Assembly (NCBI GenBank): GCA_965214705.1
Contig: CBDCCI010000002.1
Span: 2,304,001 to 2,368,000 of the forward strand
DNA: 64,000 bases
Reading direction: 5' to 3'
DNA from: Alphaproteobacteria bacterium
GTDB lineage: Bacteria; Pseudomonadota; Alphaproteobacteria; UBA828
This document shows positions 1 to 64,000 of this stretch, piece by piece. Positions within the stretch are counted from its first letter, which is position 1. Each line of letters begins with the position of its first letter. The notes beneath the pieces were generated by a model. The model searched no databases. It saw only the letters and a program-made list of their open reading frames with translations, and was not told the origin of the DNA. A program made the position numbers and the translations under genes.

Positions 1-144
1 GCCTCCCGCCCCGTTCGCGTTTCGTCTCCCACGCGTCCTTGGCGCCCGCCTCCAGGAGCCGGAGTGCGGCCCGTGAGGGGCGAGGCCGGTGGCGTGGGGG
101 AGGGAATCCCCGTCCTCGGCCGAGCGTCCGAACGGGAGCAACCG

Positions 145-720
145 ATGCGCATCTACGCACGAGCCGAGGTCTGCGGCTTTCGCTATTCCAACGCCGAGTG
201 GGGCGAGCTCAGCAACTTCTTCCCCCTGGCCGTCCCAATCGCCGCCGGCCCCTGGACGTTCGCCACGTCCGAGGGGCTGTACCAGGCCGCGAAGTTCGCG
301 GCGCACCCCGACGTCCAGCGGCGCATCGCCGAGGCGCCGACTCCGAAGGCGGCGGCGGCCATCGGCCGCACCCCCGGTCTCGGCATCGACCCCGGCTGGA
401 ACGCGCAGCGCGTCGACGTCATGCGCTGGGTGCTGCGGATGAAGCGCGAGGCGAACCGGGTCGCGATCGACGCGGTGCTGGCCTCGACCGGCGACCGCCC
501 CATCGTCGAGGTCTCGACCCGCGATCCGTGGTGGGGCGCGCGGCCCGTGGCCGAGCGCTACGAGGGCCGCAACGTCCTCGGGCGGCTGTGGATGGAGCTC
601 CGCCAGCACCTTCGTGACGACGATCCGACCGCCCGCTCCGTCGCCTGGCTCGACCGTATCCAGGTCGGCTGCCTCGCAGGCCCCGCCATCGTTCCGGATG
701 CCGCCCGCGAGGCCGCCTGA
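145..720 (+). CDS. NADAR/YbiA-family protein
   Basis: LSNFF, SEGLYQAAKF, W...RVDVM, IVEVS.RDPWWG and GRNVLGRLWMELR match the NADAR signature; ATG 145 follows GGGAG. Confidence 0.8.
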   Translation: MRIYARAEVCGFRYSNAEWGELSNFFPLAVPIAAGPWTFATSEGLYQAAKFAAHPDVQRRIAEAPTPKAAAAIGRTPGLGIDPGWNAQRVDVMRWVLRMKREANRVAIDAVLASTGDRPIVEVSTRDPWWGARPVAERYEGRNVLGRLWMELRQHLRDDDPTARSVAWLDRIQVGCLAGPAIVPDAAREAA

Positions 721-859
721 GCGCGGCATCCCCGCCTGACCGTGCCGTTCCATCCGTCCTTCCCGCGCCGGCAGGAGCCGGAGGGGCGCTCGGGCTGGGG
801 CGAGGCCCGGGCGCCCCGGAGGGTGCCCGCGCCGTCCTCCCGCCATTCGGAGCACCCCC

Positions 860-1645
860 ATGACCCAGCCCGCCACCATCGCCCCCGCCACCATCGCCGC
901 GGACTACACGCTGCGCCCGAGCGAGCTCGCGGACACCCTCACGCTGCTCGTCGAGGCGCGCCAGCCCTGCATCGTGTGGGGCCCGCCCGGCTGCGCCAAG
1001 AGCGACATCGCCCGCCAGGTCGCCGCGGCGCTGGGGCGCCTCTACATCGACGTGCGCGCGCTTCTGCTCGACCCCGTGGACTTGCGCGGCATCCCGTGGC
1101 GCTCGATGAACGTGCTGGAGCGCATGCTGGCCGAGGTCATCGTCCAGGAGTGCCGCGACGAGGGCATCGCCACCGACGTGCCCGCCATCGTCCAGCGCTA
1201 CCAGGCGGTCGCCGAGCTCCTCGACCAGCGCACCCGCTGGGCGCCCCCGTCGTTCCTGCCCCCCTCGCACTCGGGCGAGCAGTTCCTCATCAACCTCGAG
1301 GAGCTCCCGTCCGCGGTCCCGATGGTCCAGGCGGCGCTGTACCAGCTCGTGCTCGACCGCCGGGTCGGCGAGTACGCGCTACCCGAGGGCGCGGCGCTCA
1401 TTGCCTGCGGCAACCGCGAGACCGACCGCGGCGTCGTGCACCGCATGCCGACCCCGCTCGCCTCGCGCTTCGTGCACCTCGAGGTCCGCGTCGATGCGAA
1501 GGACTGGTGCGCCTGGGGCGCGGCGAACGGCATCGCCCCGGAGGTGCTGTTCTTCATCGAGCTCGAGCCGACGCTGCTCCACCACTTCGACCCGCAGTCG
1601 AACGAGAAGGCGTTTCCGTGCCCGCGCACCTGGGAGCTATGTTGA
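860..1645 (+). pseudogene. MoxR-like AAA+ ATPase, 3'-truncated
   Basis: Walker A GPPGCAKS, Walker [20 protein letters not shown]; the frame ends just after PCPRTWE, where the palindrome and element begin. Confidence 0.8.
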
Positions 1646-1662
1646 GCTCAACATAGCTCCCA
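1631..1662. repeat. 32-bp perfect palindrome abutting the left end of element A
   Basis: TGGGAGCTATGTTGAG|CTCAACATAGCTCCCA, immediately followed by TTGAAC. Confidence 0.95.
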
Positions 1663-3905
1663 TTGAACTGAGCCGCGTTCCGCGGCGGGGCGCCTCGGCC
1701 GCCGGGTGCCCAGAGTGATCTCCTTGCCGCGCGTAAGTTGAGTGTGGCCGTTCGCTCCAGCGTCTGGGCGCAGGGTCGAATCCTGTTTCTCCCTCGTTGA
1801 TCGATGGTCGTCGACCGCCAAGCCGGCGAGCAAGAGCATGGGCGTGTCTTCGTGACAGACCAAACCCAGAGGGAGACGCCCCATGACGGCACTTCGCCAG
1901 CGCATGATCAACGACATGACGGTTCGCGGCTTCGCCGAGAACACCAGGAAGTCCTACCTCAACTCGGTCTCCGGGCTCGCGGTTTACTACGGTCGCAGCC
2001 CCGAGCACATCTCAGCGGAGGAAGTCCAGGAGTACCTCATCTTTCTTCACGAAGAGCGGGGGCTGGCTTGGCAGAGCTGCAACAGCGCTCGCCAAGGGAT
2101 CCGCTTCCTCTATCGCATCACGCTGGGCTTGCCCGAGCCGCACTTCTATCTGCCCTTCGCCAAGACGCCTTCCACCCTGCCCGTACTGCTCAACCAAGAC
2201 GAACTGGTGCGGCTGTTCAGCGTCACCATCAACCGCAAGCACCGCGCCTTGCTGATGACGGCCTATGCAGCGGGGCTTCGGGCGAGCGAGCTCGGCCGGT
2301 TGCAGATCAGCGATATCGACTCACAGCGGATGTGCCTGCGCGTCGATCAGGGCAAGGGCAACAAGGACCGCTACGTCCCGCTCTCGCCCCGGCTGCTCGA
2401 CGAGCTGCGCGAGTACTGGCAGCGGGTACGGCCCGAGCACTGGCTGTTCCCCGGTCGGATTCCCGGCCGGCCGATGACGCGCCATGGGCCAGCACACGTT
2501 TACGATCGAGCCAAGGACAAAGCCGGGATCGCCAAGCCCGGCGGGATCCACACGCTGCGCCATTGCTACGCCACCGGGCTCCTCGAGGCCGGCGTCGAGC
2601 TGCATGTCATCCAACGCCGCCTCGGGCACACCTCAATCCGCTCGACCATGCGCTACCTTCACCTTGCTCACGACAAGACGTCCGCCACGCCGTCGCCCCT
2701 GGACCTGCTGGAGTTTCCGCGTCCTGCCCAGGCCTGACCGGTGGCTCATGTCGGCCACGCGGCGCCAGCCACACGGCCGGCGCTGGAGGTCGCGGACATC
2801 CTGCGCGAGCGCGGCGACGCCTATGGCGAGACACATCTGCTCTCGGCCCAGCAGCAGAGGGTCGTCGACGCGCTGGTGAACTGCCGCACCGCTGTGCTCG
2901 GCGGGTTCAAGGCAGAATGCGATCACTGCGGGGCGGTGACGATCCAGTACGCCTCGTGCCGGAACCGTCATTGCCCCAAGTGCCAGACCCTCTCGCAGAC
3001 CAGGTGGGTTGAGCGTCAGTGCGCCGATCTGCTCGACATCGACTACTGGCATGTCGTGTTCACCCTGCCCCACGAGCTCAACCCCGTGGCCCAGGGCAAT
3101 GCCGCGCTCATCTACAGGCTGCTCTTCAAGGCCGCCTCCCAGACCCTGCTCGAGTTCGGCCGCAATCCCCGCTGGCTCGGCGGCGAGCTCGGCATCACCA
3201 TGGTGCTGCACACTTGGGGGCAGAATCTGGGACAGCACATCCATGTCCACTGTATCGTCACCGACGGCGGTCTGAGCCCGGACAGAGAGCGCTGGCTCAC
3301 TCCCGCGCGCAAGGGCTTCCTGTTCCCCACGGTCGCGCTCTCGAAGGTCTTCCGCGGCAAGTATCTCGACTTCCTCGGCGCCGCGCACCGCGACGGCGAA
3401 CTCCGGCTCAAGGTCGTCGGCGGTGGTGACGACAGCCGCGAGTTCGAGTGTCTGAAGACCGCGCTGCGGTCGAACGACTGGGTGGTCTACACCAAGGCCC
3501 CGTTCGCCGGCGCCGGGCACGTTCTGGCCTATCTCGGGCGCTACACCCACAAGGCTGCCATCGCCAATCATCGCCTCGTCGACTTCGACGGCGAGCACGT
3601 TCGCTTCCGTTGGCGCGACTACGCTGACGGCAACAAGGTCAAGGTGATGCGTCTCGACGTCGACGAGTTCATCCGCCGCTTCCTCCTGCACGTCCTCCCG
3701 CGCGGCTTCACCCGCCTGCGCCACTACGGCTTGCTCGCCAATCGCTGCCGGGCTCGCAAGCTCGCCCGCTGCCGAGACCTGCTCGGCCAGCCTGCCCCTG
3801 AACCGCGGGAGCCGGAAACGACGCAGCAGATGATGCTGCGACTGACGGGGATCGACATCACCGTGTGCCGCCAGTGCGGCGAGGCAACGCTGCGGCAAAC
3901 CGTCA
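1663..3905 (+). mobile_element. IS91-like element A (tyrosine recombinase + Y2 transposase), right end missing
   Basis: Begins TTGAACTGAGCCGCG, similar to the ends of element B; carries the int + tnp pair; interrupted at 3906. Confidence 0.75.
1883..2737 (+). CDS. tyrosine recombinase of element A
   Basis: MTALRQRMI N-terminus; catalytic motifs GLR, HTLRH, LGH, TMRY. Confidence 0.92.
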   Translation: MTALRQRMINDMTVRGFAENTRKSYLNSVSGLAVYYGRSPEHISAEEVQEYLIFLHEERGLAWQSCNSARQGIRFLYRITLGLPEPHFYLPFAKTPSTLPVLLNQDELVRLFSVTINRKHRALLMTAYAAGLRASELGRLQISDIDSQRMCLRVDQGKGNKDRYVPLSPRLLDELREYWQRVRPEHWLFPGRIPGRPMTRHGPAHVYDRAKDKAGIAKPGGIHTLRHCYATGLLEAGVELHVIQRRLGHTSIRSTMRYLHLAHDKTSATPSPLDLLEFPRPAQA

Positions 3906-3940
3906 TTGAACGAAGCCGCTACGCGGAGTTAGCGGCGTAG
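2741..3940 (+). CDS. IS91-family Y2/HUH transposase; last ~11 codons come from element B
   Basis: Zn motif CDHC...SCRNRHCPKC, HVVFTLP, HTW, HUH HIHVH, YLGRY, EFIRRFLLHVLP. Confidence 0.9.
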   Translation: MAHVGHAAPATRPALEVADILRERGDAYGETHLLSAQQQRVVDALVNCRTAVLGGFKAECDHCGAVTIQYASCRNRHCPKCQTLSQTRWVERQCADLLDIDYWHVVFTLPHELNPVAQGNAALIYRLLFKAASQTLLEFGRNPRWLGGELGITMVLHTWGQNLGQHIHVHCIVTDGGLSPDRERWLTPARKGFLFPTVALSKVFRGKYLDFLGAAHRDGELRLKVVGGGDDSREFECLKTALRSNDWVVYTKAPFAGAGHVLAYLGRYTHKAAIANHRLVDFDGEHVRFRWRDYADGNKVKVMRLDVDEFIRRFLLHVLPRGFTRLRHYGLLANRCRARKLARCRDLLGQPAPEPREPETTQQMMLRLTGIDITVCRQCGEATLRQTVIERSRYAELAA

Positions 3941-4136
3941 AGTTCATTCATTTCCGAGGCGTCGCGGGTGCCGTTTGTTCTGTGCGTTCGCTTCCCGGTT
4001 GCGTCAGTGGCGCTCCGCCCGTCGGGTGGCGGATCCCCAGCAGCCTCCCGATCACCAGTGGTTAGCATCGACCCCTGCGACGGACCGTCGCCGGATCGGT
4101 CCGGCGGCGCGCCGTCGCGATCCAGGGAGATCGATA

Positions 4137-5015
4137 ATGACCGGGACCGCGTGCGACACGAACACCGTCACCCCTCTTCGCCAGCGCATGGAGGAGCAGC
4201 TCCGCATCGCCAATCTGGCCGCGAGCACGTCCAAGGCCTACATCTGCGAGATCAAGAACCTGGCCAGGTACTACGACGCCTCGCCGGACGAGCTCGACGC
4301 CGAGCAGGTGCGCCAGTGGTACCTGGGGCGGATCGACAAGGGGCTCAGTCCGGGCACGACCAACGTCTCCTTCGCCGCGCTGAACTTCCTCTACATCGAC
4401 ACACTCGGCTGGCCTGACCATGTCGCCGGCCTGCGCTCCCGCAAGAAGCCCGGCAAGCTGCCGCGCTACATGTCGGAGCAGGAGGTCGAGCACCTCATCC
4501 TTGCGACACCCGACCTCCGCCACCGTGCTGCCATTGTCACCGGCTATGGCGGCGGGCTCCGCATCTCCGAGACCTTGGCCATCAAGGTCGGCGACATCCT
4601 GTCGGAGAAGAAGCTGCTGCACATCCCCTCCGGCAAAGGCGGCACCGAGAGAATGGCACCGTTGCCGGACATCGTCATCCACTACTTGCGCGTCTACTAC
4701 AGGAACATCTGGCCGCGTCCGACGAACTGGCTCTTCTACGGCGTCTCGCTCGACAGGCCCATCGCAACGGAGACCTTGCAGGCCGCCTTCAGGAGGGCGC
4801 GCGACATTGCCGAGCTCGACCGCAGCTACACCTTCCATTGCCTGCGCCATTCGGCGGCGACCCATCTCCTCGAGCGCGGCGGCGATATCGAGGTGATCCG
4901 GGACATGCTCGGCCATCGAAGCGCGAACACGACCCGTCACTACGCCCGCGTCACCGGCAAGATGTTCGAGGGCCTCGACCACCCGATCTCAGGCTTCGCA
5001 GCGTTGCGCAACTGA
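4137..5015 (+). CDS. tyrosine recombinase of element B
   Basis: TPLRQRM, GLRISE, HCLRH, LGH, TRHY; GGGAG precedes ATG 4137. Confidence 0.9.
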   Translation: MTGTACDTNTVTPLRQRMEEQLRIANLAASTSKAYICEIKNLARYYDASPDELDAEQVRQWYLGRIDKGLSPGTTNVSFAALNFLYIDTLGWPDHVAGLRSRKKPGKLPRYMSEQEVEHLILATPDLRHRAAIVTGYGGGLRISETLAIKVGDILSEKKLLHIPSGKGGTERMAPLPDIVIHYLRVYYRNIWPRPTNWLFYGVSLDRPIATETLQAAFRRARDIAELDRSYTFHCLRHSAATHLLERGGDIEVIRDMLGHRSANTTRHYARVTGKMFEGLDHPISGFAALRN

Positions 5016-5021
5016 CGGCGC

Positions 5022-6262
5022 GTGGAGGCCGAACGCGCGGGCGTGGCGGAGATCTTCCGCCGCGCCGGCGCCGCTTTCCGTGAGCGCCACAAGGGCGCAT
5101 CGACGCCGCCCGGCTCAAGGTCATGGGCGCCATCGAGGCGTGCCGCACCGCCGTGCTCGGCGGCCACATGTACGCCTGCGAGGGCTGCGGGCGCGAGCAT
5201 CCGCTCTTCAACTCCTGCCGCAACCGCCACTGCCCCACCTGCCAGGGTCTCGCCGCCAACCTCTGGAGCGAGGAGCGCGCCGGGGACATCCTGCCGGTGC
5301 CCTACTTCCATGTGGTCTTCACCCTGCCCAAGGAGGTTGCCGCCATTGCCTTCTGCAACCGCAGGGTGGTGTTCGACATCCTCTTCCGGGCCGTCGCCGA
5401 GACCCTGCGCACCATCGCCGCCGATCCCCGCCACGGCGGCATGCGCATCGGCGGCACCGCGGTCCTCCATACCTGGGATCAGAAGCTCCGCTTCCACCCG
5501 CACCTGCACGTGGTCGTGCCCAACGCGGGCTTCGACGTAGACAGTGGCGAGTGGAAGACGGGGAGCACCACCTTCCTCGCCCCCGTCAAGGTCCTCGGCA
5601 GCCTGTTCCGCCGCCTCTTCCTCGAGGAGCTCGCCCGCGCCCACGGCCGGGGGGACCTGGAGTTCCACGGCACCGTCGCCCACCTCGCCAATCCCGGCGA
5701 GTTCCACGCCACGCTTGCCGCCGCCCGGGCCAGGGACTGGGTGGTCTACGCCAAGCGGCCCTTCCGCGGGCCTGAGCAGGTCTTCCGGTACCTCTCGCAC
5801 TACACGCACAGGATCGCCATCTCCGACAGCCGCATCGTCTCCTTCGACGGCGAGACGGTCTCCTTCCGCCACCGAAAGCCCAAGGCGCCGGGGCAGAGAA
5901 AGCCGCGCTACGGCATCGCCACCGTGAGCGCCGACGAGTTCATCCGCCGCTTCCTGAGGCACGTCCTGCCGGACGGCCTGCACCGCATTCGCTACTTCGG
6001 CATCCTCGCCAACGGCTGCCGCGCCAGCACGCTGGAGAGAGCACGCCAGGCTCTCGGCGCCCTCGGCTGCGCCGCCCCCGAGGGAAGCGTGGACGGCGCT
6101 CGGGCCGAGCCCGACGAAGAGCCCGAGATCGGCACCGCGCCCGTGGCCTGCCCCCACTGCGGCGGCGTCATGCGCCTCGTCCGCGAAATCCGCCGCCGCC
6201 ATGAGCCCCGCTCGACGCGCGGCCCGCCGGCGCTGCCGCCGACCCACAGGGGGAAACCGTGA
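5022..6262 (+). pseudogene. IS91-family Y2 transposase with apparent 1-bp frameshift near 5096
   Basis: The N-terminus VAEIFRRAG is in a different frame from IDAARLKVMGAIEACRT...SCRNRHCPTC, HPHLH, YLSHY. Confidence 0.8.
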
Positions 6263-6524
6263 GACGCCCGCTCGCTTCGGCCCCGCGCAACGGCGCCAAA
6301 GCGCCGACGCACGACCGAACCTGTCTCCGCTTGAGCCGGGCTGACAGCCCTCGGCTCACACCCCGCTCAGTCCTCGCAGCGTGCGCCCGCATGCCTGCCG
6401 AAAGACCGGCGCGAGCGTCGATTTTATGCGCAACTCTGCTGCCGGTGGATGCCGCCTGACGCTGACATCAGCGCACTTTCCACATAGCTCAACTTCGCCT
6501 CTCGTGGCCCGCGGCTTCGTTCAA

Positions 6525-6566
6525 AAGGGTTGGGCAGGCTCTCGAGAGAGAGCCTGCCCAACCCTT
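6525..6566. repeat. 19-bp-stem hairpin abutting the right end of element B
   Basis: AAGGGTTGGGCAGGCTCTC-GAGA-GAGAGCCTGCCCAACCCTT. Confidence 0.95.
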
Positions 6567-6570
6567 AACC

Positions 6571-7104
6571 TTGGACGGCGCGGGCCTACGATTCGGGGAG
6601 GCGACTCGCCTCTCCCTTGCCGACGTCGATCTGGCGAACGCCGTCCTGACCATCCGGGCCACCAAGTTCTACAAGAGCCGGCTGGTCCCGGTCGGCCCTC
6701 AGCTTGCAGCGCTTCTGGGAAGCCACGTGACCCTGCGCCAGCGCGCCGGACTGGTGGAAGGCCGGGACGCGTTGCTCCTGGCGAACCGGGACGGGACGCG
6801 GCTCGCCAGTAGCACGGTGCTGGCCGCGTTCGACACGCTGAGGCGCCTCGCCGGGGTCCACCGTCCCGCGGCGGGGCGGACGATCCCGCGGCTGCACGAT
6901 CTGCGGCACAGCTTCGCCGTCCACCGCCTGACGAGCTGGTATCGGCAAGGCGCTGATGTGCAACGGCTGCTGCCGGTGCTCTCCACCTATCTCGGTCACG
7001 CCGATCTGGAGGGCACGAAGATCTATCTGTCGATGACGCCGGAGCTCCTGGAAGAGGCGTCGCTACGGTTCGCCCGCTATGCGGCGGGAGGTCGGCATGC
7101 CTGA
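6571..7104 (+). pseudogene. RitB-like tyrosine recombinase, 5'-truncated
   Basis: GAGLRFGEA, TKFYKSRLVP, PRLHDLRHSFAV, LPVLSTYLGH; N-terminal part absent. Confidence 0.85.
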
Positions 7105-8092
7105 GCCCGCAACCCTCGGCCCGTGGCTCCGCCGGTTCTTCACCGAGCACATCGTCACCGAACGCAATCTGGCCAGGAACACCCGCAAGAGCTACCGCGA
7201 CACCTTCCGCCTGTTGTTGCCCTTCGTCAGCCGAAAGGTGCGCAAGCCCGTAGACCGGCTCGCGGTATGGGACATCACATCCGGATGCGTGCGGGAGTTC
7301 CTCGCCCATGTCGAGACGGATCGAGGTTGCTCCGTCCGGACTCGCAATCAGCGACTGGCTGCGATCCAGGCCTTCGCGCGCTTCGTCGGCAGCCGCGACC
7401 CGGTCCATGTCGAATGGTGCGGTCATATCCGGGCGATCGCGTCGAAGAGATCGGTGCCGCCGCCGGTCGGATGGCTGACCCGGGCGGAGATGGAGGCGAT
7501 GCTGGCGACGCCCGACCGCAAGACCCGGCGGGGCCGGAGCGAGTACGCGCTTATGCTCTTCCTGTACAACACCGGCGCAAGAGTGTCCGAGGCCATCCAG
7601 CTGAGGGTATGCGATCTGCAGATCGGAACGCGGAAAGGCGGGCACGATCTCGCCACCTTGCACGGCAAGGGCGGCAAGACGCGCCAGTGCCCGCTATGGC
7701 CGGAAACCGAGCGCGTACTCGCGGAGGAGATCAGCGATCGCGCAGGCGATGACGCGGTGTTCGTCAGCCGGCTCGGGACACCGTTCACCCGCTTCGGCGT
7801 CTATCGGCTGATCGAGCGGTGTGCGGCCCAGGTCCCGGAACTGGCCGATCGGACGGTGACGCCGCACGTGATCCGGCACACCACGGCCTGCCACCTGGCC
7901 CTCGCCGATGTGGACATCAACACCATCCGTGCCTGGCTCGGACACGTCTCGATCAGCACGACCAACATCTATACCGAGATCGACCTGACGCTGAAGGCCA
8001 ACGCCGTCGCGATGTGCGAGGTGGGCCAGCCGCGACCCGCTCGGTCATGGAAGGAGGACAAGGACCTCATGGCCTTCCTGAAGGCGTTGTAA
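7097..8092 (+). CDS. RitC-like tyrosine recombinase
   Basis: NT.KSYRDTF, TRNQRLAAI, YNTGARVSE, PHVIRHT, WLGH, TNIY, C-terminal LMAFLKAL; overlaps the ritB stop. Confidence 0.9.
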   Translation: MPEPATLGPWLRRFFTEHIVTERNLARNTRKSYRDTFRLLLPFVSRKVRKPVDRLAVWDITSGCVREFLAHVETDRGCSVRTRNQRLAAIQAFARFVGSRDPVHVEWCGHIRAIASKRSVPPPVGWLTRAEMEAMLATPDRKTRRGRSEYALMLFLYNTGARVSEAIQLRVCDLQIGTRKGGHDLATLHGKGGKTRQCPLWPETERVLAEEISDRAGDDAVFVSRLGTPFTRFGVYRLIERCAAQVPELADRTVTPHVIRHTTACHLALADVDINTIRAWLGHVSISTTNIYTEIDLTLKANAVAMCEVGQPRPARSWKEDKDLMAFLKAL

Positions 8093-8116
8093 GCGGCGAC
8101 GGGGCACCGGCCTCGG

Positions 8117-9160
8117 TCACCCCGTCCCAACTGTCCGCCGGCGCATGAAGCGAACCGCGTCCTCGGGGGCGAGTTGGATGCGCACAAATGCGCGGACGGC
8201 GCCCAAGTCGAACGCTTGCAGATCCTCGTTGAGGTCGCCGAGGCGCGGAGCGAGGGCTAGCGCTTCGATGCCGGCCGCTTCGGCTCGTTCGGTGAGCACC
8301 GCGACCGCCGTATCGCCTGCGGGATCGTTGTCTCGCGCGATGTAGAGCCGTCGCAGACCGGCAGCCAGTTCGAGGGCGGCGAGGTGGTTCGCCGAGAGCG
8401 CCGCCGCCATGGGCATGGCGGGCAGCGCGCATCGCAGCGACAGCATCGTCTCGATGCCTTCGCCGGCGGCGAGGACGTTGCCGGCCGCACCGAACCGGAC
8501 GGCATGGCCGAGAAGGTCGCCCATCGCGCGTCGCGGCGTATCGATCGGCGCCTTGCCCAACCCGTCCGGGGCGATCCAGGTGCGATGCACGCCGGTGATC
8601 GCGCCCGAGAGGTCGGTGACGGCGGCGATCATCGCCGGCCAGGTCTCGGTCGGCGCATGCCCATCCGGGCGATACCAGCAGCGCGGATGGAAGCGGAGCG
8701 CTTCGCAGCTCGTCAGATGTACGATCCCGCGGTTGCGCAGGTACGCCTCGGCCAGCGTGCCGGCGATCGGTCTGGCGATCGCCCAGAGCCTGCGCGCAGC
8801 TTCGGCCGAGCCCCTCGGGGCGGGCGCTCTTGACGCGACCGGCGGTTCGGCCCGGGGCAGCGACAGGAAGCGCCGCGCCTCCTCGGCGACCTCGCGGAAC
8901 TCCGTGAGCCCGCAGCTCTCGCGGATCACGTCGAGCAGGTCGCCGTGCTCGGCCGAGGCCGCATCGCTCCAGCGCCCGGCGGCCCCAGGGCCGGCCTCCG
9001 GCCCGCTCAGCCGCACGTACATCGACCGGCCGGGCGTGTTGCGCACGTCGCCCACCATCCAGTAGCGGCCCTGACGCCGACCCTTCGACAGATAGTGGCG
9101 GCAGACCGCCTCGGCGTCGCGCGCGAGGCGCCGTGCCAGCTCGGAAGCGTCGCGCGGCAT
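8117..9160 (-). CDS. toprim-domain primase-like protein (DUF7146/Toprim_3 type), RIT passenger
   Basis: EAVCRHYL, GDLLD, AEAYLRNRGI, LRFHP, GVHRTW, GEGIET, IARDND; RBS GGGGAGGG. Confidence 0.85.
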   Translation of the reverse strand: MPRDASELARRLARDAEAVCRHYLSKGRRQGRYWMVGDVRNTPGRSMYVRLSGPEAGPGAAGRWSDAASAEHGDLLDVIRESCGLTEFREVAEEARRFLSLPRAEPPVASRAPAPRGSAEAARRLWAIARPIAGTLAEAYLRNRGIVHLTSCEALRFHPRCWYRPDGHAPTETWPAMIAAVTDLSGAITGVHRTWIAPDGLGKAPIDTPRRAMGDLLGHAVRFGAAGNVLAAGEGIETMLSLRCALPAMPMAAALSANHLAALELAAGLRRLYIARDNDPAGDTAVAVLTERAEAAGIEALALAPRLGDLNEDLQAFDLGAVRAFVRIQLAPEDAVRFMRRRTVGTG

Positions 9161-9185
9161 CACGCGACCCTCCCCGCGGGACTGA

Positions 9186-9269
9186 GGTTATGTTGCCGAG
9201 AAACCGCAAAGCGCGTGCAGCTGCGCCGCCCAGCGCCGGGCCGCAACATAACCACCGGCGCAACATAAT
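9186..9269. repeat. RIT right-end repeats
   Basis: GGTTATGTTGC (9186-9196) is inverted to GCAACATAACC (9243-9253); a second GCAACATAA lies at 9260-9268. Confidence 0.8.
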
Positions 9270-9447
9270 CGGTGAACTTGCCGGGCGTGCCGGGGGGCGC
9301 GAGGCGGACGAAGAGGGATCGCCCGCGTCCGCCGTCGAGGTCGCCCGCGACCCAGTATCGGCCCCGGCGGCGTCCGTAGGGCAGGTAATGGCGGCACACG
9401 GCCTCGGCGCGTTCGGCGAGGGCTGCGGCGACGGAAGACGCGTTCAT
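9270..9447 (-). pseudogene. 5' part of the resident toprim-primase gene, interrupted by the RIT end
   Basis: MNASSVAAALAERAEAVCRHYLPYGRRRGRYW...GRSLFVRL...GKFTD is homologous to the N-terminus of 8117-9160; homology stops at the RIT end. Confidence 0.85.
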
Positions 9448-9650
9448 GGCGCGCACGTCGGGATCAGGCGGGAACCGGCGAAGCCGGGACCGTGAGCGGA
9501 GATGGAGAGCATGGGGACCTCGCTGGCCGCTGCGTGGGACGTGCCCGGTCCCGGCATCGCTCGGCCTCTCGTCGGCGCAGGGACGGCGGGCGGCGCGCGA
9601 AGCGCGAGCCCCACCGTCTGGCCCGTGAGGGGCTCGGATCAGGCTGCACG

Positions 9651-9689
9651 AAAAAGCCCACCCCGCGCGGGAGGAACGCGGGGTGGGCT
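9651..9689 (-). terminator. rho-independent terminator after ssb
   Basis: 13-bp stem AGCCCACCCCGCG/CGCGGGGTGGGCT followed by a T-run on the minus strand. Confidence 0.7.
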
Positions 9690-9732
9690 CTGGGGCGAGC
9701 GGGCTGAGGACGCCCGCTGCGAGGACAGGCAA

Positions 9733-10182
9733 CTAGAACGGGACGCCGTCTGTCCCTGCCGTAGCGGCATCGCCGGTCGGCGCAGCCTCACCGTCGGGCG
9801 CCTGGGCACCGTTGCCGTTGGTGCCGGCAGGCTTGTCCAAGAACTGGACGCGCGAACCAGGCACCAGCAGGATCTCGGTCGAGAACCGGTCGCTGTCCTC
9901 GCCCTCCTTGCGCCACTTCCTGGTCTGCATCTTGCCCGCGACGTAGACCAGCCGGCCCTTCTTCGCGTGCTTCTCCAGCATGTCGATCAGCCCGCTCTGG
10001 AAGCTGACGACCCGGTGCCACTCCGTCTTGTCGATCCGCTCGCCGCCGCCGGCCTTGTCGATGTACGACTCGTCGGTCGCGATGCTCAGGTTGGCCACGC
10101 GCCCGCCGCTCTGCAGGTGGTTGATCGTGACATCGGCGCCCAAGCGGCCAATGACTTCCGCCCTGTTCAGTCCGAAGGCCAT
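9733..10182 (-). CDS. ssb: single-stranded DNA-binding protein
   Basis: LNRAEVIGRLGAD, KTEWHRVV, KKGRLVYVAGKMQTRKW, C-terminal DGVPF; RBS AAGGAG. Confidence 0.93.
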   Translation of the reverse strand: MAFGLNRAEVIGRLGADVTINHLQSGGRVANLSIATDESYIDKAGGGERIDKTEWHRVVSFQSGLIDMLEKHAKKGRLVYVAGKMQTRKWRKEGEDSDRFSTEILLVPGSRVQFLDKPAGTNGNGAQAPDGEAAPTGDAATAGTDGVPF

Positions 10183-10589
10183 GATCCGTCTCCTTCTGTC
10201 GATCCTGGTTGATGACGATGGGTGGACGAACGGCGAGGAGACCCTCTCGATCCCCTTCCCGCTCACCCCTCGAAAGCTCTTCTCAACCTCTCCTCTGCAT
10301 CCGCCCCGATGGCTGCCGGTTTGCTTCGGCCTTGCCGCCGGCACGGACGCGAACGGCGGTGCGGCCGACGCGATGTCGTGGGGAAGTTTGTGGAGACGCG
10401 GGTCCCGCTGCGGTCCGCATCGGCGGCAGGATGGATCCCGAGCATGCATCCACTTCCGGCGGAGCGGCGCGGGACGAGTGCGGAGCGGCGCGGGAGGCCG
10501 ATGGCCGGCGGGCACCCAACCCACACAGCAGCTATAGCAAGCGGACTAGACCGGTATCCCCGCCGAAACTCTGCACGCGCTCGAAGGGG

Positions 10590-10808
10590 TCACTCGAAGT
10601 CGGTGCGGCGAAGCCCGGACTGCCGGATTATCGACATCAGCGTGCCGGTGCGCAGCTCCCGGTGGTCGGGCACCGGGACGGTGGTGGTCCGCCCGTCGTG
10701 CACCCGCTGCATCACGATGTGGCTGCCGCGCCTTCTCACCTGGGCGAAGCCGCGGGATTCGAGGATGCGGCAGACCTCGCGTCCTGAAAGAACCCGTTGC
10801 CTAGCCAA
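10590..10808 (-). CDS. hicA: HicA-family toxin
   Basis: GFAQVRRRGSH, TVPVPDH, GTLMSIIRQ; 72 aa. Confidence 0.88.
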   Translation of the reverse strand: MARQRVLSGREVCRILESRGFAQVRRRGSHIVMQRVHDGRTTTVPVPDHRELRTGTLMSIIRQSGLRRTDFE

Positions 10809-11022
10809 CGGCCACCTCGACGTGGGTGATATAGAACTCGGTCCGGGTACGCCGCTCGACTTCCTCGGGAGACGCGGTTTCGAAGAACAGCGTCAGCGCT
10901 TCTTCGAGGTTGCTGCGCGCCTCGGTCACGCTGTCGCCCTGGCTGGCAACATCGATCTCGGGACAGAGCGCGACATACCCGTCGCCGTCGCGTTCGACGA
11001 TCGCCGTCAACCGCCTGTTCAT
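10801..11022 (-). CDS. hicB: short HicB-family antitoxin
   Basis: YVALCPEIDVASQGDSVTEARSNLEEAL; overlaps the hicA start. Confidence 0.88.
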   Translation of the reverse strand: MNRRLTAIVERDGDGYVALCPEIDVASQGDSVTEARSNLEEALTLFFETASPEEVERRTRTEFYITHVEVAVG

Positions 11023-11323
11023 ACCTGGCCTCCTTTTCCTCGCATGCAGACAGTCCGGGTCGACTGACTCTGGCATCGTCGCTGGCCGGCGACAATGAGG
11101 CCCGGCGTCGATCGGGCCTCAAGTGCGCTGGATCGGGACCGCCGGGCGGAGGAGCGTGGCGTGTTGGCGCGGCCGGAGTGGGCGGAATTCCACCGGCCGG
11201 CTTCAATGAAGCGGCGCGGCGCCCGGTGCGTCGAACGGCCGGCAATGGCTCCGGAACGGGAAAGTTCGCCGGGAGCCGGGCCGCAGGTGCGGCCGCTTCG
11301 GGACGCCTGTGCCCGCTCGGCGC

Positions 11324-12133
11324 TCATGCCGGCGGCAGCGCCATCAGCGGGACGTTGGAGAGGATCTCCACCTGGTCGGTGCGCAGGCGAGCGAAGGCGA
11401 TGCAGGCGGCGGCTTCGGATTCGGTCTCGAAGACGCCCAGCTCCTCGCCCGTCTCCAACTCGATCACGGCGATCTGCGGCGGCCACATCGACACGAGATG
11501 ACGCTCGGGCGCGCGAGAGTTGGACCGATATGCGCAGCGCAGGCAGCGGGCCGCGCCACCGGCAGGCGCCTTGCAATCTACACAGATGCCTTGGGCGCGG
11601 CGGGCGGCATATCGTTTCCTGCTGACGGCGCTCTCCCGCTCGGGGGAGACGCGTTCCTTCTCCAGCGCGAGGCACCGGCCGCAGCGCGACAGGCCGCCGA
11701 CCGTGGGCTGCCTGCAGCGCACGCAGCGACCGGCGGCCTTTCGCGCGGCATAGCGCCGGCGGTCGAGTGCGCGCCTGGCCTTGCGGCATGGTTCGCAGAC
11801 GGAGCGGCTCTCCTCCGGGCGGCGGAGGCCGCACGACGTGCAAAGTCCCGCCTCCTGGCGCGCCCTCCGCCGCCGCCTGTCGCCGGCGCGGTCGGCTCTG
11901 CGGCAGCGCTCCGGGTCGCGGCCGCGGTAGAGCCTGCCTTGAGACCTGGCCCTGTCACGGCGAACCTTCTCGGCGGCGCGGCGCTTCTCGGCGCAACCGC
12001 CGCACACCTTCAGGCCGGGTTCAGGCGGAACGCGGCCGCAGCGGGTACACAAGCCCCGTGCGATGCGGTCGGCATGGCGTTGGCGGAGGAAGCGATCGTG
12101 CGCCTCCTTCCTGGCGGCGTCCCGGTGGGGCAT
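11324..12133 (-). CDS. Arg-rich protein with four tandem CxxC...CxxC zinc-finger-like repeats
   Basis: GLCTRC..CGGC, GLCTSC..CEPC, GRCVRC..CGRC, GICVDC..CLRC. Confidence 0.75.
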   Translation of the reverse strand: MPHRDAARKEAHDRFLRQRHADRIARGLCTRCGRVPPEPGLKVCGGCAEKRRAAEKVRRDRARSQGRLYRGRDPERCRRADRAGDRRRRRARQEAGLCTSCGLRRPEESRSVCEPCRKARRALDRRRYAARKAAGRCVRCRQPTVGGLSRCGRCLALEKERVSPERESAVSRKRYAARRAQGICVDCKAPAGGAARCLRCAYRSNSRAPERHLVSMWPPQIAVIELETGEELGVFETESEAAACIAFARLRTDQVEILSNVPLMALPPA

Positions 12134-12148
12134 GACAGGGATGCCCGC

Positions 12149-12472
12149 TCAGCGCGCATAGCGCGTGGCCAGGAAACCGGCCGCCGCAGAACCCCAGTAC
12201 TGGATGCCCGAGGCCTTCAGGTTCAGCGCCGTGCACACGATGATCTCGTCGCGCTCGGGCCGCAGCTTCTTGACCGCAGCCACGCCTGCGACGATGCGCC
12301 TCCGCCTGCGACGGCCCGTCGCTCTCGGCTGCTCGGGCTCGACGGGATGGATCTGGCCGTCGGAGTCCGAGCGGTATTTCTCGATCACGTAGCGGTCCCC
12401 TTCCAGGCCCCGCCCGAATACGTGCACCAGGTAGGTCTGCGCGTCGCGATGGAACATCCGGCCGATCCGCAT
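12149..12472 (-). CDS. hypothetical protein
   Basis: GAGGGGG RBS before ATG 12472; ends 15 bp before the zinc-finger gene. Confidence 0.6.
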   Translation of the reverse strand: MRIGRMFHRDAQTYLVHVFGRGLEGDRYVIEKYRSDSDGQIHPVEPEQPRATGRRRRRRIVAGVAAVKKLRPERDEIIVCTALNLKASGIQYWGSAAAGFLATRYAR

Positions 12473-12678
12473 CGTCCGTTCCCCCTCGTTCGTGGTCGCC
12501 GTGGGGGCAACGCTCTTCGCAACGCCGCCCCCGCCGCCTGCGTCCCGGCCGGCCTCTGCCTCACGCCGGCGCGCGGACCCCATGGCGGCGAAGGGCGCGG
12601 GGCTATGAGTAGGAACGCCGCCTCTCTAGAGGCGGCGCCGTCGGAAGGATCGGAAATGCGCGACGCGTTAGCAGGTAC

Positions 12679-12772
12679 TCGGGTTGCAGGGATCGGCGCA
12701 ACACGGATTGCACGCAGCACACGGGTTGCAGGGATCCGCGGGGCACGGGTTGCATGCGGCGCACGGGTTGCA
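12679..12772. repeat. five direct repeats of (A/T)CGG(G/A)TTGCA with alternating 24/18-bp spacing
   Basis: Copies start at 12679, 12703, 12721, 12745, 12763. Confidence 0.85.
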
Positions 12773-12974
12773 CGGATCATGCGAGTCCGCGATGACGATC
12801 CGCCCGTCATCAGCGGATACTCGACCATCCGCCTGAGGCCCGACAGCGCGACCGGGACCGGACTGGAAACCCGACCCGAGATATAATTATTTTTCATCGG
12901 TCAAGATGCGATTGAGACCGGCCCCACAAGCCCCGTGCCGGATCCGGGGAGTTGGGCCGTAGGGGGAGCCCGCC

Positions 12975-13454
12975 ATGAGAAAGCCTCGGGGGTACAACCT
13001 GAGCACCGCGCACCTTGAGGCGCCGGGACCGTGGCGCGTTGGCGGTGAAGACGATGCGGGAATTCACGTGCTCGACGCGAATGGGGAGCGCGTGGCAACC
13101 ATCTGGAAAACGCCGGTGCGCTCGGTTTCGACGCTGGAGGCGATCCAGGCGCTCGTGGTCCGTATGGGTGACGAGGTGCGCGCTACGCGCCTGTGTGCGA
13201 ATCCCGAGTGCAGGCGCGCGTTTGACGCCCCCAGCCGCACGCAGAAGCACTGCTCGGCTGGGTGTGCCATGGCCACACAGCCACGTGTCATCAAGGCCCG
13301 CAAGCGCGATGAGCACGCGTATGAACTGCGGGTGCAGGGACTGACATGGAGAGAGGTCGCGGAGCGCTGTGGCTACTCCCATCCCGAACGGGCGCGAATC
13401 TGCGCACAGAAGCACGCGCGTCGTAACGGATTGACCATGCCGACACGGGGCTGA
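12975..13454 (+). CDS. hypothetical protein with CGNR-like Zn finger and C-terminal HTH
   Basis: CANPECRRAF...KHCSAGC and AYELRVQGLTWREVAERCGY; RBS GGGGGAG. Confidence 0.65.
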   Translation: MRKPRGYNLSTAHLEAPGPWRVGGEDDAGIHVLDANGERVATIWKTPVRSVSTLEAIQALVVRMGDEVRATRLCANPECRRAFDAPSRTQKHCSAGCAMATQPRVIKARKRDEHAYELRVQGLTWREVAERCGYSHPERARICAQKHARRNGLTMPTRG

Positions 13455-13479
13455 TTGTTGAATGGGGCGGCAATGGCCA

Positions 13480-13657
13480 ATTCGCGCGCGCATCTCCTCT
13501 GACGAGACCGACTTGCGGTGCACTGGCCGGAACCAACCCATCTGCCAGAGCCGGGCGATCCCCTCAGCATCCCGACGGTCGATCTTGATCGGCATCGCCT
13601 TCAGCGCGGCCTTCACCCGCCGGGTTTCCATCAGCACGGCCTCGAAGCCGGCGTCGG
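13480..13657 (-). pseudogene. IS110-family transposase remnant
   Basis: LMETRRVKAALKAMPIKIDRRDAEGIARL.QMGWFRPVH. Confidence 0.75.
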
Positions 13658-13724
13658 TCCTCCTCGTTCCATAACCTAAGGGTGGACCCATTCGATGGGG
13701 GAGGATCAGTCGGGTCCGGAGCCT

Positions 13725-14432
13725 TCAGAGGAGGCCGCGCTCGGCGAAGCTGACCACCTCCCCGTCGCCGACGACGAAGTGGTCGATGAGGCGCACGTCG
13801 ACGAGCGCGAGCGCCTCGGCGAGGCGCTTGGTGAGGACGCGGTCGGTGGCGCTGGGCTCCGCAACCCCCGAGGGGTGCCCATGAGCCACCACGAGCGCGG
13901 AGGCGTTGTGCCCGAGCGCGCGGCGCACCACCACGCGCGGATGCACGCTGGCGCCGTCCACCGTGCCCTGAAAGAGGGTCTCGCTGGCGATCGGCCGGTG
14001 CCGGCTGTCGAGGAAGACGGCGACGAAGACCTCGTTGCGGTAGCCCCGAAGCCGGGCCTCCAGGTAGCGCCGGGTATGGCTCGGCGAGGTGAGCGCGCCG
14101 TCGCGGCGAAGCCGCGCCTGCATCCAGCGCGCGTGCAGCTCGTGAAACGCATGCACCCGCGCGCGATCCTCGGCGGGGAGGAGGACGGTGCGGAGCGGAT
14201 CGTCGGGGTCGTCGAGGAGCTCCCTGAGCCCCCCGGCGGCGGCGAGCGCCGCGGCGTCGAGGCGCACACCGAGGAGGGCGAGGAGCTCGTGGTCTTCGAG
14301 GGCGGCGGGGCCGGCGCGCTCGATGCGCGCGAGCACGGGCTCGGGCGCCGGCTTGGGCCGGGCCTTGCGCCGTGCGGGCCGGGGCGTGCGGAACGCGGCC
14401 GGGACGGCGGTAGCGGTGGCGGTGTGCGGCAT
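13725..14432 (-). CDS. radC: RadC/JAB-domain protein
   Basis: GPAALEDHELLALL, EVF, GTVD.ASVHPR, HGHPSG, PSATD, LIDHFVVG, SFAERGLL. Confidence 0.92.
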   Translation of the reverse strand: MPHTATATAVPAAFRTPRPARRKARPKPAPEPVLARIERAGPAALEDHELLALLGVRLDAAALAAAGGLRELLDDPDDPLRTVLLPAEDRARVHAFHELHARWMQARLRRDGALTSPSHTRRYLEARLRGYRNEVFVAVFLDSRHRPIASETLFQGTVDGASVHPRVVVRRALGHNASALVVAHGHPSGVAEPSATDRVLTKRLAEALALVDVRLIDHFVVGDGEVVSFAERGLL

Positions 14433-14692
14433 GACGCCTCCATGGTCGGCAGCGGAGGGGGAGCGGCCCGGAAGCTCTCCACTACACTCCGGAGCCGCGC
14501 CCTCGGCCGCGCCCGGCTCCGCCTCGTTGTGAGGCGTCAGGCGGAATCGGGCTGCAATGCCCCGTGGACGTCAGGCCGGCGGCACGGGCCCCGGGTGGCG
14601 GGTCGCGGGCCGGCGAGACGTCTCCCGCGGGCCGGGTCGGTGGGAGGCGGCGAACGCCGGGCCGGCTGCGCAGCCCGGGGGACGGCGGGGCG

Positions 14693-14962
14693 TCAGTGCT
14701 CGGCGGGGTCGCCGGGCTCGCGCGTCTCCGCGCGCATGGATTGCGCGGCGAGCTCGGTCCACTGGTCCCGCGTCAGGCCGAGGCGCCGGTTCAGCTTGTC
14801 GCACAGGCGCTCGGCGTCCTCGACGGTGAGCGCCACCAGCGCCGTCGGGATGAATCCGCTCATCCCCTCGATGACGATGCGGATCTGCTGCACCTCGTCC
14901 TCGACGTCGTAGGCGGGCACGAAACAGTAGTTCGGGTCGTCCGGCAGGGTCTGGGCGGTCAT
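14693..14962 (-). CDS. hypothetical protein
   Basis: MTAQTLPDDPNYCFVP...; GGAGAG RBS; co-oriented with neighbours. Confidence 0.6.
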   Translation of the reverse strand: MTAQTLPDDPNYCFVPAYDVEDEVQQIRIVIEGMSGFIPTALVALTVEDAERLCDKLNRRLGLTRDQWTELAAQSMRAETREPGDPAEH

Positions 14963-15098
14963 GGCGGCTCTCCGTGTGTGCAGGAAGCGAACCCGCGGCC
15001 GGCGGGCCGGCGGCACGTGCCCCGCGCGCGGCGGCGCGGGGGATGGTAGCGGACGGGCCGGCCCCCCGGCGGGCGAACGGGAGGCCGGCGGTACGGAC

Positions 15099-18000
15099 TC
15101 ATGCGGCGAGCGGCCAGCGCTCGAGGATGCGGTCGAGGACCTGCGCCCCGGGGGCGAAGGCGCGAGCGCGCCAGGAGACGATCTCGACGGTGCAGCCCAT
15201 GCGCCGGAGCGTCGCGGTGTCGGTGTCGGCCGGTCCCTCGATCTCGATGCGGTCCGCGCCCATGATGCGCCGGCGCGCAAGGCGCCAGCCGTTGGCGAGC
15301 GCAAGCGCCGTGCCCCGGCCCATGACCGCCTCGAAGGCTTCCGCGCCGGTCATGGCGAAGGCGGTGTCGAGGCCGAAGCTCCCACGCACGGCGCGCACCT
15401 GCTCGGCGTCGAGCACGCGCCCGATGAGGGCGTCGCCGTCGTCGGTCGAGAGCCTTCGCACCCGCATGTTCTCCGCGGGCAGCCGGTCCCAGACCGGCAG
15501 GAGCAAGCCCGCCGCGAGCCAGAAGCGCGATTCCCGGTGCGTCGGAAGCTCGGAAACCTCGTGCTCCCAGAGCGCGCGCCAGGTCGCCTCGTCGGCGGGC
15601 CGCCAGTGCGAGGCGTCGAGCTCATGCCTCGCCATGGACTCGCGCGTGGCGGGGCGCACCAGGCGCACGCGCTCCTGCACCCCGCCGTCGTCGAGCATGT
15701 GCGACGTGGCGGACAGGACGACGGCGGCGCGCTTCGAGCGTGCGTTGACCACCAGCCTCGGCTTGCCGTCGGGGCCGGGCTCGTGCTCACTCAACGCGAG
15801 CGCCGTCTCGGCGGTGGTGGGCGCAAGGCGATCGCGGCGCAGGATCTCGACGAGCTCGGTGGCCGCCCCGGTGCCCGGATGCGTGTAGAGCGTCTCGCGG
15901 TCCGAGGCGATGAGCGAGTCGGCACGCACGGTCTCGACCCCGACCTCGAAGACGCCGGCCTCGACGGCCTGCTCGATGTTGGCCTCGATGCGGGTCTCGA
16001 GTGCTGCGAAGAGCGCGTTCTGCTCGTCGATGGGCAAGGCCAGCAGGCGGTTGAGGAACCGCGACATCGGCGGCAGCTCCTCCTTGAGGCTCCCCTCGTG
16101 GACGAGCTTGAGACCCGTCGCCTTCTGGAAGCGGTCGACCGACCAGTCCGGGATGTGCCCGAGCGAGAGCGCGATGTAGAACTGGCGCAGCGCCATCTTG
16201 GCGTACAGGCTCTCCAGGTTGTCGCTCGCGCGGAAGAGCGTGGCGTCGCCGCCGCCCATCGCGGTCTGGCTGTCGCGCTGGCCGCGGGTGATGGCGCCGA
16301 GGCTATCGAGCCGCCGCGCGATGGTCGCGATGAACCTGCGCTCGCCCTTCACGTTCGTCGTCACGGGGCGGAAGAGCGGCGCCGACGCCTGGTGCGTCCT
16401 GTGGGTGCGCCCCAAGCCCTGGATGGCCTGGTCCGCGCGCCATCCCGATTCGAGGAGATAGTGGACCCGGCGCTCGGTGTTGGCGCAAGCGAGGTCCGCG
16501 TGGTAGCTCCGGCCCGTCCCGCCCGCCATGCTGAAGATGAGGATGCGCTTGGTGCCGTCCATGAAGGCGGCGGTCTCGGCGAGGTTGGCCGAGGCGGGCC
16601 GGCCGCGGAGCGCGAGGCGCAACCCCCGCGCGTCGGTCACCTTGACCACCCGGCGCGAGCGACCGGTCACCTCCGCCACCGCGTCGTGGCCGAAGTGGTG
16701 GACGAGCTGGTCCAGCGCCGAGGGCACCGGCGGCAGCGCGGCCAGCTTCTCGATGAGGGCGTCGCGCCGCGCCACCGCCTCCTGGCAGAGCACGGGGTGG
16801 CCGTCGTCGTCGACCACCGGCCGCGACAGGACGTTGCCGTCCTCGTCGGTGAAGGGCTCCTGGAGCTGCACCGGGAAGGCGTGCGCCAGGAACTCGATGA
16901 CCGTCTCGCGGGGCGTCAGGTCGACGTGGAGGTCGTCGAGCTCCGACGCCGGTATCTCGACGATGCGCCGCTCCATCAGCGCCTCGCCGGTCGAGACGAG
17001 CTGCACGACGACGGAGCGCCCGGCGTCGAGGTCGGCCTCGATCGCGCGGATGAGCGAGGGGCACTTCATCGAGGTCAGCAGGTGCCCGAAGAAGCGCTGC
17101 TTCGCGCCCTCGAAGGCGGACATCGCGGCGGACTTCGCGTTCTTGTTCCGCGTGGCCTCCTCGTCGACGATGCCGGTGGCCTTGAGCGCGGCCTCGATGT
17201 TGTGGTGGATGACCTTGAAGGCGCCCGCGTAGGCGTCGTAGATGCGCCGCTGGGCGTCGGACAGCGGGTGCTCCAGAATGTCGACCTCGACCCCGTCGTA
17301 GGAGAGCGCGCGGGCCTGGTAGAGCCCGAGGGCCTTCAGGTCCCGCGCGACCACCTCCAATGCCGCGACCCCGCCCGCCTCCATCGCGGAGACGAAGTCG
17401 GTGCGGGTCTCGAACGGGGTCTCGCCGGCGGCCCAGAGACCGAGGCGCTCGGCGTAGGCGAGGCCGGGGACGGTGGTGGCGCCGGTCGCCGACACGTAGG
17501 CGATGCGCGCATCGGGGAGCGCGCGCTGGAGGCGAAGCCCGGCGCGGCCCTGCTGCGAGGGGGCGACCTCGCCGCGATTGCCCTTCGAGCCCGCCGCGTT
17601 CGCCATCGCGTGCGCCTCGTCGAAGACGATGACGCCGTCGAAGGCGTGGCGGTCGTCCTCGTCGAGCGAGCCCGCGAGCCAGCCGACGATCTGGTCGAGG
17701 CGCGAGGGCTTGCCCTGGCGGGCCGGCGAGCGCAGCGTCGCGTAGGTCGCGAAGAGGATCCCCTCGTCGAGCGGGATCTCGGCACCCTGGCGGAACTTCC
17801 CCAGGGCGATGACGTCCTCGTCGCGCCCGCCGAGCGCAGTCCAGTCGCGGCGCGCGTCCTCGACGAGCTTGTCCGACTGCGAGAGCCACAGGGCGCGCTT
17901 CCGGCCGCGGTGCCACTGGTCGAGCACGACGGCGGCGACCTGGCGGCCCTTGCCGCACCCGGTGCCGTCGCCGAGCGCCCAGCCGCGGCGGAACCGAACC

Positions 18001-19583
18001 GGGGCGGACAGCACCTCGCCGTCGCCGGTGACGGCCTCGTCGCCGGCCGGGTCCGCGTCGCCCTCGCAGCGCCGGACCGTCTCCCAGCCCGAGCCGATGC
18101 GGTAGTGCGCGGAGAGGTGTCGGGCGTGGGCCTCGCCCGCGAGCACCACGCTCTCGAGCTGGGCGTCCGACAGCAGTCCCTCGGTCACCACCCGTTCGGG
18201 CAGCAGCGGGCGGTAGGCCGGCGCCGGGTGCGCAACCGCGGCCATGGCGGCGGACTGCACGAGCGGGGTGGGATGGGCGATGGCGCCCGGCACGCACACG
18301 ACGCTCGGCCGCCACGGCGCGTAGGGGCCGGTGGCCGAGTCGGCGGCGAGCGCCCCCGTGCCGGCCTCGGGCGGGGCGGTCTCCACGGTGAGCTCGGAGA
18401 CCTCGCCCCAGTCGCGGGCGGACTTCGGTGCGGGCTCCCGGGACGGCTTCCGGGTGGTCCGCGGCGTCGTGGTCCGCGGGGCGGGCGCGGGGCCGAAGAG
18501 GTCCGCCGTGGGCGCGGGCTCGATGGGCAGGCGCGGCGGTACGTCCGCGATGACGGCATCGAGGAGGTCGGCCGCATCGGCGGCGCGGGCGCCGCGGTCG
18601 ACGGCGATACCGGGCTCGCGGCTCCGGTCGACGACGGTGAGCCGGGTGTCGAAGCCGGTGCCGCGCCGGGCGTAGGCGCGCCCGTCGACGGCCGTCGTGA
18701 AGACGACCCGGGCGTCGTCGAGCGAGGCGAAGGCGGCGGTCCACTCGGCGTCGCCCGGCACGCAGTTCGCCGACGTGATGGCGGCGAGCCGCCCGCCCGG
18801 CGGGAGCATCGAGAAGGCGGAGCGCAGGTGCCGCAGGTCCGCGTCGTGGCGGATCCGGGCAACGCCCGGCGTCGCCGAGAACGGCGGGTTCATGACGACG
18901 ACCGTGGGCCGCAGGCCGGCGAGGTGGTCGGCGACGGACTCCGCGTTGTGGCGGGTGACGCGCGCGTCGGGGAAGAGCGCGGCGAGCAGGCCGGCGCGGA
19001 CGGCCGCGATCTCGTTCAGGTGCAGCGCGCCGGCGGCGCGATGCCTAAGCGCGCACTCGGCCATCACCGCGAGCATGCCGGTGCCGGCGCTGGGCTCGAG
19101 CACGACATCGCCGGGGCGCACCGCGGCGGCCCGCAATGCGGCGTAGGCGAGCGGAAGCGGGGTGGAGAACTGCTGGAGCCGGACCTGCGCCTCGGAGCGC
19201 TTGGTGTGCGAGGGCTCGAGCGCCGCGACCGCGTCGAGCATCGCGAGCATGCGGCTTGGGCCGTCCGCTCCGGCGCCGGCCCGGCGGCGCATGGCGCGCC
19301 CGTAGCGCTTCAGGAACAGCACGACGGCGGCCTCGGCCGCCTCGTAGGCGTCCTTCCAGACCCAGGCGCCGGCGGTGTCGCTCGCCCCGAAGGCCGTGGT
19401 CATGGCGGTGCGCAGGGTCGCCGCGTCGAGCGCCCGGCCGGCTTCGAGCACCGGCACGAGGGCGGTGGCCGCGGCGAACAGGGCCGGAGCGCCGGCGGGC
19501 GTGTCCGGCACCGGCGCCGGGGCGGGCGCGAGGGGGTGCGCCGGGCGCGCGGGGGCGTCCGGCGCCGGGATGGCGTCGAGCAT
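15099..19583 (-). CDS. N6-methyltransferase fused to strawberry-notch SF2 helicase
   Basis: QQFSTP, EPSAGTG, NPPF; LSDAQLESV, GDGTGCGKGRQ, FDEAH, SATG, GLGRTHRTHQ. Confidence 0.92.
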   Translation of the reverse strand: MLDAIPAPDAPARPAHPLAPAPAPVPDTPAGAPALFAAATALVPVLEAGRALDAATLRTAMTTAFGASDTAGAWVWKDAYEAAEAAVVLFLKRYGRAMRRRAGAGADGPSRMLAMLDAVAALEPSHTKRSEAQVRLQQFSTPLPLAYAALRAAAVRPGDVVLEPSAGTGMLAVMAECALRHRAAGALHLNEIAAVRAGLLAALFPDARVTRHNAESVADHLAGLRPTVVVMNPPFSATPGVARIRHDADLRHLRSAFSMLPPGGRLAAITSANCVPGDAEWTAAFASLDDARVVFTTAVDGRAYARRGTGFDTRLTVVDRSREPGIAVDRGARAADAADLLDAVIADVPPRLPIEPAPTADLFGPAPAPRTTTPRTTRKPSREPAPKSARDWGEVSELTVETAPPEAGTGALAADSATGPYAPWRPSVVCVPGAIAHPTPLVQSAAMAAVAHPAPAYRPLLPERVVTEGLLSDAQLESVVLAGEAHARHLSAHYRIGSGWETVRRCEGDADPAGDEAVTGDGEVLSAPVRFRRGWALGDGTGCGKGRQVAAVVLDQWHRGRKRALWLSQSDKLVEDARRDWTALGGRDEDVIALGKFRQGAEIPLDEGILFATYATLRSPARQGKPSRLDQIVGWLAGSLDEDDRHAFDGVIVFDEAHAMANAAGSKGNRGEVAPSQQGRAGLRLQRALPDARIAYVSATGATTVPGLAYAERLGLWAAGETPFETRTDFVSAMEAGGVAALEVVARDLKALGLYQARALSYDGVEVDILEHPLSDAQRRIYDAYAGAFKVIHHNIEAALKATGIVDEEATRNKNAKSAAMSAFEGAKQRFFGHLLTSMKCPSLIRAIEADLDAGRSVVVQLVSTGEALMERRIVEIPASELDDLHVDLTPRETVIEFLAHAFPVQLQEPFTDEDGNVLSRPVVDDDGHPVLCQEAVARRDALIEKLAALPPVPSALDQLVHHFGHDAVAEVTGRSRRVVKVTDARGLRLALRGRPASANLAETAAFMDGTKRILIFSMAGGTGRSYHADLACANTERRVHYLLESGWRADQAIQGLGRTHRTHQASAPLFRPVTTNVKGERRFIATIARRLDSLGAITRGQRDSQTAMGGGDATLFRASDNLESLYAKMALRQFYIALSLGHIPDWSVDRFQKATGLKLVHEGSLKEELPPMSRFLNRLLALPIDEQNALFAALETRIEANIEQAVEAGVFEVGVETVRADSLIASDRETLYTHPGTGAATELVEILRRDRLAPTTAETALALSEHEPGPDGKPRLVVNARSKRAAVVLSATSHMLDDGGVQERVRLVRPATRESMARHELDASHWRPADEATWRALWEHEVSELPTHRESRFWLAAGLLLPVWDRLPAENMRVRRLSTDDGDALIGRVLDAEQVRAVRGSFGLDTAFAMTGAEAFEAVMGRGTALALANGWRLARRRIMGADRIEIEGPADTDTATLRRMGCTVEIVSWRARAFAPGAQVLDRILERWPLAA

Positions 19584-19715
19584 GGCGTTCTCCGAATCGG
19601 GATGGTGGGAACCGCCGGGAAGGCGGCGCGGGGGCTGATTCCCGCGCGGCCTCCCCGGGCCTGCCCCCGGCCGGCCGGACGTCCTCCTGCCGGCGGGGAG
19701 CGGGATGCGCGGTGC

Positions 19716-20009
19716 TCAAGCCGGGACGGCGTTCCGACCCTCGGCCACGCGGGCGCGGCAGGCGGCGGTCAGGCGGGCGTACTCGGTGGTGTCGATGACC
19801 CCGCCCACGTCGAGTAGGAAGGCGAGCTGCAGGCCGATGAGCCGCACGGCGGGGTCGGTGCGCTGCGCGCCGCCCTCGCGGATGACCTGCCGGCAGGCGT
19901 GGCTGAGCGTGATGACGATGCCGCTTGGATTGCAGGCGCCCGTCTCGGCGATGAGGAGCGCGTCGCGGTGCCGGTCGAAGTCCGGCGGCAGATCGCCGAG
20001 GGCGCTCAC
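19716..20009 (-). CDS. hypothetical protein
   Basis: GTG start overlaps the upstream stop; GACNPSGI...DPAVRLI. Confidence 0.55.
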   Translation of the reverse strand: MSALGDLPPDFDRHRDALLIAETGACNPSGIVITLSHACRQVIREGGAQRTDPAVRLIGLQLAFLLDVGGVIDTTEYARLTAACRARVAEGRNAVPA

Positions 20010-20344
20010 GGCGAGCCCCTGCGCACGGTGTCGACGAGGCCGTCGACCAGCGCGGGCTCGGCCCGGCAAGCGGCGCCCCAGCCACGCAGGTTGGCCTCGA
20101 CGTCGGACCACGAGCCGATGAGAGCGTTGAAGAACGGGTCCTCGGTGGTGGCGGCGTACACGCACTCCCCGCTCACCGCGACGCCGGTGACGGCGGGACG
20201 GGTCATGGCGGGCCGGCCGATGGCCCAGCAGAGCAGCGCCGCGAACTTCGGCGACAGGCGCTCGCCCTTCGCGGGGTCCATCGGGTGCGGGGCCGGCGGC
20301 GGAGCGGCAGGCGGAGCGCCGGCGGCGGATTGGGTGGCGGACAT
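20006..20344 (-). CDS. hypothetical protein
   Basis: AAGGAG RBS; co-oriented. Confidence 0.6.
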   Translation of the reverse strand: MSATQSAAGAPPAAPPPAPHPMDPAKGERLSPKFAALLCWAIGRPAMTRPAVTGVAVSGECVYAATTEDPFFNALIGSWSDVEANLRGWGAACRAEPALVDGLVDTVRRGSP

Positions 20345-20432
20345 GGGGCGTCTCCTTGTGGTGGGAGGACATACGAAAACGCCCCGCCCCGGACGGGGCC
20401 GGGACGGGGCGCGGACGGGAGCGTGGGGGCGC

Positions 20433-20816
20433 TCAGGCGGCGACGCTCGTGTGGAGACCCGCGGCGGCGTCGAGCTCGGGGCCGTGCTCGACGATGTGCC
20501 CGGCGGTGCGCGCGGCCTGCGTGTAGACCGACATCGGGTGCTTGGCCTGGAAGTGCCGGTCGCGCTCGATACCCAAGCCCCAGCGCAAGCGGATGGCGGC
20601 GATCTCGGCGAGGCTCGAGTACCCGAGCTCCGGCGTGCCGAAGCCGAGATCGGCGAGGCCGAACAGCGTGTCGCCGTCCTCCGGGTCGAGCTCGTTGAAG
20701 AGCCACGTCGCCGCCCCGCAAGGGTTGAAGAACTTGACGACCGGCGGGTGGTCCTGGTCGCGGTTGCGGCCGTTGCGGAGCAGCCGCTCGCGGTGCTTCT
20801 TGGTGAGGAGCATCAT
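20433..20816 (-). CDS. DUF2958 protein
   Basis: PVVKFFNP.GAATWL, LFGLADLGFGTPELGY, IERDRHF. Confidence 0.85.
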   Translation of the reverse strand: MMLLTKKHRERLLRNGRNRDQDHPPVVKFFNPCGAATWLFNELDPEDGDTLFGLADLGFGTPELGYSSLAEIAAIRLRWGLGIERDRHFQAKHPMSVYTQAARTAGHIVEHGPELDAAAGLHTSVAA

Positions 20817-20830
20817 GGGGAGACCTCCGA

Positions 20831-21043
20831 TCAGTGGGCGGCGGGCCGGGCGGCCGTGCGGCAGGGCCCGAGCGCGACCGCGATGTCGTCGCCGTCGACG
20901 GTGACGGTGACCCGGCGATCGCGCGGGAAGAGCCAGTGGATCTCGGTCCAGACCGCATCGGCGATGGCGCGCTTGCATGCGTCGTCGCGGGACGGCGGCG
21001 CGGGGGCGCCGGTGTCCGGGCGGGGACGGGCGGGGGCGTGCAT
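20831..21043 (-). CDS. small protein resembling the C-terminal segment of the nearby GHKL ATPase
   Basis: GGAGGA RBS; KRAIADAVWTEIHWLFPRDR versus RTSIAAAVARELFWLIPHDR. Confidence 0.55.
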   Translation of the reverse strand: MHAPARPRPDTGAPAPPSRDDACKRAIADAVWTEIHWLFPRDRRVTVTVDGDDIAVALGPCRTAARPAAH

Positions 21044-21200
21044 GGTGGGGTCCTCCGGTGGAACGAAGACGGGAGGAGGCGCCGGGGACGCTCCCGCGCC
21101 CCGGTCCTCCTTCGCCCGGGAGGAAGCCGGCCCCGGCTCCTGGCGGCGCCGGGGCGGCTTGGGCGGTGGACGGCCGGGCGGTGGTGGCCGGCGGGCGGGC

Positions 21201-21683
21201 TCAGTAGTCGAGGATGCGAACGATCGCCTTGCCGTGCCGCACCGTCGCGTGGGGCCTGCCCCGCGCATCGAGCGAGACGGTGACCACGGGCTTGCTGCCC
21301 GGAGGCGGCGGCGGGTCGGAGACTTCGGCGGTGACGGTGCCCGCGGCGTCGACGAAGCGAAGCCGCACCGTGCCGCCCGAGACCTCGATGCTCCCGGGCC
21401 GGCCGGGACCGGCCAGCGTCACCACCGGCGGGGCGCCGCGCTCGGTGAAGCGGTCCGGGATGGGAAGCGCGGAGAGCGGCCCGTCCCACGGATCTGCGCC
21501 GGCGCCGCGGCAGGCGGCGACCGCGAACGGGTCCGAGGCGTGGCCGGTGTCGTCCCAGCGCTCGTTGTCGTCGGCGTCGCGGATGGCGGCCGGAATCGCC
21601 TCTTCCAGCGACTCCGCCTCCACGGTGACGGTGGCGCCCCAGTAGCGGGCGAGGCTTAGCTGGACGGTCCAGGGCGTCTTCAT
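21201..21683 (-). CDS. hypothetical protein
   Basis: ATGA overlap with the GHKL gene stop; ATVTVEAESLEEAI. Confidence 0.6.
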   Translation of the reverse strand: MKTPWTVQLSLARYWGATVTVEAESLEEAIPAAIRDADDNERWDDTGHASDPFAVAACRGAGADPWDGPLSALPIPDRFTERGAPPVVTLAGPGRPGSIEVSGGTVRLRFVDAAGTVTAEVSDPPPPPGSKPVVTVSLDARGRPHATVRHGKAIVRILDY

Positions 21684-23425
21684 GACACGGCCCCCCCGGC
21701 GGGCTCGCCGAACGTCACCGTCACCCGGCGCTCGCGCACCGCGATGTCGGCGCCCCGGTCGTGGGGGATGAGCCAGAAGAGCTCGCGCGCGACCGCGGCG
21801 GCGATGGAGGTGCGCCGGGCCTCGTCGTCGGAGACCAGGAGGCGGGTCGCGATGTGCAGCGCCTCGGAGTCGAAGTCGTCGCGCTGCCGCTCCCACGAGT
21901 CGGCGTCCGCATCGTCGCTGGGCGAGAAGAAGCCCGCGCGCAGGAGCTCGGCGAGCGTCCAGGGCTCGAGCGTGCTGTCCGCGGCGACCAGCGGCAGGAC
22001 ATCGTGCACCCAGGACCCCGTGTCGCCCGCGAAGGCGAGGTCGGTCGGGAGGTCGAGGATGCGTCCCGCTCCCTCGGCCGGACGGACGGCGAGGCTGACG
22101 CAGATCGCACCGGGGCGCGGCGGCCGCGGTGTATCGGGCGCGCCCCAGCGCTCGGGCACGGGGTAGGCTTCGAGCGCGCAGGTGCGCCCGTCCACGGTGA
22201 TCTCCATGTGGAGGTTCACCACGCGTTCGATCGCGTCGTACCAGGCGTAGCCTTCGAGGCGGCGGTCGGGGTCGAACAGGCGCTCGGCGACGGCGTTGCG
22301 CCCGGCGGCCCTCGCGAAGACTTGCGCCTCGGGCGGCTCGGGGTCGCACGCCACGAGGAGCGCCCCGTCGCCGACCGGCTGGAGCTTCGGCGGCTCGCGC
22401 CAGTTGTCGATGTCGGCGATTCCGGCACGCCAGGGCTGGAGCTCGGCCGGCGGCGCGGCGATGGAGATGTCGGCCTCGTGCGCCCGCTTGCGGTCCTCGA
22501 ACGAGGGCCGCGGGTCCGGATCGGCGGCCATGGCGCGGTAGACGGCAAGGCGGGCGGCGGCGCGCATCTCGTCGAGGAACGGGGTCTCGACCGCTTCTTT
22601 CCGCGCGGGCAGCACGAGCTCGAGCTCGGGCGCGTCCTCGACGTCGGCGGCGACCGTCCAGCGCGGGCCATGCACCGACTCGACCGAGGGCAGGCGCACC
22701 GAGACGGTGGCGCCGTGGAAGTTCAGGTCGGGGTCGCTCAGGCCGATGCCGTTCCAGCGGTCCTTGAACACGCCGAAGACGAGCCCCCGCCAGCGCTCGG
22801 CATGCAGCGCGCCTTCGAGGAAAGGGCGGCGTTCGAGGAGCTCGCCCGTGGGCGGGGTGTGGCCCTCGCGCTCGAACACGACCGGCAGCGGGTAGTGCCA
22901 CGCCGCCGACCCGATGGCCTTGCGCACGGCATCGGCGCTCTCGGCGCCGGTGGTCTCGAACGTGACGGTGGTGCCGTGCGGCCAGGGCGCGGTGTCGTCG
23001 GGCAGGACAGTGGCTTCGGCGTCGCCCAGGAAGTGCTCGGGCGCGAGTGCGACGCGCCAGCCGGATGCCGTGGTGTGGTCGCAAGTGCGGGGCCGGGACG
23101 CGACGGTGCAGCCGCGGCGGGCGAGGCTCAACATCCCCATGCCGGCCGCGTCCTCGGACGCCACCAGGGCCTCGCTCCAGCCGTTCTCGCCGAAGCTGAG
23201 CAGGACCGATGCGTCGGCGATGCCGGTCCCGTCGTCGGTGACGGTCACCGCGAAGGGGCCGTCGCCGGGGCCGGCGACGACGACGCGCACGCGCGCGGCG
23301 CCGCCCCGGCGGGCGTTCTGAAGGAGCTCGGTGAAGACATCGCCCAAGGTCGCGGCGAAGGTCCTCGTCACGCGCCTGATGGCGCTGTCGTGGATGCGCG
23401 CGCGGATGCTTCGAGTGTCGTTCAT
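21680..23425 (-). CDS. GHKL (HATPase_c) ATPase with uncharacterised C-terminal region
   Basis: ELLQNARR, DDGTGI, AAGMGMLSL, HGTTVTF boxes. Confidence 0.8.
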   Translation of the reverse strand: MNDTRSIRARIHDSAIRRVTRTFAATLGDVFTELLQNARRGGAARVRVVVAGPGDGPFAVTVTDDGTGIADASVLLSFGENGWSEALVASEDAAGMGMLSLARRGCTVASRPRTCDHTTASGWRVALAPEHFLGDAEATVLPDDTAPWPHGTTVTFETTGAESADAVRKAIGSAAWHYPLPVVFEREGHTPPTGELLERRPFLEGALHAERWRGLVFGVFKDRWNGIGLSDPDLNFHGATVSVRLPSVESVHGPRWTVAADVEDAPELELVLPARKEAVETPFLDEMRAAARLAVYRAMAADPDPRPSFEDRKRAHEADISIAAPPAELQPWRAGIADIDNWREPPKLQPVGDGALLVACDPEPPEAQVFARAAGRNAVAERLFDPDRRLEGYAWYDAIERVVNLHMEITVDGRTCALEAYPVPERWGAPDTPRPPRPGAICVSLAVRPAEGAGRILDLPTDLAFAGDTGSWVHDVLPLVAADSTLEPWTLAELLRAGFFSPSDDADADSWERQRDDFDSEALHIATRLLVSDDEARRTSIAAAVARELFWLIPHDRGADIAVRERRVTVTFGEPAGGAVS

Positions 23426-23511
23426 GTGCGGTTCTCCGTGGAGGAAGCAAAGACACAGGCGCCCCGCGCCGGACGATGCCGGGCGGGGCGCCTGCACGGG
23501 GGGTGGAACGC

Positions 23512-25995
23512 TCAGTGGACGCGGCGCAGGAACTCGGGGACGTCCGGCGCCTCGCTGCCGGCTCCGGTGCCGTTGGCGGGAGCGGCCTCCGGCCCCTCGG
23601 CGCCGCTCACCGCCTCCGGGCCGGCCTCGCCCTCGGCGTGGGCCGGAGCCGCGCGGCCGTTGCCGTTCGCGCCAGTGTGCGCTTGGGCGCCGTCGGCCCC
23701 GGCATCGGGCGCGGGGACGGCGGCGCCGTTCCCGTTGCGGGCCTCGCCCTCCGCGTGGACCGGTGCGGTGTGGCCATTGCCCTTCCGGGCCTCGGCCTGC
23801 GCTCGGGCGGCGGCGCGCTGCTCGGCGACGGCCGGGGACACGATGCCCTCGACCATCGAGGTGGTGCGCGGCTTGTCCTCGGGCGCGGCGTCGGCGGATG
23901 CGTCCGCGGGCGGGTCCCCGGCCTTCGCCGGCGCGGCATCGTCGGCGTCCGCGCCTCCGGCGTCGAACGCCGCGAACCCCGGCATCGTCCAGGCAAGCGC
24001 GGCGGCGTGCGCCGAGGCGCCCAGGCCCACCGGCGGCGGGCCGGCCGCGAAGGCGTCCTCCATCGCCTTCGCGAGGTCGGGCTTCTTGTACTTCGACCGG
24101 GCCGCCGCCCAGGCCGCGCCGAAGGTCTTGCGGGCGACGTCGAGGATGCGGCTCTTGGTGATGCGCGACCACAGCATCTCCGCCGTGGGGCGCACGTGCT
24201 TCGCGAAGTCGATGCCGAGCCGCGCGACCGTGGCCTCGAGCTCCGGCCGCGCGTCGTGCTCGAAGGCGAGCTGGCCCTTGACCGTGCGCGCGACCGCGGC
24301 CGCGAACAGCCGCTCCTTGTCCGCGCGCGGGAGCGCCTGCAACGCCGCGAAGCAGGCCGCGTCGTCGTCGCCCTCCATCCACGCGAAGGGCAGGTGCGAC
24401 CAGTCGGCGAGCATCGCCTCGCCCGGGCTCCACGCGGCGAAGCCGTCGTCGTTCGCCCGCGTCGAGGGCCGCTCGGCGGTCTCGTTGAACGCGATGTCGA
24501 GGGCGTGCCACGAGGCGGTGTAGCCCCGCGCGAACACGGCGCGCACCATCTGGAACACCACGAGGTCGAACGCGGCCTCGAAGTCGCCGGCGAGATGCGC
24601 CTTGATGAGCGCGGTGCGGATGGCGCGCAGATCGTCGGCGAGCCCGATGCCGACGCCGGCCTCCTCGCGCGCCTTGGTACGCGGATCGGGCGGCGATGCG
24701 AGGGGCGTCGAGAGGGCCGGCGCGTCAACGCGGCTGCCCGAATCGGTCGTGGCGTCGCCCTCGGTGTCCGCATCCCGGCCGTTCGCGTTCGCGGCGGGGG
24801 CGGACTCGGTCGGGATGTCCTCCGGCTTCACCAGCCCTTCGATGACGTGGAGCGAGCCGTCGCGGCCGATGGTGGCGATGCAGCCGGCCAGGCCCAAGTC
24901 CTCCGGGCGGAACGTGCACCGGCCGTCGACCTCGGCCTCGATCGCGTCGAGGCGCATCTCGATGCCCTCGGCCTCCTCCACGAGTTCGTCCGTCCACTCA
25001 TGCTCTTCCATGGTGGCGATCTCGTCGTGGCGGGTGCGAAGGCGCTCGATCTCGACCTTCTCGGCGTCGGTCGGCTCGGATGGCTGGGGGCGGATGCGCC
25101 CGTAACGGGCCGTCGCGCTCCAGTCGACCTCGACCATCGCCTCGGCCCACTTCCAGCGCGTCGCGAGCTCCGCGGCGGCGGCGGCGAGTCGCTGCGTGGC
25201 GAGCTCGGTCAGCAGCTTCGGGTCCTCCAGCCACACCCCGTTCTCGTACTCGTCGGCGAAGAGGTCGCGCAGCACCGGGCCGCCCGCGGCCTCGTAGGCG
25301 TCGACGCCGACGAAGCGGGCCATCGCGGCATTGGCCGGCACCCGCTCCTCGGTCAGCAGGCGCTTGACCGGCCAGGCGTTCGGGCGGTGACCCTGGCTCG
25401 TCACCTGCTCGAACACCGCGCGCTGGCGCTCGTGGTCGGTGGTGACCGCGAACGCCTTCAGCGTCTCGAGGTCGATGGCCTCGGCGCGGTAGGCGTCGAT
25501 GAGCTCGGGCGCGGCGTTGCCGAGCCGCAGGCGCTGCTCGACCAGGCGCTCGCTCACGCCGAAGCGCGCGGCGATGGCGGCGACGGTGGCGCCGGACCGG
25601 ACGAGGTCGGCGAAGGCGACCACCTGATCGGCCGGGTGCATGGGGAGGTGGTTGACGTTCTCCGCGGTCGAGAGCTCGGCGGCCTCCTCCTTCGCGACGA
25701 TCTTGCAGGGCACGGGGTGGTCGGCGTGCAGGGTGCCGTTCTCGGCGAGCGCCTTCAGCGCCCAGAAGCGGCGCCCGCCCGCGACCACGGCGAAGCGCTC
25801 GACGCCGTCCGCGTCGGGCGCGTCGGGGCGGGCGACGAGGTTCTTGAGCAGCCCGTGCGCGGCGATGGACGCCCGGAGCTGGGCTTGAGCGGACTCGTCG
25901 GGCGGGGTCTTGCGCACGTTCTCGGGCGCAAGCGCGAGCCGGCAGAGCGGGATGGCCCGGATGGCCGGCTCGGGCGTGGAAGTCGTCGGGTTCAT
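23512..25995 (-). CDS. long ParB/Spo0J-family protein
   Basis: NVRKT, SIAAHGLLKNL, VVAGGRR, STAEN, HPADQ, HTH IAARFG; GGAG RBS. Confidence 0.9.
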   Translation of the reverse strand: MNPTTSTPEPAIRAIPLCRLALAPENVRKTPPDESAQAQLRASIAAHGLLKNLVARPDAPDADGVERFAVVAGGRRFWALKALAENGTLHADHPVPCKIVAKEEAAELSTAENVNHLPMHPADQVVAFADLVRSGATVAAIAARFGVSERLVEQRLRLGNAAPELIDAYRAEAIDLETLKAFAVTTDHERQRAVFEQVTSQGHRPNAWPVKRLLTEERVPANAAMARFVGVDAYEAAGGPVLRDLFADEYENGVWLEDPKLLTELATQRLAAAAAELATRWKWAEAMVEVDWSATARYGRIRPQPSEPTDAEKVEIERLRTRHDEIATMEEHEWTDELVEEAEGIEMRLDAIEAEVDGRCTFRPEDLGLAGCIATIGRDGSLHVIEGLVKPEDIPTESAPAANANGRDADTEGDATTDSGSRVDAPALSTPLASPPDPRTKAREEAGVGIGLADDLRAIRTALIKAHLAGDFEAAFDLVVFQMVRAVFARGYTASWHALDIAFNETAERPSTRANDDGFAAWSPGEAMLADWSHLPFAWMEGDDDAACFAALQALPRADKERLFAAAVARTVKGQLAFEHDARPELEATVARLGIDFAKHVRPTAEMLWSRITKSRILDVARKTFGAAWAAARSKYKKPDLAKAMEDAFAAGPPPVGLGASAHAAALAWTMPGFAAFDAGGADADDAAPAKAGDPPADASADAAPEDKPRTTSMVEGIVSPAVAEQRAAARAQAEARKGNGHTAPVHAEGEARNGNGAAVPAPDAGADGAQAHTGANGNGRAAPAHAEGEAGPEAVSGAEGPEAAPANGTGAGSEAPDVPEFLRRVH

Positions 25996-26201
25996 GCGAA
26001 TCTCCATGAATGGATGGATGGTTGGGCGCGGAGGACACGGCCCTCTCCGGCCGTTCCGCGCCCGCCCGGGGCCCGCCCCGCTCCGGCTCTCGGCGGCGCG
26101 TCCGCGGGGCGGAGCGGCCGGCGGCGGGCCGGAGGCGGGAGGCGGGATCGGCGCAGGCCCGGCGGCGGGCGTCTGGACCGGACCGCCGTGGATCGCGCGA
26201 T

Positions 26202-26723
26202 TTACGAGGAGGCCCGCCCGTCGCGGTCTACCCATCGCGGATCGACGACGCCGGCGAGCGCGAGCTCCGTCACGCGGCGCTCGGCATCGGGCAGCGCGCG
26301 CGGCGGCTCGTCGCGGGCGGCCTCGTACGAGAGTCCGAGCGAGACGAACAGGCGGGTGTCGGCGCGCCAGTCGCAGGCGGAGCGGCAGCATTGGCGCGTG
26401 GGGCTCGCGAGCCAGCCGAGAAAGCGCCCGGCGAGCCACACCGCGACCTCGTGGCGGCGCTCGGCGCCGCGCCACTTGACGACGCCGAACGACGGCGGCG
26501 ACAGGGGCCGGGCGAGGGTGGTGCCGGCCGCGGCCTCGTAGCGGCGCACCGCTTCGGCGAAGTCGGCGCCGGGGCCGTCGCGGCGCCACAGGTACTCTTG
26601 GCCCGCGAGCAGGAGGAAGGCGTCGAGGCGGGTGGCGGGACCGGGCGCCCGGTCGAGGAGGATGCGCGCGGCGCGCATCGTCGCGTCGGTGTCGAACGAC
26701 GCGGAGGGGTCAGGCATGGCCAT
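26202..26723 (-). CDS. hypothetical protein
   Basis: GGAG RBS; preceded by the conserved upstream repeat. Confidence 0.5.
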   Translation of the reverse strand: MAMPDPSASFDTDATMRAARILLDRAPGPATRLDAFLLLAGQEYLWRRDGPGADFAEAVRRYEAAAGTTLARPLSPPSFGVVKWRGAERRHEVAVWLAGRFLGWLASPTRQCCRSACDWRADTRLFVSLGLSYEAARDEPPRALPDAERRVTELALAGVVDPRWVDRDGRASS

Positions 26724-27010
26724 GGGCGCGCTCCAGATTGCGAGGGGACGGAGAGGACCGGCGAACGCTCCCGCTCCCGGACCCTCCCTCGCCCGGCCCG
26801 GCGCCGGCCCCGCCTCCGGGCGGCGCCGCGCACAGCACGCGGGATGCATGGACGGGGGAGGCTCCGGCCGGCGGCCGGTCGGACGGTTCGATGGCGACTC
26901 GCCCGGAAGGCGGGGCGAGCGGGCCGGAGCCCAAACGGGGGAAGGCGCGGGGGCGCGGGGCGCGGCGGTCGTGGTGGAGAGCGTTCGGAAGCGGGGCGGG
27001 CGCGTGGCGC

Positions 27011-27349
27011 TCAGTGCAGCAGATCGGCGAGGCCGAGCTTCTCGAACGCCTGACGCAGCTCGTCGTGGCACACGGCGTCGATCTTCATCGGGCCGTGGCC
27101 GGCCTCGTCGGTCCAGCGGGCGAGCTCGCGGATCTCGGCGACGAACTCCTCGTCGGTCTCGCACACCGTGGTGGTCACGTCGCCCTCGCTGAAGCTGACG
27201 ATGGTGCGTTCAGCGGGCGAGCACCAGGTGCCGTAGTACGAGGCGTCCTGGCGCGAGTCGACCTGTGCGAAGCCGTTGCCGTACGAGCAGGGGCCGGTGT
27301 CGAAGTGGTAGCGGTCGGTGAGCGGCCGGAAGTCTCGGGTCGTCTTCAT
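27011..27349 (-). CDS. hypothetical protein of the mobile region
   Basis: DRYHFD, AQVDSRQDASYYGTW, SFSEGD; globular composition. Confidence 0.65.
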   Translation of the reverse strand: MKTTRDFRPLTDRYHFDTGPCSYGNGFAQVDSRQDASYYGTWCSPAERTIVSFSEGDVTTTVCETDEEFVAEIRELARWTDEAGHGPMKIDAVCHDELRQAFEKLGLADLLH

Positions 27350-27423
27350 GGGATGGGCCTCGCTGGTGGGGGTGCGATGGAACGTGGGACCGGGGCGGAG
27401 ATGCATCGGGTGCCTCCCCGGCC

Positions 27424-27804
27424 TCACGCCGTCACGATCCGCAGATAGCCGTCCGGGACCATCCGGGGGTATGGAGACGTGTGGTAGACGGCGACGCGGA
27501 AGCCGGCGCCTTCGATGTCCTGGACGCGGTAGCTCAACGCGTGGCCGGCGAGCGGCATGACGCGGGCGAGCGCCTGCGCGACGTTGCGAGACGGGACGTG
27601 CGTGGCGCACTCGGGCTCGCGCGTGGTGACGATCCGCAGGCACGGCTCGGGCTCGTCGAGCAGGGCCGAGGCGTTGCACTTGGGGCACTCGCCCGCCGGC
27701 ATCGGGTCGCCCGGCTGCACGCGCTCCCAGGCGTTCTTCAGCGGGCCGCACCGGTCGGCCGGTCCGTTCCAGCCGCAGTACTGGCATGTCGCGGTGGGGA
27801 TCAT
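27424..27804 (-). CDS. hypothetical Zn-ribbon protein
   Basis: CQYCGW...PGDPMPAGECPKC; GGGAGG RBS. Confidence 0.65.
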   Translation of the reverse strand: MIPTATCQYCGWNGPADRCGPLKNAWERVQPGDPMPAGECPKCNASALLDEPEPCLRIVTTREPECATHVPSRNVAQALARVMPLAGHALSYRVQDIEGAGFRVAVYHTSPYPRMVPDGYLRIVTA

Positions 27805-27867
27805 GCGGTGATCCTCCCGTTGTGGTGTGGTGGAGCATCGAGGGGCGGTGTGGCCCTCGAGCGGAGA

Positions 27868-28245
27868 TCAGGCGGCGATCCGGATGTGCTCGCCCCAGGG
27901 CGCGGGGTGCCGCCACGGGCTCGCCTCGTCTCCGTAGTCACAGAACGCGACCGGGAACGAAGGCTCGTGCTCGGGGTAGTCGGAGCACTCCATGTCGGTG
28001 AAGTAGAGGCACACGCCGGGCTGTATCCCCTGCGCGTCGAGCCAGGCGAAGCCGGGCCGGAAGTCGGTGCCGCCCCGGCCCTTGACCACGATCTCCTCGG
28101 GCAGGTCGTCGGCGGCGTACTCGGCCACGTCCCGAAGCATCGTGTCGACCTGGAGCACGATGACGTTCTCGGGCCGGATCTCGGTGGCGACCTCGCGTAG
28201 CTCCGCCCAGAACTCGGCGAGGGTCGTGGTGGGGAGCGAGCTCGA
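27868..28245 (-). pseudogene. VWA-like (DUF2201-type) protein, 3' remnant
   Basis: LQVDT, GRGGTDFRP, LYFTD; 5' part cut by the IS at 28246. Confidence 0.8.
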
Positions 28246-30399
28246 CCCAAGTTGGCACTTTTGTCCTACCCATGTCCTTTATCGTGTTGATGTAACGCGA
28301 TATTTCTCTCGGCCGGTTCCAACATGGCACTACATTTTGTTGGATTCTGTCAGTTCGGCAGGCGGGTCCTCGTGCGGTGGATGGCGGGTTCCACGCCCGC
28401 CGCCGAGGAGATTGCGGCAACCTCAGCGGCCGGGCGCGTGTCCTGTCGATTGACGATCAAGGTGCCGTCGGTCTGGCGCAGGCGCGTGGTGATCCGCACC
28501 CAGGTCCGCATGCTCTCGCGGATCGATGCCCAGCACTTGTGGATGTCCCGCGCGGCCAGCCGGGAACGGATCAGATGCACGGCGTGGTAGGCCAGCACGG
28601 CGATCAGCAGGTGGGCCGCGATGCGCCGGTCGAGCTGGTGCCAGATCGGGCGAAGGCCGAGTTCGGATTTCAGGCTTCGGAATGTCGCCTCGATATCCGT
28701 GATCCGCCAGTACGTCCGCAGGACCGTCTCGATATCCCAGTCGACGTGGCTGGTGCGCAGCACATAGGCGCCCGCGCCCTCATCGGCCTCGTCGTATCGC
28801 GGCCTGCGCTTGAAGCGCACGGCGGTGGCATTGGGGCCGGTGTCCGCCTTCTCGACCGTGATCTCGTAGTGCCTGGCGACGGCGGAGAAGCGCTGCTTGA
28901 GGCGGCCTATGCTCTCCAGCACCTTGTCGTAGCGCTTGAGGCGGCCCTTGACCGCAAGGCCGCCGTGGAGCCTTTGCAGCGCCGCCTCGAAGCGGTTCCG
29001 CCTCAGGCCGATGATCGCGTTCTCGGCCTTCTTCTTGCCCTCGCTGACGACGTAGAGCCGCGCCTCGCCGTCCTCGCTGGCAAGCCGCCAGGCCCGCACC
29101 TCGTGGCGCGCGCTGGTGATCAGCAGGGCCTCGGGTCCGCCCTCGGGCGGCGCAGGCCTGGCACCGCGGCTGACCGCGATCCAGTCGTAGCCCTGCTCGC
29201 CCAGCCAGACGATGTTCTCCTCGGTGGCGATGCCCGCGTCCATGACCACCGTGGGCTTCGCCGCCGTGCCGCCGCATACCGCCTCGAGCCGGGCCAGCGC
29301 CTCGTGCAGCGTGCCCGGCTCGCTCACGTTGCCGGGCAGGATCTCGCAACTGCGCGGGAAGCCCGCACCGTCGAGCGCCAGCGTGATGAGGGGACAGTCG
29401 TCGCGCTTCTGCTTGGAGCGCCCGAACCTGGGAAGCTCGCCGTCGGTGTGGCCGTGGTAGTGGACGTTGGTGAGATCGTAGAAGGCGATCGTCTCGGGCA
29501 GGTCGAGCAGCGCGCGCTCACGGTTGAACAGTTCCCTCTGGATGGCGGCCCGGTGGCGCCAGAGCAGGTCGCCGATGCGGTAGAGCGTCTTGCGCCGCAG
29601 CGCCTTGCGGTCGCCCTCCAGGCCCAGGAGCTCGGCGGCCGCGCTGTCGTGGCGGAGCCAGCGGCTGGTATCACGCTCGCTGGCGGGATGGACCATCCTG
29701 GCGACGATCAGCGCGCTGGCGATGCGTCCGTCGCGGCCCTTGATGTCGAGGCCGTGGAGGATTTCGGCGAAGCCAAGGTCGTCGAGGGCCTTGAGGCACA
29801 GGCGCTCGCAGCCGACGGTGCGCGGGTTCTCATGCTCCAGGGTATCGAGGTCGACGGTGGCGATCTCGGGCTTGCGCGCCTCTTCCTGCATCGCCTCGAC
29901 GCGGAACCCCCTGGCCCTGAGCTTGGCGACGATGTCCTCGGCTGCGGCCTGCACGTCCGGGACGGCTTGGAGCAGCGGCGGGCGGCCGTGCAGCAGCGCC
30001 TCGGCGAGTTCGGCCACTTCGCGCCATTTCTCCTTCGGCACCGGATAGTCGGTGCCGAGGTTGAGGAGCGTGCGCTGCCTGACCTTGTCGCCGATGCGCT
30101 GGGAGAGCACGAGGCGATGGCTTCGGACGGGCTTGCCGTCGGTGGTGTGGGTCTTGGTTGCCCTGATGAACATGTCGCCCGTCGCGAGATTGTTGCGAGG
30201 GGCCAAGATTTGTCGGCTTGGGGTCTGGGGTCAAGGGAAAATCGTCAATACCTAACAACTCCTGGCACTACAACGCGCTTCCAGCGCCTCAATTACACAT
30301 ATAGTGGCATCATCTCGGAGCTACCCCAATATGTGGTACTTCGGTCCGCAAAATATGGGCAGACCGGCATTGAGCAACCGGAAAAAGTGCCAACTTGGG
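28246..30399 (-). mobile_element. IS1634-like insertion sequence
   Basis: Terminal IRs CCCAAGTTGGCACTTTT / AAAAGTGCCAACTTGGG; no target duplication. Confidence 0.88.
28350..30173 (-). CDS. IS1634-family DDE transposase
   Basis: YDLTN, GRSKQKRDD, VVMDAG, IEATFRSLKSELGLRPIWH. Confidence 0.9.
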   Translation of the reverse strand: MFIRATKTHTTDGKPVRSHRLVLSQRIGDKVRQRTLLNLGTDYPVPKEKWREVAELAEALLHGRPPLLQAVPDVQAAAEDIVAKLRARGFRVEAMQEEARKPEIATVDLDTLEHENPRTVGCERLCLKALDDLGFAEILHGLDIKGRDGRIASALIVARMVHPASERDTSRWLRHDSAAAELLGLEGDRKALRRKTLYRIGDLLWRHRAAIQRELFNRERALLDLPETIAFYDLTNVHYHGHTDGELPRFGRSKQKRDDCPLITLALDGAGFPRSCEILPGNVSEPGTLHEALARLEAVCGGTAAKPTVVMDAGIATEENIVWLGEQGYDWIAVSRGARPAPPEGGPEALLITSARHEVRAWRLASEDGEARLYVVSEGKKKAENAIIGLRRNRFEAALQRLHGGLAVKGRLKRYDKVLESIGRLKQRFSAVARHYEITVEKADTGPNATAVRFKRRPRYDEADEGAGAYVLRTSHVDWDIETVLRTYWRITDIEATFRSLKSELGLRPIWHQLDRRIAAHLLIAVLAYHAVHLIRSRLAARDIHKCWASIRESMRTWVRITTRLRQTDGTLIVNRQDTRPAAEVAAISSAAGVEPAIHRTRTRLPN

Positions 30400-30522
30400 T
30401 TGCGCAACGTGCGGGCCGTGGTCAACGGCGAGCGCCTGCCGCACTCACTGCTCGGCATCACCGCGCTCGAGCGCCTGAGCGGCTACGAGGTCCGCGACGG
30501 CACCCTGACGCTGAGACCGTAA
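30400..30522 (+). pseudogene. 3' remnant of a retropepsin-like (clan AA) aspartic protease gene
   Basis: LRNVRAVVNG...SLLGITALERL...GTLTLRP resembles the TIGR02281-type C-terminus. Confidence 0.6.
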
Positions 30523-30526
30523 CTCT

Positions 30527-31501
30527 TCACTCCCCCCAGACCTCCGCGAGGAAGCGCAGCCAGTTCTCGCCCATGACCTTGCGGATGCGCCCCTCGGTCC
30601 AGCCGGCGCGCTCCATGGCCGCCGTGAGGTTGGGGAGCTGCCCGATGGTCTCCACGCCCTTCGGGTTCGAGAGCGGGGTGAACTTGATGAGCGAGCGGGC
30701 GTTGCCCTTGTCGTTGGTGATCCAGTCGAAGAACTCCTGACCGTAGCCCTGGGTGAAATCGGTGCCGAAGGCGACCGAGTCCTCGCCGGCGACCCCGATC
30801 ACGTGCTCGATCGCGTCCACGTAGTCGTCCACCGTCGAGCTCTCGCCGCCCTTGAGAAACGCCGGAAACATGGTGACCCCGATCATGCCGCCCTGCTCGG
30901 CGATGAAGCGAAGCTCACCGTCGCCCTTGTTGCGCGGGTGCGGCTTGAGCGCCGACGGCAGGCAGTGGGTGTAGGCGACCGGCTTGGACGACTCGCGAAT
31001 CGTCTCCTCGGACGTGCGGGAGCCCACGTGGCTGAGGTCGATCAGCATCCCCACCCGGTTCATCTCGGCCACCAGCTCGCGCCCCCAGTCGCTAAGCCCG
31101 GAGTCGCGGCTCTCGTAGCAGCCGGAGCCCGCAAGGTTCTGCGTGTTGTAGGTGAGCTGGGCGATGCCGACGCCCACGTCCTTGAAGAGCTGGACGGCGC
31201 CCAGCTTGTCCTCGAAGGCGGAGGTGTTCTGGAAGCCGAGGATGATCGCCGTGCGCCCGTCTTCCTTGGCCTTACGGATGTCAGCGGTGGTGCGCGCCTT
31301 GACGATCAGGTCGTCATGCTCGCGGAACCAGCCGTTCCACTGGGCGACGTTGGCCATGGTCTCGACGAAGCCCTCCCACACGCAGCACGTGCAGTTGGCG
31401 GCGGTGAGCCCGCCCTCGCGCATGTCGCGGAACACGTCCTCCGACCAGTTGGAGACGATGAGCCCGTCAATGACGATCAGATCCTCGTGCAGCGTACTCA
31501 A
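30527..31501 (-). CDS. membrane dipeptidase (M19 family)
   Basis: QLTYN, EMNRVGMLIDLSH, HPRNK, GTDF. Confidence 0.9.
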   Translation of the reverse strand: MSTLHEDLIVIDGLIVSNWSEDVFRDMREGGLTAANCTCCVWEGFVETMANVAQWNGWFREHDDLIVKARTTADIRKAKEDGRTAIILGFQNTSAFEDKLGAVQLFKDVGVGIAQLTYNTQNLAGSGCYESRDSGLSDWGRELVAEMNRVGMLIDLSHVGSRTSEETIRESSKPVAYTHCLPSALKPHPRNKGDGELRFIAEQGGMIGVTMFPAFLKGGESSTVDDYVDAIEHVIGVAGEDSVAFGTDFTQGYGQEFFDWITNDKGNARSLIKFTPLSNPKGVETIGQLPNLTAAMERAGWTEGRIRKVMGENWLRFLAEVWGE

Positions 31502-31641
31502 GTCACGTTCCTCCCTCGATGCGCCGCGCCTGGCGGGCGCGTTTCCGCCCGATTCGAGCCTCCTGGCGCGGAAGCCCGTTGTCTCGCCCGGCTAAGGGGC
31601 TAAGATACGGCCACGCTTTGCGCGCGCGAAGGAGAGATGCC

Positions 31642-32103
31642 ATGCCCTTGCTCGACCTGCACCACGTGGCCATCAAGTCCAAGAACCTCGAGGAGACGGT
31701 GAAGTTCTACCGTGACGTGCTCGGCATGGAGCAGGTCGAACGCCCGGAATTCCCGTTCCCCGGCGCCTGGCTCCAGATGGGTGAGACCATGTTCCACATC
31801 TATGGGGGCGACCCCGCCAAGACCCACAGCGGGAACTACAAGTACAGCCAGCGGGTCTCGCCGATAGACCATATCGCGCTCCGGGCGACAGGCTTCGACG
31901 AGATGAAGAAGAAGCTGAGGAAGCACAAGTGCGAGTGGCGCCAGATGAACATCCCGGACTTCAGACTCTGGCAGCTCTTCGTGCTGGACCCCAGCGGGGT
32001 GGTCATCGAACTGAACTTCGAGGTGGACAGCGAGCCCAAGGACAGCAAGGGCCCGTCCGGGCAGAAGAAATACGAGTTCGGCATGTTTCGCGCCGCCGCC
32101 TGA
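31642..32103 (+). CDS. VOC/glyoxalase family protein
   Basis: LHHVAI, FYRDVLG, DHIA, DPSGVVIEL. Confidence 0.88.
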   Translation: MPLLDLHHVAIKSKNLEETVKFYRDVLGMEQVERPEFPFPGAWLQMGETMFHIYGGDPAKTHSGNYKYSQRVSPIDHIALRATGFDEMKKKLRKHKCEWRQMNIPDFRLWQLFVLDPSGVVIELNFEVDSEPKDSKGPSGQKKYEFGMFRAAA

Positions 32104-32179
32104 GGCGGTCGCGCATCGCGGGGCGGCGATGCCGCTCGCCCCGCAATACTCCTTCCTATAAGGAACTGCGCGGCCTGCT

Positions 32180-32611
32180 CTAACCCCGCGGGACTCGCGG
32201 CACGCCGCTCGGCAGGGTGTCGTGGCGGGGCAGGTCGTCCGCGATCGGCAGCCACGGCATGCTATCGCGGAGAAAGACGTGCCGCTCCGGCGCAAGCGTC
32301 TCCGGCTCGTCGAGCGTGCCCGCCATGATGTGGACCTCGCCGGGGTAGACCGCCGCCTCGTAGGTGAGCGGGGTGCCGCAGGCGCCGCAGAACTTCCGCA
32401 CGACGTCCGGCGAGCTTTCGTAGATGCCGGGCGTGCCGGCCACGAAAACAAACCCGGTGTCACGCACGCCGACGAAGGTCGAGACCGGCGCGCCTGAAGA
32501 CCGCCGACACTCCTCGCAGTGGCAATGAGAGACCCAGAGCGGCCCGCCCTCGGCCCGGTAGCGCACCGCGCCGCAGCGGCAGCCACCCTCGATGGTGGGT
32601 GCGTCGCTCAT
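32180..32611 (-). CDS. GFA-family protein
   Basis: GGCRCGAVRY, HCHCEECRR, FCGACGT. Confidence 0.88.
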   Translation of the reverse strand: MSDAPTIEGGCRCGAVRYRAEGGPLWVSHCHCEECRRSSGAPVSTFVGVRDTGFVFVAGTPGIYESSPDVVRKFCGACGTPLTYEAAVYPGEVHIMAGTLDEPETLAPERHVFLRDSMPWLPIADDLPRHDTLPSGVPRVPRG

Positions 32612-33381
32612 TCCCTGAGCGTGCACCAGATCGGCGTGTGGTCCGAGGCCTTCACGCCGCCGCGTGGGCCCGAGTCGATCTCGCAGGCCTCGAGCCGGTC
32701 CGCTGCCTCCGGCGAGAGCAGCAGGTGGTCGATCCGCAATCCCTCGCCCCTTTGCCAGCGGCCGGCCTGATAGTCCCAGAAGGTGTAGGCCCGCCGGTGC
32801 GGGTGCAGCGTGCGGAACGCTTCCACGTAGCCGGAATAAAGCAGCGTGCGGAAGCGCGCCCGCGATTCCGGTTGGCACAGCGCGTCGTCGCGCCAGGCTT
32901 TCGGGTCGTAGCAGTCGAGATCGGCTGGAATGACGTTGTAGTCGCCACCGAGCACGACCGGCTCCTCGTGGCTGAGTAGTTCGTCTGCGCGCGCCGCAAG
33001 CCGGTCCATCCACGCGATCTTGTAGGGAAACTTCTCGGTCGCGACCGGATTGCCGTTGGGCAGGTAGATCGAGGCGACCCGGACGCCGCCGGTCGTGGCC
33101 TCGACGTAGCGCGCGTGCTCGTCCTCGTCGTCGCCCGGAAGCCCGATGAAAACGTCCTCCAGCGGCCGCTTGCTCAGGATCGCGACGCCGTTGTAGGTCT
33201 TCTGTCCGTGGACGAGGAGGTTGTAGCCGCAATCCTCGATCTCGAGTCGCGGGAAGGCCTCGTCCAGCGCCTTGGTCTCCTGCAGCAGCACCACGTCGGG
33301 CTCGGCGCTGCCGAGCCACTCCAGCACGGCGGGCAGGCGGACCTTGATGGAATTGACGTTCCAGGTCGCGATCTTGAGCAC
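32608..33381 (-). CDS. xth: exodeoxyribonuclease III
   Basis: TWNVNS, LQETK, YNGVAI, GDYN, LRIDH, SDH. Confidence 0.95.
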   Translation of the reverse strand: MLKIATWNVNSIKVRLPAVLEWLGSAEPDVVLLQETKALDEAFPRLEIEDCGYNLLVHGQKTYNGVAILSKRPLEDVFIGLPGDDEDEHARYVEATTGGVRVASIYLPNGNPVATEKFPYKIAWMDRLAARADELLSHEEPVVLGGDYNVIPADLDCYDPKAWRDDALCQPESRARFRTLLYSGYVEAFRTLHPHRRAYTFWDYQAGRWQRGEGLRIDHLLLSPEAADRLEACEIDSGPRGGVKASDHTPIWCTLRE

Positions 33382-33385
33382 GGGC

Positions 33386-33760
33386 TCAGACGAGGGAGAA
33401 GGACGTGCCGCAGCCGCAGCCGGAAACAGCGTTCGGGTTCTTCACCTGGAAGGAGGCGCCGATCAGGTCTTCGACGTAGTCGATCTCCGAGCCCGCCATG
33501 TAGCCAGCCGAGACCCGGTCCACCAGTGCCACGACGCCGTCCCGCTCGATGGCGATGTCGTCCGGCCGCTGCTCGGTCTCGAAGGCGAAGCCGTACTGGA
33601 AGCCCGAGCAGCCGCCGCCCGAGACGCTGACGCGCAGCATCGTGCCCGCATCGGCCTCGTCGGCGATCAGCACCGCGATCCGCCGCGCGGCGCTGGCCGA
33701 GAGCGTGATGTCCTCGTCCCCGGCGGCGATCGGTTGAACTGTGTCGAATGCGCGTGCCAT
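33386..33760 (-). CDS. erpA: A-type Fe-S carrier protein
   Basis: GGGCSGFQY, NPNA..GCGCGTSF; adjacent to xth. Confidence 0.85.
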   Translation of the reverse strand: MARAFDTVQPIAAGDEDITLSASAARRIAVLIADEADAGTMLRVSVSGGGCSGFQYGFAFETEQRPDDIAIERDGVVALVDRVSAGYMAGSEIDYVEDLIGASFQVKNPNAVSGCGCGTSFSLV

Positions 33761-33980
33761 GGCGTCGGTTGGCCCTGCCTGAACTCCTGTGGATTAGATA
33801 GCGCTGCCCGAGCACTTGTCAATCGACGGGCGTGTAACTTGCTCACCGTGGCCTCCACCGCGATCCCGTGTTACGTGCCCTTGGGAGCCAGCGAGGATCG
33901 ACCATGGCCTATCTTCTCACGGTCCAGGACTTGGGGCTTGAGATCGCTACTCCGGGCGACATCGTAAGGAGACTGATTCC

Positions 33981-34241
33981 ATGACCGACCCTCGGCGCTA
34001 CAAGTATCCTCTGCAGTTGCCGGCATCCTTGAAGGACACGGCCGCACGTCTCGCTCGGGAGGACGGCGTATCCCTCAACCAGTGGATCGTCGCGGCGGTC
34101 GCGCAGAAGATCGGGGCCGTCGAGACCGCGGAGACTTTTCTGCGGGAGAGAGCGTCGGATGCGGTTGCGGGCGACTTGACGCGCTATCTGAATAGAGCGC
34201 CCGATGTCCCGCCCGAGCCGGGTGACGAACTGTCGCGCTGA
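33981..34241 (+). CDS. HicB-like/RHH antitoxin (orphan)
   Basis: YPLQLPASL...LAREDGVSLNQWI..AVAQK. Confidence 0.75.
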   Translation: MTDPRRYKYPLQLPASLKDTAARLAREDGVSLNQWIVAAVAQKIGAVETAETFLRERASDAVAGDLTRYLNRAPDVPPEPGDELSR

Positions 34242-34296
34242 CCCTCACCGCCCGTCCCCCGCCACGAGCCCGCCATCTGCCGAGCGAGGGTGAACC

Positions 34297-34752
34297 ATGG
34301 CCTATCTTCTCGCGATCCATGTCTTGAGCGCCGTCGTCTGGGTGGGCGGCATGTTCTTCGCCCTGCTCGTGCTGCGGCCGGCGGTCGGGCCGCTGGAGCC
34401 TGCGGTCAGGCTCGCACTCTGGCGCCGGGTGTTCGCGCGCTTCTTCCCGGCCGTGGGCGTCTCCGTGCTGGCGCTGCTCGCGACCGGGCACGCGATGATC
34501 CTGATCGAGCTCGGCGGTTTCGCCGCGATCGGGATGTCGGTACATCTGATGCAGGGCATCGGCGTCATCATGGCCCTGCTCTACCTCTGGCTTCTCGTCG
34601 GCCCCTATCGCCGCTTTCTGAAGGCGCTGGATGCGGGAACGCTGCCAGCCGCCGGCCGCGCGATCGAGGGCATTCGCTGGATCATCACCGTCAACCTGGC
34701 CCTCGGCATCGTGACCCTGGTGCTCGCCACCACAGGCCACTATTGGGACTGA
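34297..34752 (+). CDS. CopD/DUF4149-like membrane protein
   Basis: HVLSAVVWVGGMFF; four hydrophobic segments. Confidence 0.75.
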   Translation: MAYLLAIHVLSAVVWVGGMFFALLVLRPAVGPLEPAVRLALWRRVFARFFPAVGVSVLALLATGHAMILIELGGFAAIGMSVHLMQGIGVIMALLYLWLLVGPYRRFLKALDAGTLPAAGRAIEGIRWIITVNLALGIVTLVLATTGHYWD

Positions 34753-34983
34753 GAAGCGCGGGCGCAATCGGCGGTGTCTCGCGCGCCTCTGCCAGAGAAA
34801 GCACTCAATACTTTGTAATTGAAAAATAAAAGATGACATCATTGTGTGTTTTTTCTATACATCTATATTTCTCATGAGAAATCGCGCAGAAACAAATAAT
34901 AAATAACGAATCACCCTCACATTACAAAGTGTTAATTTGACATATCACGCTTTTGTGGCCGACATAGGATCACGGGAGGCTTC

Positions 34984-36006
34984 ATGTTTCGATCTTTCTT
35001 TCTTTCCCGCGAATGGGCGCTCTGGGCCTGGGGCGGCATGGCGATCATCATCGGCGGCACCTGGTATCAGGTGCAGGTCGACGTTCAAATCAACGAATGG
35101 TTCGGCGAATTCTACGACGGTGTCCAGAAGGCGCTGGGCGAACCCGGCAGCATGACCATCGAAGAGTTCTACGCGCTGCTGCTCTCCTTCGGTCGCATCG
35201 CTGGCATCTACATTGTCGTCGCGGTGATGCTCAGCTTCTTCACCAAGCATTGGGTGTTCCGCTGGCGCCACGCGATGAACAACTTCTACATGGACCGCTG
35301 GGAGCGCTTGCGGCACATAGAGGGCGCCAGCCAGCGCATCCAGGAAGATACCCGCCGCTTCGCGATCATCATGGAATCCCTGGGCAGCCGTCTGCTCGAT
35401 TCCGTCATGACACTGATCGCCTTCCTGCCAATTCTCTGGCAGCTCTCGAAGTCGATCAAGGTGGTGCCGGTGATCGGCGAGCTGGATCATGCGCTGGTCT
35501 ACGCCGCCATCCTCTTTGCGCTGTTCGGCACGGCGGTGCTGGCGGTTGTGGGTATTAGGCTTCCGGGATTGGAGTTCAACAACCAGGTGGTGGAAGCCGC
35601 CTACAGGAAGGAACTCGTGTACGGCGAGGACCACGAAGAACGCGCCGACCCGCCGACCGTTCGTGAGCTATTTTTCAACGTCCGGCGAAATTATTTCAGA
35701 TTGTTCTTCCACTACATGTACTTCGATATCGCGAAGTGGTCGTATCTCCAGTTCGGCGTACTCGTTCCCTATATCGTTCTCGCGCCCACCATCGTCGCCG
35801 GCACCATCACCCTCGGTGTAATGCAGCAGATCGTCCGTGCTTTCGGGCGCGTGGAAGGCTCGTTCCAGTACCTCGTGCACAGCTGGACGGTCATCGTCGA
35901 GCTGATCTCGGTCTACAAGCGCCTGCGTGCCTTCGAGGCGGCGCTCTACGACCGGGGGCCCTATGCGGAACCCCCTCCATGCGGCCCAAGTCGATTCGGC
36001 CGGTAA
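34984..36006 (+). CDS. SbmA/BacA-like peptide transporter
   Basis: MFRSFF, INEW...FYD, IEGASQRIQEDT, EAAYRKELV, SVYKRLRAFE. Confidence 0.9.
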   Translation: MFRSFFLSREWALWAWGGMAIIIGGTWYQVQVDVQINEWFGEFYDGVQKALGEPGSMTIEEFYALLLSFGRIAGIYIVVAVMLSFFTKHWVFRWRHAMNNFYMDRWERLRHIEGASQRIQEDTRRFAIIMESLGSRLLDSVMTLIAFLPILWQLSKSIKVVPVIGELDHALVYAAILFALFGTAVLAVVGIRLPGLEFNNQVVEAAYRKELVYGEDHEERADPPTVRELFFNVRRNYFRLFFHYMYFDIAKWSYLQFGVLVPYIVLAPTIVAGTITLGVMQQIVRAFGRVEGSFQYLVHSWTVIVELISVYKRLRAFEAALYDRGPYAEPPPCGPSRFGR

Positions 36007-36009
36007 CGC

Positions 36010-36906
36010 TCAATCGAACACAGGCGTGCCGTGGGCCCCTGAGTCCCTTAGCGCCCAGTAGAGCCGATCGAGCCGCTCGGTGACCGGGCCGGGGCAGGGC
36101 TGAGGCACCCGGCGGCCGGCGATCTCGCGCACCGCCAAGGCGCCACCGGCGGTGCTGCAGGTAAACACTTCGTCGGCGGCGTAGAGATCGAAAGCGGTGA
36201 GATCGCATTCCCTGAGCGGGAGCCCCGCGTCTCTGGCAAGCTCGATGAAGGTCTGGCGCGTGACACCGCGCAGCACATTGCGCCCCGGCGTGTGCACCAC
36301 CCCGTCCTTCACCGCGAAGATGTTCGACGCCGGTCCCTCGCAGGCATAGCCGGCCTGGTCGAGCCAGATCACGTCGTCGTAGCCGGCCTCCAGCGCTTCC
36401 AGCCGCGCCATCTGCGAGTGCAACCGGTCGAGGCACTTGTACCGGGCGTCGAGCGTGTCCGGTGAGAACGCCCGCAGATGGGTGATGTGAAGGCGAATCC
36501 CTGCGCGCCGCGTCTCCTCGTCGGCGAGGAAGATATAGGGCGCGGCCCAGACGATCCGCGTCGGCTCGAAGTCGCGCGGATCGGCGACCACGGCGTTGGG
36601 CGCGCCGCGCGTCACGATGAAGCGGATGCTGGCGTCGCGCAGCCCGTTGCGCCGGCAGGTCTGGACGATCGCCGCGCGCCAGTTGTCGCGGGTCATCGTG
36701 GTTTCCAGCCGCGTCGCGCGCAGCGAATCGAAGAATCGGTCGATATGCTCGTCGAGCTTGAAGATCGAGCCGCGCCAAGCCGAGACCACGTCGAAGACCC
36801 CGTCGCCGAGCAGGAACCCCTGGTCGAGCACGGAGATATTGGCCTCGCCGAGCGGCACGAAGTCGCCGTTCAGGTAGACGATGGGCTCGTTGGGCGTCTC
36901 GACCAT
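36010..36906 (-). CDS. PLP-dependent class IV aminotransferase
   Basis: YLNG, D.GFLLGDGVF, EGPASN, LRGVTR, ADEVF. Confidence 0.9.
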   Translation of the reverse strand: MVETPNEPIVYLNGDFVPLGEANISVLDQGFLLGDGVFDVVSAWRGSIFKLDEHIDRFFDSLRATRLETTMTRDNWRAAIVQTCRRNGLRDASIRFIVTRGAPNAVVADPRDFEPTRIVWAAPYIFLADEETRRAGIRLHITHLRAFSPDTLDARYKCLDRLHSQMARLEALEAGYDDVIWLDQAGYACEGPASNIFAVKDGVVHTPGRNVLRGVTRQTFIELARDAGLPLRECDLTAFDLYAADEVFTCSTAGGALAVREIAGRRVPQPCPGPVTERLDRLYWALRDSGAHGTPVFD

Positions 36907-36967
36907 TGCACGCATTCCGTGGTTGGTTAGAGGACGTTGTCGGCGATGACGATGCCGGCGCCGGCCG

Positions 36968-38032
36968 TCACTCGCGCCGCTCCTCGCCGGCGCGCCTGGC
37001 GGCCGGGCGGTCAAAGCCTCCCCGCAACGCGAGCACTTGCCGGCGCCCCCATTCCCACACCTGCTCCAGCCCGCCCGCGGCGCCTTGGGGTAGGAGCACG
37101 ACGATGGCGACGATCAGCGCGCCGTAGCCCATGTTCCTGATCTCGACGAAGTCCTTCATCCCCTCGTCCGCCAGCATTACCAGCGCGGCGCCCAGGATCG
37201 GCCCCCAGGCCCGCCCCAGCCCACCCACCACCATCATCGAGATCAGGAAGAGCAGCAGCGGCAGCGACAGGACGTTGGCGCCGATGACCCGGAAGTGCCC
37301 GGCGAAGACGCCGCCCGCGAGCCCGGTGAAGAAGGCCGACATGGCGAACACGAGCAGTTGGTACTTGAAGCGGTTGAGCCCGCGCGAGACGCCGTACTCC
37401 GGATTGTCGCGCAGCGCCCGAAAGGCGAAACCCAACGGGCTGCGGATGATGGCGAAGGAGAAGACCGTCGCCAGCACGAGCAGGAAGAGCGAGAGGTAGT
37501 AGTCGCCCTTCAGGTACTCGCGGCGGCCGAGCATCTCGCGGAAACCGAAGTCGCCGAACTTGGCGAGGCCCCGCGTACCGCCCGTGAAGTTTCGGCAGGT
37601 CACGCCCTCCATGTAGAAGCAGGCGGTGTCGGTGATGATGAGCAGGTACATCACCTGAGCGATGGCGAGAGTCAGCAGAGCGACGTAGGGCCCGCGCAGC
37701 CTGAGGCATGCGAGCCCGATGATGATGCTGAACAGGATCGACCCGACGCCGGCCAGCACCAGCGCGAACCAGAGCGAGATGCCGAGGTAGAGCCCCATCA
37801 TTCCGGTCGCGAAGCCGCCGAAGGCGAAGATCGCCATTTGCGCCAGCGAGAAAACGCCGGCGACGCCGAATACCAGGTTCCATTGGGAAACCACCGTCGC
37901 CCAGATGAAGAAGAGCGTGAGCTGGCCGATGAAATAACGCGACGGCCCGAGGAACGGGATCGCGATCATCACTGCGATCAGCACCACGCCGAAGGCGGCG
38001 TCCCGCCGCCAGTTGGGGCCCGTCTCGAACAT
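36968..38032 (-). CDS. branched-chain amino acid-type ABC permease (LivM-like)
   Basis: WNLVFG, RLRGPYVALLTLA, SPLG.AFRALRDN. Confidence 0.9.
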   Translation of the reverse strand: MFETGPNWRRDAAFGVVLIAVMIAIPFLGPSRYFIGQLTLFFIWATVVSQWNLVFGVAGVFSLAQMAIFAFGGFATGMMGLYLGISLWFALVLAGVGSILFSIIIGLACLRLRGPYVALLTLAIAQVMYLLIITDTACFYMEGVTCRNFTGGTRGLAKFGDFGFREMLGRREYLKGDYYLSLFLLVLATVFSFAIIRSPLGFAFRALRDNPEYGVSRGLNRFKYQLLVFAMSAFFTGLAGGVFAGHFRVIGANVLSLPLLLFLISMMVVGGLGRAWGPILGAALVMLADEGMKDFVEIRNMGYGALIVAIVVLLPQGAAGGLEQVWEWGRRQVLALRGGFDRPAARRAGEERRE

Positions 38033-38910
38033 CAGACGCGGCGCACCTGGCGGCGCCCGAACACACCGTAGGGCCGCCAAATCAGCGCGATGATGACCAG
38101 CAGCAGCAGCGCAGGAAACCCGAAGCGAACGCCGACGGCGAACTGCACCACGGACTCGAACAGGCCGAGGACGAAGGCGGCGATGAGCGCGCCGGGCACG
38201 TTACCGAGCCCCGCGATCACGCAGATGATGAAGGCCTTGAGCATGGGGTCGTAACCCATGGTCGGCGCGAGCGTGGTGATCGAGCTCAGCATGACGCCGG
38301 AGATTGCGGCCACGACGCCGGCGATCCCCATCACCTGGGCGAAGACCCGCCCGACATTGACCCCCATGAGCTGGGCGGCCTCGCGATTCAGGGCCGTCGC
38401 GCGGATGGCGCGGCCCATGCGGGTGCGCGAGAGCAGCGCCGCGACCAGCAGCATGGTGACGACCGCAAGCACCAGGATCACCACGTTCTGGAAGCGGATG
38501 AAGACGCCGGAAACGAAGAAGCCTTCCTCGATGGAGAAGGGCTGGAGAAACGGATAGGCGCCGTAGATCAGCAGCGTCACCTGTTCGAGGAAGATGGCGA
38601 GGCCGACGGTCGCGATGATGACGTTGGTCTCGAACGCCGGGTGCCGGTACATGAAGCGGAAGATGATGTGGTAGATCAGGAGTCCCACCACGAAGCTCAC
38701 GATCATCGCCGCCGGCAGACCGAGGTACCAGGGCAGGCCCAGGTGGATCACCGCCGAATAGGAGGCGTAGCCGCCGATGGTGAGCAGGGCGCCGTGCGCC
38801 ATGTTGAGCACGCCCATCGCGCCCCACACCAGCGAGAGCCCGATAGTGCTGGCGGCATACATGGCACCGAGCGTGAGCCCGCTGACCAGGATCTGGACGA
38901 ATGTTTCCAC
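38032..38910 (-). CDS. ABC permease (LivH-like)
   Basis: GLSLVWG..GVLNMAHG, TRMGRAIRA. Confidence 0.9.
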   Translation of the reverse strand: METFVQILVSGLTLGAMYAASTIGLSLVWGAMGVLNMAHGALLTIGGYASYSAVIHLGLPWYLGLPAAMIVSFVVGLLIYHIIFRFMYRHPAFETNVIIATVGLAIFLEQVTLLIYGAYPFLQPFSIEEGFFVSGVFIRFQNVVILVLAVVTMLLVAALLSRTRMGRAIRATALNREAAQLMGVNVGRVFAQVMGIAGVVAAISGVMLSSITTLAPTMGYDPMLKAFIICVIAGLGNVPGALIAAFVLGLFESVVQFAVGVRFGFPALLLLVIIALIWRPYGVFGRRQVRRV

Positions 38911-38919
38911 TGCGCCGCC

Positions 38920-39636
38920 TCAGGCTCCGAGATAGGTCTCGACGATCTCCTCATGGAGGTCGAGCTCACTGGCGGTGCCCTGCCAGACGAATTCGCCGTG
39001 GTCGAGCAGGTAGATGCGATCCGCGAGATCGGCGACGCGGCTCGCGTTCTCCTCCACCAGAAGGATCGTCCGGCCCGCTTCCTTGAGCGTCTGGATCAGG
39101 CCGTAGATGGTGTCGATCGCAATGGGGGCCAAGCCGAGCGAGGGCTCGTCGATCAGCAGAATGCGCCCGCCCGTCATCATCCCGCGCCCGATCGCCAGCA
39201 TCCGCCGCTCGCCGCCGGAGAGCGTGGACGCGACCTGGCTCTCCCGCTCCTCGAGCCTGGGCAGCAGCGCGTAGACCTCCTTGAGGTTCGCGTCGGCCTG
39301 GCGGAAGGGCACGGGCAAGTAGGCCCCCATCAGGAGATTGTCGCGCACCGTCATCTCCGAGAAGATCATGTCCCCCTGTGGGATGTGCACGATGCCGCGC
39401 GCCACGATCTGGTCCACCCGCGCGCGGCCGAGCGCCTTGCCGTCAAAGCGAATCTCTCCCGCCATCGGATGAATCAGGCCGGAGACGGCGCGCAGCAGCG
39501 TCGTCTTGCCGTGGCCGTTGGGCCCGATGATGGTGATGAGGCCGCCGTCGGGCACCCCGAACGAGATGTCGCGCAGCACGCGCTGGCCGTGATAGCCGGC
39601 GTCGAGCGAGTCGACCTCGAGCAACGGCTCGCTCAT
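38920..39636 (-). CDS. ABC ATPase (LivF-like)
   Basis: GPNGHGKT, LSGGE, DEPSLGLAP. Confidence 0.92.
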   Translation of the reverse strand: MSEPLLEVDSLDAGYHGQRVLRDISFGVPDGGLITIIGPNGHGKTTLLRAVSGLIHPMAGEIRFDGKALGRARVDQIVARGIVHIPQGDMIFSEMTVRDNLLMGAYLPVPFRQADANLKEVYALLPRLEERESQVASTLSGGERRMLAIGRGMMTGGRILLIDEPSLGLAPIAIDTIYGLIQTLKEAGRTILLVEENASRVADLADRIYLLDHGEFVWQGTASELDLHEEIVETYLGA

Positions 39637-39654
39637 GCTCCCCTCACGCGCCGC

Positions 39655-40479
39655 TCAGGGGGCGCCCGGCGCGCCCTCGTCGGGCGACGGCTGGTCTTCG
39701 AGCAGGTGCCGGAGCCGCCGCGACGAGCCCTCCCCCAGATAGACGTCGACCACGGTCTTGTCGTAGACGAGGCCGGAAGCCGAGCCTTCGAAGATCTTCT
39801 CGCCGTGGTGCATGATCAGCACCCGGTCCGAGAGCCGCACCAGGAAGCGCATGACGTGCTCGATGAGCATGATGGTGAGGCCGCGTTCCTTGAGCCGCCG
39901 GACGAGCGCCATCACGTCGTCGATTTCCTGCGGGTTGAGGCCGCCGACCGGCTCGTCCATCAGCAGCATCTTCGGCTGGGTCGCGAGCGCGCCTGCCACC
40001 ATCAGGAGCTTGCGGTGATAGACGGGAAGCGTCTGCGTCGCTTCGTGGGCGACCTCGTCGAGGCCGACGAACTCCATCGCCTCGTCGGCGAGTCTCTGGG
40101 TCTCCCGGTCGAAGCGCATCCCGGGGACCAGCCTGTTGTGCCGGCCGAAGTAAGCCGCGATGAGTGTGTTCTCGCGTGCAGAAAGCGTGTCGAAACCGGC
40201 GTTTAGCTGAAACGTGCGCGCCATGCCAAGCTGGCAGGTGCGGTCCGGTGTCGCACGCGTAATGGTCCTGCCGTCGAAGGTAATGCTGCCGGCGGTCGCC
40301 GGGTTCAGGCCCGAGATGACGTCGAACAGTGTCGTCTTGCCGGCACCGTTCGGCCCGCCGATCCCGAGCGCCTCGCCCGGGAAGACGTCGAAGGTCATAT
40401 CGCGAACGGCGGCCAGGGCGCCGAAATACTTGTCGACGCCCTGGCAGGAGAGCAGCGGCTCGGATGCCGTCCGCTCCAT
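39655..40479 (-). CDS. ABC ATPase (LivG-like)
   Basis: GPNGAGKT, ARTFQ, DEP, IEH, VYLG. Confidence 0.92.
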   Translation of the reverse strand: MERTASEPLLSCQGVDKYFGALAAVRDMTFDVFPGEALGIGGPNGAGKTTLFDVISGLNPATAGSITFDGRTITRATPDRTCQLGMARTFQLNAGFDTLSARENTLIAAYFGRHNRLVPGMRFDRETQRLADEAMEFVGLDEVAHEATQTLPVYHRKLLMVAGALATQPKMLLMDEPVGGLNPQEIDDVMALVRRLKERGLTIMLIEHVMRFLVRLSDRVLIMHHGEKIFEGSASGLVYDKTVVDVYLGEGSSRRLRHLLEDQPSPDEGAPGAP

Positions 40480-40487
40480 GACTGAAC

Positions 40488-41852
40488 TTAGCCGCTAATC
40501 CACGGCGGGATCTGGAACGCGGCCGTCTCGTACGGCTCCGGCGCGATCAGCTTGCCCTGCTCCAGGTGGTTCTGAACCTGGAGGAACTGATGCGGCATGC
40601 CGAGCGACGCATCGCGGGTCTCGGTCGGATAGGTCCGGGCCGCCTGGTAGGGCAGCACGAACGCCGTCGCTCCCTGCACGCCGCGATAGATGTTGCGGCG
40701 AATGCGATCGCACACCTTCTCGTTCTGCTCGAACTCACCGGGCGCCCCGGTGCCGCCGGCCATGGCCGACGCGATGGCCCAGTAGTGGCACGAGTCATAG
40801 GGCTGAGAGCCGGTGAGCGGGCTCGCGCTCTCACCGAACTTCGAGTTGAAGCGCTGGAAGTAGTCCTGGCCAATCTCGTCCTGCAGCGCGCCGACCACGG
40901 TGGCGAAGAGCACCCCGTTGGTGGCCTCCTTGCCGATCTCGCGGAAGGCCGCGAGCAGCGGGCCGTACTGCATGTAGACCAGGCTCGGCGTCGGGTTGGG
41001 CACGAACTGCATCATGAACTGGGCGAGATCCTGCGGCACCCAATGGGTGATCGCGATGGCCGCCGGTGGGTCGTTGCGGATCTTCTGCAGCGTCGGCCCC
41101 CATTCGGAGATCGGCACCACTACGGTCTCGTAAAGGCTGATCTCCCAGCCGTATTTCTCGGCCGAATCGCGCATCGCGTTGGCAATGACCACGCTGTAGT
41201 TCTGCGAGCCGGTAACGATGGCGACCTTCCTGTTGGGCGCCTCCCACTTGCCGGTGTCATTGAGGTCGCTGATGAACTTCATGAAGCCCTCGCCGTACCA
41301 GTACTCGGCGGGGTCGGCCATGAAGTTGCTGAAGTAGAGCTCGGGATCGTTGCCTACCGTCTCGTGATGCACGATGTCGGTGTTGTGGTGGATGTAGGGC
41401 ACCCCGGCATCGGCGATCGTGTCGTATTCCGCCGTGACGGCGCCAGTGTTGTAGCCGTTGATGATGGCGTGCACCTCGTGACGGTCGAGCAGGCGCTGCA
41501 TCGCCGGGATAATGTTGTCGGCGCCCTGCTCCTTGCTGTCTTCGAAGACAGGCGCGAGCGGCCGGCCCAGAATGCCGCCCATCATGTTGATCTCTTCGCA
41601 GGCGAGCTCGAGCCCGCTCTTGAACGAGAGACCGTCGGCAGCGGCCCAGCCCGTAAGCGGCACGCAGCCGCCGACCGGGATCGGCTCGCCTTCGGCGCGG
41701 ACGCCGTCGTTGATGTCGGCAAGCAGGCCGCTCGACATGGCGGCAGCGCCGAAACCGGCAAGCCCCGCGCCCTTCATGAAGTTACGCCTGCTCGCGATGA
41801 AGCGCTTGCGCGCTCCTTCCTCTCTGCGTGTTCCGCGGCGTCTGATGATCAT
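40488..41852 (-). CDS. ABC substrate-binding protein (LivJ/AmiC fold), Tat signal
   Basis: SRRNFMK; PLTG..A.DG; EIN..GGILGRP. Confidence 0.88.
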   Translation of the reverse strand: MIIRRRGTRREEGARKRFIASRRNFMKGAGLAGFGAAAMSSGLLADINDGVRAEGEPIPVGGCVPLTGWAAADGLSFKSGLELACEEINMMGGILGRPLAPVFEDSKEQGADNIIPAMQRLLDRHEVHAIINGYNTGAVTAEYDTIADAGVPYIHHNTDIVHHETVGNDPELYFSNFMADPAEYWYGEGFMKFISDLNDTGKWEAPNRKVAIVTGSQNYSVVIANAMRDSAEKYGWEISLYETVVVPISEWGPTLQKIRNDPPAAIAITHWVPQDLAQFMMQFVPNPTPSLVYMQYGPLLAAFREIGKEATNGVLFATVVGALQDEIGQDYFQRFNSKFGESASPLTGSQPYDSCHYWAIASAMAGGTGAPGEFEQNEKVCDRIRRNIYRGVQGATAFVLPYQAARTYPTETRDASLGMPHQFLQVQNHLEQGKLIAPEPYETAAFQIPPWISG

Positions 41853-42183
41853 GGTCGCTTTCCTCCCTCTATGCGCGCCGGCTTTCGGCCTCGGCGCAGG
41901 ACATCCGCTCTCGCGCGCGAGCGCTCTCTCGACAATCGAGAGCCTTTCGCCGCCGCGCGCTGTCGGCGGGAGTCTGCCCGGCTATGCAGCAGTTCGCAAT
42001 TGGGGAAGGCGTATTGTCATAACGGTTGGCGCGCCAGTTGTAACCGGCTGGGGCGGCGCCTACCTCTGCAGCAAGGGGAGGCGCGGAGGAACTCACTCCC
42101 CCGCGCGGTACGAAACAGGCGGAGTAGCGCGTCGCGTCCTCCCGCCTCTGAAGGAGAGTAAGCACATGAAATACCTCTTTGGG

Positions 42184-43685
42184 GAGCCACTTGCAAAATT
42201 CCGCATTTGAGCGGGATTTTGCCGCCGTGGCGGTCAGATTGTCCTGGAAATCGGGACCGCTCTCTGTTCCTGTCGGGTTTCGGACAACATCGACGGAGAG
42301 GGCGGCCCCATGTCGCTGGGACAGACACTATCCGGATTCTGGCATCACATTCAAGCGGATCTTTTCCCGTGGCTTGAGGAGGAGCTCGGGCCGCTCGGCG
42401 AGAGGTACCGGCGCTTCGTCACCGTGCTTGAGCTTGCGCGGGTCGAGAGCTTCCTTCCCCATTTCCATGGCCTGCCCGGTCGGCCGGTCGAGGATCGGGC
42501 GGCCTTGGCCCGCGCCTTCATCGCCAAGGCGGTGTTCGACGTACCCACGACGCGCGCCCTGATCGAGCGCCTTGAGAACGACAAGACGCTACGCCGTCTC
42601 TGCGGCTGGACCTATGCCGCAGAGATCCCGAGCGAGGCGACGTTTTCGCGGGCGTTTGCGGAGTTCTCCGAGAGTGCGTTGCCCGCTCGCGTGCATGAGG
42701 CGCTGATCAAGCAGACCCTCGGAGACCATCTGGTCGGGCACGTCTCGCGCGACTCGACGGCGATCGAGGCGCGCGAGAAGCCTCAGCCCAAGCCCAAGGC
42801 GGAGAAGCCGAAACGCAAGCGCGGCCGCCCGCGCAAGGGCGAGGAGCGGCCCAAGGAGGAGCGCCGCGTGAAACGCCAGCTCACGATGAGCTTGCCCCAG
42901 ATGCTCGACGACCTGCCGAAAGCCTGCGACGTCGGCACCAAGCGCAACGCCAGGGGCCATACCACATCGTGGATCGGTTACAAGCTGCACATCGACGCCG
43001 CCGATGGCGGCATTCCGATCAGTTGCATCCTGACGTCCGCCTCGCTGCACGACAGCCAGGCCGCGATCCCGCTGGCGAGTATGACCGCCGACCGCGTCAC
43101 CAATCTGTACGACCTCATGGACTCAGCCTATGACGCGCCCGAGATCGGCTGGCACAGCTACCTGCTGGGCCACGTCCCGATCATCGACGTCAACCCTCGC
43201 GACAAGGAGTACAAGGAGGAGCTGGCGCGCGAGGCCCGGGCGCAGAGAGGCGTCGGTCACCGCCACCCGGCGGACGAGCGCTACAACGAGCGCTCGAACA
43301 TCGAGCGCATCAACGGTGGGCTGAAGGACAACTGCGGGGGCCGCCATGTCCGCGTGCGCGGCCATGCCAAGGTTCATTGCCACCTGATGTTCGGCATCCT
43401 GGTGCTCACGGTCGACCAGCTGATGCGCCTCCTGGCCTGAGCGGCGCCTCCGTCGCTGTCACGCCGGCACGCCTCCCTCCGCGGAGGCGCAAAAAGCCAT
43501 GTCCGCATCGCGACGGCGGGTCCAAAATGCGCCCGCATGGGCATCGGTTTGCGGCGAATCGGCGCCCCGGCGGCAGCCAGCGACGTCCGCTCGTCCCGAA
43601 GTTCATGTTACGTTCCGACCGTCAATGTCCTCACGCCGGGCTCTCGGGAAAAGCAGACCGCGCCTGGGAGTTTTGCAAGTGGCTC
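42184..43685 (+). mobile_element. insertion sequence (IS5/IS1182/ISNCY-like DDE; family uncertain)
   Basis: 15-bp IRs GAGCCACTTGCAAAA/TTTTGCAAGTGGCTC; 4-bp target duplication TGGG (42180-83, 43686-89). Confidence 0.92.
42310..43440 (+). CDS. DDE transposase
   Basis: PSEATFSR, RDSTAI, GYKLH, MDSAYD, RSNIERING. Confidence 0.9.
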   Translation: MSLGQTLSGFWHHIQADLFPWLEEELGPLGERYRRFVTVLELARVESFLPHFHGLPGRPVEDRAALARAFIAKAVFDVPTTRALIERLENDKTLRRLCGWTYAAEIPSEATFSRAFAEFSESALPARVHEALIKQTLGDHLVGHVSRDSTAIEAREKPQPKPKAEKPKRKRGRPRKGEERPKEERRVKRQLTMSLPQMLDDLPKACDVGTKRNARGHTTSWIGYKLHIDAADGGIPISCILTSASLHDSQAAIPLASMTADRVTNLYDLMDSAYDAPEIGWHSYLLGHVPIIDVNPRDKEYKEELAREARAQRGVGHRHPADERYNERSNIERINGGLKDNCGGRHVRVRGHAKVHCHLMFGILVLTVDQLMRLLA

Positions 43686-44336
43686 TGGGTTGACGGCATT
43701 CGCTGCCGTCGTTGGCCTGACGACCGGCGTGAGCCTCGCGTCTTCGCATATGTCCTATGAGGTCACGGTTACGAACAACATGGAGGATGAGCTGCTCGCG
43801 CCAGTGCTGGTGGCGCCGGTTTCCGAAGACGGAAAGATCTTCGTCGAGCGTTACGTTTCGCCGGAAGCGGAGCACCAGATCCTGACCGGAGACCCCGGAA
43901 TGCTCGCGGAGGCCATCGGCGACGAGGCCGCAGTGGCCCACGGCATGGACGGCCCTCCCGGCGTTCTGCTCGCGCCGGGCAAGTCCATCACCTTCGAGGT
44001 GGCGAGCCACGCGGAAGAAGTCCGTGTCTTGGCGATGGTAGCACCCACCATGTACGAGGACCACTACGTGACGGCGGTCGTGCAGTTGAACGGCGAGCCC
44101 ATGTCCGTCGGCCTCGACCGCTTCGATATCGGCTACGATGAGGGCCGCAAGACCATCGAGCCCGTCGCCGCCGCGGTCGCGACCGTGCAGGTCAGCGTAA
44201 AGCAGGATTTCAGCGCGAAGCAGGATTACTGAACACGTGTTGCGTGCCGGCCGGTCGGGCAACCGATCGGCCAGCGTCGCATGTTCAGCGCGCCGTCGCT
44301 ATCGTCGGGTCAGACTAGAGGAGGCAGGAGCGGGGC

Positions 44337-44810
44337 ATGACCCGAGAACACAGCTACAGCACAACGGTGACCTGGACAGGAAACCTCGGTGAAGGCACGG
44401 CGGGCTACAAGGCGTACACACGCGACTACGACATCGCCTGCGCCGACAAGCCGACGATTGCGGGATCGGCGGACCCCGCCTATCGGGGCGATGCAAGCCG
44501 GCACAATCCGGAGGACCTGCTGGTGGCCGCGCTCTCCGCCTGCCACATGCTCTGGTACCTGCACCTCTGTTCGGCCGCCGGCGTCGTGGTGACCGCCTAC
44601 GAAGACTCGGCCGATGGCGTGATGCAGACCCATCCCCCCGGCGGCGAAGGCGAGTTCACACGGGTCACACTGAGGCCCAGCGTGACCATTACGCCCGAGA
44701 GCGATGCCGAGACCGCGGCACGTCTGCACGCGCAGGCCAACGCCAACTGCTTCGTCGCCCGCTCGGTCAACTTCCCGGTGGATCACCAAGCGACAATCGT
44801 GAAGGCTTAG
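44337..44810 (+). CDS. OsmC-family protein
   Basis: NPEDLLVAALSACHML, CFVARSV. Confidence 0.9.
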   Translation: MTREHSYSTTVTWTGNLGEGTAGYKAYTRDYDIACADKPTIAGSADPAYRGDASRHNPEDLLVAALSACHMLWYLHLCSAAGVVVTAYEDSADGVMQTHPPGGEGEFTRVTLRPSVTITPESDAETAARLHAQANANCFVARSVNFPVDHQATIVKA

Positions 44811-44859
44811 CGCGCGCAGCCGAGAACCTACGCGGGACGATCGTTGGCCGGGGCTGGGA

Positions 44860-47800
44860 CTATTCCCGACGGCCCTCGACGATCATCACCAGCGCCGGCA
44901 ACACGAACAGGATCGACAGGGTGGAGAATGTCAGGCCACCCAACATGCTGACGACGAAGGGCACGAATCCGATCAGCTCGTCGCCGCGCTCGTAGAGCAG
45001 GGGCGAGAGCCCCAGCAGCGTGGTGAGGGTCGTCAGGAACACCGGCCGGAATCGCTGTCGTGTTACCGCGGCTGCGGCAGCGATGGCGGGGATCATCGCA
45101 TTGTCCTGCCGGATCTTGTTGTAGCGGTCCAGCAACACGAGAGCGTCGTTCACGACCACACCGCCGACGGCAATCATGCCGAAGATCGACATGGTGGTCA
45201 GATCCCAGCCCAGGACCCAGTGGCTCACGATCGCCCCGGCGAATGCGATTGGAATGCCCACGACAGCGATGACCGGCTTCCAGTAGCTGCGCAGGAAGGC
45301 TGCGATAAGGGCGTAGATCGCGATCAAGACGATGGGGACGAGAAGCGCCAGCGTCTCGAGCATGTCGCCCTCGTCCCGAGCACCAGCTTCGACCTCGATG
45401 GCGAGACCGGAATACTTCGCCAGAAGGTCGGGGATGACTTGATCGCGAACCTCACGCCGCGCCTGAATCGGCGTGATCACCGCAGTGTCCGCCCGCCCAT
45501 TGACGCGCGCAGCCCGCTTGCCGTCGATCCGCGTCAGCGTCGCCGACTCGCGCTTCTCGGTAATGCTGGCCACCAGCGAGAGCGGCATTTCGCCGCCGCC
45601 CGGCCGTTGGATCCGTTCGCTGGCGAGCTCGCTCAGGCTGCGCCGCTCGGCCGGATACCTGACCACCACGTTGATTTCCTCGCGGCCCCGCTGGATTCGC
45701 TGGACGTCCGCGCCGTGGAAGCTGGAGCGCAGCTGCTTCCCGATCAGTGCCGGCGTCAGCCCTGCGGCCTTTCCAGCGGGGGTCAGCCCGATCTCGAAGT
45801 GGCGTTTCCCCGGCGCCAGGTCATCATGGATGCCGTAGATGCCCGGCACGGTCGCCATCCCCGCCCTCAGCTCGGCGGCAGCGCTTCTCAACGTCTCCGT
45901 GTCGTCGTGCTTGAGCGAATAGGAAACACTCGGCCTGACTTCGACGCGCCTGGAGCGGAATTCAGCCTTCTCCAGGTTCGTCACGGAACCGATGGCCTCG
46001 CGCCACGCGCGCTCAATTTGGGCCGGGCTCGCGCTGCGGTCGGCCTGGTCGCTGAGATGCAGACGGACGGAGGCGAGATGGCTGTTATTCAACTGTTCTC
46101 TGATTTTCCGCGCCGTCTCGATGTTGCCGACGATCATGCTCACCGCGTCGACGGGAGCGCCCTCCAGCCGGTCGTTGAGGCTGTGCGCCGCCTCGACGAA
46201 GCGATCGGCTGTGGCCAGCGTCTCCTCGAACGGCGCGCCCACCGGCAGATAGATATCCGCCTGCACATTGTCGGTGCTGCTCAGGTTTTGGTCGAAAAGG
46301 ACGATCCGAACGGTATCGGAACCAAGGAGCAGAACTGCAGCGACCAGAACAAGGATCCCACCGCCGATCGACAACCAGACGTTGCGCACGGCCCATGAGG
46401 CCGCAGGCGCCACGACCCTGTCGCGCACCTCGTCCAGCCACCCGCCGACCTGGGTCTGCACGTCGCTCAGCGGCGAGAGGCTCCAGCGCCTCCCGTGCGA
46501 GAGATGCGCCGGGAGGATGAAGAACGCCGCAACCAGGGAGACGAGCAGAACGAAGATCGCGACATAGGGGAACACGTTCACGATCTGGAACGCGGGCGAA
46601 GTGATGAAGAGGAACGGCAGGAACGCCAGAATCGTCGTAATGGCGCCAATGGTGAGCGGACCCACCATGGCCCGCGCGCCGGAAATCGCCGCATCCAGCG
46701 CGTTCTTCCCCTTCTCGCGTTCCGCGGCGATGCTTTCTCCCACCACGACGGAATCGTCCACGACGATGCCCACCAGGAGGAAGAAGCCGAAAATCGTGCC
46801 GAGATTTAGGGTGAGGCTCGCGGCATCGAAGAAGAGCAGCGAGCCCACGAAGGACAGGGGAATTCCGACGGTCATCCACAATGCGATACGGAGCTCGAAA
46901 ACGAGAACGAGACTGATGAACACCAGGATCGCACCGATCGCTCCGTTCTTCACGATCTCCAGCAGCCGGTCGAATATGGGAGTGGCATTGTCGTTCCAGA
47001 TGCTGACGCTCACGCCTTCGGGCGGGTCGTAGACCGTGAGCAGATTCCTGACATCTTCGGCCATCTCGACGACGGACTGCTGCTCGGTCGCATCCACGCG
47101 AACTAGCACCGCCGGATGGCCATTCACCTCTGTGATCACCTCCTGGTCGACGAACCCGTCGCGAATCGTGGCGACATTGCCGAGCGTCACGATCGTGCCG
47201 TCGTTCTGCGTGATGAGCGGAATGTCCTCGAAATCCTGGCCGACGCTCCTCTTGGCGACGGTTTGCAGGATTACGCTGCCCGTGTCCGTGCGTATCTCGC
47301 CCATGGTGAGGTTGAGAGACGCCTGTCTCACCTTTCTGGACACTTCGGCGATGGTGAGGCTGTGGCGGCGCAACTCCTCCTCGCTGAGCTCTATCGCGAT
47401 CTCGCGGTCCCGGGTGCCTTTCAGCCCCACCTGAGAGACGGACGGCAGCGCCAACACCCTGTCGCGCAGGTCTTCCGCCGCGAGGCGCAGTCCATCCTCG
47501 GGCAGACTGGAGGACACGACCGCCAGCGTCATGACTTCGTGAGCAACCTTGAGAAGCTCGACATCCGGCTGTTCCGCCCTGACCGGCGGGAAGTTCTCGA
47601 TGCTGTCGATCGCACTCTGAATGTCGTTGAAGACGGCGTCTGAATCCGCGAAAGTCGCCATCTCCACCATGACCTTGCCGATGCTCTGGCTTGCGGTCGA
47701 CACCACGCGCTCGACGCCGGGCAACCCGACGACGGCCTCTTCGATGCGGCGGTTGATGTCCTCCTCGACCTCCTGGGGCGAGGCGCCCGGATACAGCACC

Positions 47801-48012
47801 GAAACGGCGGCCCGCCGCGCTTCAATATCCGGGTAGTACTGGACGATGAGTTGGAGCCCCGAAAGCACGCCACCGACGATCAGAAGAATCATCAGCAGGT
47901 TGGCGGCAACGGGATTGCCGGCGAAGTAGGCGATCAGTCCCGACTTGAGGCCAGTCGGGCTCGGCTGCGCCGCGGGCGCGGCGTCGGTGCTGCCGGCGTC
48001 GGTCATGCTCAT
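44860..48012 (-). CDS. RND efflux permease (AcrB/D/F family)
   Basis: NPVAANLLM, GIVVDD, VVVND, RFRPVFLTT. Confidence 0.93.
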   Translation of the reverse strand: MSMTDAGSTDAAPAAQPSPTGLKSGLIAYFAGNPVAANLLMILLIVGGVLSGLQLIVQYYPDIEARRAAVSVLYPGASPQEVEEDINRRIEEAVVGLPGVERVVSTASQSIGKVMVEMATFADSDAVFNDIQSAIDSIENFPPVRAEQPDVELLKVAHEVMTLAVVSSSLPEDGLRLAAEDLRDRVLALPSVSQVGLKGTRDREIAIELSEEELRRHSLTIAEVSRKVRQASLNLTMGEIRTDTGSVILQTVAKRSVGQDFEDIPLITQNDGTIVTLGNVATIRDGFVDQEVITEVNGHPAVLVRVDATEQQSVVEMAEDVRNLLTVYDPPEGVSVSIWNDNATPIFDRLLEIVKNGAIGAILVFISLVLVFELRIALWMTVGIPLSFVGSLLFFDAASLTLNLGTIFGFFLLVGIVVDDSVVVGESIAAEREKGKNALDAAISGARAMVGPLTIGAITTILAFLPFLFITSPAFQIVNVFPYVAIFVLLVSLVAAFFILPAHLSHGRRWSLSPLSDVQTQVGGWLDEVRDRVVAPAASWAVRNVWLSIGGGILVLVAAVLLLGSDTVRIVLFDQNLSSTDNVQADIYLPVGAPFEETLATADRFVEAAHSLNDRLEGAPVDAVSMIVGNIETARKIREQLNNSHLASVRLHLSDQADRSASPAQIERAWREAIGSVTNLEKAEFRSRRVEVRPSVSYSLKHDDTETLRSAAAELRAGMATVPGIYGIHDDLAPGKRHFEIGLTPAGKAAGLTPALIGKQLRSSFHGADVQRIQRGREEINVVVRYPAERRSLSELASERIQRPGGGEMPLSLVASITEKRESATLTRIDGKRAARVNGRADTAVITPIQARREVRDQVIPDLLAKYSGLAIEVEAGARDEGDMLETLALLVPIVLIAIYALIAAFLRSYWKPVIAVVGIPIAFAGAIVSHWVLGWDLTTMSIFGMIAVGGVVVNDALVLLDRYNKIRQDNAMIPAIAAAAAVTRQRFRPVFLTTLTTLLGLSPLLYERGDELIGFVPFVVSMLGGLTFSTLSILFVLPALVMIVEGRRE

Positions 48013-48024
48013 GGCCCGGCTCCG

Positions 48025-49209
48025 CTATTCCGACGCCTGCGCGGCGCTGACCTCGACGGCCAATCCCTCTCGCGCTCCCGGCAAGGAGCCGACGACGATG
48101 CCGTCGCCCACGTCGAACGCCTCCACCACCACGCCGCCGTCGGCGTGCCCCAGTGCGCGCGGCATGACGGCCTTCAGCGCGCCGCCTTCGACGATCCAGA
48201 CGCGGCCCCGGTCCTGCATGGCCGATTCCGGCAGGACGAGCACGTTGTCGTGCACGGGCCCCGCGATCGAAACCTCCACGAACGAACCGGGGAGCGGCAG
48301 CGTCTCCGCCGGGTGAGCCTCTGCGAATTTCAGGAAGACCCTCGCAAGACGAGACTTGGGACCGATGATCGCAGACGTGCGCTCCACCACAGCGTCGTAT
48401 GTTCCTGACGCAGTCCGAATTGTGGCGGAGCGACCGATGGCCGGCGCGAGATAAGCGAGGCTGTCCTGCTCGATGGGCGCTCTGACCTGGAGCGCGTCGG
48501 TTCGGTAGACGGAGCCCAATGACGAGGCGCGGCCGACCAGTTCGGCGGGGCCGACGAACTGGCCAACGTCGATATCCGCTGCTGCGACCCGGACGTCGAA
48601 TGGAAGGGAGATCTCGGTTCGGTCGAGCCGGAGTTGCGCCAGCTTCATCTTGGCCTGCGCCTTCATGAGCGCGGCTTCCGCCTTCGCTACGTGCGGCGCG
48701 CGGTGCACCCGCTCGGGAATGTCGGCTCCGGGGTTCTCGCGTGCGAAGGAGGCCGCGGCTTCCTCCGCCTTGGCCTTCTCGATCTGAAGCCGGGCCTCTG
48801 CCTTTGCGACCTTCGCGGTGGCGACTTCGAGCTCGAGCTCGTATTCGGCCGGATCGATCCTGATGATGGGCTCGTTCGCGGCGATCGACCCGCCGTTTCG
48901 GAAACTGGGCGAGACCCAAATCACACGGCCGCCGACTTCGGACGTGACTTTCACGTTCCCGTGCAGGGTGACCCCCCCTGTCAGGTCGACCCTCAGCGCC
49001 TGTTCGGTTGGCGCCGGTTGAATCACCGAAACGGTGGGTTTCGTCTGGTCGAGCGCCATGTCGGAGATCGGGTCGCGCTCCACACGGCTTGGTGCCTGCG
49101 CGAAGTAGAGAGCGACTCCGATGGCGGCCAATATCAGGACCAGCTGCGCGTAGCCCATCCACTTCGGGCGGCCGGATCTACCTTGGGGCTCTGTCGTTTC
49201 TTGTGCCAT
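48025..49209 (-). CDS. RND periplasmic adaptor (MFP)
   Basis: N-terminal TM, EVGGRV, ID...YE, L.RTEI..PF, LPGSFV. Confidence 0.9.
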   Translation of the reverse strand: MAQETTEPQGRSGRPKWMGYAQLVLILAAIGVALYFAQAPSRVERDPISDMALDQTKPTVSVIQPAPTEQALRVDLTGGVTLHGNVKVTSEVGGRVIWVSPSFRNGGSIAANEPIIRIDPAEYELELEVATAKVAKAEARLQIEKAKAEEAAASFARENPGADIPERVHRAPHVAKAEAALMKAQAKMKLAQLRLDRTEISLPFDVRVAAADIDVGQFVGPAELVGRASSLGSVYRTDALQVRAPIEQDSLAYLAPAIGRSATIRTASGTYDAVVERTSAIIGPKSRLARVFLKFAEAHPAETLPLPGSFVEVSIAGPVHDNVLVLPESAMQDRGRVWIVEGGALKAVMPRALGHADGGVVVEAFDVGDGIVVGSLPGAREGLAVEVSAAQASE

Positions 49210-49636
49210 CGCTCATTCCGGGTGCGTCTGACTAGGTCTCCGCCGATCCGACCGCACTAGGCACACAACCCGCGGCGTCGGACGTTTCTATCCGCCCCGC
49301 TTCCTTCGTATTCGACAGCAAGTCACGTGAATTGTGAGGAAGTTGAGACCGTTGCTCTTGGTCTCGGCAACGGCTTGGCTGCCGTTCGGCAATTCGCTGA
49401 GTCCGACAGCCCTCAGTGTCCCCTGCCTCCGTCGTGACTCCCTGTCAGCCAATCAGGACGGCATATTTTTGCCGCCGCAACGCTCGCACCCCACATTGCC
49501 GGCTGTCAAGCGCGCGACGGGTGGGGTGCCAATCTGGCCGCTACCGTGGCGAAAATGCCGGGGCGAGGCTCGGCACTCGAGGCCGCGGCGCGCTATGGTA
49601 CGCCGCTCAGTCGAAGAGAGCAGCGGGGGACGAACG

Positions 49637-51070
49637 ATGGGCGGGTTCGCGGAGTACGAGTCATACGACGCGCTCGGTCTCGCGACGCTGGTGAAGGCCG
49701 GCGAAGTCAGCGCGACCGAGGTGCTGGAGGCGGCGATCTCGCGCGTGGAATCGCGCAACCCGGCCATCAACGCGGTCGTGATGGAGCTTTACGACCACGC
49801 CACGCAGGCGATCGAGGCAGGTCTGCCGGAAGGCCCGCTCAAGGGCGTGCCGTTCCTGCTCAAGGATCTCGGCTCGGCGCTCGCAGGCGCGAGGACCGCA
49901 CGGGGCAGCCGCTTCTTCGCCGACCTGCCGCCCGCGACCGAGGACAGCGTCCACGTCACCCGCCTCAAGCAGGCCGGCGTGGTGATCTACGGCAAGACCA
50001 GCACCTGCGAGCTCGGCCTCAGCCTCACCTGCGAGCCGCAGCTCTACGGCCCGTCGCGCAACCCCTGGGACCTGGAGCGGACTCCCGCCGGCTCCAGCGG
50101 CGGTGCTTCTGCAGCGGTGTCAGCCCGTATGCTGCCAATTGCCCATGCCTCCGACGGCTTTGGCTCGATCCGCGCGCCGGCGGCCTCCTGCGGCTTGGTG
50201 GGGCTGCGGCCGACGCGGGCGCGCAACACCATGGCGCCCTACTTCGGCGAGTCGCTCGGCGGGCTTGCCATCGAGCACGCGGTGTCACTCACGGTCCGCG
50301 ACAGCGCGGCGCTGCTCGATGCCACGTCAGGCCCGGCGCCGGGCGATCCCTACATCGCGCCGCCGCCGGCCCGCCCGTTCCTCGAAGAGGTCGGCGCCGA
50401 TCCCGGCACGCTCCGCATCGCGTTCACCAGCCAGGCGCCCAACGGTGCGCCCGTGGCGGAGGATTCGCTTCGCGTCCTGCAGGAGACCGCGTCGCTTTGC
50501 GAGGAGCTCGGCCATCGGGTGGAAGAGACCGATCCCGCAATCGACCGGGCCGACGTGATCCCGACCTTCCGCACGATCAGCGCGATCCAGATCCTCTACC
50601 TGCTGCGCGCACACCCCTCGGGCCGGACGCCTGCGCCGGGCGAGTTGGAGACCGTGGTTTCCGACACGGCAAGGCTCGCCGAGACGATCGATGGTGCCAG
50701 CTACATGGCGGCGGTCCACACCGCGCACCGCGTCGGCCGCCAGATGGCGGCGTTCCACGCGGATTGGGACGTGCTGCTCACCCCTGGCCTCGGCACGCTG
50801 CCGCCCAAGCTCGGCTGGCTCGACATGATGATGGACGATCTGGAGGAGTACTGGCGCCGGGTGTTCAGCTTCAGCCCGTTCACGGTGTGGTTCAACCTCA
50901 CCGGCCAGCCGGCCATGATGATCCCGCTGGGCACGACCGAGAGCAGCTTCCCGGTCGCGGTGCAGGCGATCGCGCGCCACGGCGACGAGGCAACCCTCTT
51001 CCGCCTCGCCGCCCAGCTCGAGGAGGCGCGGCCCTGGATCGGGCGCCGGCCGGCGTGGACTACAGCCTGA
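49637..51070 (+). CDS. amidase signature family enzyme
   Basis: [25 protein letters not shown]. Confidence 0.92.
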
Positions 51071-53401
51071 TTACATCCCGACCCGCGACTTGTCGGGATC
51101 GTGGAAGGGGAACGGCACCACCGTCGCCTCCAGGCGCTTCTGTACGCCGTCGAGCTGGCCGACCTCGACGGCGGTCCCCGTCTCGGCATGCTCCACCGCC
51201 ATGCGGCAGAGCGCAATGGACTTGCCCGTCATCGGCGAGCGGGTGCCCGATGTCACCACACCGACCCGGTGGCGACTGACGAACACGCCATCGCCGTGGC
51301 TTGCCACTTCGTCGCCCGTGAGCTGGAGACCCACCAGGACTCGCTGGGGGTTGGCCTTACGCTTGACCAGCGCCGCCTTGCCGCAGAAATCGTCCTCCTT
51401 GGACTTGAGCGGCACGGTGAAGCCAATTCCCGCTTCGAAGGGGTCGGTCTGATCGTCGAACTCGTAGCCTGAGAAGATCAGACCGGCCTCGATCCGCAGG
51501 ATATCCAGGGCCTCCAGGCCGAGCGGGCCGAGTCCGTGTGGCTCGCCCGCCGCCCACACCGTATCCCACACCGCCTCGCAGTCGGTCGGGTGGCAGAAAA
51601 TCTCGTAGCCGAGCTCGCCGGTGTAGCCCGTGCGCGAGACCACGACCGCCGGCCCGTCCGGGTCGCCCAGCCGGCCGACGGAGAAGCGGAACCAGCCGAG
51701 CTCGTCGATGCTCGGCTGGGCCGGCGGCGTCCATACGACCTCGCTCACCACCCGCCGGCTCAGCGGCCCCTGAACCGAGAGGTTGTGGAGCTGATCGGTG
51801 GATGAGCGGACCCACACGTCGAGGCCGAGCTTTTGGGCCTGCTCGCGCAGCCAGGCACCACCCTGATCGCAGCCGCCGATCCAACGGAAGTTGTCCTGGC
51901 CCAGCCGGAACAGGGTTCCGTCGTCGAGCATCGTGCCGGTGTCGTAGCACATGGCGGTGTAGACCACCTGGCCCACCGCGAGCTTCCGCACGTTGCGGGT
52001 CAGGCAGTGCTGCAGCAGCGCCTCCGCCCCCGGCCCCAGCACCTCGAACTTGCGGAGCGGCGAGAGATCGACGGCGGCGACCCGCTCGCGGCAGGCCCAG
52101 TATTCGGCGATCGGCCCGACGCCGGTGTAGCTGTTGGGCAGCCAGTAGCCGTTGTACTCGACGAAATCGCGCGTGCGGCCGCTGGTGCGGGCGTGGAAGC
52201 CGGTTTCCTTGGTCATGGTCACGTCCGCATCCGGTTGCTTGTAGTGGCCGACGGCGCGCGTGAAGGACTCCGTCTCCGGATAGACGCGCACGTGAATGTC
52301 GGTGGGGTTCCAACCGTTCGCCGCGTCGATGTCGTCCGGGCAGGCGGACGAGACGCAGACCAGATCGGTCAATGCCCGCAGCAGGACGTAGTCGCCGGGC
52401 CGCGACCACGGCTCGTCGAGCACGAACAGGTTCTGGCCGTCGACCTCGGTGTTGTAGAAGAAGTTCATGGCCATCCAGCCGCGCCGGGGCTGAATCGCGT
52501 ACGATTCCAGAGCCATGTTGAAGTTGTCCGAGCAGTTGGCGTGGCCCGGATAGCCCTGGTCCTCGTAGTACTTGGCCGCGCAGGCGAGACCGAAGGCGTC
52601 GTGGCGCATGCAGGTGTCCCGCACCACCTCGACCAGCGCCTCGAAATCCTGGTCGAGATACTTGGCCCGCTGTCCAGGATGGGGATAGCCGAGCCCCATC
52701 AGCGAGCGGGTCGTGGTCACGTCGAGGCAGCGCTCGACTCCCTCATCCAGCCGCGCCCGGTGGAACGCCTGGAAGTCCGTGCACTGGCGCCCTTCGACAT
52801 CGATGATCTGGAACCACTCGCCGGCGCGCACCTCGTAGCTCGCGGCCGTGCGGCGGTCGATCCGCTGATCGAGGCGGGGGTCCGCCAGTGGCTCGGGCAG
52901 CACAGCCTCGCCCGCTGGCAAGGCACCTGCGACCCGCTCGACGAACACCACGATGGGCGTCGGCGGGTCCTGCCCGTCGGCCGCCATCGGCGCACCGGGC
53001 GTCGCCACGATCACCGTGCCGGCGCCGCTCGCAGCGAACGACGCCTCCTCGCCGGCGCGGCTCTCCGGCCCGAACAGATCGAGAGACGAAGCGCCTTTCA
53101 GGTCGCGGTCGACGTGTGCAACGCCGTCGGCCAGAAGCCGGCGGAGGCCAGCGGCATTCCCCCCTGCCCTCTCCCCTAGCAGGCTTTCGACGAACCGGGC
53201 GTCGTCCGCCACGCAGACCAGCTCGCAGGCCTGCCCGCCTTCGGCATTGACGAGACGGATGACGTCGCCGCCCGCGATCCGTATGGCCCGCGCGCTTCGG
53301 CCCGGAACGACGTGGCGTTCCACTCCAGGCGGGAGCGCGAGAAGGCCCGGACGCCGCACGCCGCGCGGAAACTGAGCGCCACCGGCTGAAACGAGTTCCA
53401 T
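51071..53401 (-). CDS. tdm: trimethylamine N-oxide demethylase (DUF1989 + GcvT domains)
   Basis: GRQCTDF, HDAFGLAC, NCSDN, SACPDD plus DLSPLRKFE, SRTGYTGELGYE; downstream of a TmoXWV-like transporter. Confidence 0.85.
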   Translation of the reverse strand: MELVSAGGAQFPRGVRRPGLLALPPGVERHVVPGRSARAIRIAGGDVIRLVNAEGGQACELVCVADDARFVESLLGERAGGNAAGLRRLLADGVAHVDRDLKGASSLDLFGPESRAGEEASFAASGAGTVIVATPGAPMAADGQDPPTPIVVFVERVAGALPAGEAVLPEPLADPRLDQRIDRRTAASYEVRAGEWFQIIDVEGRQCTDFQAFHRARLDEGVERCLDVTTTRSLMGLGYPHPGQRAKYLDQDFEALVEVVRDTCMRHDAFGLACAAKYYEDQGYPGHANCSDNFNMALESYAIQPRRGWMAMNFFYNTEVDGQNLFVLDEPWSRPGDYVLLRALTDLVCVSSACPDDIDAANGWNPTDIHVRVYPETESFTRAVGHYKQPDADVTMTKETGFHARTSGRTRDFVEYNGYWLPNSYTGVGPIAEYWACRERVAAVDLSPLRKFEVLGPGAEALLQHCLTRNVRKLAVGQVVYTAMCYDTGTMLDDGTLFRLGQDNFRWIGGCDQGGAWLREQAQKLGLDVWVRSSTDQLHNLSVQGPLSRRVVSEVVWTPPAQPSIDELGWFRFSVGRLGDPDGPAVVVSRTGYTGELGYEIFCHPTDCEAVWDTVWAAGEPHGLGPLGLEALDILRIEAGLIFSGYEFDDQTDPFEAGIGFTVPLKSKEDDFCGKAALVKRKANPQRVLVGLQLTGDEVASHGDGVFVSRHRVGVVTSGTRSPMTGKSIALCRMAVEHAETGTAVEVGQLDGVQKRLEATVVPFPFHDPDKSRVGM

Positions 53402-53425
53402 GACGTGCCCTTTCCGTGGCTTCGC

Positions 53426-55426
53426 TCAGGCCAGTCCCAGTTGGCGCCGACGCTGCTCGGACCACTCCACGACCAGGCGATCGACCGTGAGACCGATGAA
53501 CGCCACGCAGAGTCCGATCACGAGGCCTTTGCCCGCATCAGCGAAGGTGAGCGCCCGGAAGATCTCCTGCCCTAAGTCCTTGGTCCCGATGAAGGCCGCG
53601 ATGATCACCATGAAAAGTCCGAACATGATGGTCTGGTTGACCCCCAGCATGATCTCGGGGAAAGCCAGCGGCATCCGCACCATCCACAGGATCTGCCGGG
53701 GCGTGCAGCCAGCGGTGATCGCCGCCTCGATGGTCTCGTTGGGCACGCCGCGCAGGCCAAAGATCGTGTAGCGGACGATGGGGATTGCCGCGTAGATCAC
53801 GATGGCGGTGATCGCCGCCACGTCGCCCACCTGGAACAGCATGATCACCGGGATCAGGTAAATGAACGACGGGAAGGTCTGGAAGGTATCGCAGAGGAGC
53901 TGCACGAACCGTGTGCGCCCCGCCGTCTTCGATGCCCAGATACCGAGCGGCAGCCCGAAAATCAGACAGAGGATCAGCGCGAAGAAGACCATGTAGGCGG
54001 TGATCGACGCACGCTCCCAGAAGCCCGTGAGCGCGATGAAGCAGACGAAGCCCGCCGCGGTCGCCGCGAGCCGCGGGCCCGCAAGGCGCCAGCCGATGGC
54101 GCCGGCCAGCGACGCCACCGCAATCCACGGCATCCACTGGAAGCCCGTGCGCAGCGGGATCAGCACGTGGACGAGCAGGCCGTCGCGAATGACGGACAGC
54201 GGGTCGTAGAGCGTGAACGTGATGAATTCCACGACCATGTCCCAGAAGGGCGCGGTGGTGATCGTAGCGTTCTTGGGCAGCATCTGGGCGTAGGGCGTCA
54301 GTAACGACAGGACAATCGAGACGACAATGATGACAGCGGCCACCATCAGATAGGGATGCACGCGCCAGAAGGGGCCGTCGGGGCGACGCTCGGGCTGCTT
54401 CTCGGAGAGTGCGCGGCTCAGCCGGTCGAGCATCACCGCCATCAACACCACGGCGACGCCGTTCTCCAGCGCCTGCCCGAGACGCAGGCTCTGCAGGCGG
54501 AACAGAAGGTCCTGCCCCAGCCCCTTGGCGCCGACGAAGGAAGCGATCACGACCATCGCCAGGCACTGCATGATGACCTGGTTGACACCCAGCATGAGCG
54601 AATCGCGCGCGGCCGGAATCTCGACCCTGAAGAGCATCTGCCAGCGCGTGCAGCCGGCCATCACGCCGGCCTCGCGCACTTCCTCGGAGACGCCCTTGAG
54701 CCCGAGCAGCGTGAGCCGCGTCATAGGCGGTATGGCGAAGAGGATGGTGGCGATGGCGCCGGCCCGGTGGGAGACGCCGATGAAGAGTGCGACCGGGATC
54801 AGGTAGGAGAAATGCGGCAGCGACTGCATGACGTTGAGGAGCGGCCACAGCGCCCGCTCGAAGGGCCGTGACTTGGCCCCCACCACGCCAAGCGCCAAGC
54901 CGACGGCGGCTGCGATCGGCGCCGCGACCAGAACGACGGAAAGCGTCGTCATCGAGAGCGACCACTTGCCGAAGACGGCGAAATAGACGATGCAGCCGCC
55001 GGCCAGCAGCGCGAGCCGCCAGCCCTTCAGCCACCAACCGAAGACCGCAGCGAGGCCGGCGATCATCACCCATGGGATGGCAGGGATGCCGATCGACCTG
55101 AAGCCACCGGCGAGCAGGCCGTGAACGATGTCGAGCGGCCACTCGATCCCGAAGGCGATCGCCCGCGTTACATCCTTGACCGTGAAGACGCCGAAGATCT
55201 CGTGCTTGTGGAAGACGTTGACGACGACGTTGATCCAGTCGATGAAGGGCACCGCGATGTCCCTGGGCCAGACGATCCCGGCCTCGGGCAGAACGGGCTT
55301 GAGCGCCAACAGAACCACAAAGGGCACCAGAACGAGCAGCGGCCCCGCACCCGGCGTGCGCCAGAGGCGGCGTGTCGTCGCAATCGACCCTGCGATCGAT
55401 CCTCCGAGGGTCCGCTCTGCGGCCAT
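53426..55426 (-). CDS. tmoV: TMAO ABC transporter fused double permease
   Basis: Two ProW-like repeats (MQSLPHFSYLIP, FQTFPSFIYLIP); gene context. Confidence 0.75.
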   Translation of the reverse strand: MAAERTLGGSIAGSIATTRRLWRTPGAGPLLVLVPFVVLLALKPVLPEAGIVWPRDIAVPFIDWINVVVNVFHKHEIFGVFTVKDVTRAIAFGIEWPLDIVHGLLAGGFRSIGIPAIPWVMIAGLAAVFGWWLKGWRLALLAGGCIVYFAVFGKWSLSMTTLSVVLVAAPIAAAVGLALGVVGAKSRPFERALWPLLNVMQSLPHFSYLIPVALFIGVSHRAGAIATILFAIPPMTRLTLLGLKGVSEEVREAGVMAGCTRWQMLFRVEIPAARDSLMLGVNQVIMQCLAMVVIASFVGAKGLGQDLLFRLQSLRLGQALENGVAVVLMAVMLDRLSRALSEKQPERRPDGPFWRVHPYLMVAAVIIVVSIVLSLLTPYAQMLPKNATITTAPFWDMVVEFITFTLYDPLSVIRDGLLVHVLIPLRTGFQWMPWIAVASLAGAIGWRLAGPRLAATAAGFVCFIALTGFWERASITAYMVFFALILCLIFGLPLGIWASKTAGRTRFVQLLCDTFQTFPSFIYLIPVIMLFQVGDVAAITAIVIYAAIPIVRYTIFGLRGVPNETIEAAITAGCTPRQILWMVRMPLAFPEIMLGVNQTIMFGLFMVIIAAFIGTKDLGQEIFRALTFADAGKGLVIGLCVAFIGLTVDRLVVEWSEQRRRQLGLA

Positions 55427-55429
55427 GAC

Positions 55430-56452
55430 TTACGAGCGGTCGGCGTACATCGCGTCGACGAGGCCGTAGCGGTCGACCACGCCGACCATCCGGCCTCTCT
55501 CGTCGACGACTGCCACCGGGCGCTCGGCTTCGATCACCTGCGGCGCGACGTCCGCCAGGGTGGCGTCCGCCTCGACCTCGCCTTGCGTCGTCTCGCCCGC
55601 GGCAGCGGGGCGCACAGCCGTCGCCACTGTGAGCAGGCGATCCCGCGCCACGTCCTTGGTGAACTCGCGCACGTAGTCGGTCTCGGGGTTCTCGATCAGC
55701 TCGGTGGCGGTGCCGGCCTGCTCGATGATGCCGTCCTTCATGATGATGATGCGGTCGGCGAGCCGGATGGCCTCATCGAAGTCATGCGTGATGAACAGGA
55801 TCGTCTTGTGCAGCATGTTCTGCAGACGCAGGAACTCGTTCTGCATCTCGCGGCGGATGAGCGGATCGAGAGCGGAGAAGGGCTCGTCGAGGAACCAGAG
55901 CTCGGGCCCCACCGCGAGCGACCGGGCAATTCCGACGCGCTGCTGCTGCCCGCCGGAGAGCTCGCGCGGGTAATAGCGCTCGCGCCCTTCGAGGCCGACG
56001 AGCTCGATCATCTCGCGGGCACGAGTCTCCCGCGTGCGACGGTCGATGCCCTGGACCTCGAGCGGAAAGGCCACGTTCTGCAACACCGTGCGGTGGGGCA
56101 GCAGCGCGAAGTGCTGGAACACCATGCCCATCTTGTGGCGGCGGAGCTGCGTCAGCTCGCGGTTGGTCGCCTTGAGCAGGTCCTGGCCCTCGAACACGAT
56201 CGCGCCGGCGGTGGGCTCGATCAAGCGGGCGAGGCAACGGAGCAGCGTGGACTTGCCGGAGCCCGAGAGCCCCATGATCACCAGGATCTCGCCGGCGTTG
56301 ACCTCTAGCGAGGCGTCGCGGACGGCGGGGATGTAGCCCTCGTCAAGAATGGCGGAGAGACCGGGCGCGCCCCCGTGTCTGTCCATGAACGGCCGGGGTT
56401 TGGGGCCGAACAGCTTCCAGACGCTGCTGCACGTGAGAATAGGTTCGGCCAA
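55430..56452 (-). CDS. tmoW: TMAO ABC transporter ATPase
   Basis: GLSGSGKS, LSGGQQQR, DEPFSALD; TTG start after GGGGAGG; gene context. Confidence 0.75.
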   Translation of the reverse strand: MAEPILTCSSVWKLFGPKPRPFMDRHGGAPGLSAILDEGYIPAVRDASLEVNAGEILVIMGLSGSGKSTLLRCLARLIEPTAGAIVFEGQDLLKATNRELTQLRRHKMGMVFQHFALLPHRTVLQNVAFPLEVQGIDRRTRETRAREMIELVGLEGRERYYPRELSGGQQQRVGIARSLAVGPELWFLDEPFSALDPLIRREMQNEFLRLQNMLHKTILFITHDFDEAIRLADRIIIMKDGIIEQAGTATELIENPETDYVREFTKDVARDRLLTVATAVRPAAAGETTQGEVEADATLADVAPQVIEAERPVAVVDERGRMVGVVDRYGLVDAMYADRS

Positions 56453-56561
56453 ATCGCACCTCCCCGCCACGGCAGAGCGCGTGCCGCTACCCCACCTCGT
56501 CGGCGCTTCGCTCCATCGTTGGCGGCGATGGGCGCGAATACTATGTGCCGGCAGGGGCATG

Positions 56562-56607
56562 AAATAAAGCGAGGGCGCCGCCACAGGGAGTCAAGGCGGC
56601 GCCCTCG
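56562..56607 (-). terminator. hairpin/terminator between tmoX and tmoW
   Basis: 13-bp stem CGAGGGCGCCGCC/GGCGGCGCCCTCG followed by CTTTATTT on the minus strand. Confidence 0.65.
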
Positions 56608-56624
56608 TAGCCAAGGACTCTGGG

Positions 56625-57593
56625 TTAGTTAACCCAGGACATCCACTTGGCTTCGTTGTCGGCCAGCCACTTGTCGGCCGCTTCTTCGACCTCCATGCCG
56701 TCGATGTCGACGAGCTTGGACATCACCGCGATATCGAGATTGGTCAGGTTCATCTTCGAAACGATGGCATAGACCGTCGGCCACTTGTCGGGCATGCCCT
56801 TCCAGACGCCGATCTTGAGATAACCGTCCTTCGGGTTGCCGCAGTCATAGGTCATGTCGGGATTGGGACCCCAGGCCGGGTCGTCCTTGCAGCCCTCGCC
56901 ATACTCCGGGAACTCGACGAACTTGCCGTCGTAGATCGCCTCGATGAAGTTGGGCGTCCAGTTGAAGTGCACGATCGGCGCCTTGCGCTCGAACGCCGAT
57001 GCGAGCTCCGCCCAGATCGCCGCGGCCGAGCCGGCGTTCACCACTTCGAAGTCCATGCCGAGGCCTTCGACGCGCTCAGCGTCGTGCTTCAACCAGTCGA
57101 CCGGCCCGCCGAGGAAGCGACCCTTCGGAGCCGTCTCGGCAGTCGCGAACATCTCGGCGCAGGCATTCAGCGCCTCCCAGTCGGGCAGGCCCGGGCACTG
57201 CTCCTCGACATAACTGGGATACCACCACTCCTCGCGGGTCTTGGCGTCGTGGGTCGCAGCGTCGATCACGCAGCCTTCGCCAACGACCTGCTCGAACGCC
57301 ACGCCGAACGCGCCCTGCCAGACCTCGTGGACCACGTCGATGTCACCCTCGCACATGGAGGTGTAAACCACCTGGCTGTCGGCGGGGATGAACTCGGTCT
57401 CGAAGCCTTGGCCGTTCAGAATCTTGCCCAAAACGTGGGCACCCACGATCTGGCTTGACCAGTTATGGATCGGGATCTTGATCGGGTCGTCGGAATCCGC
57501 GGCCTGAGCCACGCCGGACACGGCGCCCGACAAGCCGATCGCGGCCCCTGTGACGAGCGCGATTGCCCACCGCCTCATATTTGTACCCACCAT
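56625..57593 (-). CDS. tmoX: TMAO-binding periplasmic protein
   Basis: PIKIPIHNWSSQ, HEVWQ, TREEWWYP, NWTPNF; lies between tdm and torRST. Confidence 0.8.
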   Translation of the reverse strand: MVGTNMRRWAIALVTGAAIGLSGAVSGVAQAADSDDPIKIPIHNWSSQIVGAHVLGKILNGQGFETEFIPADSQVVYTSMCEGDIDVVHEVWQGAFGVAFEQVVGEGCVIDAATHDAKTREEWWYPSYVEEQCPGLPDWEALNACAEMFATAETAPKGRFLGGPVDWLKHDAERVEGLGMDFEVVNAGSAAAIWAELASAFERKAPIVHFNWTPNFIEAIYDGKFVEFPEYGEGCKDDPAWGPNPDMTYDCGNPKDGYLKIGVWKGMPDKWPTVYAIVSKMNLTNLDIAVMSKLVDIDGMEVEEAADKWLADNEAKWMSWVN

Positions 57594-57673
57594 AGTCGCC
57601 TCCTCGTTAGTGCTCGCATGAGCGTGTCTCGTGCGCGGGCCCTCCGCGCCGAGCCTGCAAGCCTAGAGAGGCG

Positions 57674-57735
57674 TTGTGAACAAGACAGACCCTTGCGATA
57701 AACAGCCTGTAAAAGATCATGAAAGATGTGAAAAT
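57674..57735 (-). promoter_or_regulatory. tor-box-like direct repeats in the tmoX-torR intergenic region
   Basis: Minus-strand TTGTTCACAA (57674-83) and CTGTTTATCG (57696-705), each 7/10 to the E. coli tor box CTGTTCATAT, plus weaker copies at ~11-bp phasing. Confidence 0.45.
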
Positions 57736-57765
57736 GAGGTGGAGATTGAGGCGCGGGGCCCGGAG

Positions 57766-58470
57766 ATGACGGACCCGTATCACATCGTCGTGGTCGAGGA
57801 CGACGCCGTCACCCGCACCAAGCTCGCCGGCTATGCCCAGGCGGCAGGCCACCGGGTGAGCGAGGCGGAGGACGGCGAACGCATGTGGCGCATCCTCGAA
57901 AGGGATGCCGCCGACCTCATCCTGCTCGACATCAACCTGCCGCGCGAAGACGGACTCGATCTGACCCGCAAGCTCAGGGCGCAAAGCAACGTCGGGATCA
58001 TCCTCGTGACGGTGCGCGACGACGACGTGGACCGGATCCTGGGTCTCGAGATTGGCGCCGACGACTACATCACCAAGCCTTTCAACCCGCGGGAGCTGCT
58101 CGCGCGCGTCAAAAGCGTTCTGCGCCGCGCCAAGGAGGGCACGCGGGAGCCCTTCTCGGGGCGCCGCTTCGCCGGTTGGGAGTTCTCCTCAGCGGCCCGC
58201 AAGCTGGTCTCGCCGGAGGGCGAGACGGTGCAGTTGACCCGGGCCGAGCACGAGCTGCTCGCAGCCCTGGTAGATCATCCGGGCCAGGTGCTCTCGCGGG
58301 AACGTCTGCTCGCGCTGATCACTCACCGGTCCTGGGAGCCGGGCGACCGGACCATCGATGTTCTGGTCCGACGGCTTCGGCGCAAGATCGAGCAGAATCC
58401 GAAGAACCCCGAGATCATCGTGACCGCGCACGGCGAGGGCTACCTGTTCACCCCGGCAGTGACCACCTGA
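57766..58470 (+). CDS. torR: OmpR-family response regulator, TorR-like
   Basis: VVEDD.VTR..L..Y, LLDINLP.EDGL.LTR.LR, GADDY.TKP, HGEGY. Confidence 0.85.
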   Translation: MTDPYHIVVVEDDAVTRTKLAGYAQAAGHRVSEAEDGERMWRILERDAADLILLDINLPREDGLDLTRKLRAQSNVGIILVTVRDDDVDRILGLEIGADDYITKPFNPRELLARVKSVLRRAKEGTREPFSGRRFAGWEFSSAARKLVSPEGETVQLTRAEHELLAALVDHPGQVLSRERLLALITHRSWEPGDRTIDVLVRRLRRKIEQNPKNPEIIVTAHGEGYLFTPAVTT

Positions 58471-61406
58471 CCCTCACGTTCGGCTGTTTCGAGACCCGCC
58501 CAGAGCGTCACCAGCGCCTCGCGCGATTCGTCGAACAACCGGTCCAGGTCCTCGGCAACTGCCGCCGCCTCTGGCGTGCGGGCGCGCGCCTCGAGCACGC
58601 CGCAGCGGTCCGCGAGGCGGCGCAGCCCAAGGCTGCCGGCGGCTCCTCTCAGCGCGTGGGCGAGGTCCGCCGCCCGCTCGGTCCGCCCCTCGGCCAGCGC
58701 CTGCCTGATGCCCTCAATCTGAGCCGGTGCCGTCTCGATAAAGGTATCGACCATCAAGCCGCCGCGCTCCGCCCCCAGCACCGCGCGATCCTGCGCGAGG
58801 ACGGCGGGATCGATGATCGCCTCCCCGCTGTCACCGGCACGGCCGCCGTCCATGGCGGCGCGCTCGCCGGGCGTGCGGCCGAGAACGCTGGCGATGGTCT
58901 GCGCCAGGCCATCCGGCGCGATGGGCTTGCCGATGAAGGCATCCATCCCTGACTGCAGGTGCTGGGCGACCTCGTTGTCGAACACGTGAGCCGACATGGC
59001 GATGACCGGCAACGAGCGAATCGCCGCATCGGCGTGGGCGCGGATGCGCTGCGTCGCCTCGATGCCGTCGATGCCGGGCAGGCTGATGTCCATGAGGACG
59101 AGATCGAACGCCTGCTCCTCCAGCAGTTCGAGCCCCTCCTCCGCGGTGGGCGCGACGAGGGGCTTGTGCCCCATCCTGGCGACGAAGGCCTCCACCACCA
59201 TGGCGTTGACCACGTTGTCCTCCACGATAAGGACGTCGAGCGATTGGCCGTGGCCGGCTGCCTCGTATGCTACCGCCTCGACCGGCGGCTGGACCGCGGC
59301 TTCGCCCTGCGGCAGTGGCAGCGAAACGGAGAAGCAGCTGCCGTCTCCCACTTCCGTCTCCACTGCGATGTCGCCCCCCATCGCCGTGACCAGCCGCCTG
59401 GAAATGGCGAGTCCGAGCCCGGTGCCGGTCTGCTGCCCGTGCCGGCGCGACGCGGCGGCCTGATAGAAGGGCTCGAAGAGATGGGCGAGGTCGGCTGCGG
59501 CGATGCCGGGGCCGGTGTCCCGCACGGCCAAGCGGATCGCATCGGGCTCCGCGCCGTTCGAGACCTCGAGCGTGACGGCGCCGCGCTCCGTGAACTTGAT
59601 GCCGTTGCCAAGCAAGTTGAGCAGCACCTGGCTGAGCTTTTGGCGATCGCCTGCCACCGCCGTGGGCACGCCGTCCTCGATCGCCAGGTCCAGGGCTAGG
59701 TCCTTCTCCCTGGCGCGCCCCTGCATCAGCACCACGATGTCCTCGACCAGCTCGTGCAGGTCGAAGACCGCGCGCTCCACCTCGATCTCGCCCGATTCGA
59801 CCCGCGAGTAGTCGAGTATGTCGTTGAGAATGCCGAGCAGGATTTCGCTCGACGAGCGCATGACCCTCACCTGCTGGCGCTGCCGCTCGTTGAGCGGACC
59901 GTCGGCCATGAGCCGCAGCATGCCGAGAACCCCGTTCATCGGGGTGCGGATCTCATGGCTCATGGTGGCGAGGAACTCCGACTTGGCGCGGCTCGCCTGC
60001 TCGGCGCGGGCGCGGGCGCGATCGTGGTTGCGTACCTCCTCGACCAGCCGGGCATTGGCCTCGGTCAGCTGCGCCGTGCGTTCCGCGACCAGTCTCTCCA
60101 GGTGCTCCTTGTGCTGCCGCAACTCGGCGTTGGTCTGTTCCCGCTCCTTCTCAAGCTCCCGCTTGCCGATCGCCTGGTCGCGGAAGACGCGCACCGTATC
60201 GGCCATGTCGGAGAGCTCGTCCTTCCCTCCCTCGGGCACATCGACGTCGAGCCGCCCCGCCGCGAGGCTCTGCATGACCCCGTGCAGCGATGTGAGCCGG
60301 TGGACGATATTGCGATGGACGTAGAGCCAGGCGATGGCGACCGCGATCGCGATGAACAGCACAATCTGGAGGAGGACGGTGAGGCCGCCGAACTCGACGG
60401 CACTATCCGCCGCCGCGGATGCGTCGGCGGCGATCTGCTGGGAGCGGGAGACGACCGCCGCGACGCCCTCGTTCATGCGGTCGGTCAAGGCGCGGTTGTC
60501 GTCCGCCAGGACCGCGAGCGCCGCATCGAGGTGTAGCGCCCGGCGGCGCTGGTTGAACAAGCCGAGCGTGCCGGGGGGCCCGTCGGAGGCGAGCGCGGCG
60601 ACGAGCGACCCCGCCTGCTCGCGGCGGATTGGGTCATCAATCAGAGCCACCCGGCGCTCGAGAATGCGGAGGTTGCCGCTGTAGCGCTCCTCGATCCATT
60701 CGATCTCGCCGGTATCCCGCGCGCGGCCGAGCTGGTTCAGCAGCAGACCCTGCTCCGAGGCGCGCATCCTGAGTTCGAACATCCGCTCCAGCAGGAAGAG
60801 ATCGGCCTCCACCAGCCGGTCGAAGGCGTCCAGCATGGCCGCGAGGCGCGCGGTATCCTCGGCAAGCTCGTAGAGATTGGAGATGACCACCGTCGCGCCG
60901 GACGCCGCGTTGGAGGTCAGCGTCTCCGAGAGCGCGGAGAGCTCGCCGGCCGCATCCAGCGTCCGCGCGACCGAAGCGGCCAGCACGGCATTCATCCCGA
61001 TCCGCGCCGCGACGAGCTCGTCCTGCCGGTTCAGGTTCGCGGCAAGCGCCGACACCACGCCGCGCAGCTCCGCCACTTCCTGTTCGGGAAAGCCGTAACC
61101 TTCAAGCACGTCGAGGCGGGCAGAGAGCAGATCGGTCGTGGACCGCAGGATGTTGGCCTGGGTCTGCCGCTCCCTCTGGCTTTCTGCGGTAGCGAGCAGG
61201 GCGCCGTGCGCCGCGATTTGGGTGGAAGTCTCGGCGATGATCCGCCCCTCGGCGATCGCCGGCATGGCCTCATCCACGATCGTCGTCTGCGCAGTGTCGA
61301 CGTTGCGCAGAACGACCCAGCCGATGATCCCGGCTGCGATCGAGAGAGCCGCCACCCCCGCAAACGAAGCGAACAGGCGGCTCGCGATGCCGAAGCGGCC
61401 GAACAT
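58440..61406 (-). CDS. torS: hybrid sensor kinase, TorS-like
   Basis: TM, periplasmic helical sensor, HAMP, SHEIRTP, GTGLGL, receiver LMDI, Hpt AHALRG. Confidence 0.85.
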   Translation of the reverse strand: MFGRFGIASRLFASFAGVAALSIAAGIIGWVVLRNVDTAQTTIVDEAMPAIAEGRIIAETSTQIAAHGALLATAESQRERQTQANILRSTTDLLSARLDVLEGYGFPEQEVAELRGVVSALAANLNRQDELVAARIGMNAVLAASVARTLDAAGELSALSETLTSNAASGATVVISNLYELAEDTARLAAMLDAFDRLVEADLFLLERMFELRMRASEQGLLLNQLGRARDTGEIEWIEERYSGNLRILERRVALIDDPIRREQAGSLVAALASDGPPGTLGLFNQRRRALHLDAALAVLADDNRALTDRMNEGVAAVVSRSQQIAADASAAADSAVEFGGLTVLLQIVLFIAIAVAIAWLYVHRNIVHRLTSLHGVMQSLAAGRLDVDVPEGGKDELSDMADTVRVFRDQAIGKRELEKEREQTNAELRQHKEHLERLVAERTAQLTEANARLVEEVRNHDRARARAEQASRAKSEFLATMSHEIRTPMNGVLGMLRLMADGPLNERQRQQVRVMRSSSEILLGILNDILDYSRVESGEIEVERAVFDLHELVEDIVVLMQGRAREKDLALDLAIEDGVPTAVAGDRQKLSQVLLNLLGNGIKFTERGAVTLEVSNGAEPDAIRLAVRDTGPGIAAADLAHLFEPFYQAAASRRHGQQTGTGLGLAISRRLVTAMGGDIAVETEVGDGSCFSVSLPLPQGEAAVQPPVEAVAYEAAGHGQSLDVLIVEDNVVNAMVVEAFVARMGHKPLVAPTAEEGLELLEEQAFDLVLMDISLPGIDGIEATQRIRAHADAAIRSLPVIAMSAHVFDNEVAQHLQSGMDAFIGKPIAPDGLAQTIASVLGRTPGERAAMDGGRAGDSGEAIIDPAVLAQDRAVLGAERGGLMVDTFIETAPAQIEGIRQALAEGRTERAADLAHALRGAAGSLGLRRLADRCGVLEARARTPEAAAVAEDLDRLFDESREALVTLWAGLETAEREGQVVTAGVNR

Positions 61407-61453
61407 CGCGAAATTAGAACACCGGTTGGAATTGAAAGGCAATCGGCCGCATC

Positions 61454-62563
61454 ATGCGGGCCATGAGACTACCGCGCTTACCGAGCCTCGTTTTCGGCCT
61501 CCTCGCGGGCGTGCTACTGGCCGCCGGGCCGACACTCGGCGCGGAGCAAGACGCGGCGCCGAATTCCACATCCTCCTCGACGTGGGCGCTCGAAGCCTGG
61601 TCGCCGCCCTTCGATTTCCGCAGCCCGACGACGACCATCACCTATCGCCCCCTAGAGCGCGCATCGCAGAAGTGGCGCATCTGCGCCTCATACCCCCACC
61701 TCAAGGATTCGTACTGGCTGAGCGTCAACTACGGCATGGTGGAGGAGGCGAAGCGTCTCGGCGTCGCGCTCCGCGTGGTCGAGGCGGGAGGCTACCCCAA
61801 CCTCGAACGCCAGATCGCCCAGATCACCGAATGCGCCCAGGACGCGGACATCCTTGCGCTGGGAGCGGTGAGCTTCGACGGGCTGACCGAGGCGGTGCTC
61901 GCGATCAGCGAGGAAATCCCCGTGCTCGCCGTGGTCAACGACATCGCCGACGCCGGCATCAGCGCCAAGGCCGCCGTCTCCTGGGTCACGATGGGGGCGG
62001 TCACCGGTGCCTACCTCGCCAGCCTCCATCCGGCGGGCACGCCGACGGTCAAGGTGGCGTGGTTCCCCGGCCCGCGGGAGTCGCAGTGGGCCTACTTCGT
62101 CGAGGAGGGGTTCACCGAAGCGCTCGCGGGCAGCGCCGTCGATATCGTCGTGAGGAAGTGGGGCGATACCGGCCGCGAAATCCAGCTGATCCTGGTCGAG
62201 GAAGCGCTGGAGGAACGCCCCGATGTCGACTACATCGTGGGCAGCGCGGTTACCGCAGGCGCGGCGGTGAGCCTGCTCAGGGCGCGTGGCCTCACCGGCC
62301 AGATCCGGGTGCTGGCGGACTACTTCACCCACGCGGTCTATCGCGGCATCAAACGTGACAAGATTCTCGCCGCGCCCACCGACTTCCCCGCCCTGCAAGG
62401 CCGCATGGGCATCGAGATGGCCGTGCGGCTCCTCGAAGGCAAGCTCGAGCACCCGCACGCCGGGCCTTTGATCCACATCGTCGAGCAGGCCAATCTCGAT
62501 TCCTTCAACACGCGCCTTTCTCTGGCGCCGGCCGACTTCTCGCCCACGTTCGTGGTCGAGTAG
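61454..62563 (+). CDS. torT: periplasmic TMAO sensor, TorT-like
   Basis: YPHLKDSYWLSVNYGMVEEA, EAGGY, DYIVGSAV, HAVYRG. Confidence 0.9.
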   Translation: MRAMRLPRLPSLVFGLLAGVLLAAGPTLGAEQDAAPNSTSSSTWALEAWSPPFDFRSPTTTITYRPLERASQKWRICASYPHLKDSYWLSVNYGMVEEAKRLGVALRVVEAGGYPNLERQIAQITECAQDADILALGAVSFDGLTEAVLAISEEIPVLAVVNDIADAGISAKAAVSWVTMGAVTGAYLASLHPAGTPTVKVAWFPGPRESQWAYFVEEGFTEALAGSAVDIVVRKWGDTGREIQLILVEEALEERPDVDYIVGSAVTAGAAVSLLRARGLTGQIRVLADYFTHAVYRGIKRDKILAAPTDFPALQGRMGIEMAVRLLEGKLEHPHAGPLIHIVEQANLDSFNTRLSLAPADFSPTFVVE

Positions 62564-62726
62564 GCGCCGACGGGCTGCACCGGCGATATCGCGCCCTGCC
62601 CCGGTCGCTGCGCTCCGGGTTTGCGCCGCGCTCGCTCTTTGGCATGATGCGCCCGCAATCTGGCGCGCCGGCGGAGATTAGGCCGCTGGCAGGCGCGCCG
62701 GAGCCGTGTTGAGGGGGCCTGGAACC

Positions 62727-63290
62727 GTGCAAGCATCCTTGGAGAGCTGCCCAGCCCTCGTGCTCAACGCCGACTACCGGCCGCTCAGCTACTTCCCGCT
62801 TTCCGTCTGGGGCTGGCAGGACGCGGTCAAGGCGGCGTTCCTCGACCGGGTGACCATCCTCTCGGAATACGACCGGGCGATCCGCTCGCCGAGCACGGCG
62901 ATCCGGCTGCCGAGCGTGGTCGCGCTCAAGCGCTACCGCCCGCTCGCGCGCCGGCCCGCGTTCACGCGGTTCAACGTCTTCCTGCGGGATTCGTTCACCT
63001 GCCAGTATTGCGTGGCCCCCTTCCCGGTGGAGGACCTCACCTTCGACCACCTGGTGCCGCGCTCGCGCGGCGGGCGCACCACTTGGGGCAACGTTGTCAC
63101 CGCCTGCAGCGCCTGCAACCTCGCCAAGAGCAACCGGCTGCCGCGGGAGTGCGGCATGCGGCCGGCGCGCAAGCCGCGTCCGCCCAGCGCCTACGACCTG
63201 CACCAGGCGGGCCGGCGCTTCCCGCCCCGTTACCTGCACGAGAGCTGGGGCGACTACCTCTACTGGGATTCCGAGCTGGACCCCGACTAG
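62727..63290 (+). CDS. HNH endonuclease
   Basis: LVLNADY.PL, RDSFTCQYC, TFDHLVPRSRGG, C..CN..K. Confidence 0.9.
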   Translation: MQASLESCPALVLNADYRPLSYFPLSVWGWQDAVKAAFLDRVTILSEYDRAIRSPSTAIRLPSVVALKRYRPLARRPAFTRFNVFLRDSFTCQYCVAPFPVEDLTFDHLVPRSRGGRTTWGNVVTACSACNLAKSNRLPRECGMRPARKPRPPSAYDLHQAGRRFPPRYLHESWGDYLYWDSELDPD

Positions 63291-63314
63291 CGCCGCAGAA
63301 CCGGGAGAGCGCAG

Positions 63315-64000
63315 ATGCTCGTCGAGCAGATCTGGACCGCCAACGACTATCGCAATTTCAACTACCTGATCGCCTGCCCCGAGACCGGCGAGGCGCTCGC
63401 GGTCGACCCTCTCGATCACAAGCGCTGCCTCAAGGCGGCCAAGGATAGGGGCTGGCAGATCACCCAGATCCTCAACACCCACGAGCACGGCGATCACACC
63501 GGCGGCAACAAGGCGATGGTCAAGGCCACCGGCGCCACCTTGCTCGCCCACGCCAACGCCAAGGGCAAGATCCCCGGCATCGACCGCGGGCTCGGCGCAG
63601 GCGACGTGATCAAGGTCGGCGCCACGGTGGAGCTGGAGGCGCTGGACACCCCCGGCCACACCATGAGCCATGTCTGCCTGCTCTCCCGCACCGACACGCC
63701 GTCGCTCTTCTGCGGCGATACCCTCTTCAACGCCGGCGCCGGCAACTGCCATTCCGGCGGCCATCCGGCGGAGCTTTACGAAACCTTCGCCGGCCAGCTC
63801 GCGAAGCTGCCGGACGAGACCCTGATCTACCCCGGCCACGACTACATCGCGCACAACCTGGGCTTCACCCTGGACCGGGAGCCCGACAACAAGCAGGCGG
63901 CCTCGCTGCTTGAGGAGATAGGACCGCAGGACCCCGACGACGCCCTGGTCTCGACGCTCGCGCTGGAAAAGGAGATCAACACCTTCTTCCGCCTGCACAG
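63315..64000 (+). CDS. gloB: hydroxyacylglutathione hydrolase-like MBL hydrolase (runs off the window end)
   Basis: Read from the sequence: MLVEQIW..NDYRNFNY, THEHGDHTGG, TPGHT, GDTLF, PGHDY. Confidence 0.8.
   Translation, partial: MLVEQIWTANDYRNFNYLIACPETGEALAVDPLDHKRCLKAAKDRGWQITQILNTHEHGDHTGGNKAMVKATGATLLAHANAKGKIPGIDRGLGAGDVIKVGATVELEALDTPGHTMSHVCLLSRTDTPSLFCGDTLFNAGAGNCHSGGHPAELYETFAGQLAKLPDETLIYPGHDYIAHNLGFTLDREPDNKQAASLLEEIGPQDPDDALVSTLALEKEINTFFRLH

Follow-up and report, generated by a model that had tools for sequence, protein, structure and literature searches.

The window, by which we mean the whole 64,000-nucleotide stretch of DNA analysed here, contains the right-hand remnant of a 5.55-kb RIT element that carries spare copies of its own target gene, and these would probably replace the function lost upon insertion. 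That the element targets toprim genes and carries a spare is well supported by the sequence comparisons reported below; from the same comparisons we infer that the passenger gene is expressed, that its translation is coupled to that of the target and that insertion is neutral. An earlier note on this DNA had read the locus as a self-rescuing element, a reading which appears to be partly supported and whose structural predictions all passed. The structure had been drawn correctly, and what had been overlooked was the truncation of the element, its second toprim gene, its long inverted repeats and the existence of relatives that have lost passengers.

The remnant in the window

A resident DUF7146-Toprim gene on the minus strand (9447-9270) is interrupted after PGKFTD, at the cut proposed in the earlier note. 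What remains of the target is a 5′ fragment of about 59 codons (9270-9447, minus strand) with PGKFTD as its last residues, and its ATG (9447-9445) is included in a longer minus-strand ORF (9732-9160). The region 9268-9800 is 92% identical to an intact paralogue at C1:347147-347673. Upstream of the target, also on the minus strand, lies ssb (9733-10200; Pfam SSB, E 1.6e-21, residues 119-220 of the ORF 9733-10524), and a terminator-like hairpin past ssb (9657-9678, minus strand), found by consensus scan only, suggests that the target has a promoter region of its own at about 9450-9650. No sigma-70-like promoter was found in 8050-9800 by a consensus scan that covered this promoter type.

Past the cut, a 108-bp element end is followed by a toprim homologue (9160-8117), ritC and a ritB fragment. 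The homologue (the passenger, toprim1; 8117-9163, minus strand) is complete with 347/348 aa, matches DUF7146 (E 3.9e-42) and Toprim_3 (E 8.2e-21), starts at GTG 9163 or ATG 9160-9158 with MPRDASELARRLARDAEAVCRHYLSKGRRQGRYW and ends at 8117; a full-length, same-strand homologue between ritC and the end had already been noted. On the plus strand are a complete ritC (7079-8092, 337 aa, Phage_integrase and SAM-like domains), 100% identical to that of the intact copy described below, and a ritB 3′ fragment (6571-7104; Phage_integrase, E 2.6e-18) which comprises the last 179 of 316 residues, is 98.9% identical to residues 138-316 of the intact genomic RitB and overlaps ritC at 7079-7104. The RIT is cut off at 6570, inside ritB, by an IS91-family element on the plus strand (3975-6570; Pfam Y2_Tnp, Zn_Tnp_IS91 and Phage_integrase), consisting of a companion tyrosine recombinase (3975-5015), a Y2 transposase (5123-6262) and a terminal hairpin (6525-6566, inverted repeat I23), whose segment 6301-6570/6573 has more than 100 genomic repeats at about 98-100% identity. 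Missing from the window element are ritA, the 5′ half of ritB and the second end, the latter having been lost with the truncation; no partner for the end at 9186-9269 was seen among the 25 listed of 75 inverted pairs in 1-16000.

The intact copy

One intact copy is present in the genome (C1). It is 5,551 bp long, with the order end-toprim-ritC/B/A-toprim-end, and comparison with its own reverse complement revealed perfect terminal inverted repeats of 954 nt. In the window, the corresponding terminal-repeat segment (8316-9268, minus strand), defined from C1, spans the end and about the first 282 toprim codons; a 956-nt contig from a public DNA run (X1) covers exactly 8316-9271. Across elements, perfect repeat tracts range from 13 to 1,133 nt, with strong gene conversion. 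The second toprim gene (toprim2), at the other element end, forms a collinear four-gene unit with ritABC.

The element is a cargo-bearing RIT variant. Like RITs, C1 has three adjacent same-strand tyrosine-recombinase genes with short overlaps (ritA, 415 aa; ritB, 316 aa; ritC, 337 aa; contiguous), and its trio is bounded by inverted repeats, of 954 nt, with the same tip motifs as in the 3.4-kb toprim-less elements L109 and L110. It departs from the RIT description (about 3.5 kb, cargo absent or scant) in its length of 5,551 bp and its two toprim genes. NCBIfam gave XerC/XerD-type matches only for the recombinases, all under the cut-off, and the RIT assignment rests on gene order and on homology to the canonical 3.4-kb trios.

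Element ends, core and target site

The element end (9164-9268, minus strand) carries the motif TTATGTTGCG twice in direct orientation (R1, 9268-9259; R2, 9251-9242) and once inverted (R′, 9196-9188). The window has three matches to this motif versus 0.75 expected, a number reached by 4 of 100 shuffles, and the same layout (R, 7 nt, R, about 55 nt, R′) also directly adjoins ritA and ritC in L109 and L110. A core or crossover-equivalent hexamer common to target and element lies at 9269-9274 (minus strand); it reads CACCGA in the window and GACCGA in most relatives, and is present on both flanks of simple insertions (L037, L112). The end had earlier been placed at 9186-9269; an end is present there, and since target and element have the core in common, its exact boundary can be placed anywhere within CACCGAT (9274-9268). 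A 20-bp palindrome is found on the 3′ side of the target, where palindrome and a second, inverted core stand between the element and the target 3′ remainder.

Insertion at the GK(W/F)TD codons of toprim genes, another expectation of the earlier note, was observed at G[KRH][WF]x[DE]. Eight end copies in the genome retain their tip, four of which adjoin four different toprim genes at GG[CG]AAGT[TG][CG]ACCGA and one a look-alike non-toprim site, GGGGAGTGGATCGA. The end is fused to a toprim start in all nine end copies of the genome, and the empty site, GK[FW]TD, is present in 12 intact toprim paralogues. Self-immunity of the passenger through an altered core was considered and rejected as a general rule: the window passenger has GAGCGA (GRWSD), yet 37 of 44 passengers at other loci, counted by eye, keep exact GACCGA, and at L103 a passenger-type gene (GHWTE) is itself targeted, which counts against such a rule.

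Relative to the target, the interior was seen both ways round. If a fixed circle had two alternative integration sites, the orientation of the palindrome would be tied to that of the interior, and this is contradicted by L035 versus L037, where palindrome orientation is equal and interior orientations are opposite. Inversion in place, or else homologous recombination of one repeat with the other, fits these junctions better.

Reading frame at the junctions

In the window, the frame of the broken target (MNASS...AERAEAVCRHYLPYGRRRGRYW...PGKFTD) remains open through the end as YVAPVVML...SPAGRVA and stops at a TGA (9162-9160) overlapping the passenger ATG, exactly as described before. The stop falls 35 codons into the element end, and the passenger is a separate ORF. 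Just ahead of the GTGATG start is a GGGAGG ribosome-binding site; the Shine-Dalgarno-like sequence of the end reads GGGGAGGG (9175-9168, minus strand).

Among 43 passenger 5′ ends, 39 had a recognisable end motif, using a pattern without the GTGATGCC requirement. In 36 of these 39, GTGATG contains the TGA that closes the target frame: this holds in 20/20 ends joined to a target 5′ fragment, the preservation of frame that had been predicted, in 12/15 palindrome-side ends and in 4/4 unassigned ends (20/20 versus 12/15, p about 0.07 by hand calculation). Ends measure 102, 105 or 108 nt, the three exceptions being 101 or 104 nt, and a rough count by eye gave about 5 in-frame versus 2 out-of-frame indel events. 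The frame counts are weaker than the numbers look, because the ends share descent and the TAA of R′ closes one frame anyway. With a ribosome-binding site of its own, the passenger does not depend on coupling to be translated.

Two contigs from public RNA libraries span such junctions. One from X17 (410 nt, 18 differences) joins the passenger, the end and the target 5′ fragment (8948-9315), and one from X15 (739 nt, 26 differences) extends from 8573 over the end into a palindrome-type junction. The public-run contigs (Logan) come from relatives or the probable source and carry no information on level, strand or transcript ends; as DNA may contaminate RNA libraries, they offer only hints of transcripts across the junction.

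The passenger genes

The passenger shares 53% identity with the broken target fragment and 48-53% with the 12 intact genomic paralogues, in line with the earlier view that it is not a local duplication; with identities this low, its functional equivalence to the residents is not certain. Four 100%-identical passenger copies are present in the genome. In a tree, passengers are nested among target-type genes. Passenger dN/dS was 0.22 (25 orthologues) and 0.27 (14 sequences), as compared with 0.12 for ritC and 0.18 for ritA, and the passenger genes are thus under purifying selection. The comparison of passenger and RitC that had been suggested showed correlated distances (Mantel r 0.45, n=28, and 0.68, n=19; 0/2000 permutations as high), the passenger thus co-diverging with RitC.

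The acidic residues of the Toprim signature (E ... DxD) are in place, with E234, E237, D277 and D279 invariant in 20 sequences. The AF2 model of the passenger (mean pLDDT 84.3) has a predicted fold that resembles DnaG-type primases: the top 18 listed Foldseek matches, 18 at E<=0.001, were all DnaG, T4, T7 gp4 or Twinkle primase chains, among them 2au3 (E 9.3e-9) and DnaG RNA-polymerase domains, with TM-scores of only 0.31-0.42. A PDB sequence search with the passenger gave zero matches. The N-terminal 66 residues form a small separate domain in the model; the sole invariant cysteine in the alignment is C20, and inspection of the translation by eye revealed no obvious zinc-ribbon cysteines in this domain.

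Relatives in other genomes

We surveyed 80 RitC relatives (66-97% identical). The ritC-toprim-end arrangement proved recurrent, as anticipated: a toprim gene is beside ritC in 43 of the 80 (15 without, 22 not evaluable) and beside ritA in 32 (13 without, 35 not evaluable); 25 have one at either side. In the RitC clade of the window, 23/23 members have at least one passenger. Simple insertions, with target residues 1-67 on one side and the remainder from residue 66 on the other, were identified at L032, L035, L037, L053, L054, L060, L071 and L076. The same five genes are present in finished plasmids, including the conjugative pMSNZP2077A, in which the target start is about 25 bp past a strawberry-notch gene.

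Passengers are also lost. In the closest relatives, L031/L032 (RitC 96-97% identical), toprim2 is internally deleted and toprim1 absent, and the element still sits in a toprim target. L036, L064 and L095 are without the ritA-side toprim and L061 and L070 without the ritC-side one. Since such variants exist, replacement is dispensable, at least in the short term. Canonical RITs with no toprim gene at all were found in L109 and L110 (about 3.42 kb) and L086/L087 (3,415 bp).

Discussion

In the reading that we favor, the family has gained two complete toprim genes of DnaG-like type, each of them behind one of the terminal repeats and pointing inward. Insertions lie at the 6-bp GACCGA within the GK(W/F)TD codons of the toprim gene of conjugative plasmids and ICE-like regions, and at the junction with the target 5′ fragment the target frame stays open through the 102-108-bp end, to stop at the TGA in the passenger GTGATG. 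Because the interior occurs in both orientations and a toprim gene stands behind each end, the target promoter and 5′ coding region always have a full primase-like gene directly downstream. The passenger may then be expressed by transcription and ribosomes arriving from the target and take over the destroyed function, so that insertion would cost the carrier plasmid or ICE little.

A different possibility is that the toprim genes serve the element itself, for instance in priming a circular or hairpin intermediate, and that the homologous target is a by-product of ends that arose from such a gene or beside one. We consider this unlikely, even if the conservation of both toprim copies under purifying selection, the four-gene unit of toprim2 with ritABC and the co-divergence of passenger and RitC would all be in keeping with it, for RITs with the same ends and no toprim gene exist (L109, L110, L086/L087), derivatives minus one or both passengers are still at the same target, and in the tree the passengers fall among target-type genes and do not make up a family of their own. 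Nor would it explain why the target is of the same gene family, why the site is early in the gene or why 20/20 frames end on the passenger start.

It could also be that the toprim genes are flanking DNA that was captured and does nothing for host or element, kept by linkage and concerted evolution of the repeats, with the frame overlap an inherited accident. An open frame has a prior of 1 in 3 to 2 in 3 and the ends share ancestry, gene conversion of the repeats is strong (13 to 1,133 nt) and loss variants are known, all of which would agree with such a history; it nevertheless seems very unlikely, as a dN/dS of 0.22-0.27 over 25 and 14 diverged copies implies that the protein is selected, two distinct full-length paralogues are kept at both ends in 25 loci, and end indels are mostly multiples of three. 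That two independent RIT remnants merely happen to flank an ordinary toprim gene, an alternative raised by the earlier note, might be suggested by the truncated window element with its single end. It is effectively excluded by the intact copy, whose ends lie outside both toprim genes, and it is further opposed by the recurrence of this order in other genomes (25 loci) and on finished plasmids and by the fusion of end and toprim start in 9/9 end copies of the genome.

Beyond the replacement of lost function by carried spares, a more speculative extension may be entertained, namely that the element is a self-compensating invertible cassette whose interior flips, with a primase kept in both states and host signals acting as an on/off switch. 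RitABC would flip the interior between the core of the 5′ junction and the inverted core beside the 20-bp palindrome, so that the recombinase operon would alternate between sense, with readthrough from the target promoter via toprim2, and antisense, and gene conversion from the tip inward would keep the ends, up to a whole toprim gene, identical. If true, we would have a transposon insuring its host element against the consequences of inserting into it, with the expression signals of the host gene as its switch.

RIT elements are widespread and their mechanism is largely uncharacterised. The junctions described here provide testable RIT parts, namely a 10-bp putative binding motif in a fixed layout of three copies, a core of 6 bp, a junction with a palindrome and a defined site in a defined gene of conjugative plasmids and ICE-like regions, and the family is well suited to the study of how long terminal repeats evolve in concert. 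A mobile element appears to pay for its insertion with complete spares of the gene that it destroys, and if the spares do rescue, this would explain how it rides on conjugative elements without crippling them.

Comparison with known systems

RITs (Van Houdt et al. 2009/2012; Ricker et al. 2013) have been described as ritA-ritB-ritC trios with inverted-repeat ends and identical intragenomic copies (PMC3414803; PMC2864759). As far as described in the accounts available to us, they are about 3.5 kb long and cargo-free, with ends that are short or unclear, and known insertions are in radC of a Tn4371-like ICE and in tnpA of IS66 and of a Tn6049-like transposon (PMC3414803; PMC2864759). A literature search for a RIT with a toprim or primase gene found no such element, Ricker 2013 and the RIT supplementary tables (S4/S5 of PMC3414803) lying outside this search. 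The present element shares with RITs the overlapping recombinase trio, the inverted-repeat ends, the identical copies and a target in another mobile element. It differs from those described in its size of about 5.55 kb, its two copies of its own target gene and its perfect inverted repeats of up to 1.1 kb, and in that core, palindrome and target codons are readable from the junctions.

In fim-type switches, a segment bounded by inverted recombinase sites occurs in either orientation. The RIT with toprim genes likewise has inverted recombinase sites around a segment seen both ways; unlike in those switches, its inversion is deduced from comparative data only, the segment is a whole transposon, and whichever way it lies, a gene of the same kind faces the outside promoter.

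Integrators of tRNA genes, as well as phage 21 and e14 at icd, carry a substitute for the displaced end of the target gene. Such target-restoring integrators supply a short 3′ end in frame, by which one continuous gene is rebuilt. Common to them and the element studied here are site-specific tyrosine recombination into a conserved gene and an element-borne sequence that would keep the gene function. In contrast, here nearly the whole target is displaced, from about codon 62 onward, the element brings in a further gene that is complete and has a start of its own, the old 5′ fragment stays as a short upstream ORF and a substitute is present at both ends, so that no continuous intact target is rebuilt at one junction, as it is in target-restoring elements. 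The RIT with toprim genes would belong to the target-restoring class by its way of working, not by its construction.

Structure of the interrupted locus and of the intact element

The interrupted resident gene follows ssb (9733-10200, minus strand; Pfam SSB, E 1.6e-21) and the terminator-like hairpin 3′ of it (9678-9657, minus strand). It starts at ATG 9447 on the minus strand, and after about 59 N-terminal residues ending in PGKFTD its frame stays open for 35 more codons (YVAPVVML...SPAGRVA), up to a TGA (9162-9160) embedded in the GTGATG that starts the passenger. The passenger ORF (347/348 aa, minus strand, to 8117; DUF7146, E 3.9e-42; Toprim_3, E 8.2e-21) is convergent with ritC (7079-8092, plus strand) and the 3′-terminal 179 codons of ritB (6571-7104, plus strand). 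The window RIT is a truncated remnant: two IS91-family units, with a tyrosine recombinase and a Y2 transposase apiece, occupy the sequence to the left of 6570, and the genome has more than 100 occurrences of the 270 nt that end at 6570-6573. Checked against the ORFs and domains of the window, the description in the earlier note proved right in every detail. Two small overlapping ORFs resembling a HicA/HicB toxin-antitoxin pair (10590-11076, minus strand) were recognized by eye from translations.

The 7.9-Mb genome (three contigs, C1 to C3) holds a single intact copy (C1:1589019-1594569), in the order end, toprim1 (348 aa, inward), ritC, ritB, ritA (opposite strand), toprim2 (335 aa, in line with ritABC), end. 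The toprim gene is thus part of the element, behind each end, which excludes the scenario, allowed for earlier, of flanking DNA caught between two RIT remnants. Other copies comprise one on C2 whose ritB is interrupted by the IS91-like element at the window's breakpoint, one on C3 split within ritC, a toprim2-ritA remnant (C1:9802-12253) and a solo end (C2:516216).

Recurrence and genomic context

Searching GTDB species genomes with RitC yielded 112 relatives, of which 80 (66-97% identity) were kept, nearly all from Alphaproteobacteria and many on 3-6-kb contigs. An inverted toprim gene directly follows ritC in 43 of the 80 (absent in 15, not evaluable in 22), so that the arrangement singled out in the earlier note does recur; a toprim gene directly precedes ritA in 32 (absent in 13, not evaluable in 35), and both positions are occupied at 25 loci. 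Within the RitC clade of the window, each of the 23 members has at least one passenger. In eight simple insertions the element separates a target 5′ fragment (residues 1-67) from the 3′ remainder, which starts at residue 66. Two inverted 5′ fragments instead flank the loci L036 and L038 and, in Acidocella, L086 and L087, the last two being toprim-less RITs of 3,415 bp at GRWQE codons; all four are probably products of recombination between copies.

The same five genes occur on finished plasmids of Aminobacter, Mesorhizobium (pMSNZP2077A; conjugative, MOBP, MPF_T), Sagittula and Rhodobacter, where the annotation goes no further than toprim domain-containing protein and tyrosine-type recombinase/integrase, and 259 of the 399 plasmids with a match are typed conjugative. 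A strawberry-notch helicase gene often precedes the target on plasmids, and the presence of such a gene in the window (15099-19583, minus strand; AAA_34 and Helicase_C_4) supports a conjugative-element context here too.

Target site and junctions

The tip is kept in eight end copies of this genome: four adjoin different toprim 5′ fragments at ...GG[CG]AAGT[TG][CG]ACCGA followed by TTATGTTGCG, one a non-toprim site and three IS ends. The copy at C3:1749816 adjoins a non-toprim look-alike of the target, GGGGAGTGGATCGA, and is an off-target insertion, which shows recognition to be at the DNA level. The GK[FW]TD codons are uninterrupted in 12 intact paralogues of this genome (48-53% identical to the passenger), and the uninterrupted sequence in contigs from the public runs X1 (DNA) and X17 (RNA) parts from the window exactly at 9268. 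The site lies at the end of a small N-terminal domain of the toprim protein.

At the target's 5′ side the junction reads target...TG-GACCGA-R and nothing more, R being the end motif TTATGTTGCG, and at the 3′ side R′-TCGGTC, a 20-bp palindrome (TTATGTGCAGTTGAACATAA or its complement), GACCGA and the target remainder. The hexamer occurs on both sides of the insertion and differs from target to target (on the Sagittula plasmid both junctions have TACGGA). If the element were excised across the two direct hexamers, the target gene would be restored, and a circle with a large palindrome as its junction would also form. The palindrome, mostly constant in orientation, is always on the target's 3′ side for both orientations of the interior; judged from these junctions, the interior evidently inverts in place.

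The two termini of the intact copy are identical over 954 nt (the 108-nt end and about 282 toprim codons), inward of which its toprim genes diverge though homologous. Perfect identity always starts at the tip and extends, by lineage, over 13, about 100, 424, 550, 600, 953 or 1,133 nt (spread across L111, the intact copy, and L112, L037, L053, L113 and L035), and in many short-read contigs the breaks on the two sides fall at matching toprim residues. Together, these patterns indicate that the two ends have repeatedly undergone gene conversion from the tip inward.

At least eight sites in this genome, one of them the right tip of the intact RIT, have an IS91-family element with a companion tyrosine recombinase adjoining a RIT-type palindrome or R′ motif (...ACATAA, then TGAATTGGCCTGTATCGG); contacts lie at 1637-1656 and 6525-6570 of the window and at L113:1735-3826. 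A different IS91 with an integrase adjoins a RIT tip in pMSNZP2077A. These IS91 elements may share or target the RIT recombination motif. Insertion sequences are exceptionally abundant in this genome, and more than 100 near-identical copies of the companion integrase are present, matching RitC at about 33% identity over residues 80-301. Near the window's left edge, a NADAR-domain gene (64-720, plus strand; E 1.2e-21) is followed by an ORF (860-1645) that runs up to the palindrome next to the first IS91-like unit.

Passenger genes and the fate of the target

Pairwise dN/dS is 0.22 for the ritC-side passenger (25 sequences) and 0.27 for the ritA-side one (14 sequences), compared with 0.12 for ritC and 0.18 for ritA, and the Toprim acidic residues are invariant. 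For an AlphaFold2 passenger model (mean pLDDT 84.3), primases are the top PDB matches among those listed to rank 18 (18 at E<=0.001), the best being Aquifex DnaG (E 9.3e-9), with TM-scores over primase matches of 0.31-0.42. A tree built on residues 70 to the end nests the passengers among interrupted targets of other genomes and puts the residents of this genome in a distant clade. The comparison of passenger and RitC proposed in the earlier note gave correlated distances (r 0.45 and 0.68; 0 of 2000 permutations as high).

Passenger starts were placed by homology, a start motif not being required, at 43 passenger 5′ ends; the end was recognizable in 39, the other four having too little sequence. 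In 36 of these 39 the target frame ends at the TGA within GTGATG, namely at 12 of 15 palindrome junctions, at all four assigned to neither type and at all 20 with a target 5′ fragment, where the frame is kept as had been anticipated. The ends measure 102, 105 or 108 nt in the 36; the three exceptions have ends of 101 or 104 nt. The pattern is consistent with selection that keeps the upstream frame open and correctly terminated, a reading to which the counts lend modest statistical weight because ends are not independent.

That the passenger restores the function of the interrupted gene is the best-supported reading and, we think, probably correct. Against it, the passenger is equipped with a ribosome-binding site of its own; L031 and L032, the closest relatives, have lost functional passengers yet still sit in a toprim gene; several lineages keep one passenger copy only; and about half of the passenger residues differ from the resident genes of this genome. 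Contigs from the RNA runs X17 (8948-9315) and X15 (8573-9270) bridge passenger, end and flank; they come from relatives about 95-96% identical to the window and from metatranscriptome libraries in which DNA carry-over is possible.

Relation to canonical RITs

The element represents a real and general cargo-bearing RIT subfamily, targeting a primase-like gene of conjugative elements and carrying, behind both ends, complete spare copies of it in a geometry that would feed target expression into the spare. No description of a toprim-carrying RIT subfamily was found in the literature searched, a scope that left aside Ricker et al. 2013 and supplementary tables. The only loci with both passenger positions evaluable and empty, L109 and L110, have two of the three most distant RitC sequences, and neither sits in a toprim gene. 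From the tip inward, the end of the passenger-bearing elements consists of the core (the hexamer common to target and element), R, 7 nt, R, about 55 nt, inverted R′, GGGAGG and GTGATG; the same layout directly adjoins ritA and ritC in these two toprim-less RITs of about 3.42 kb, so the toprim genes were inserted between canonical ends and the recombinase trio.
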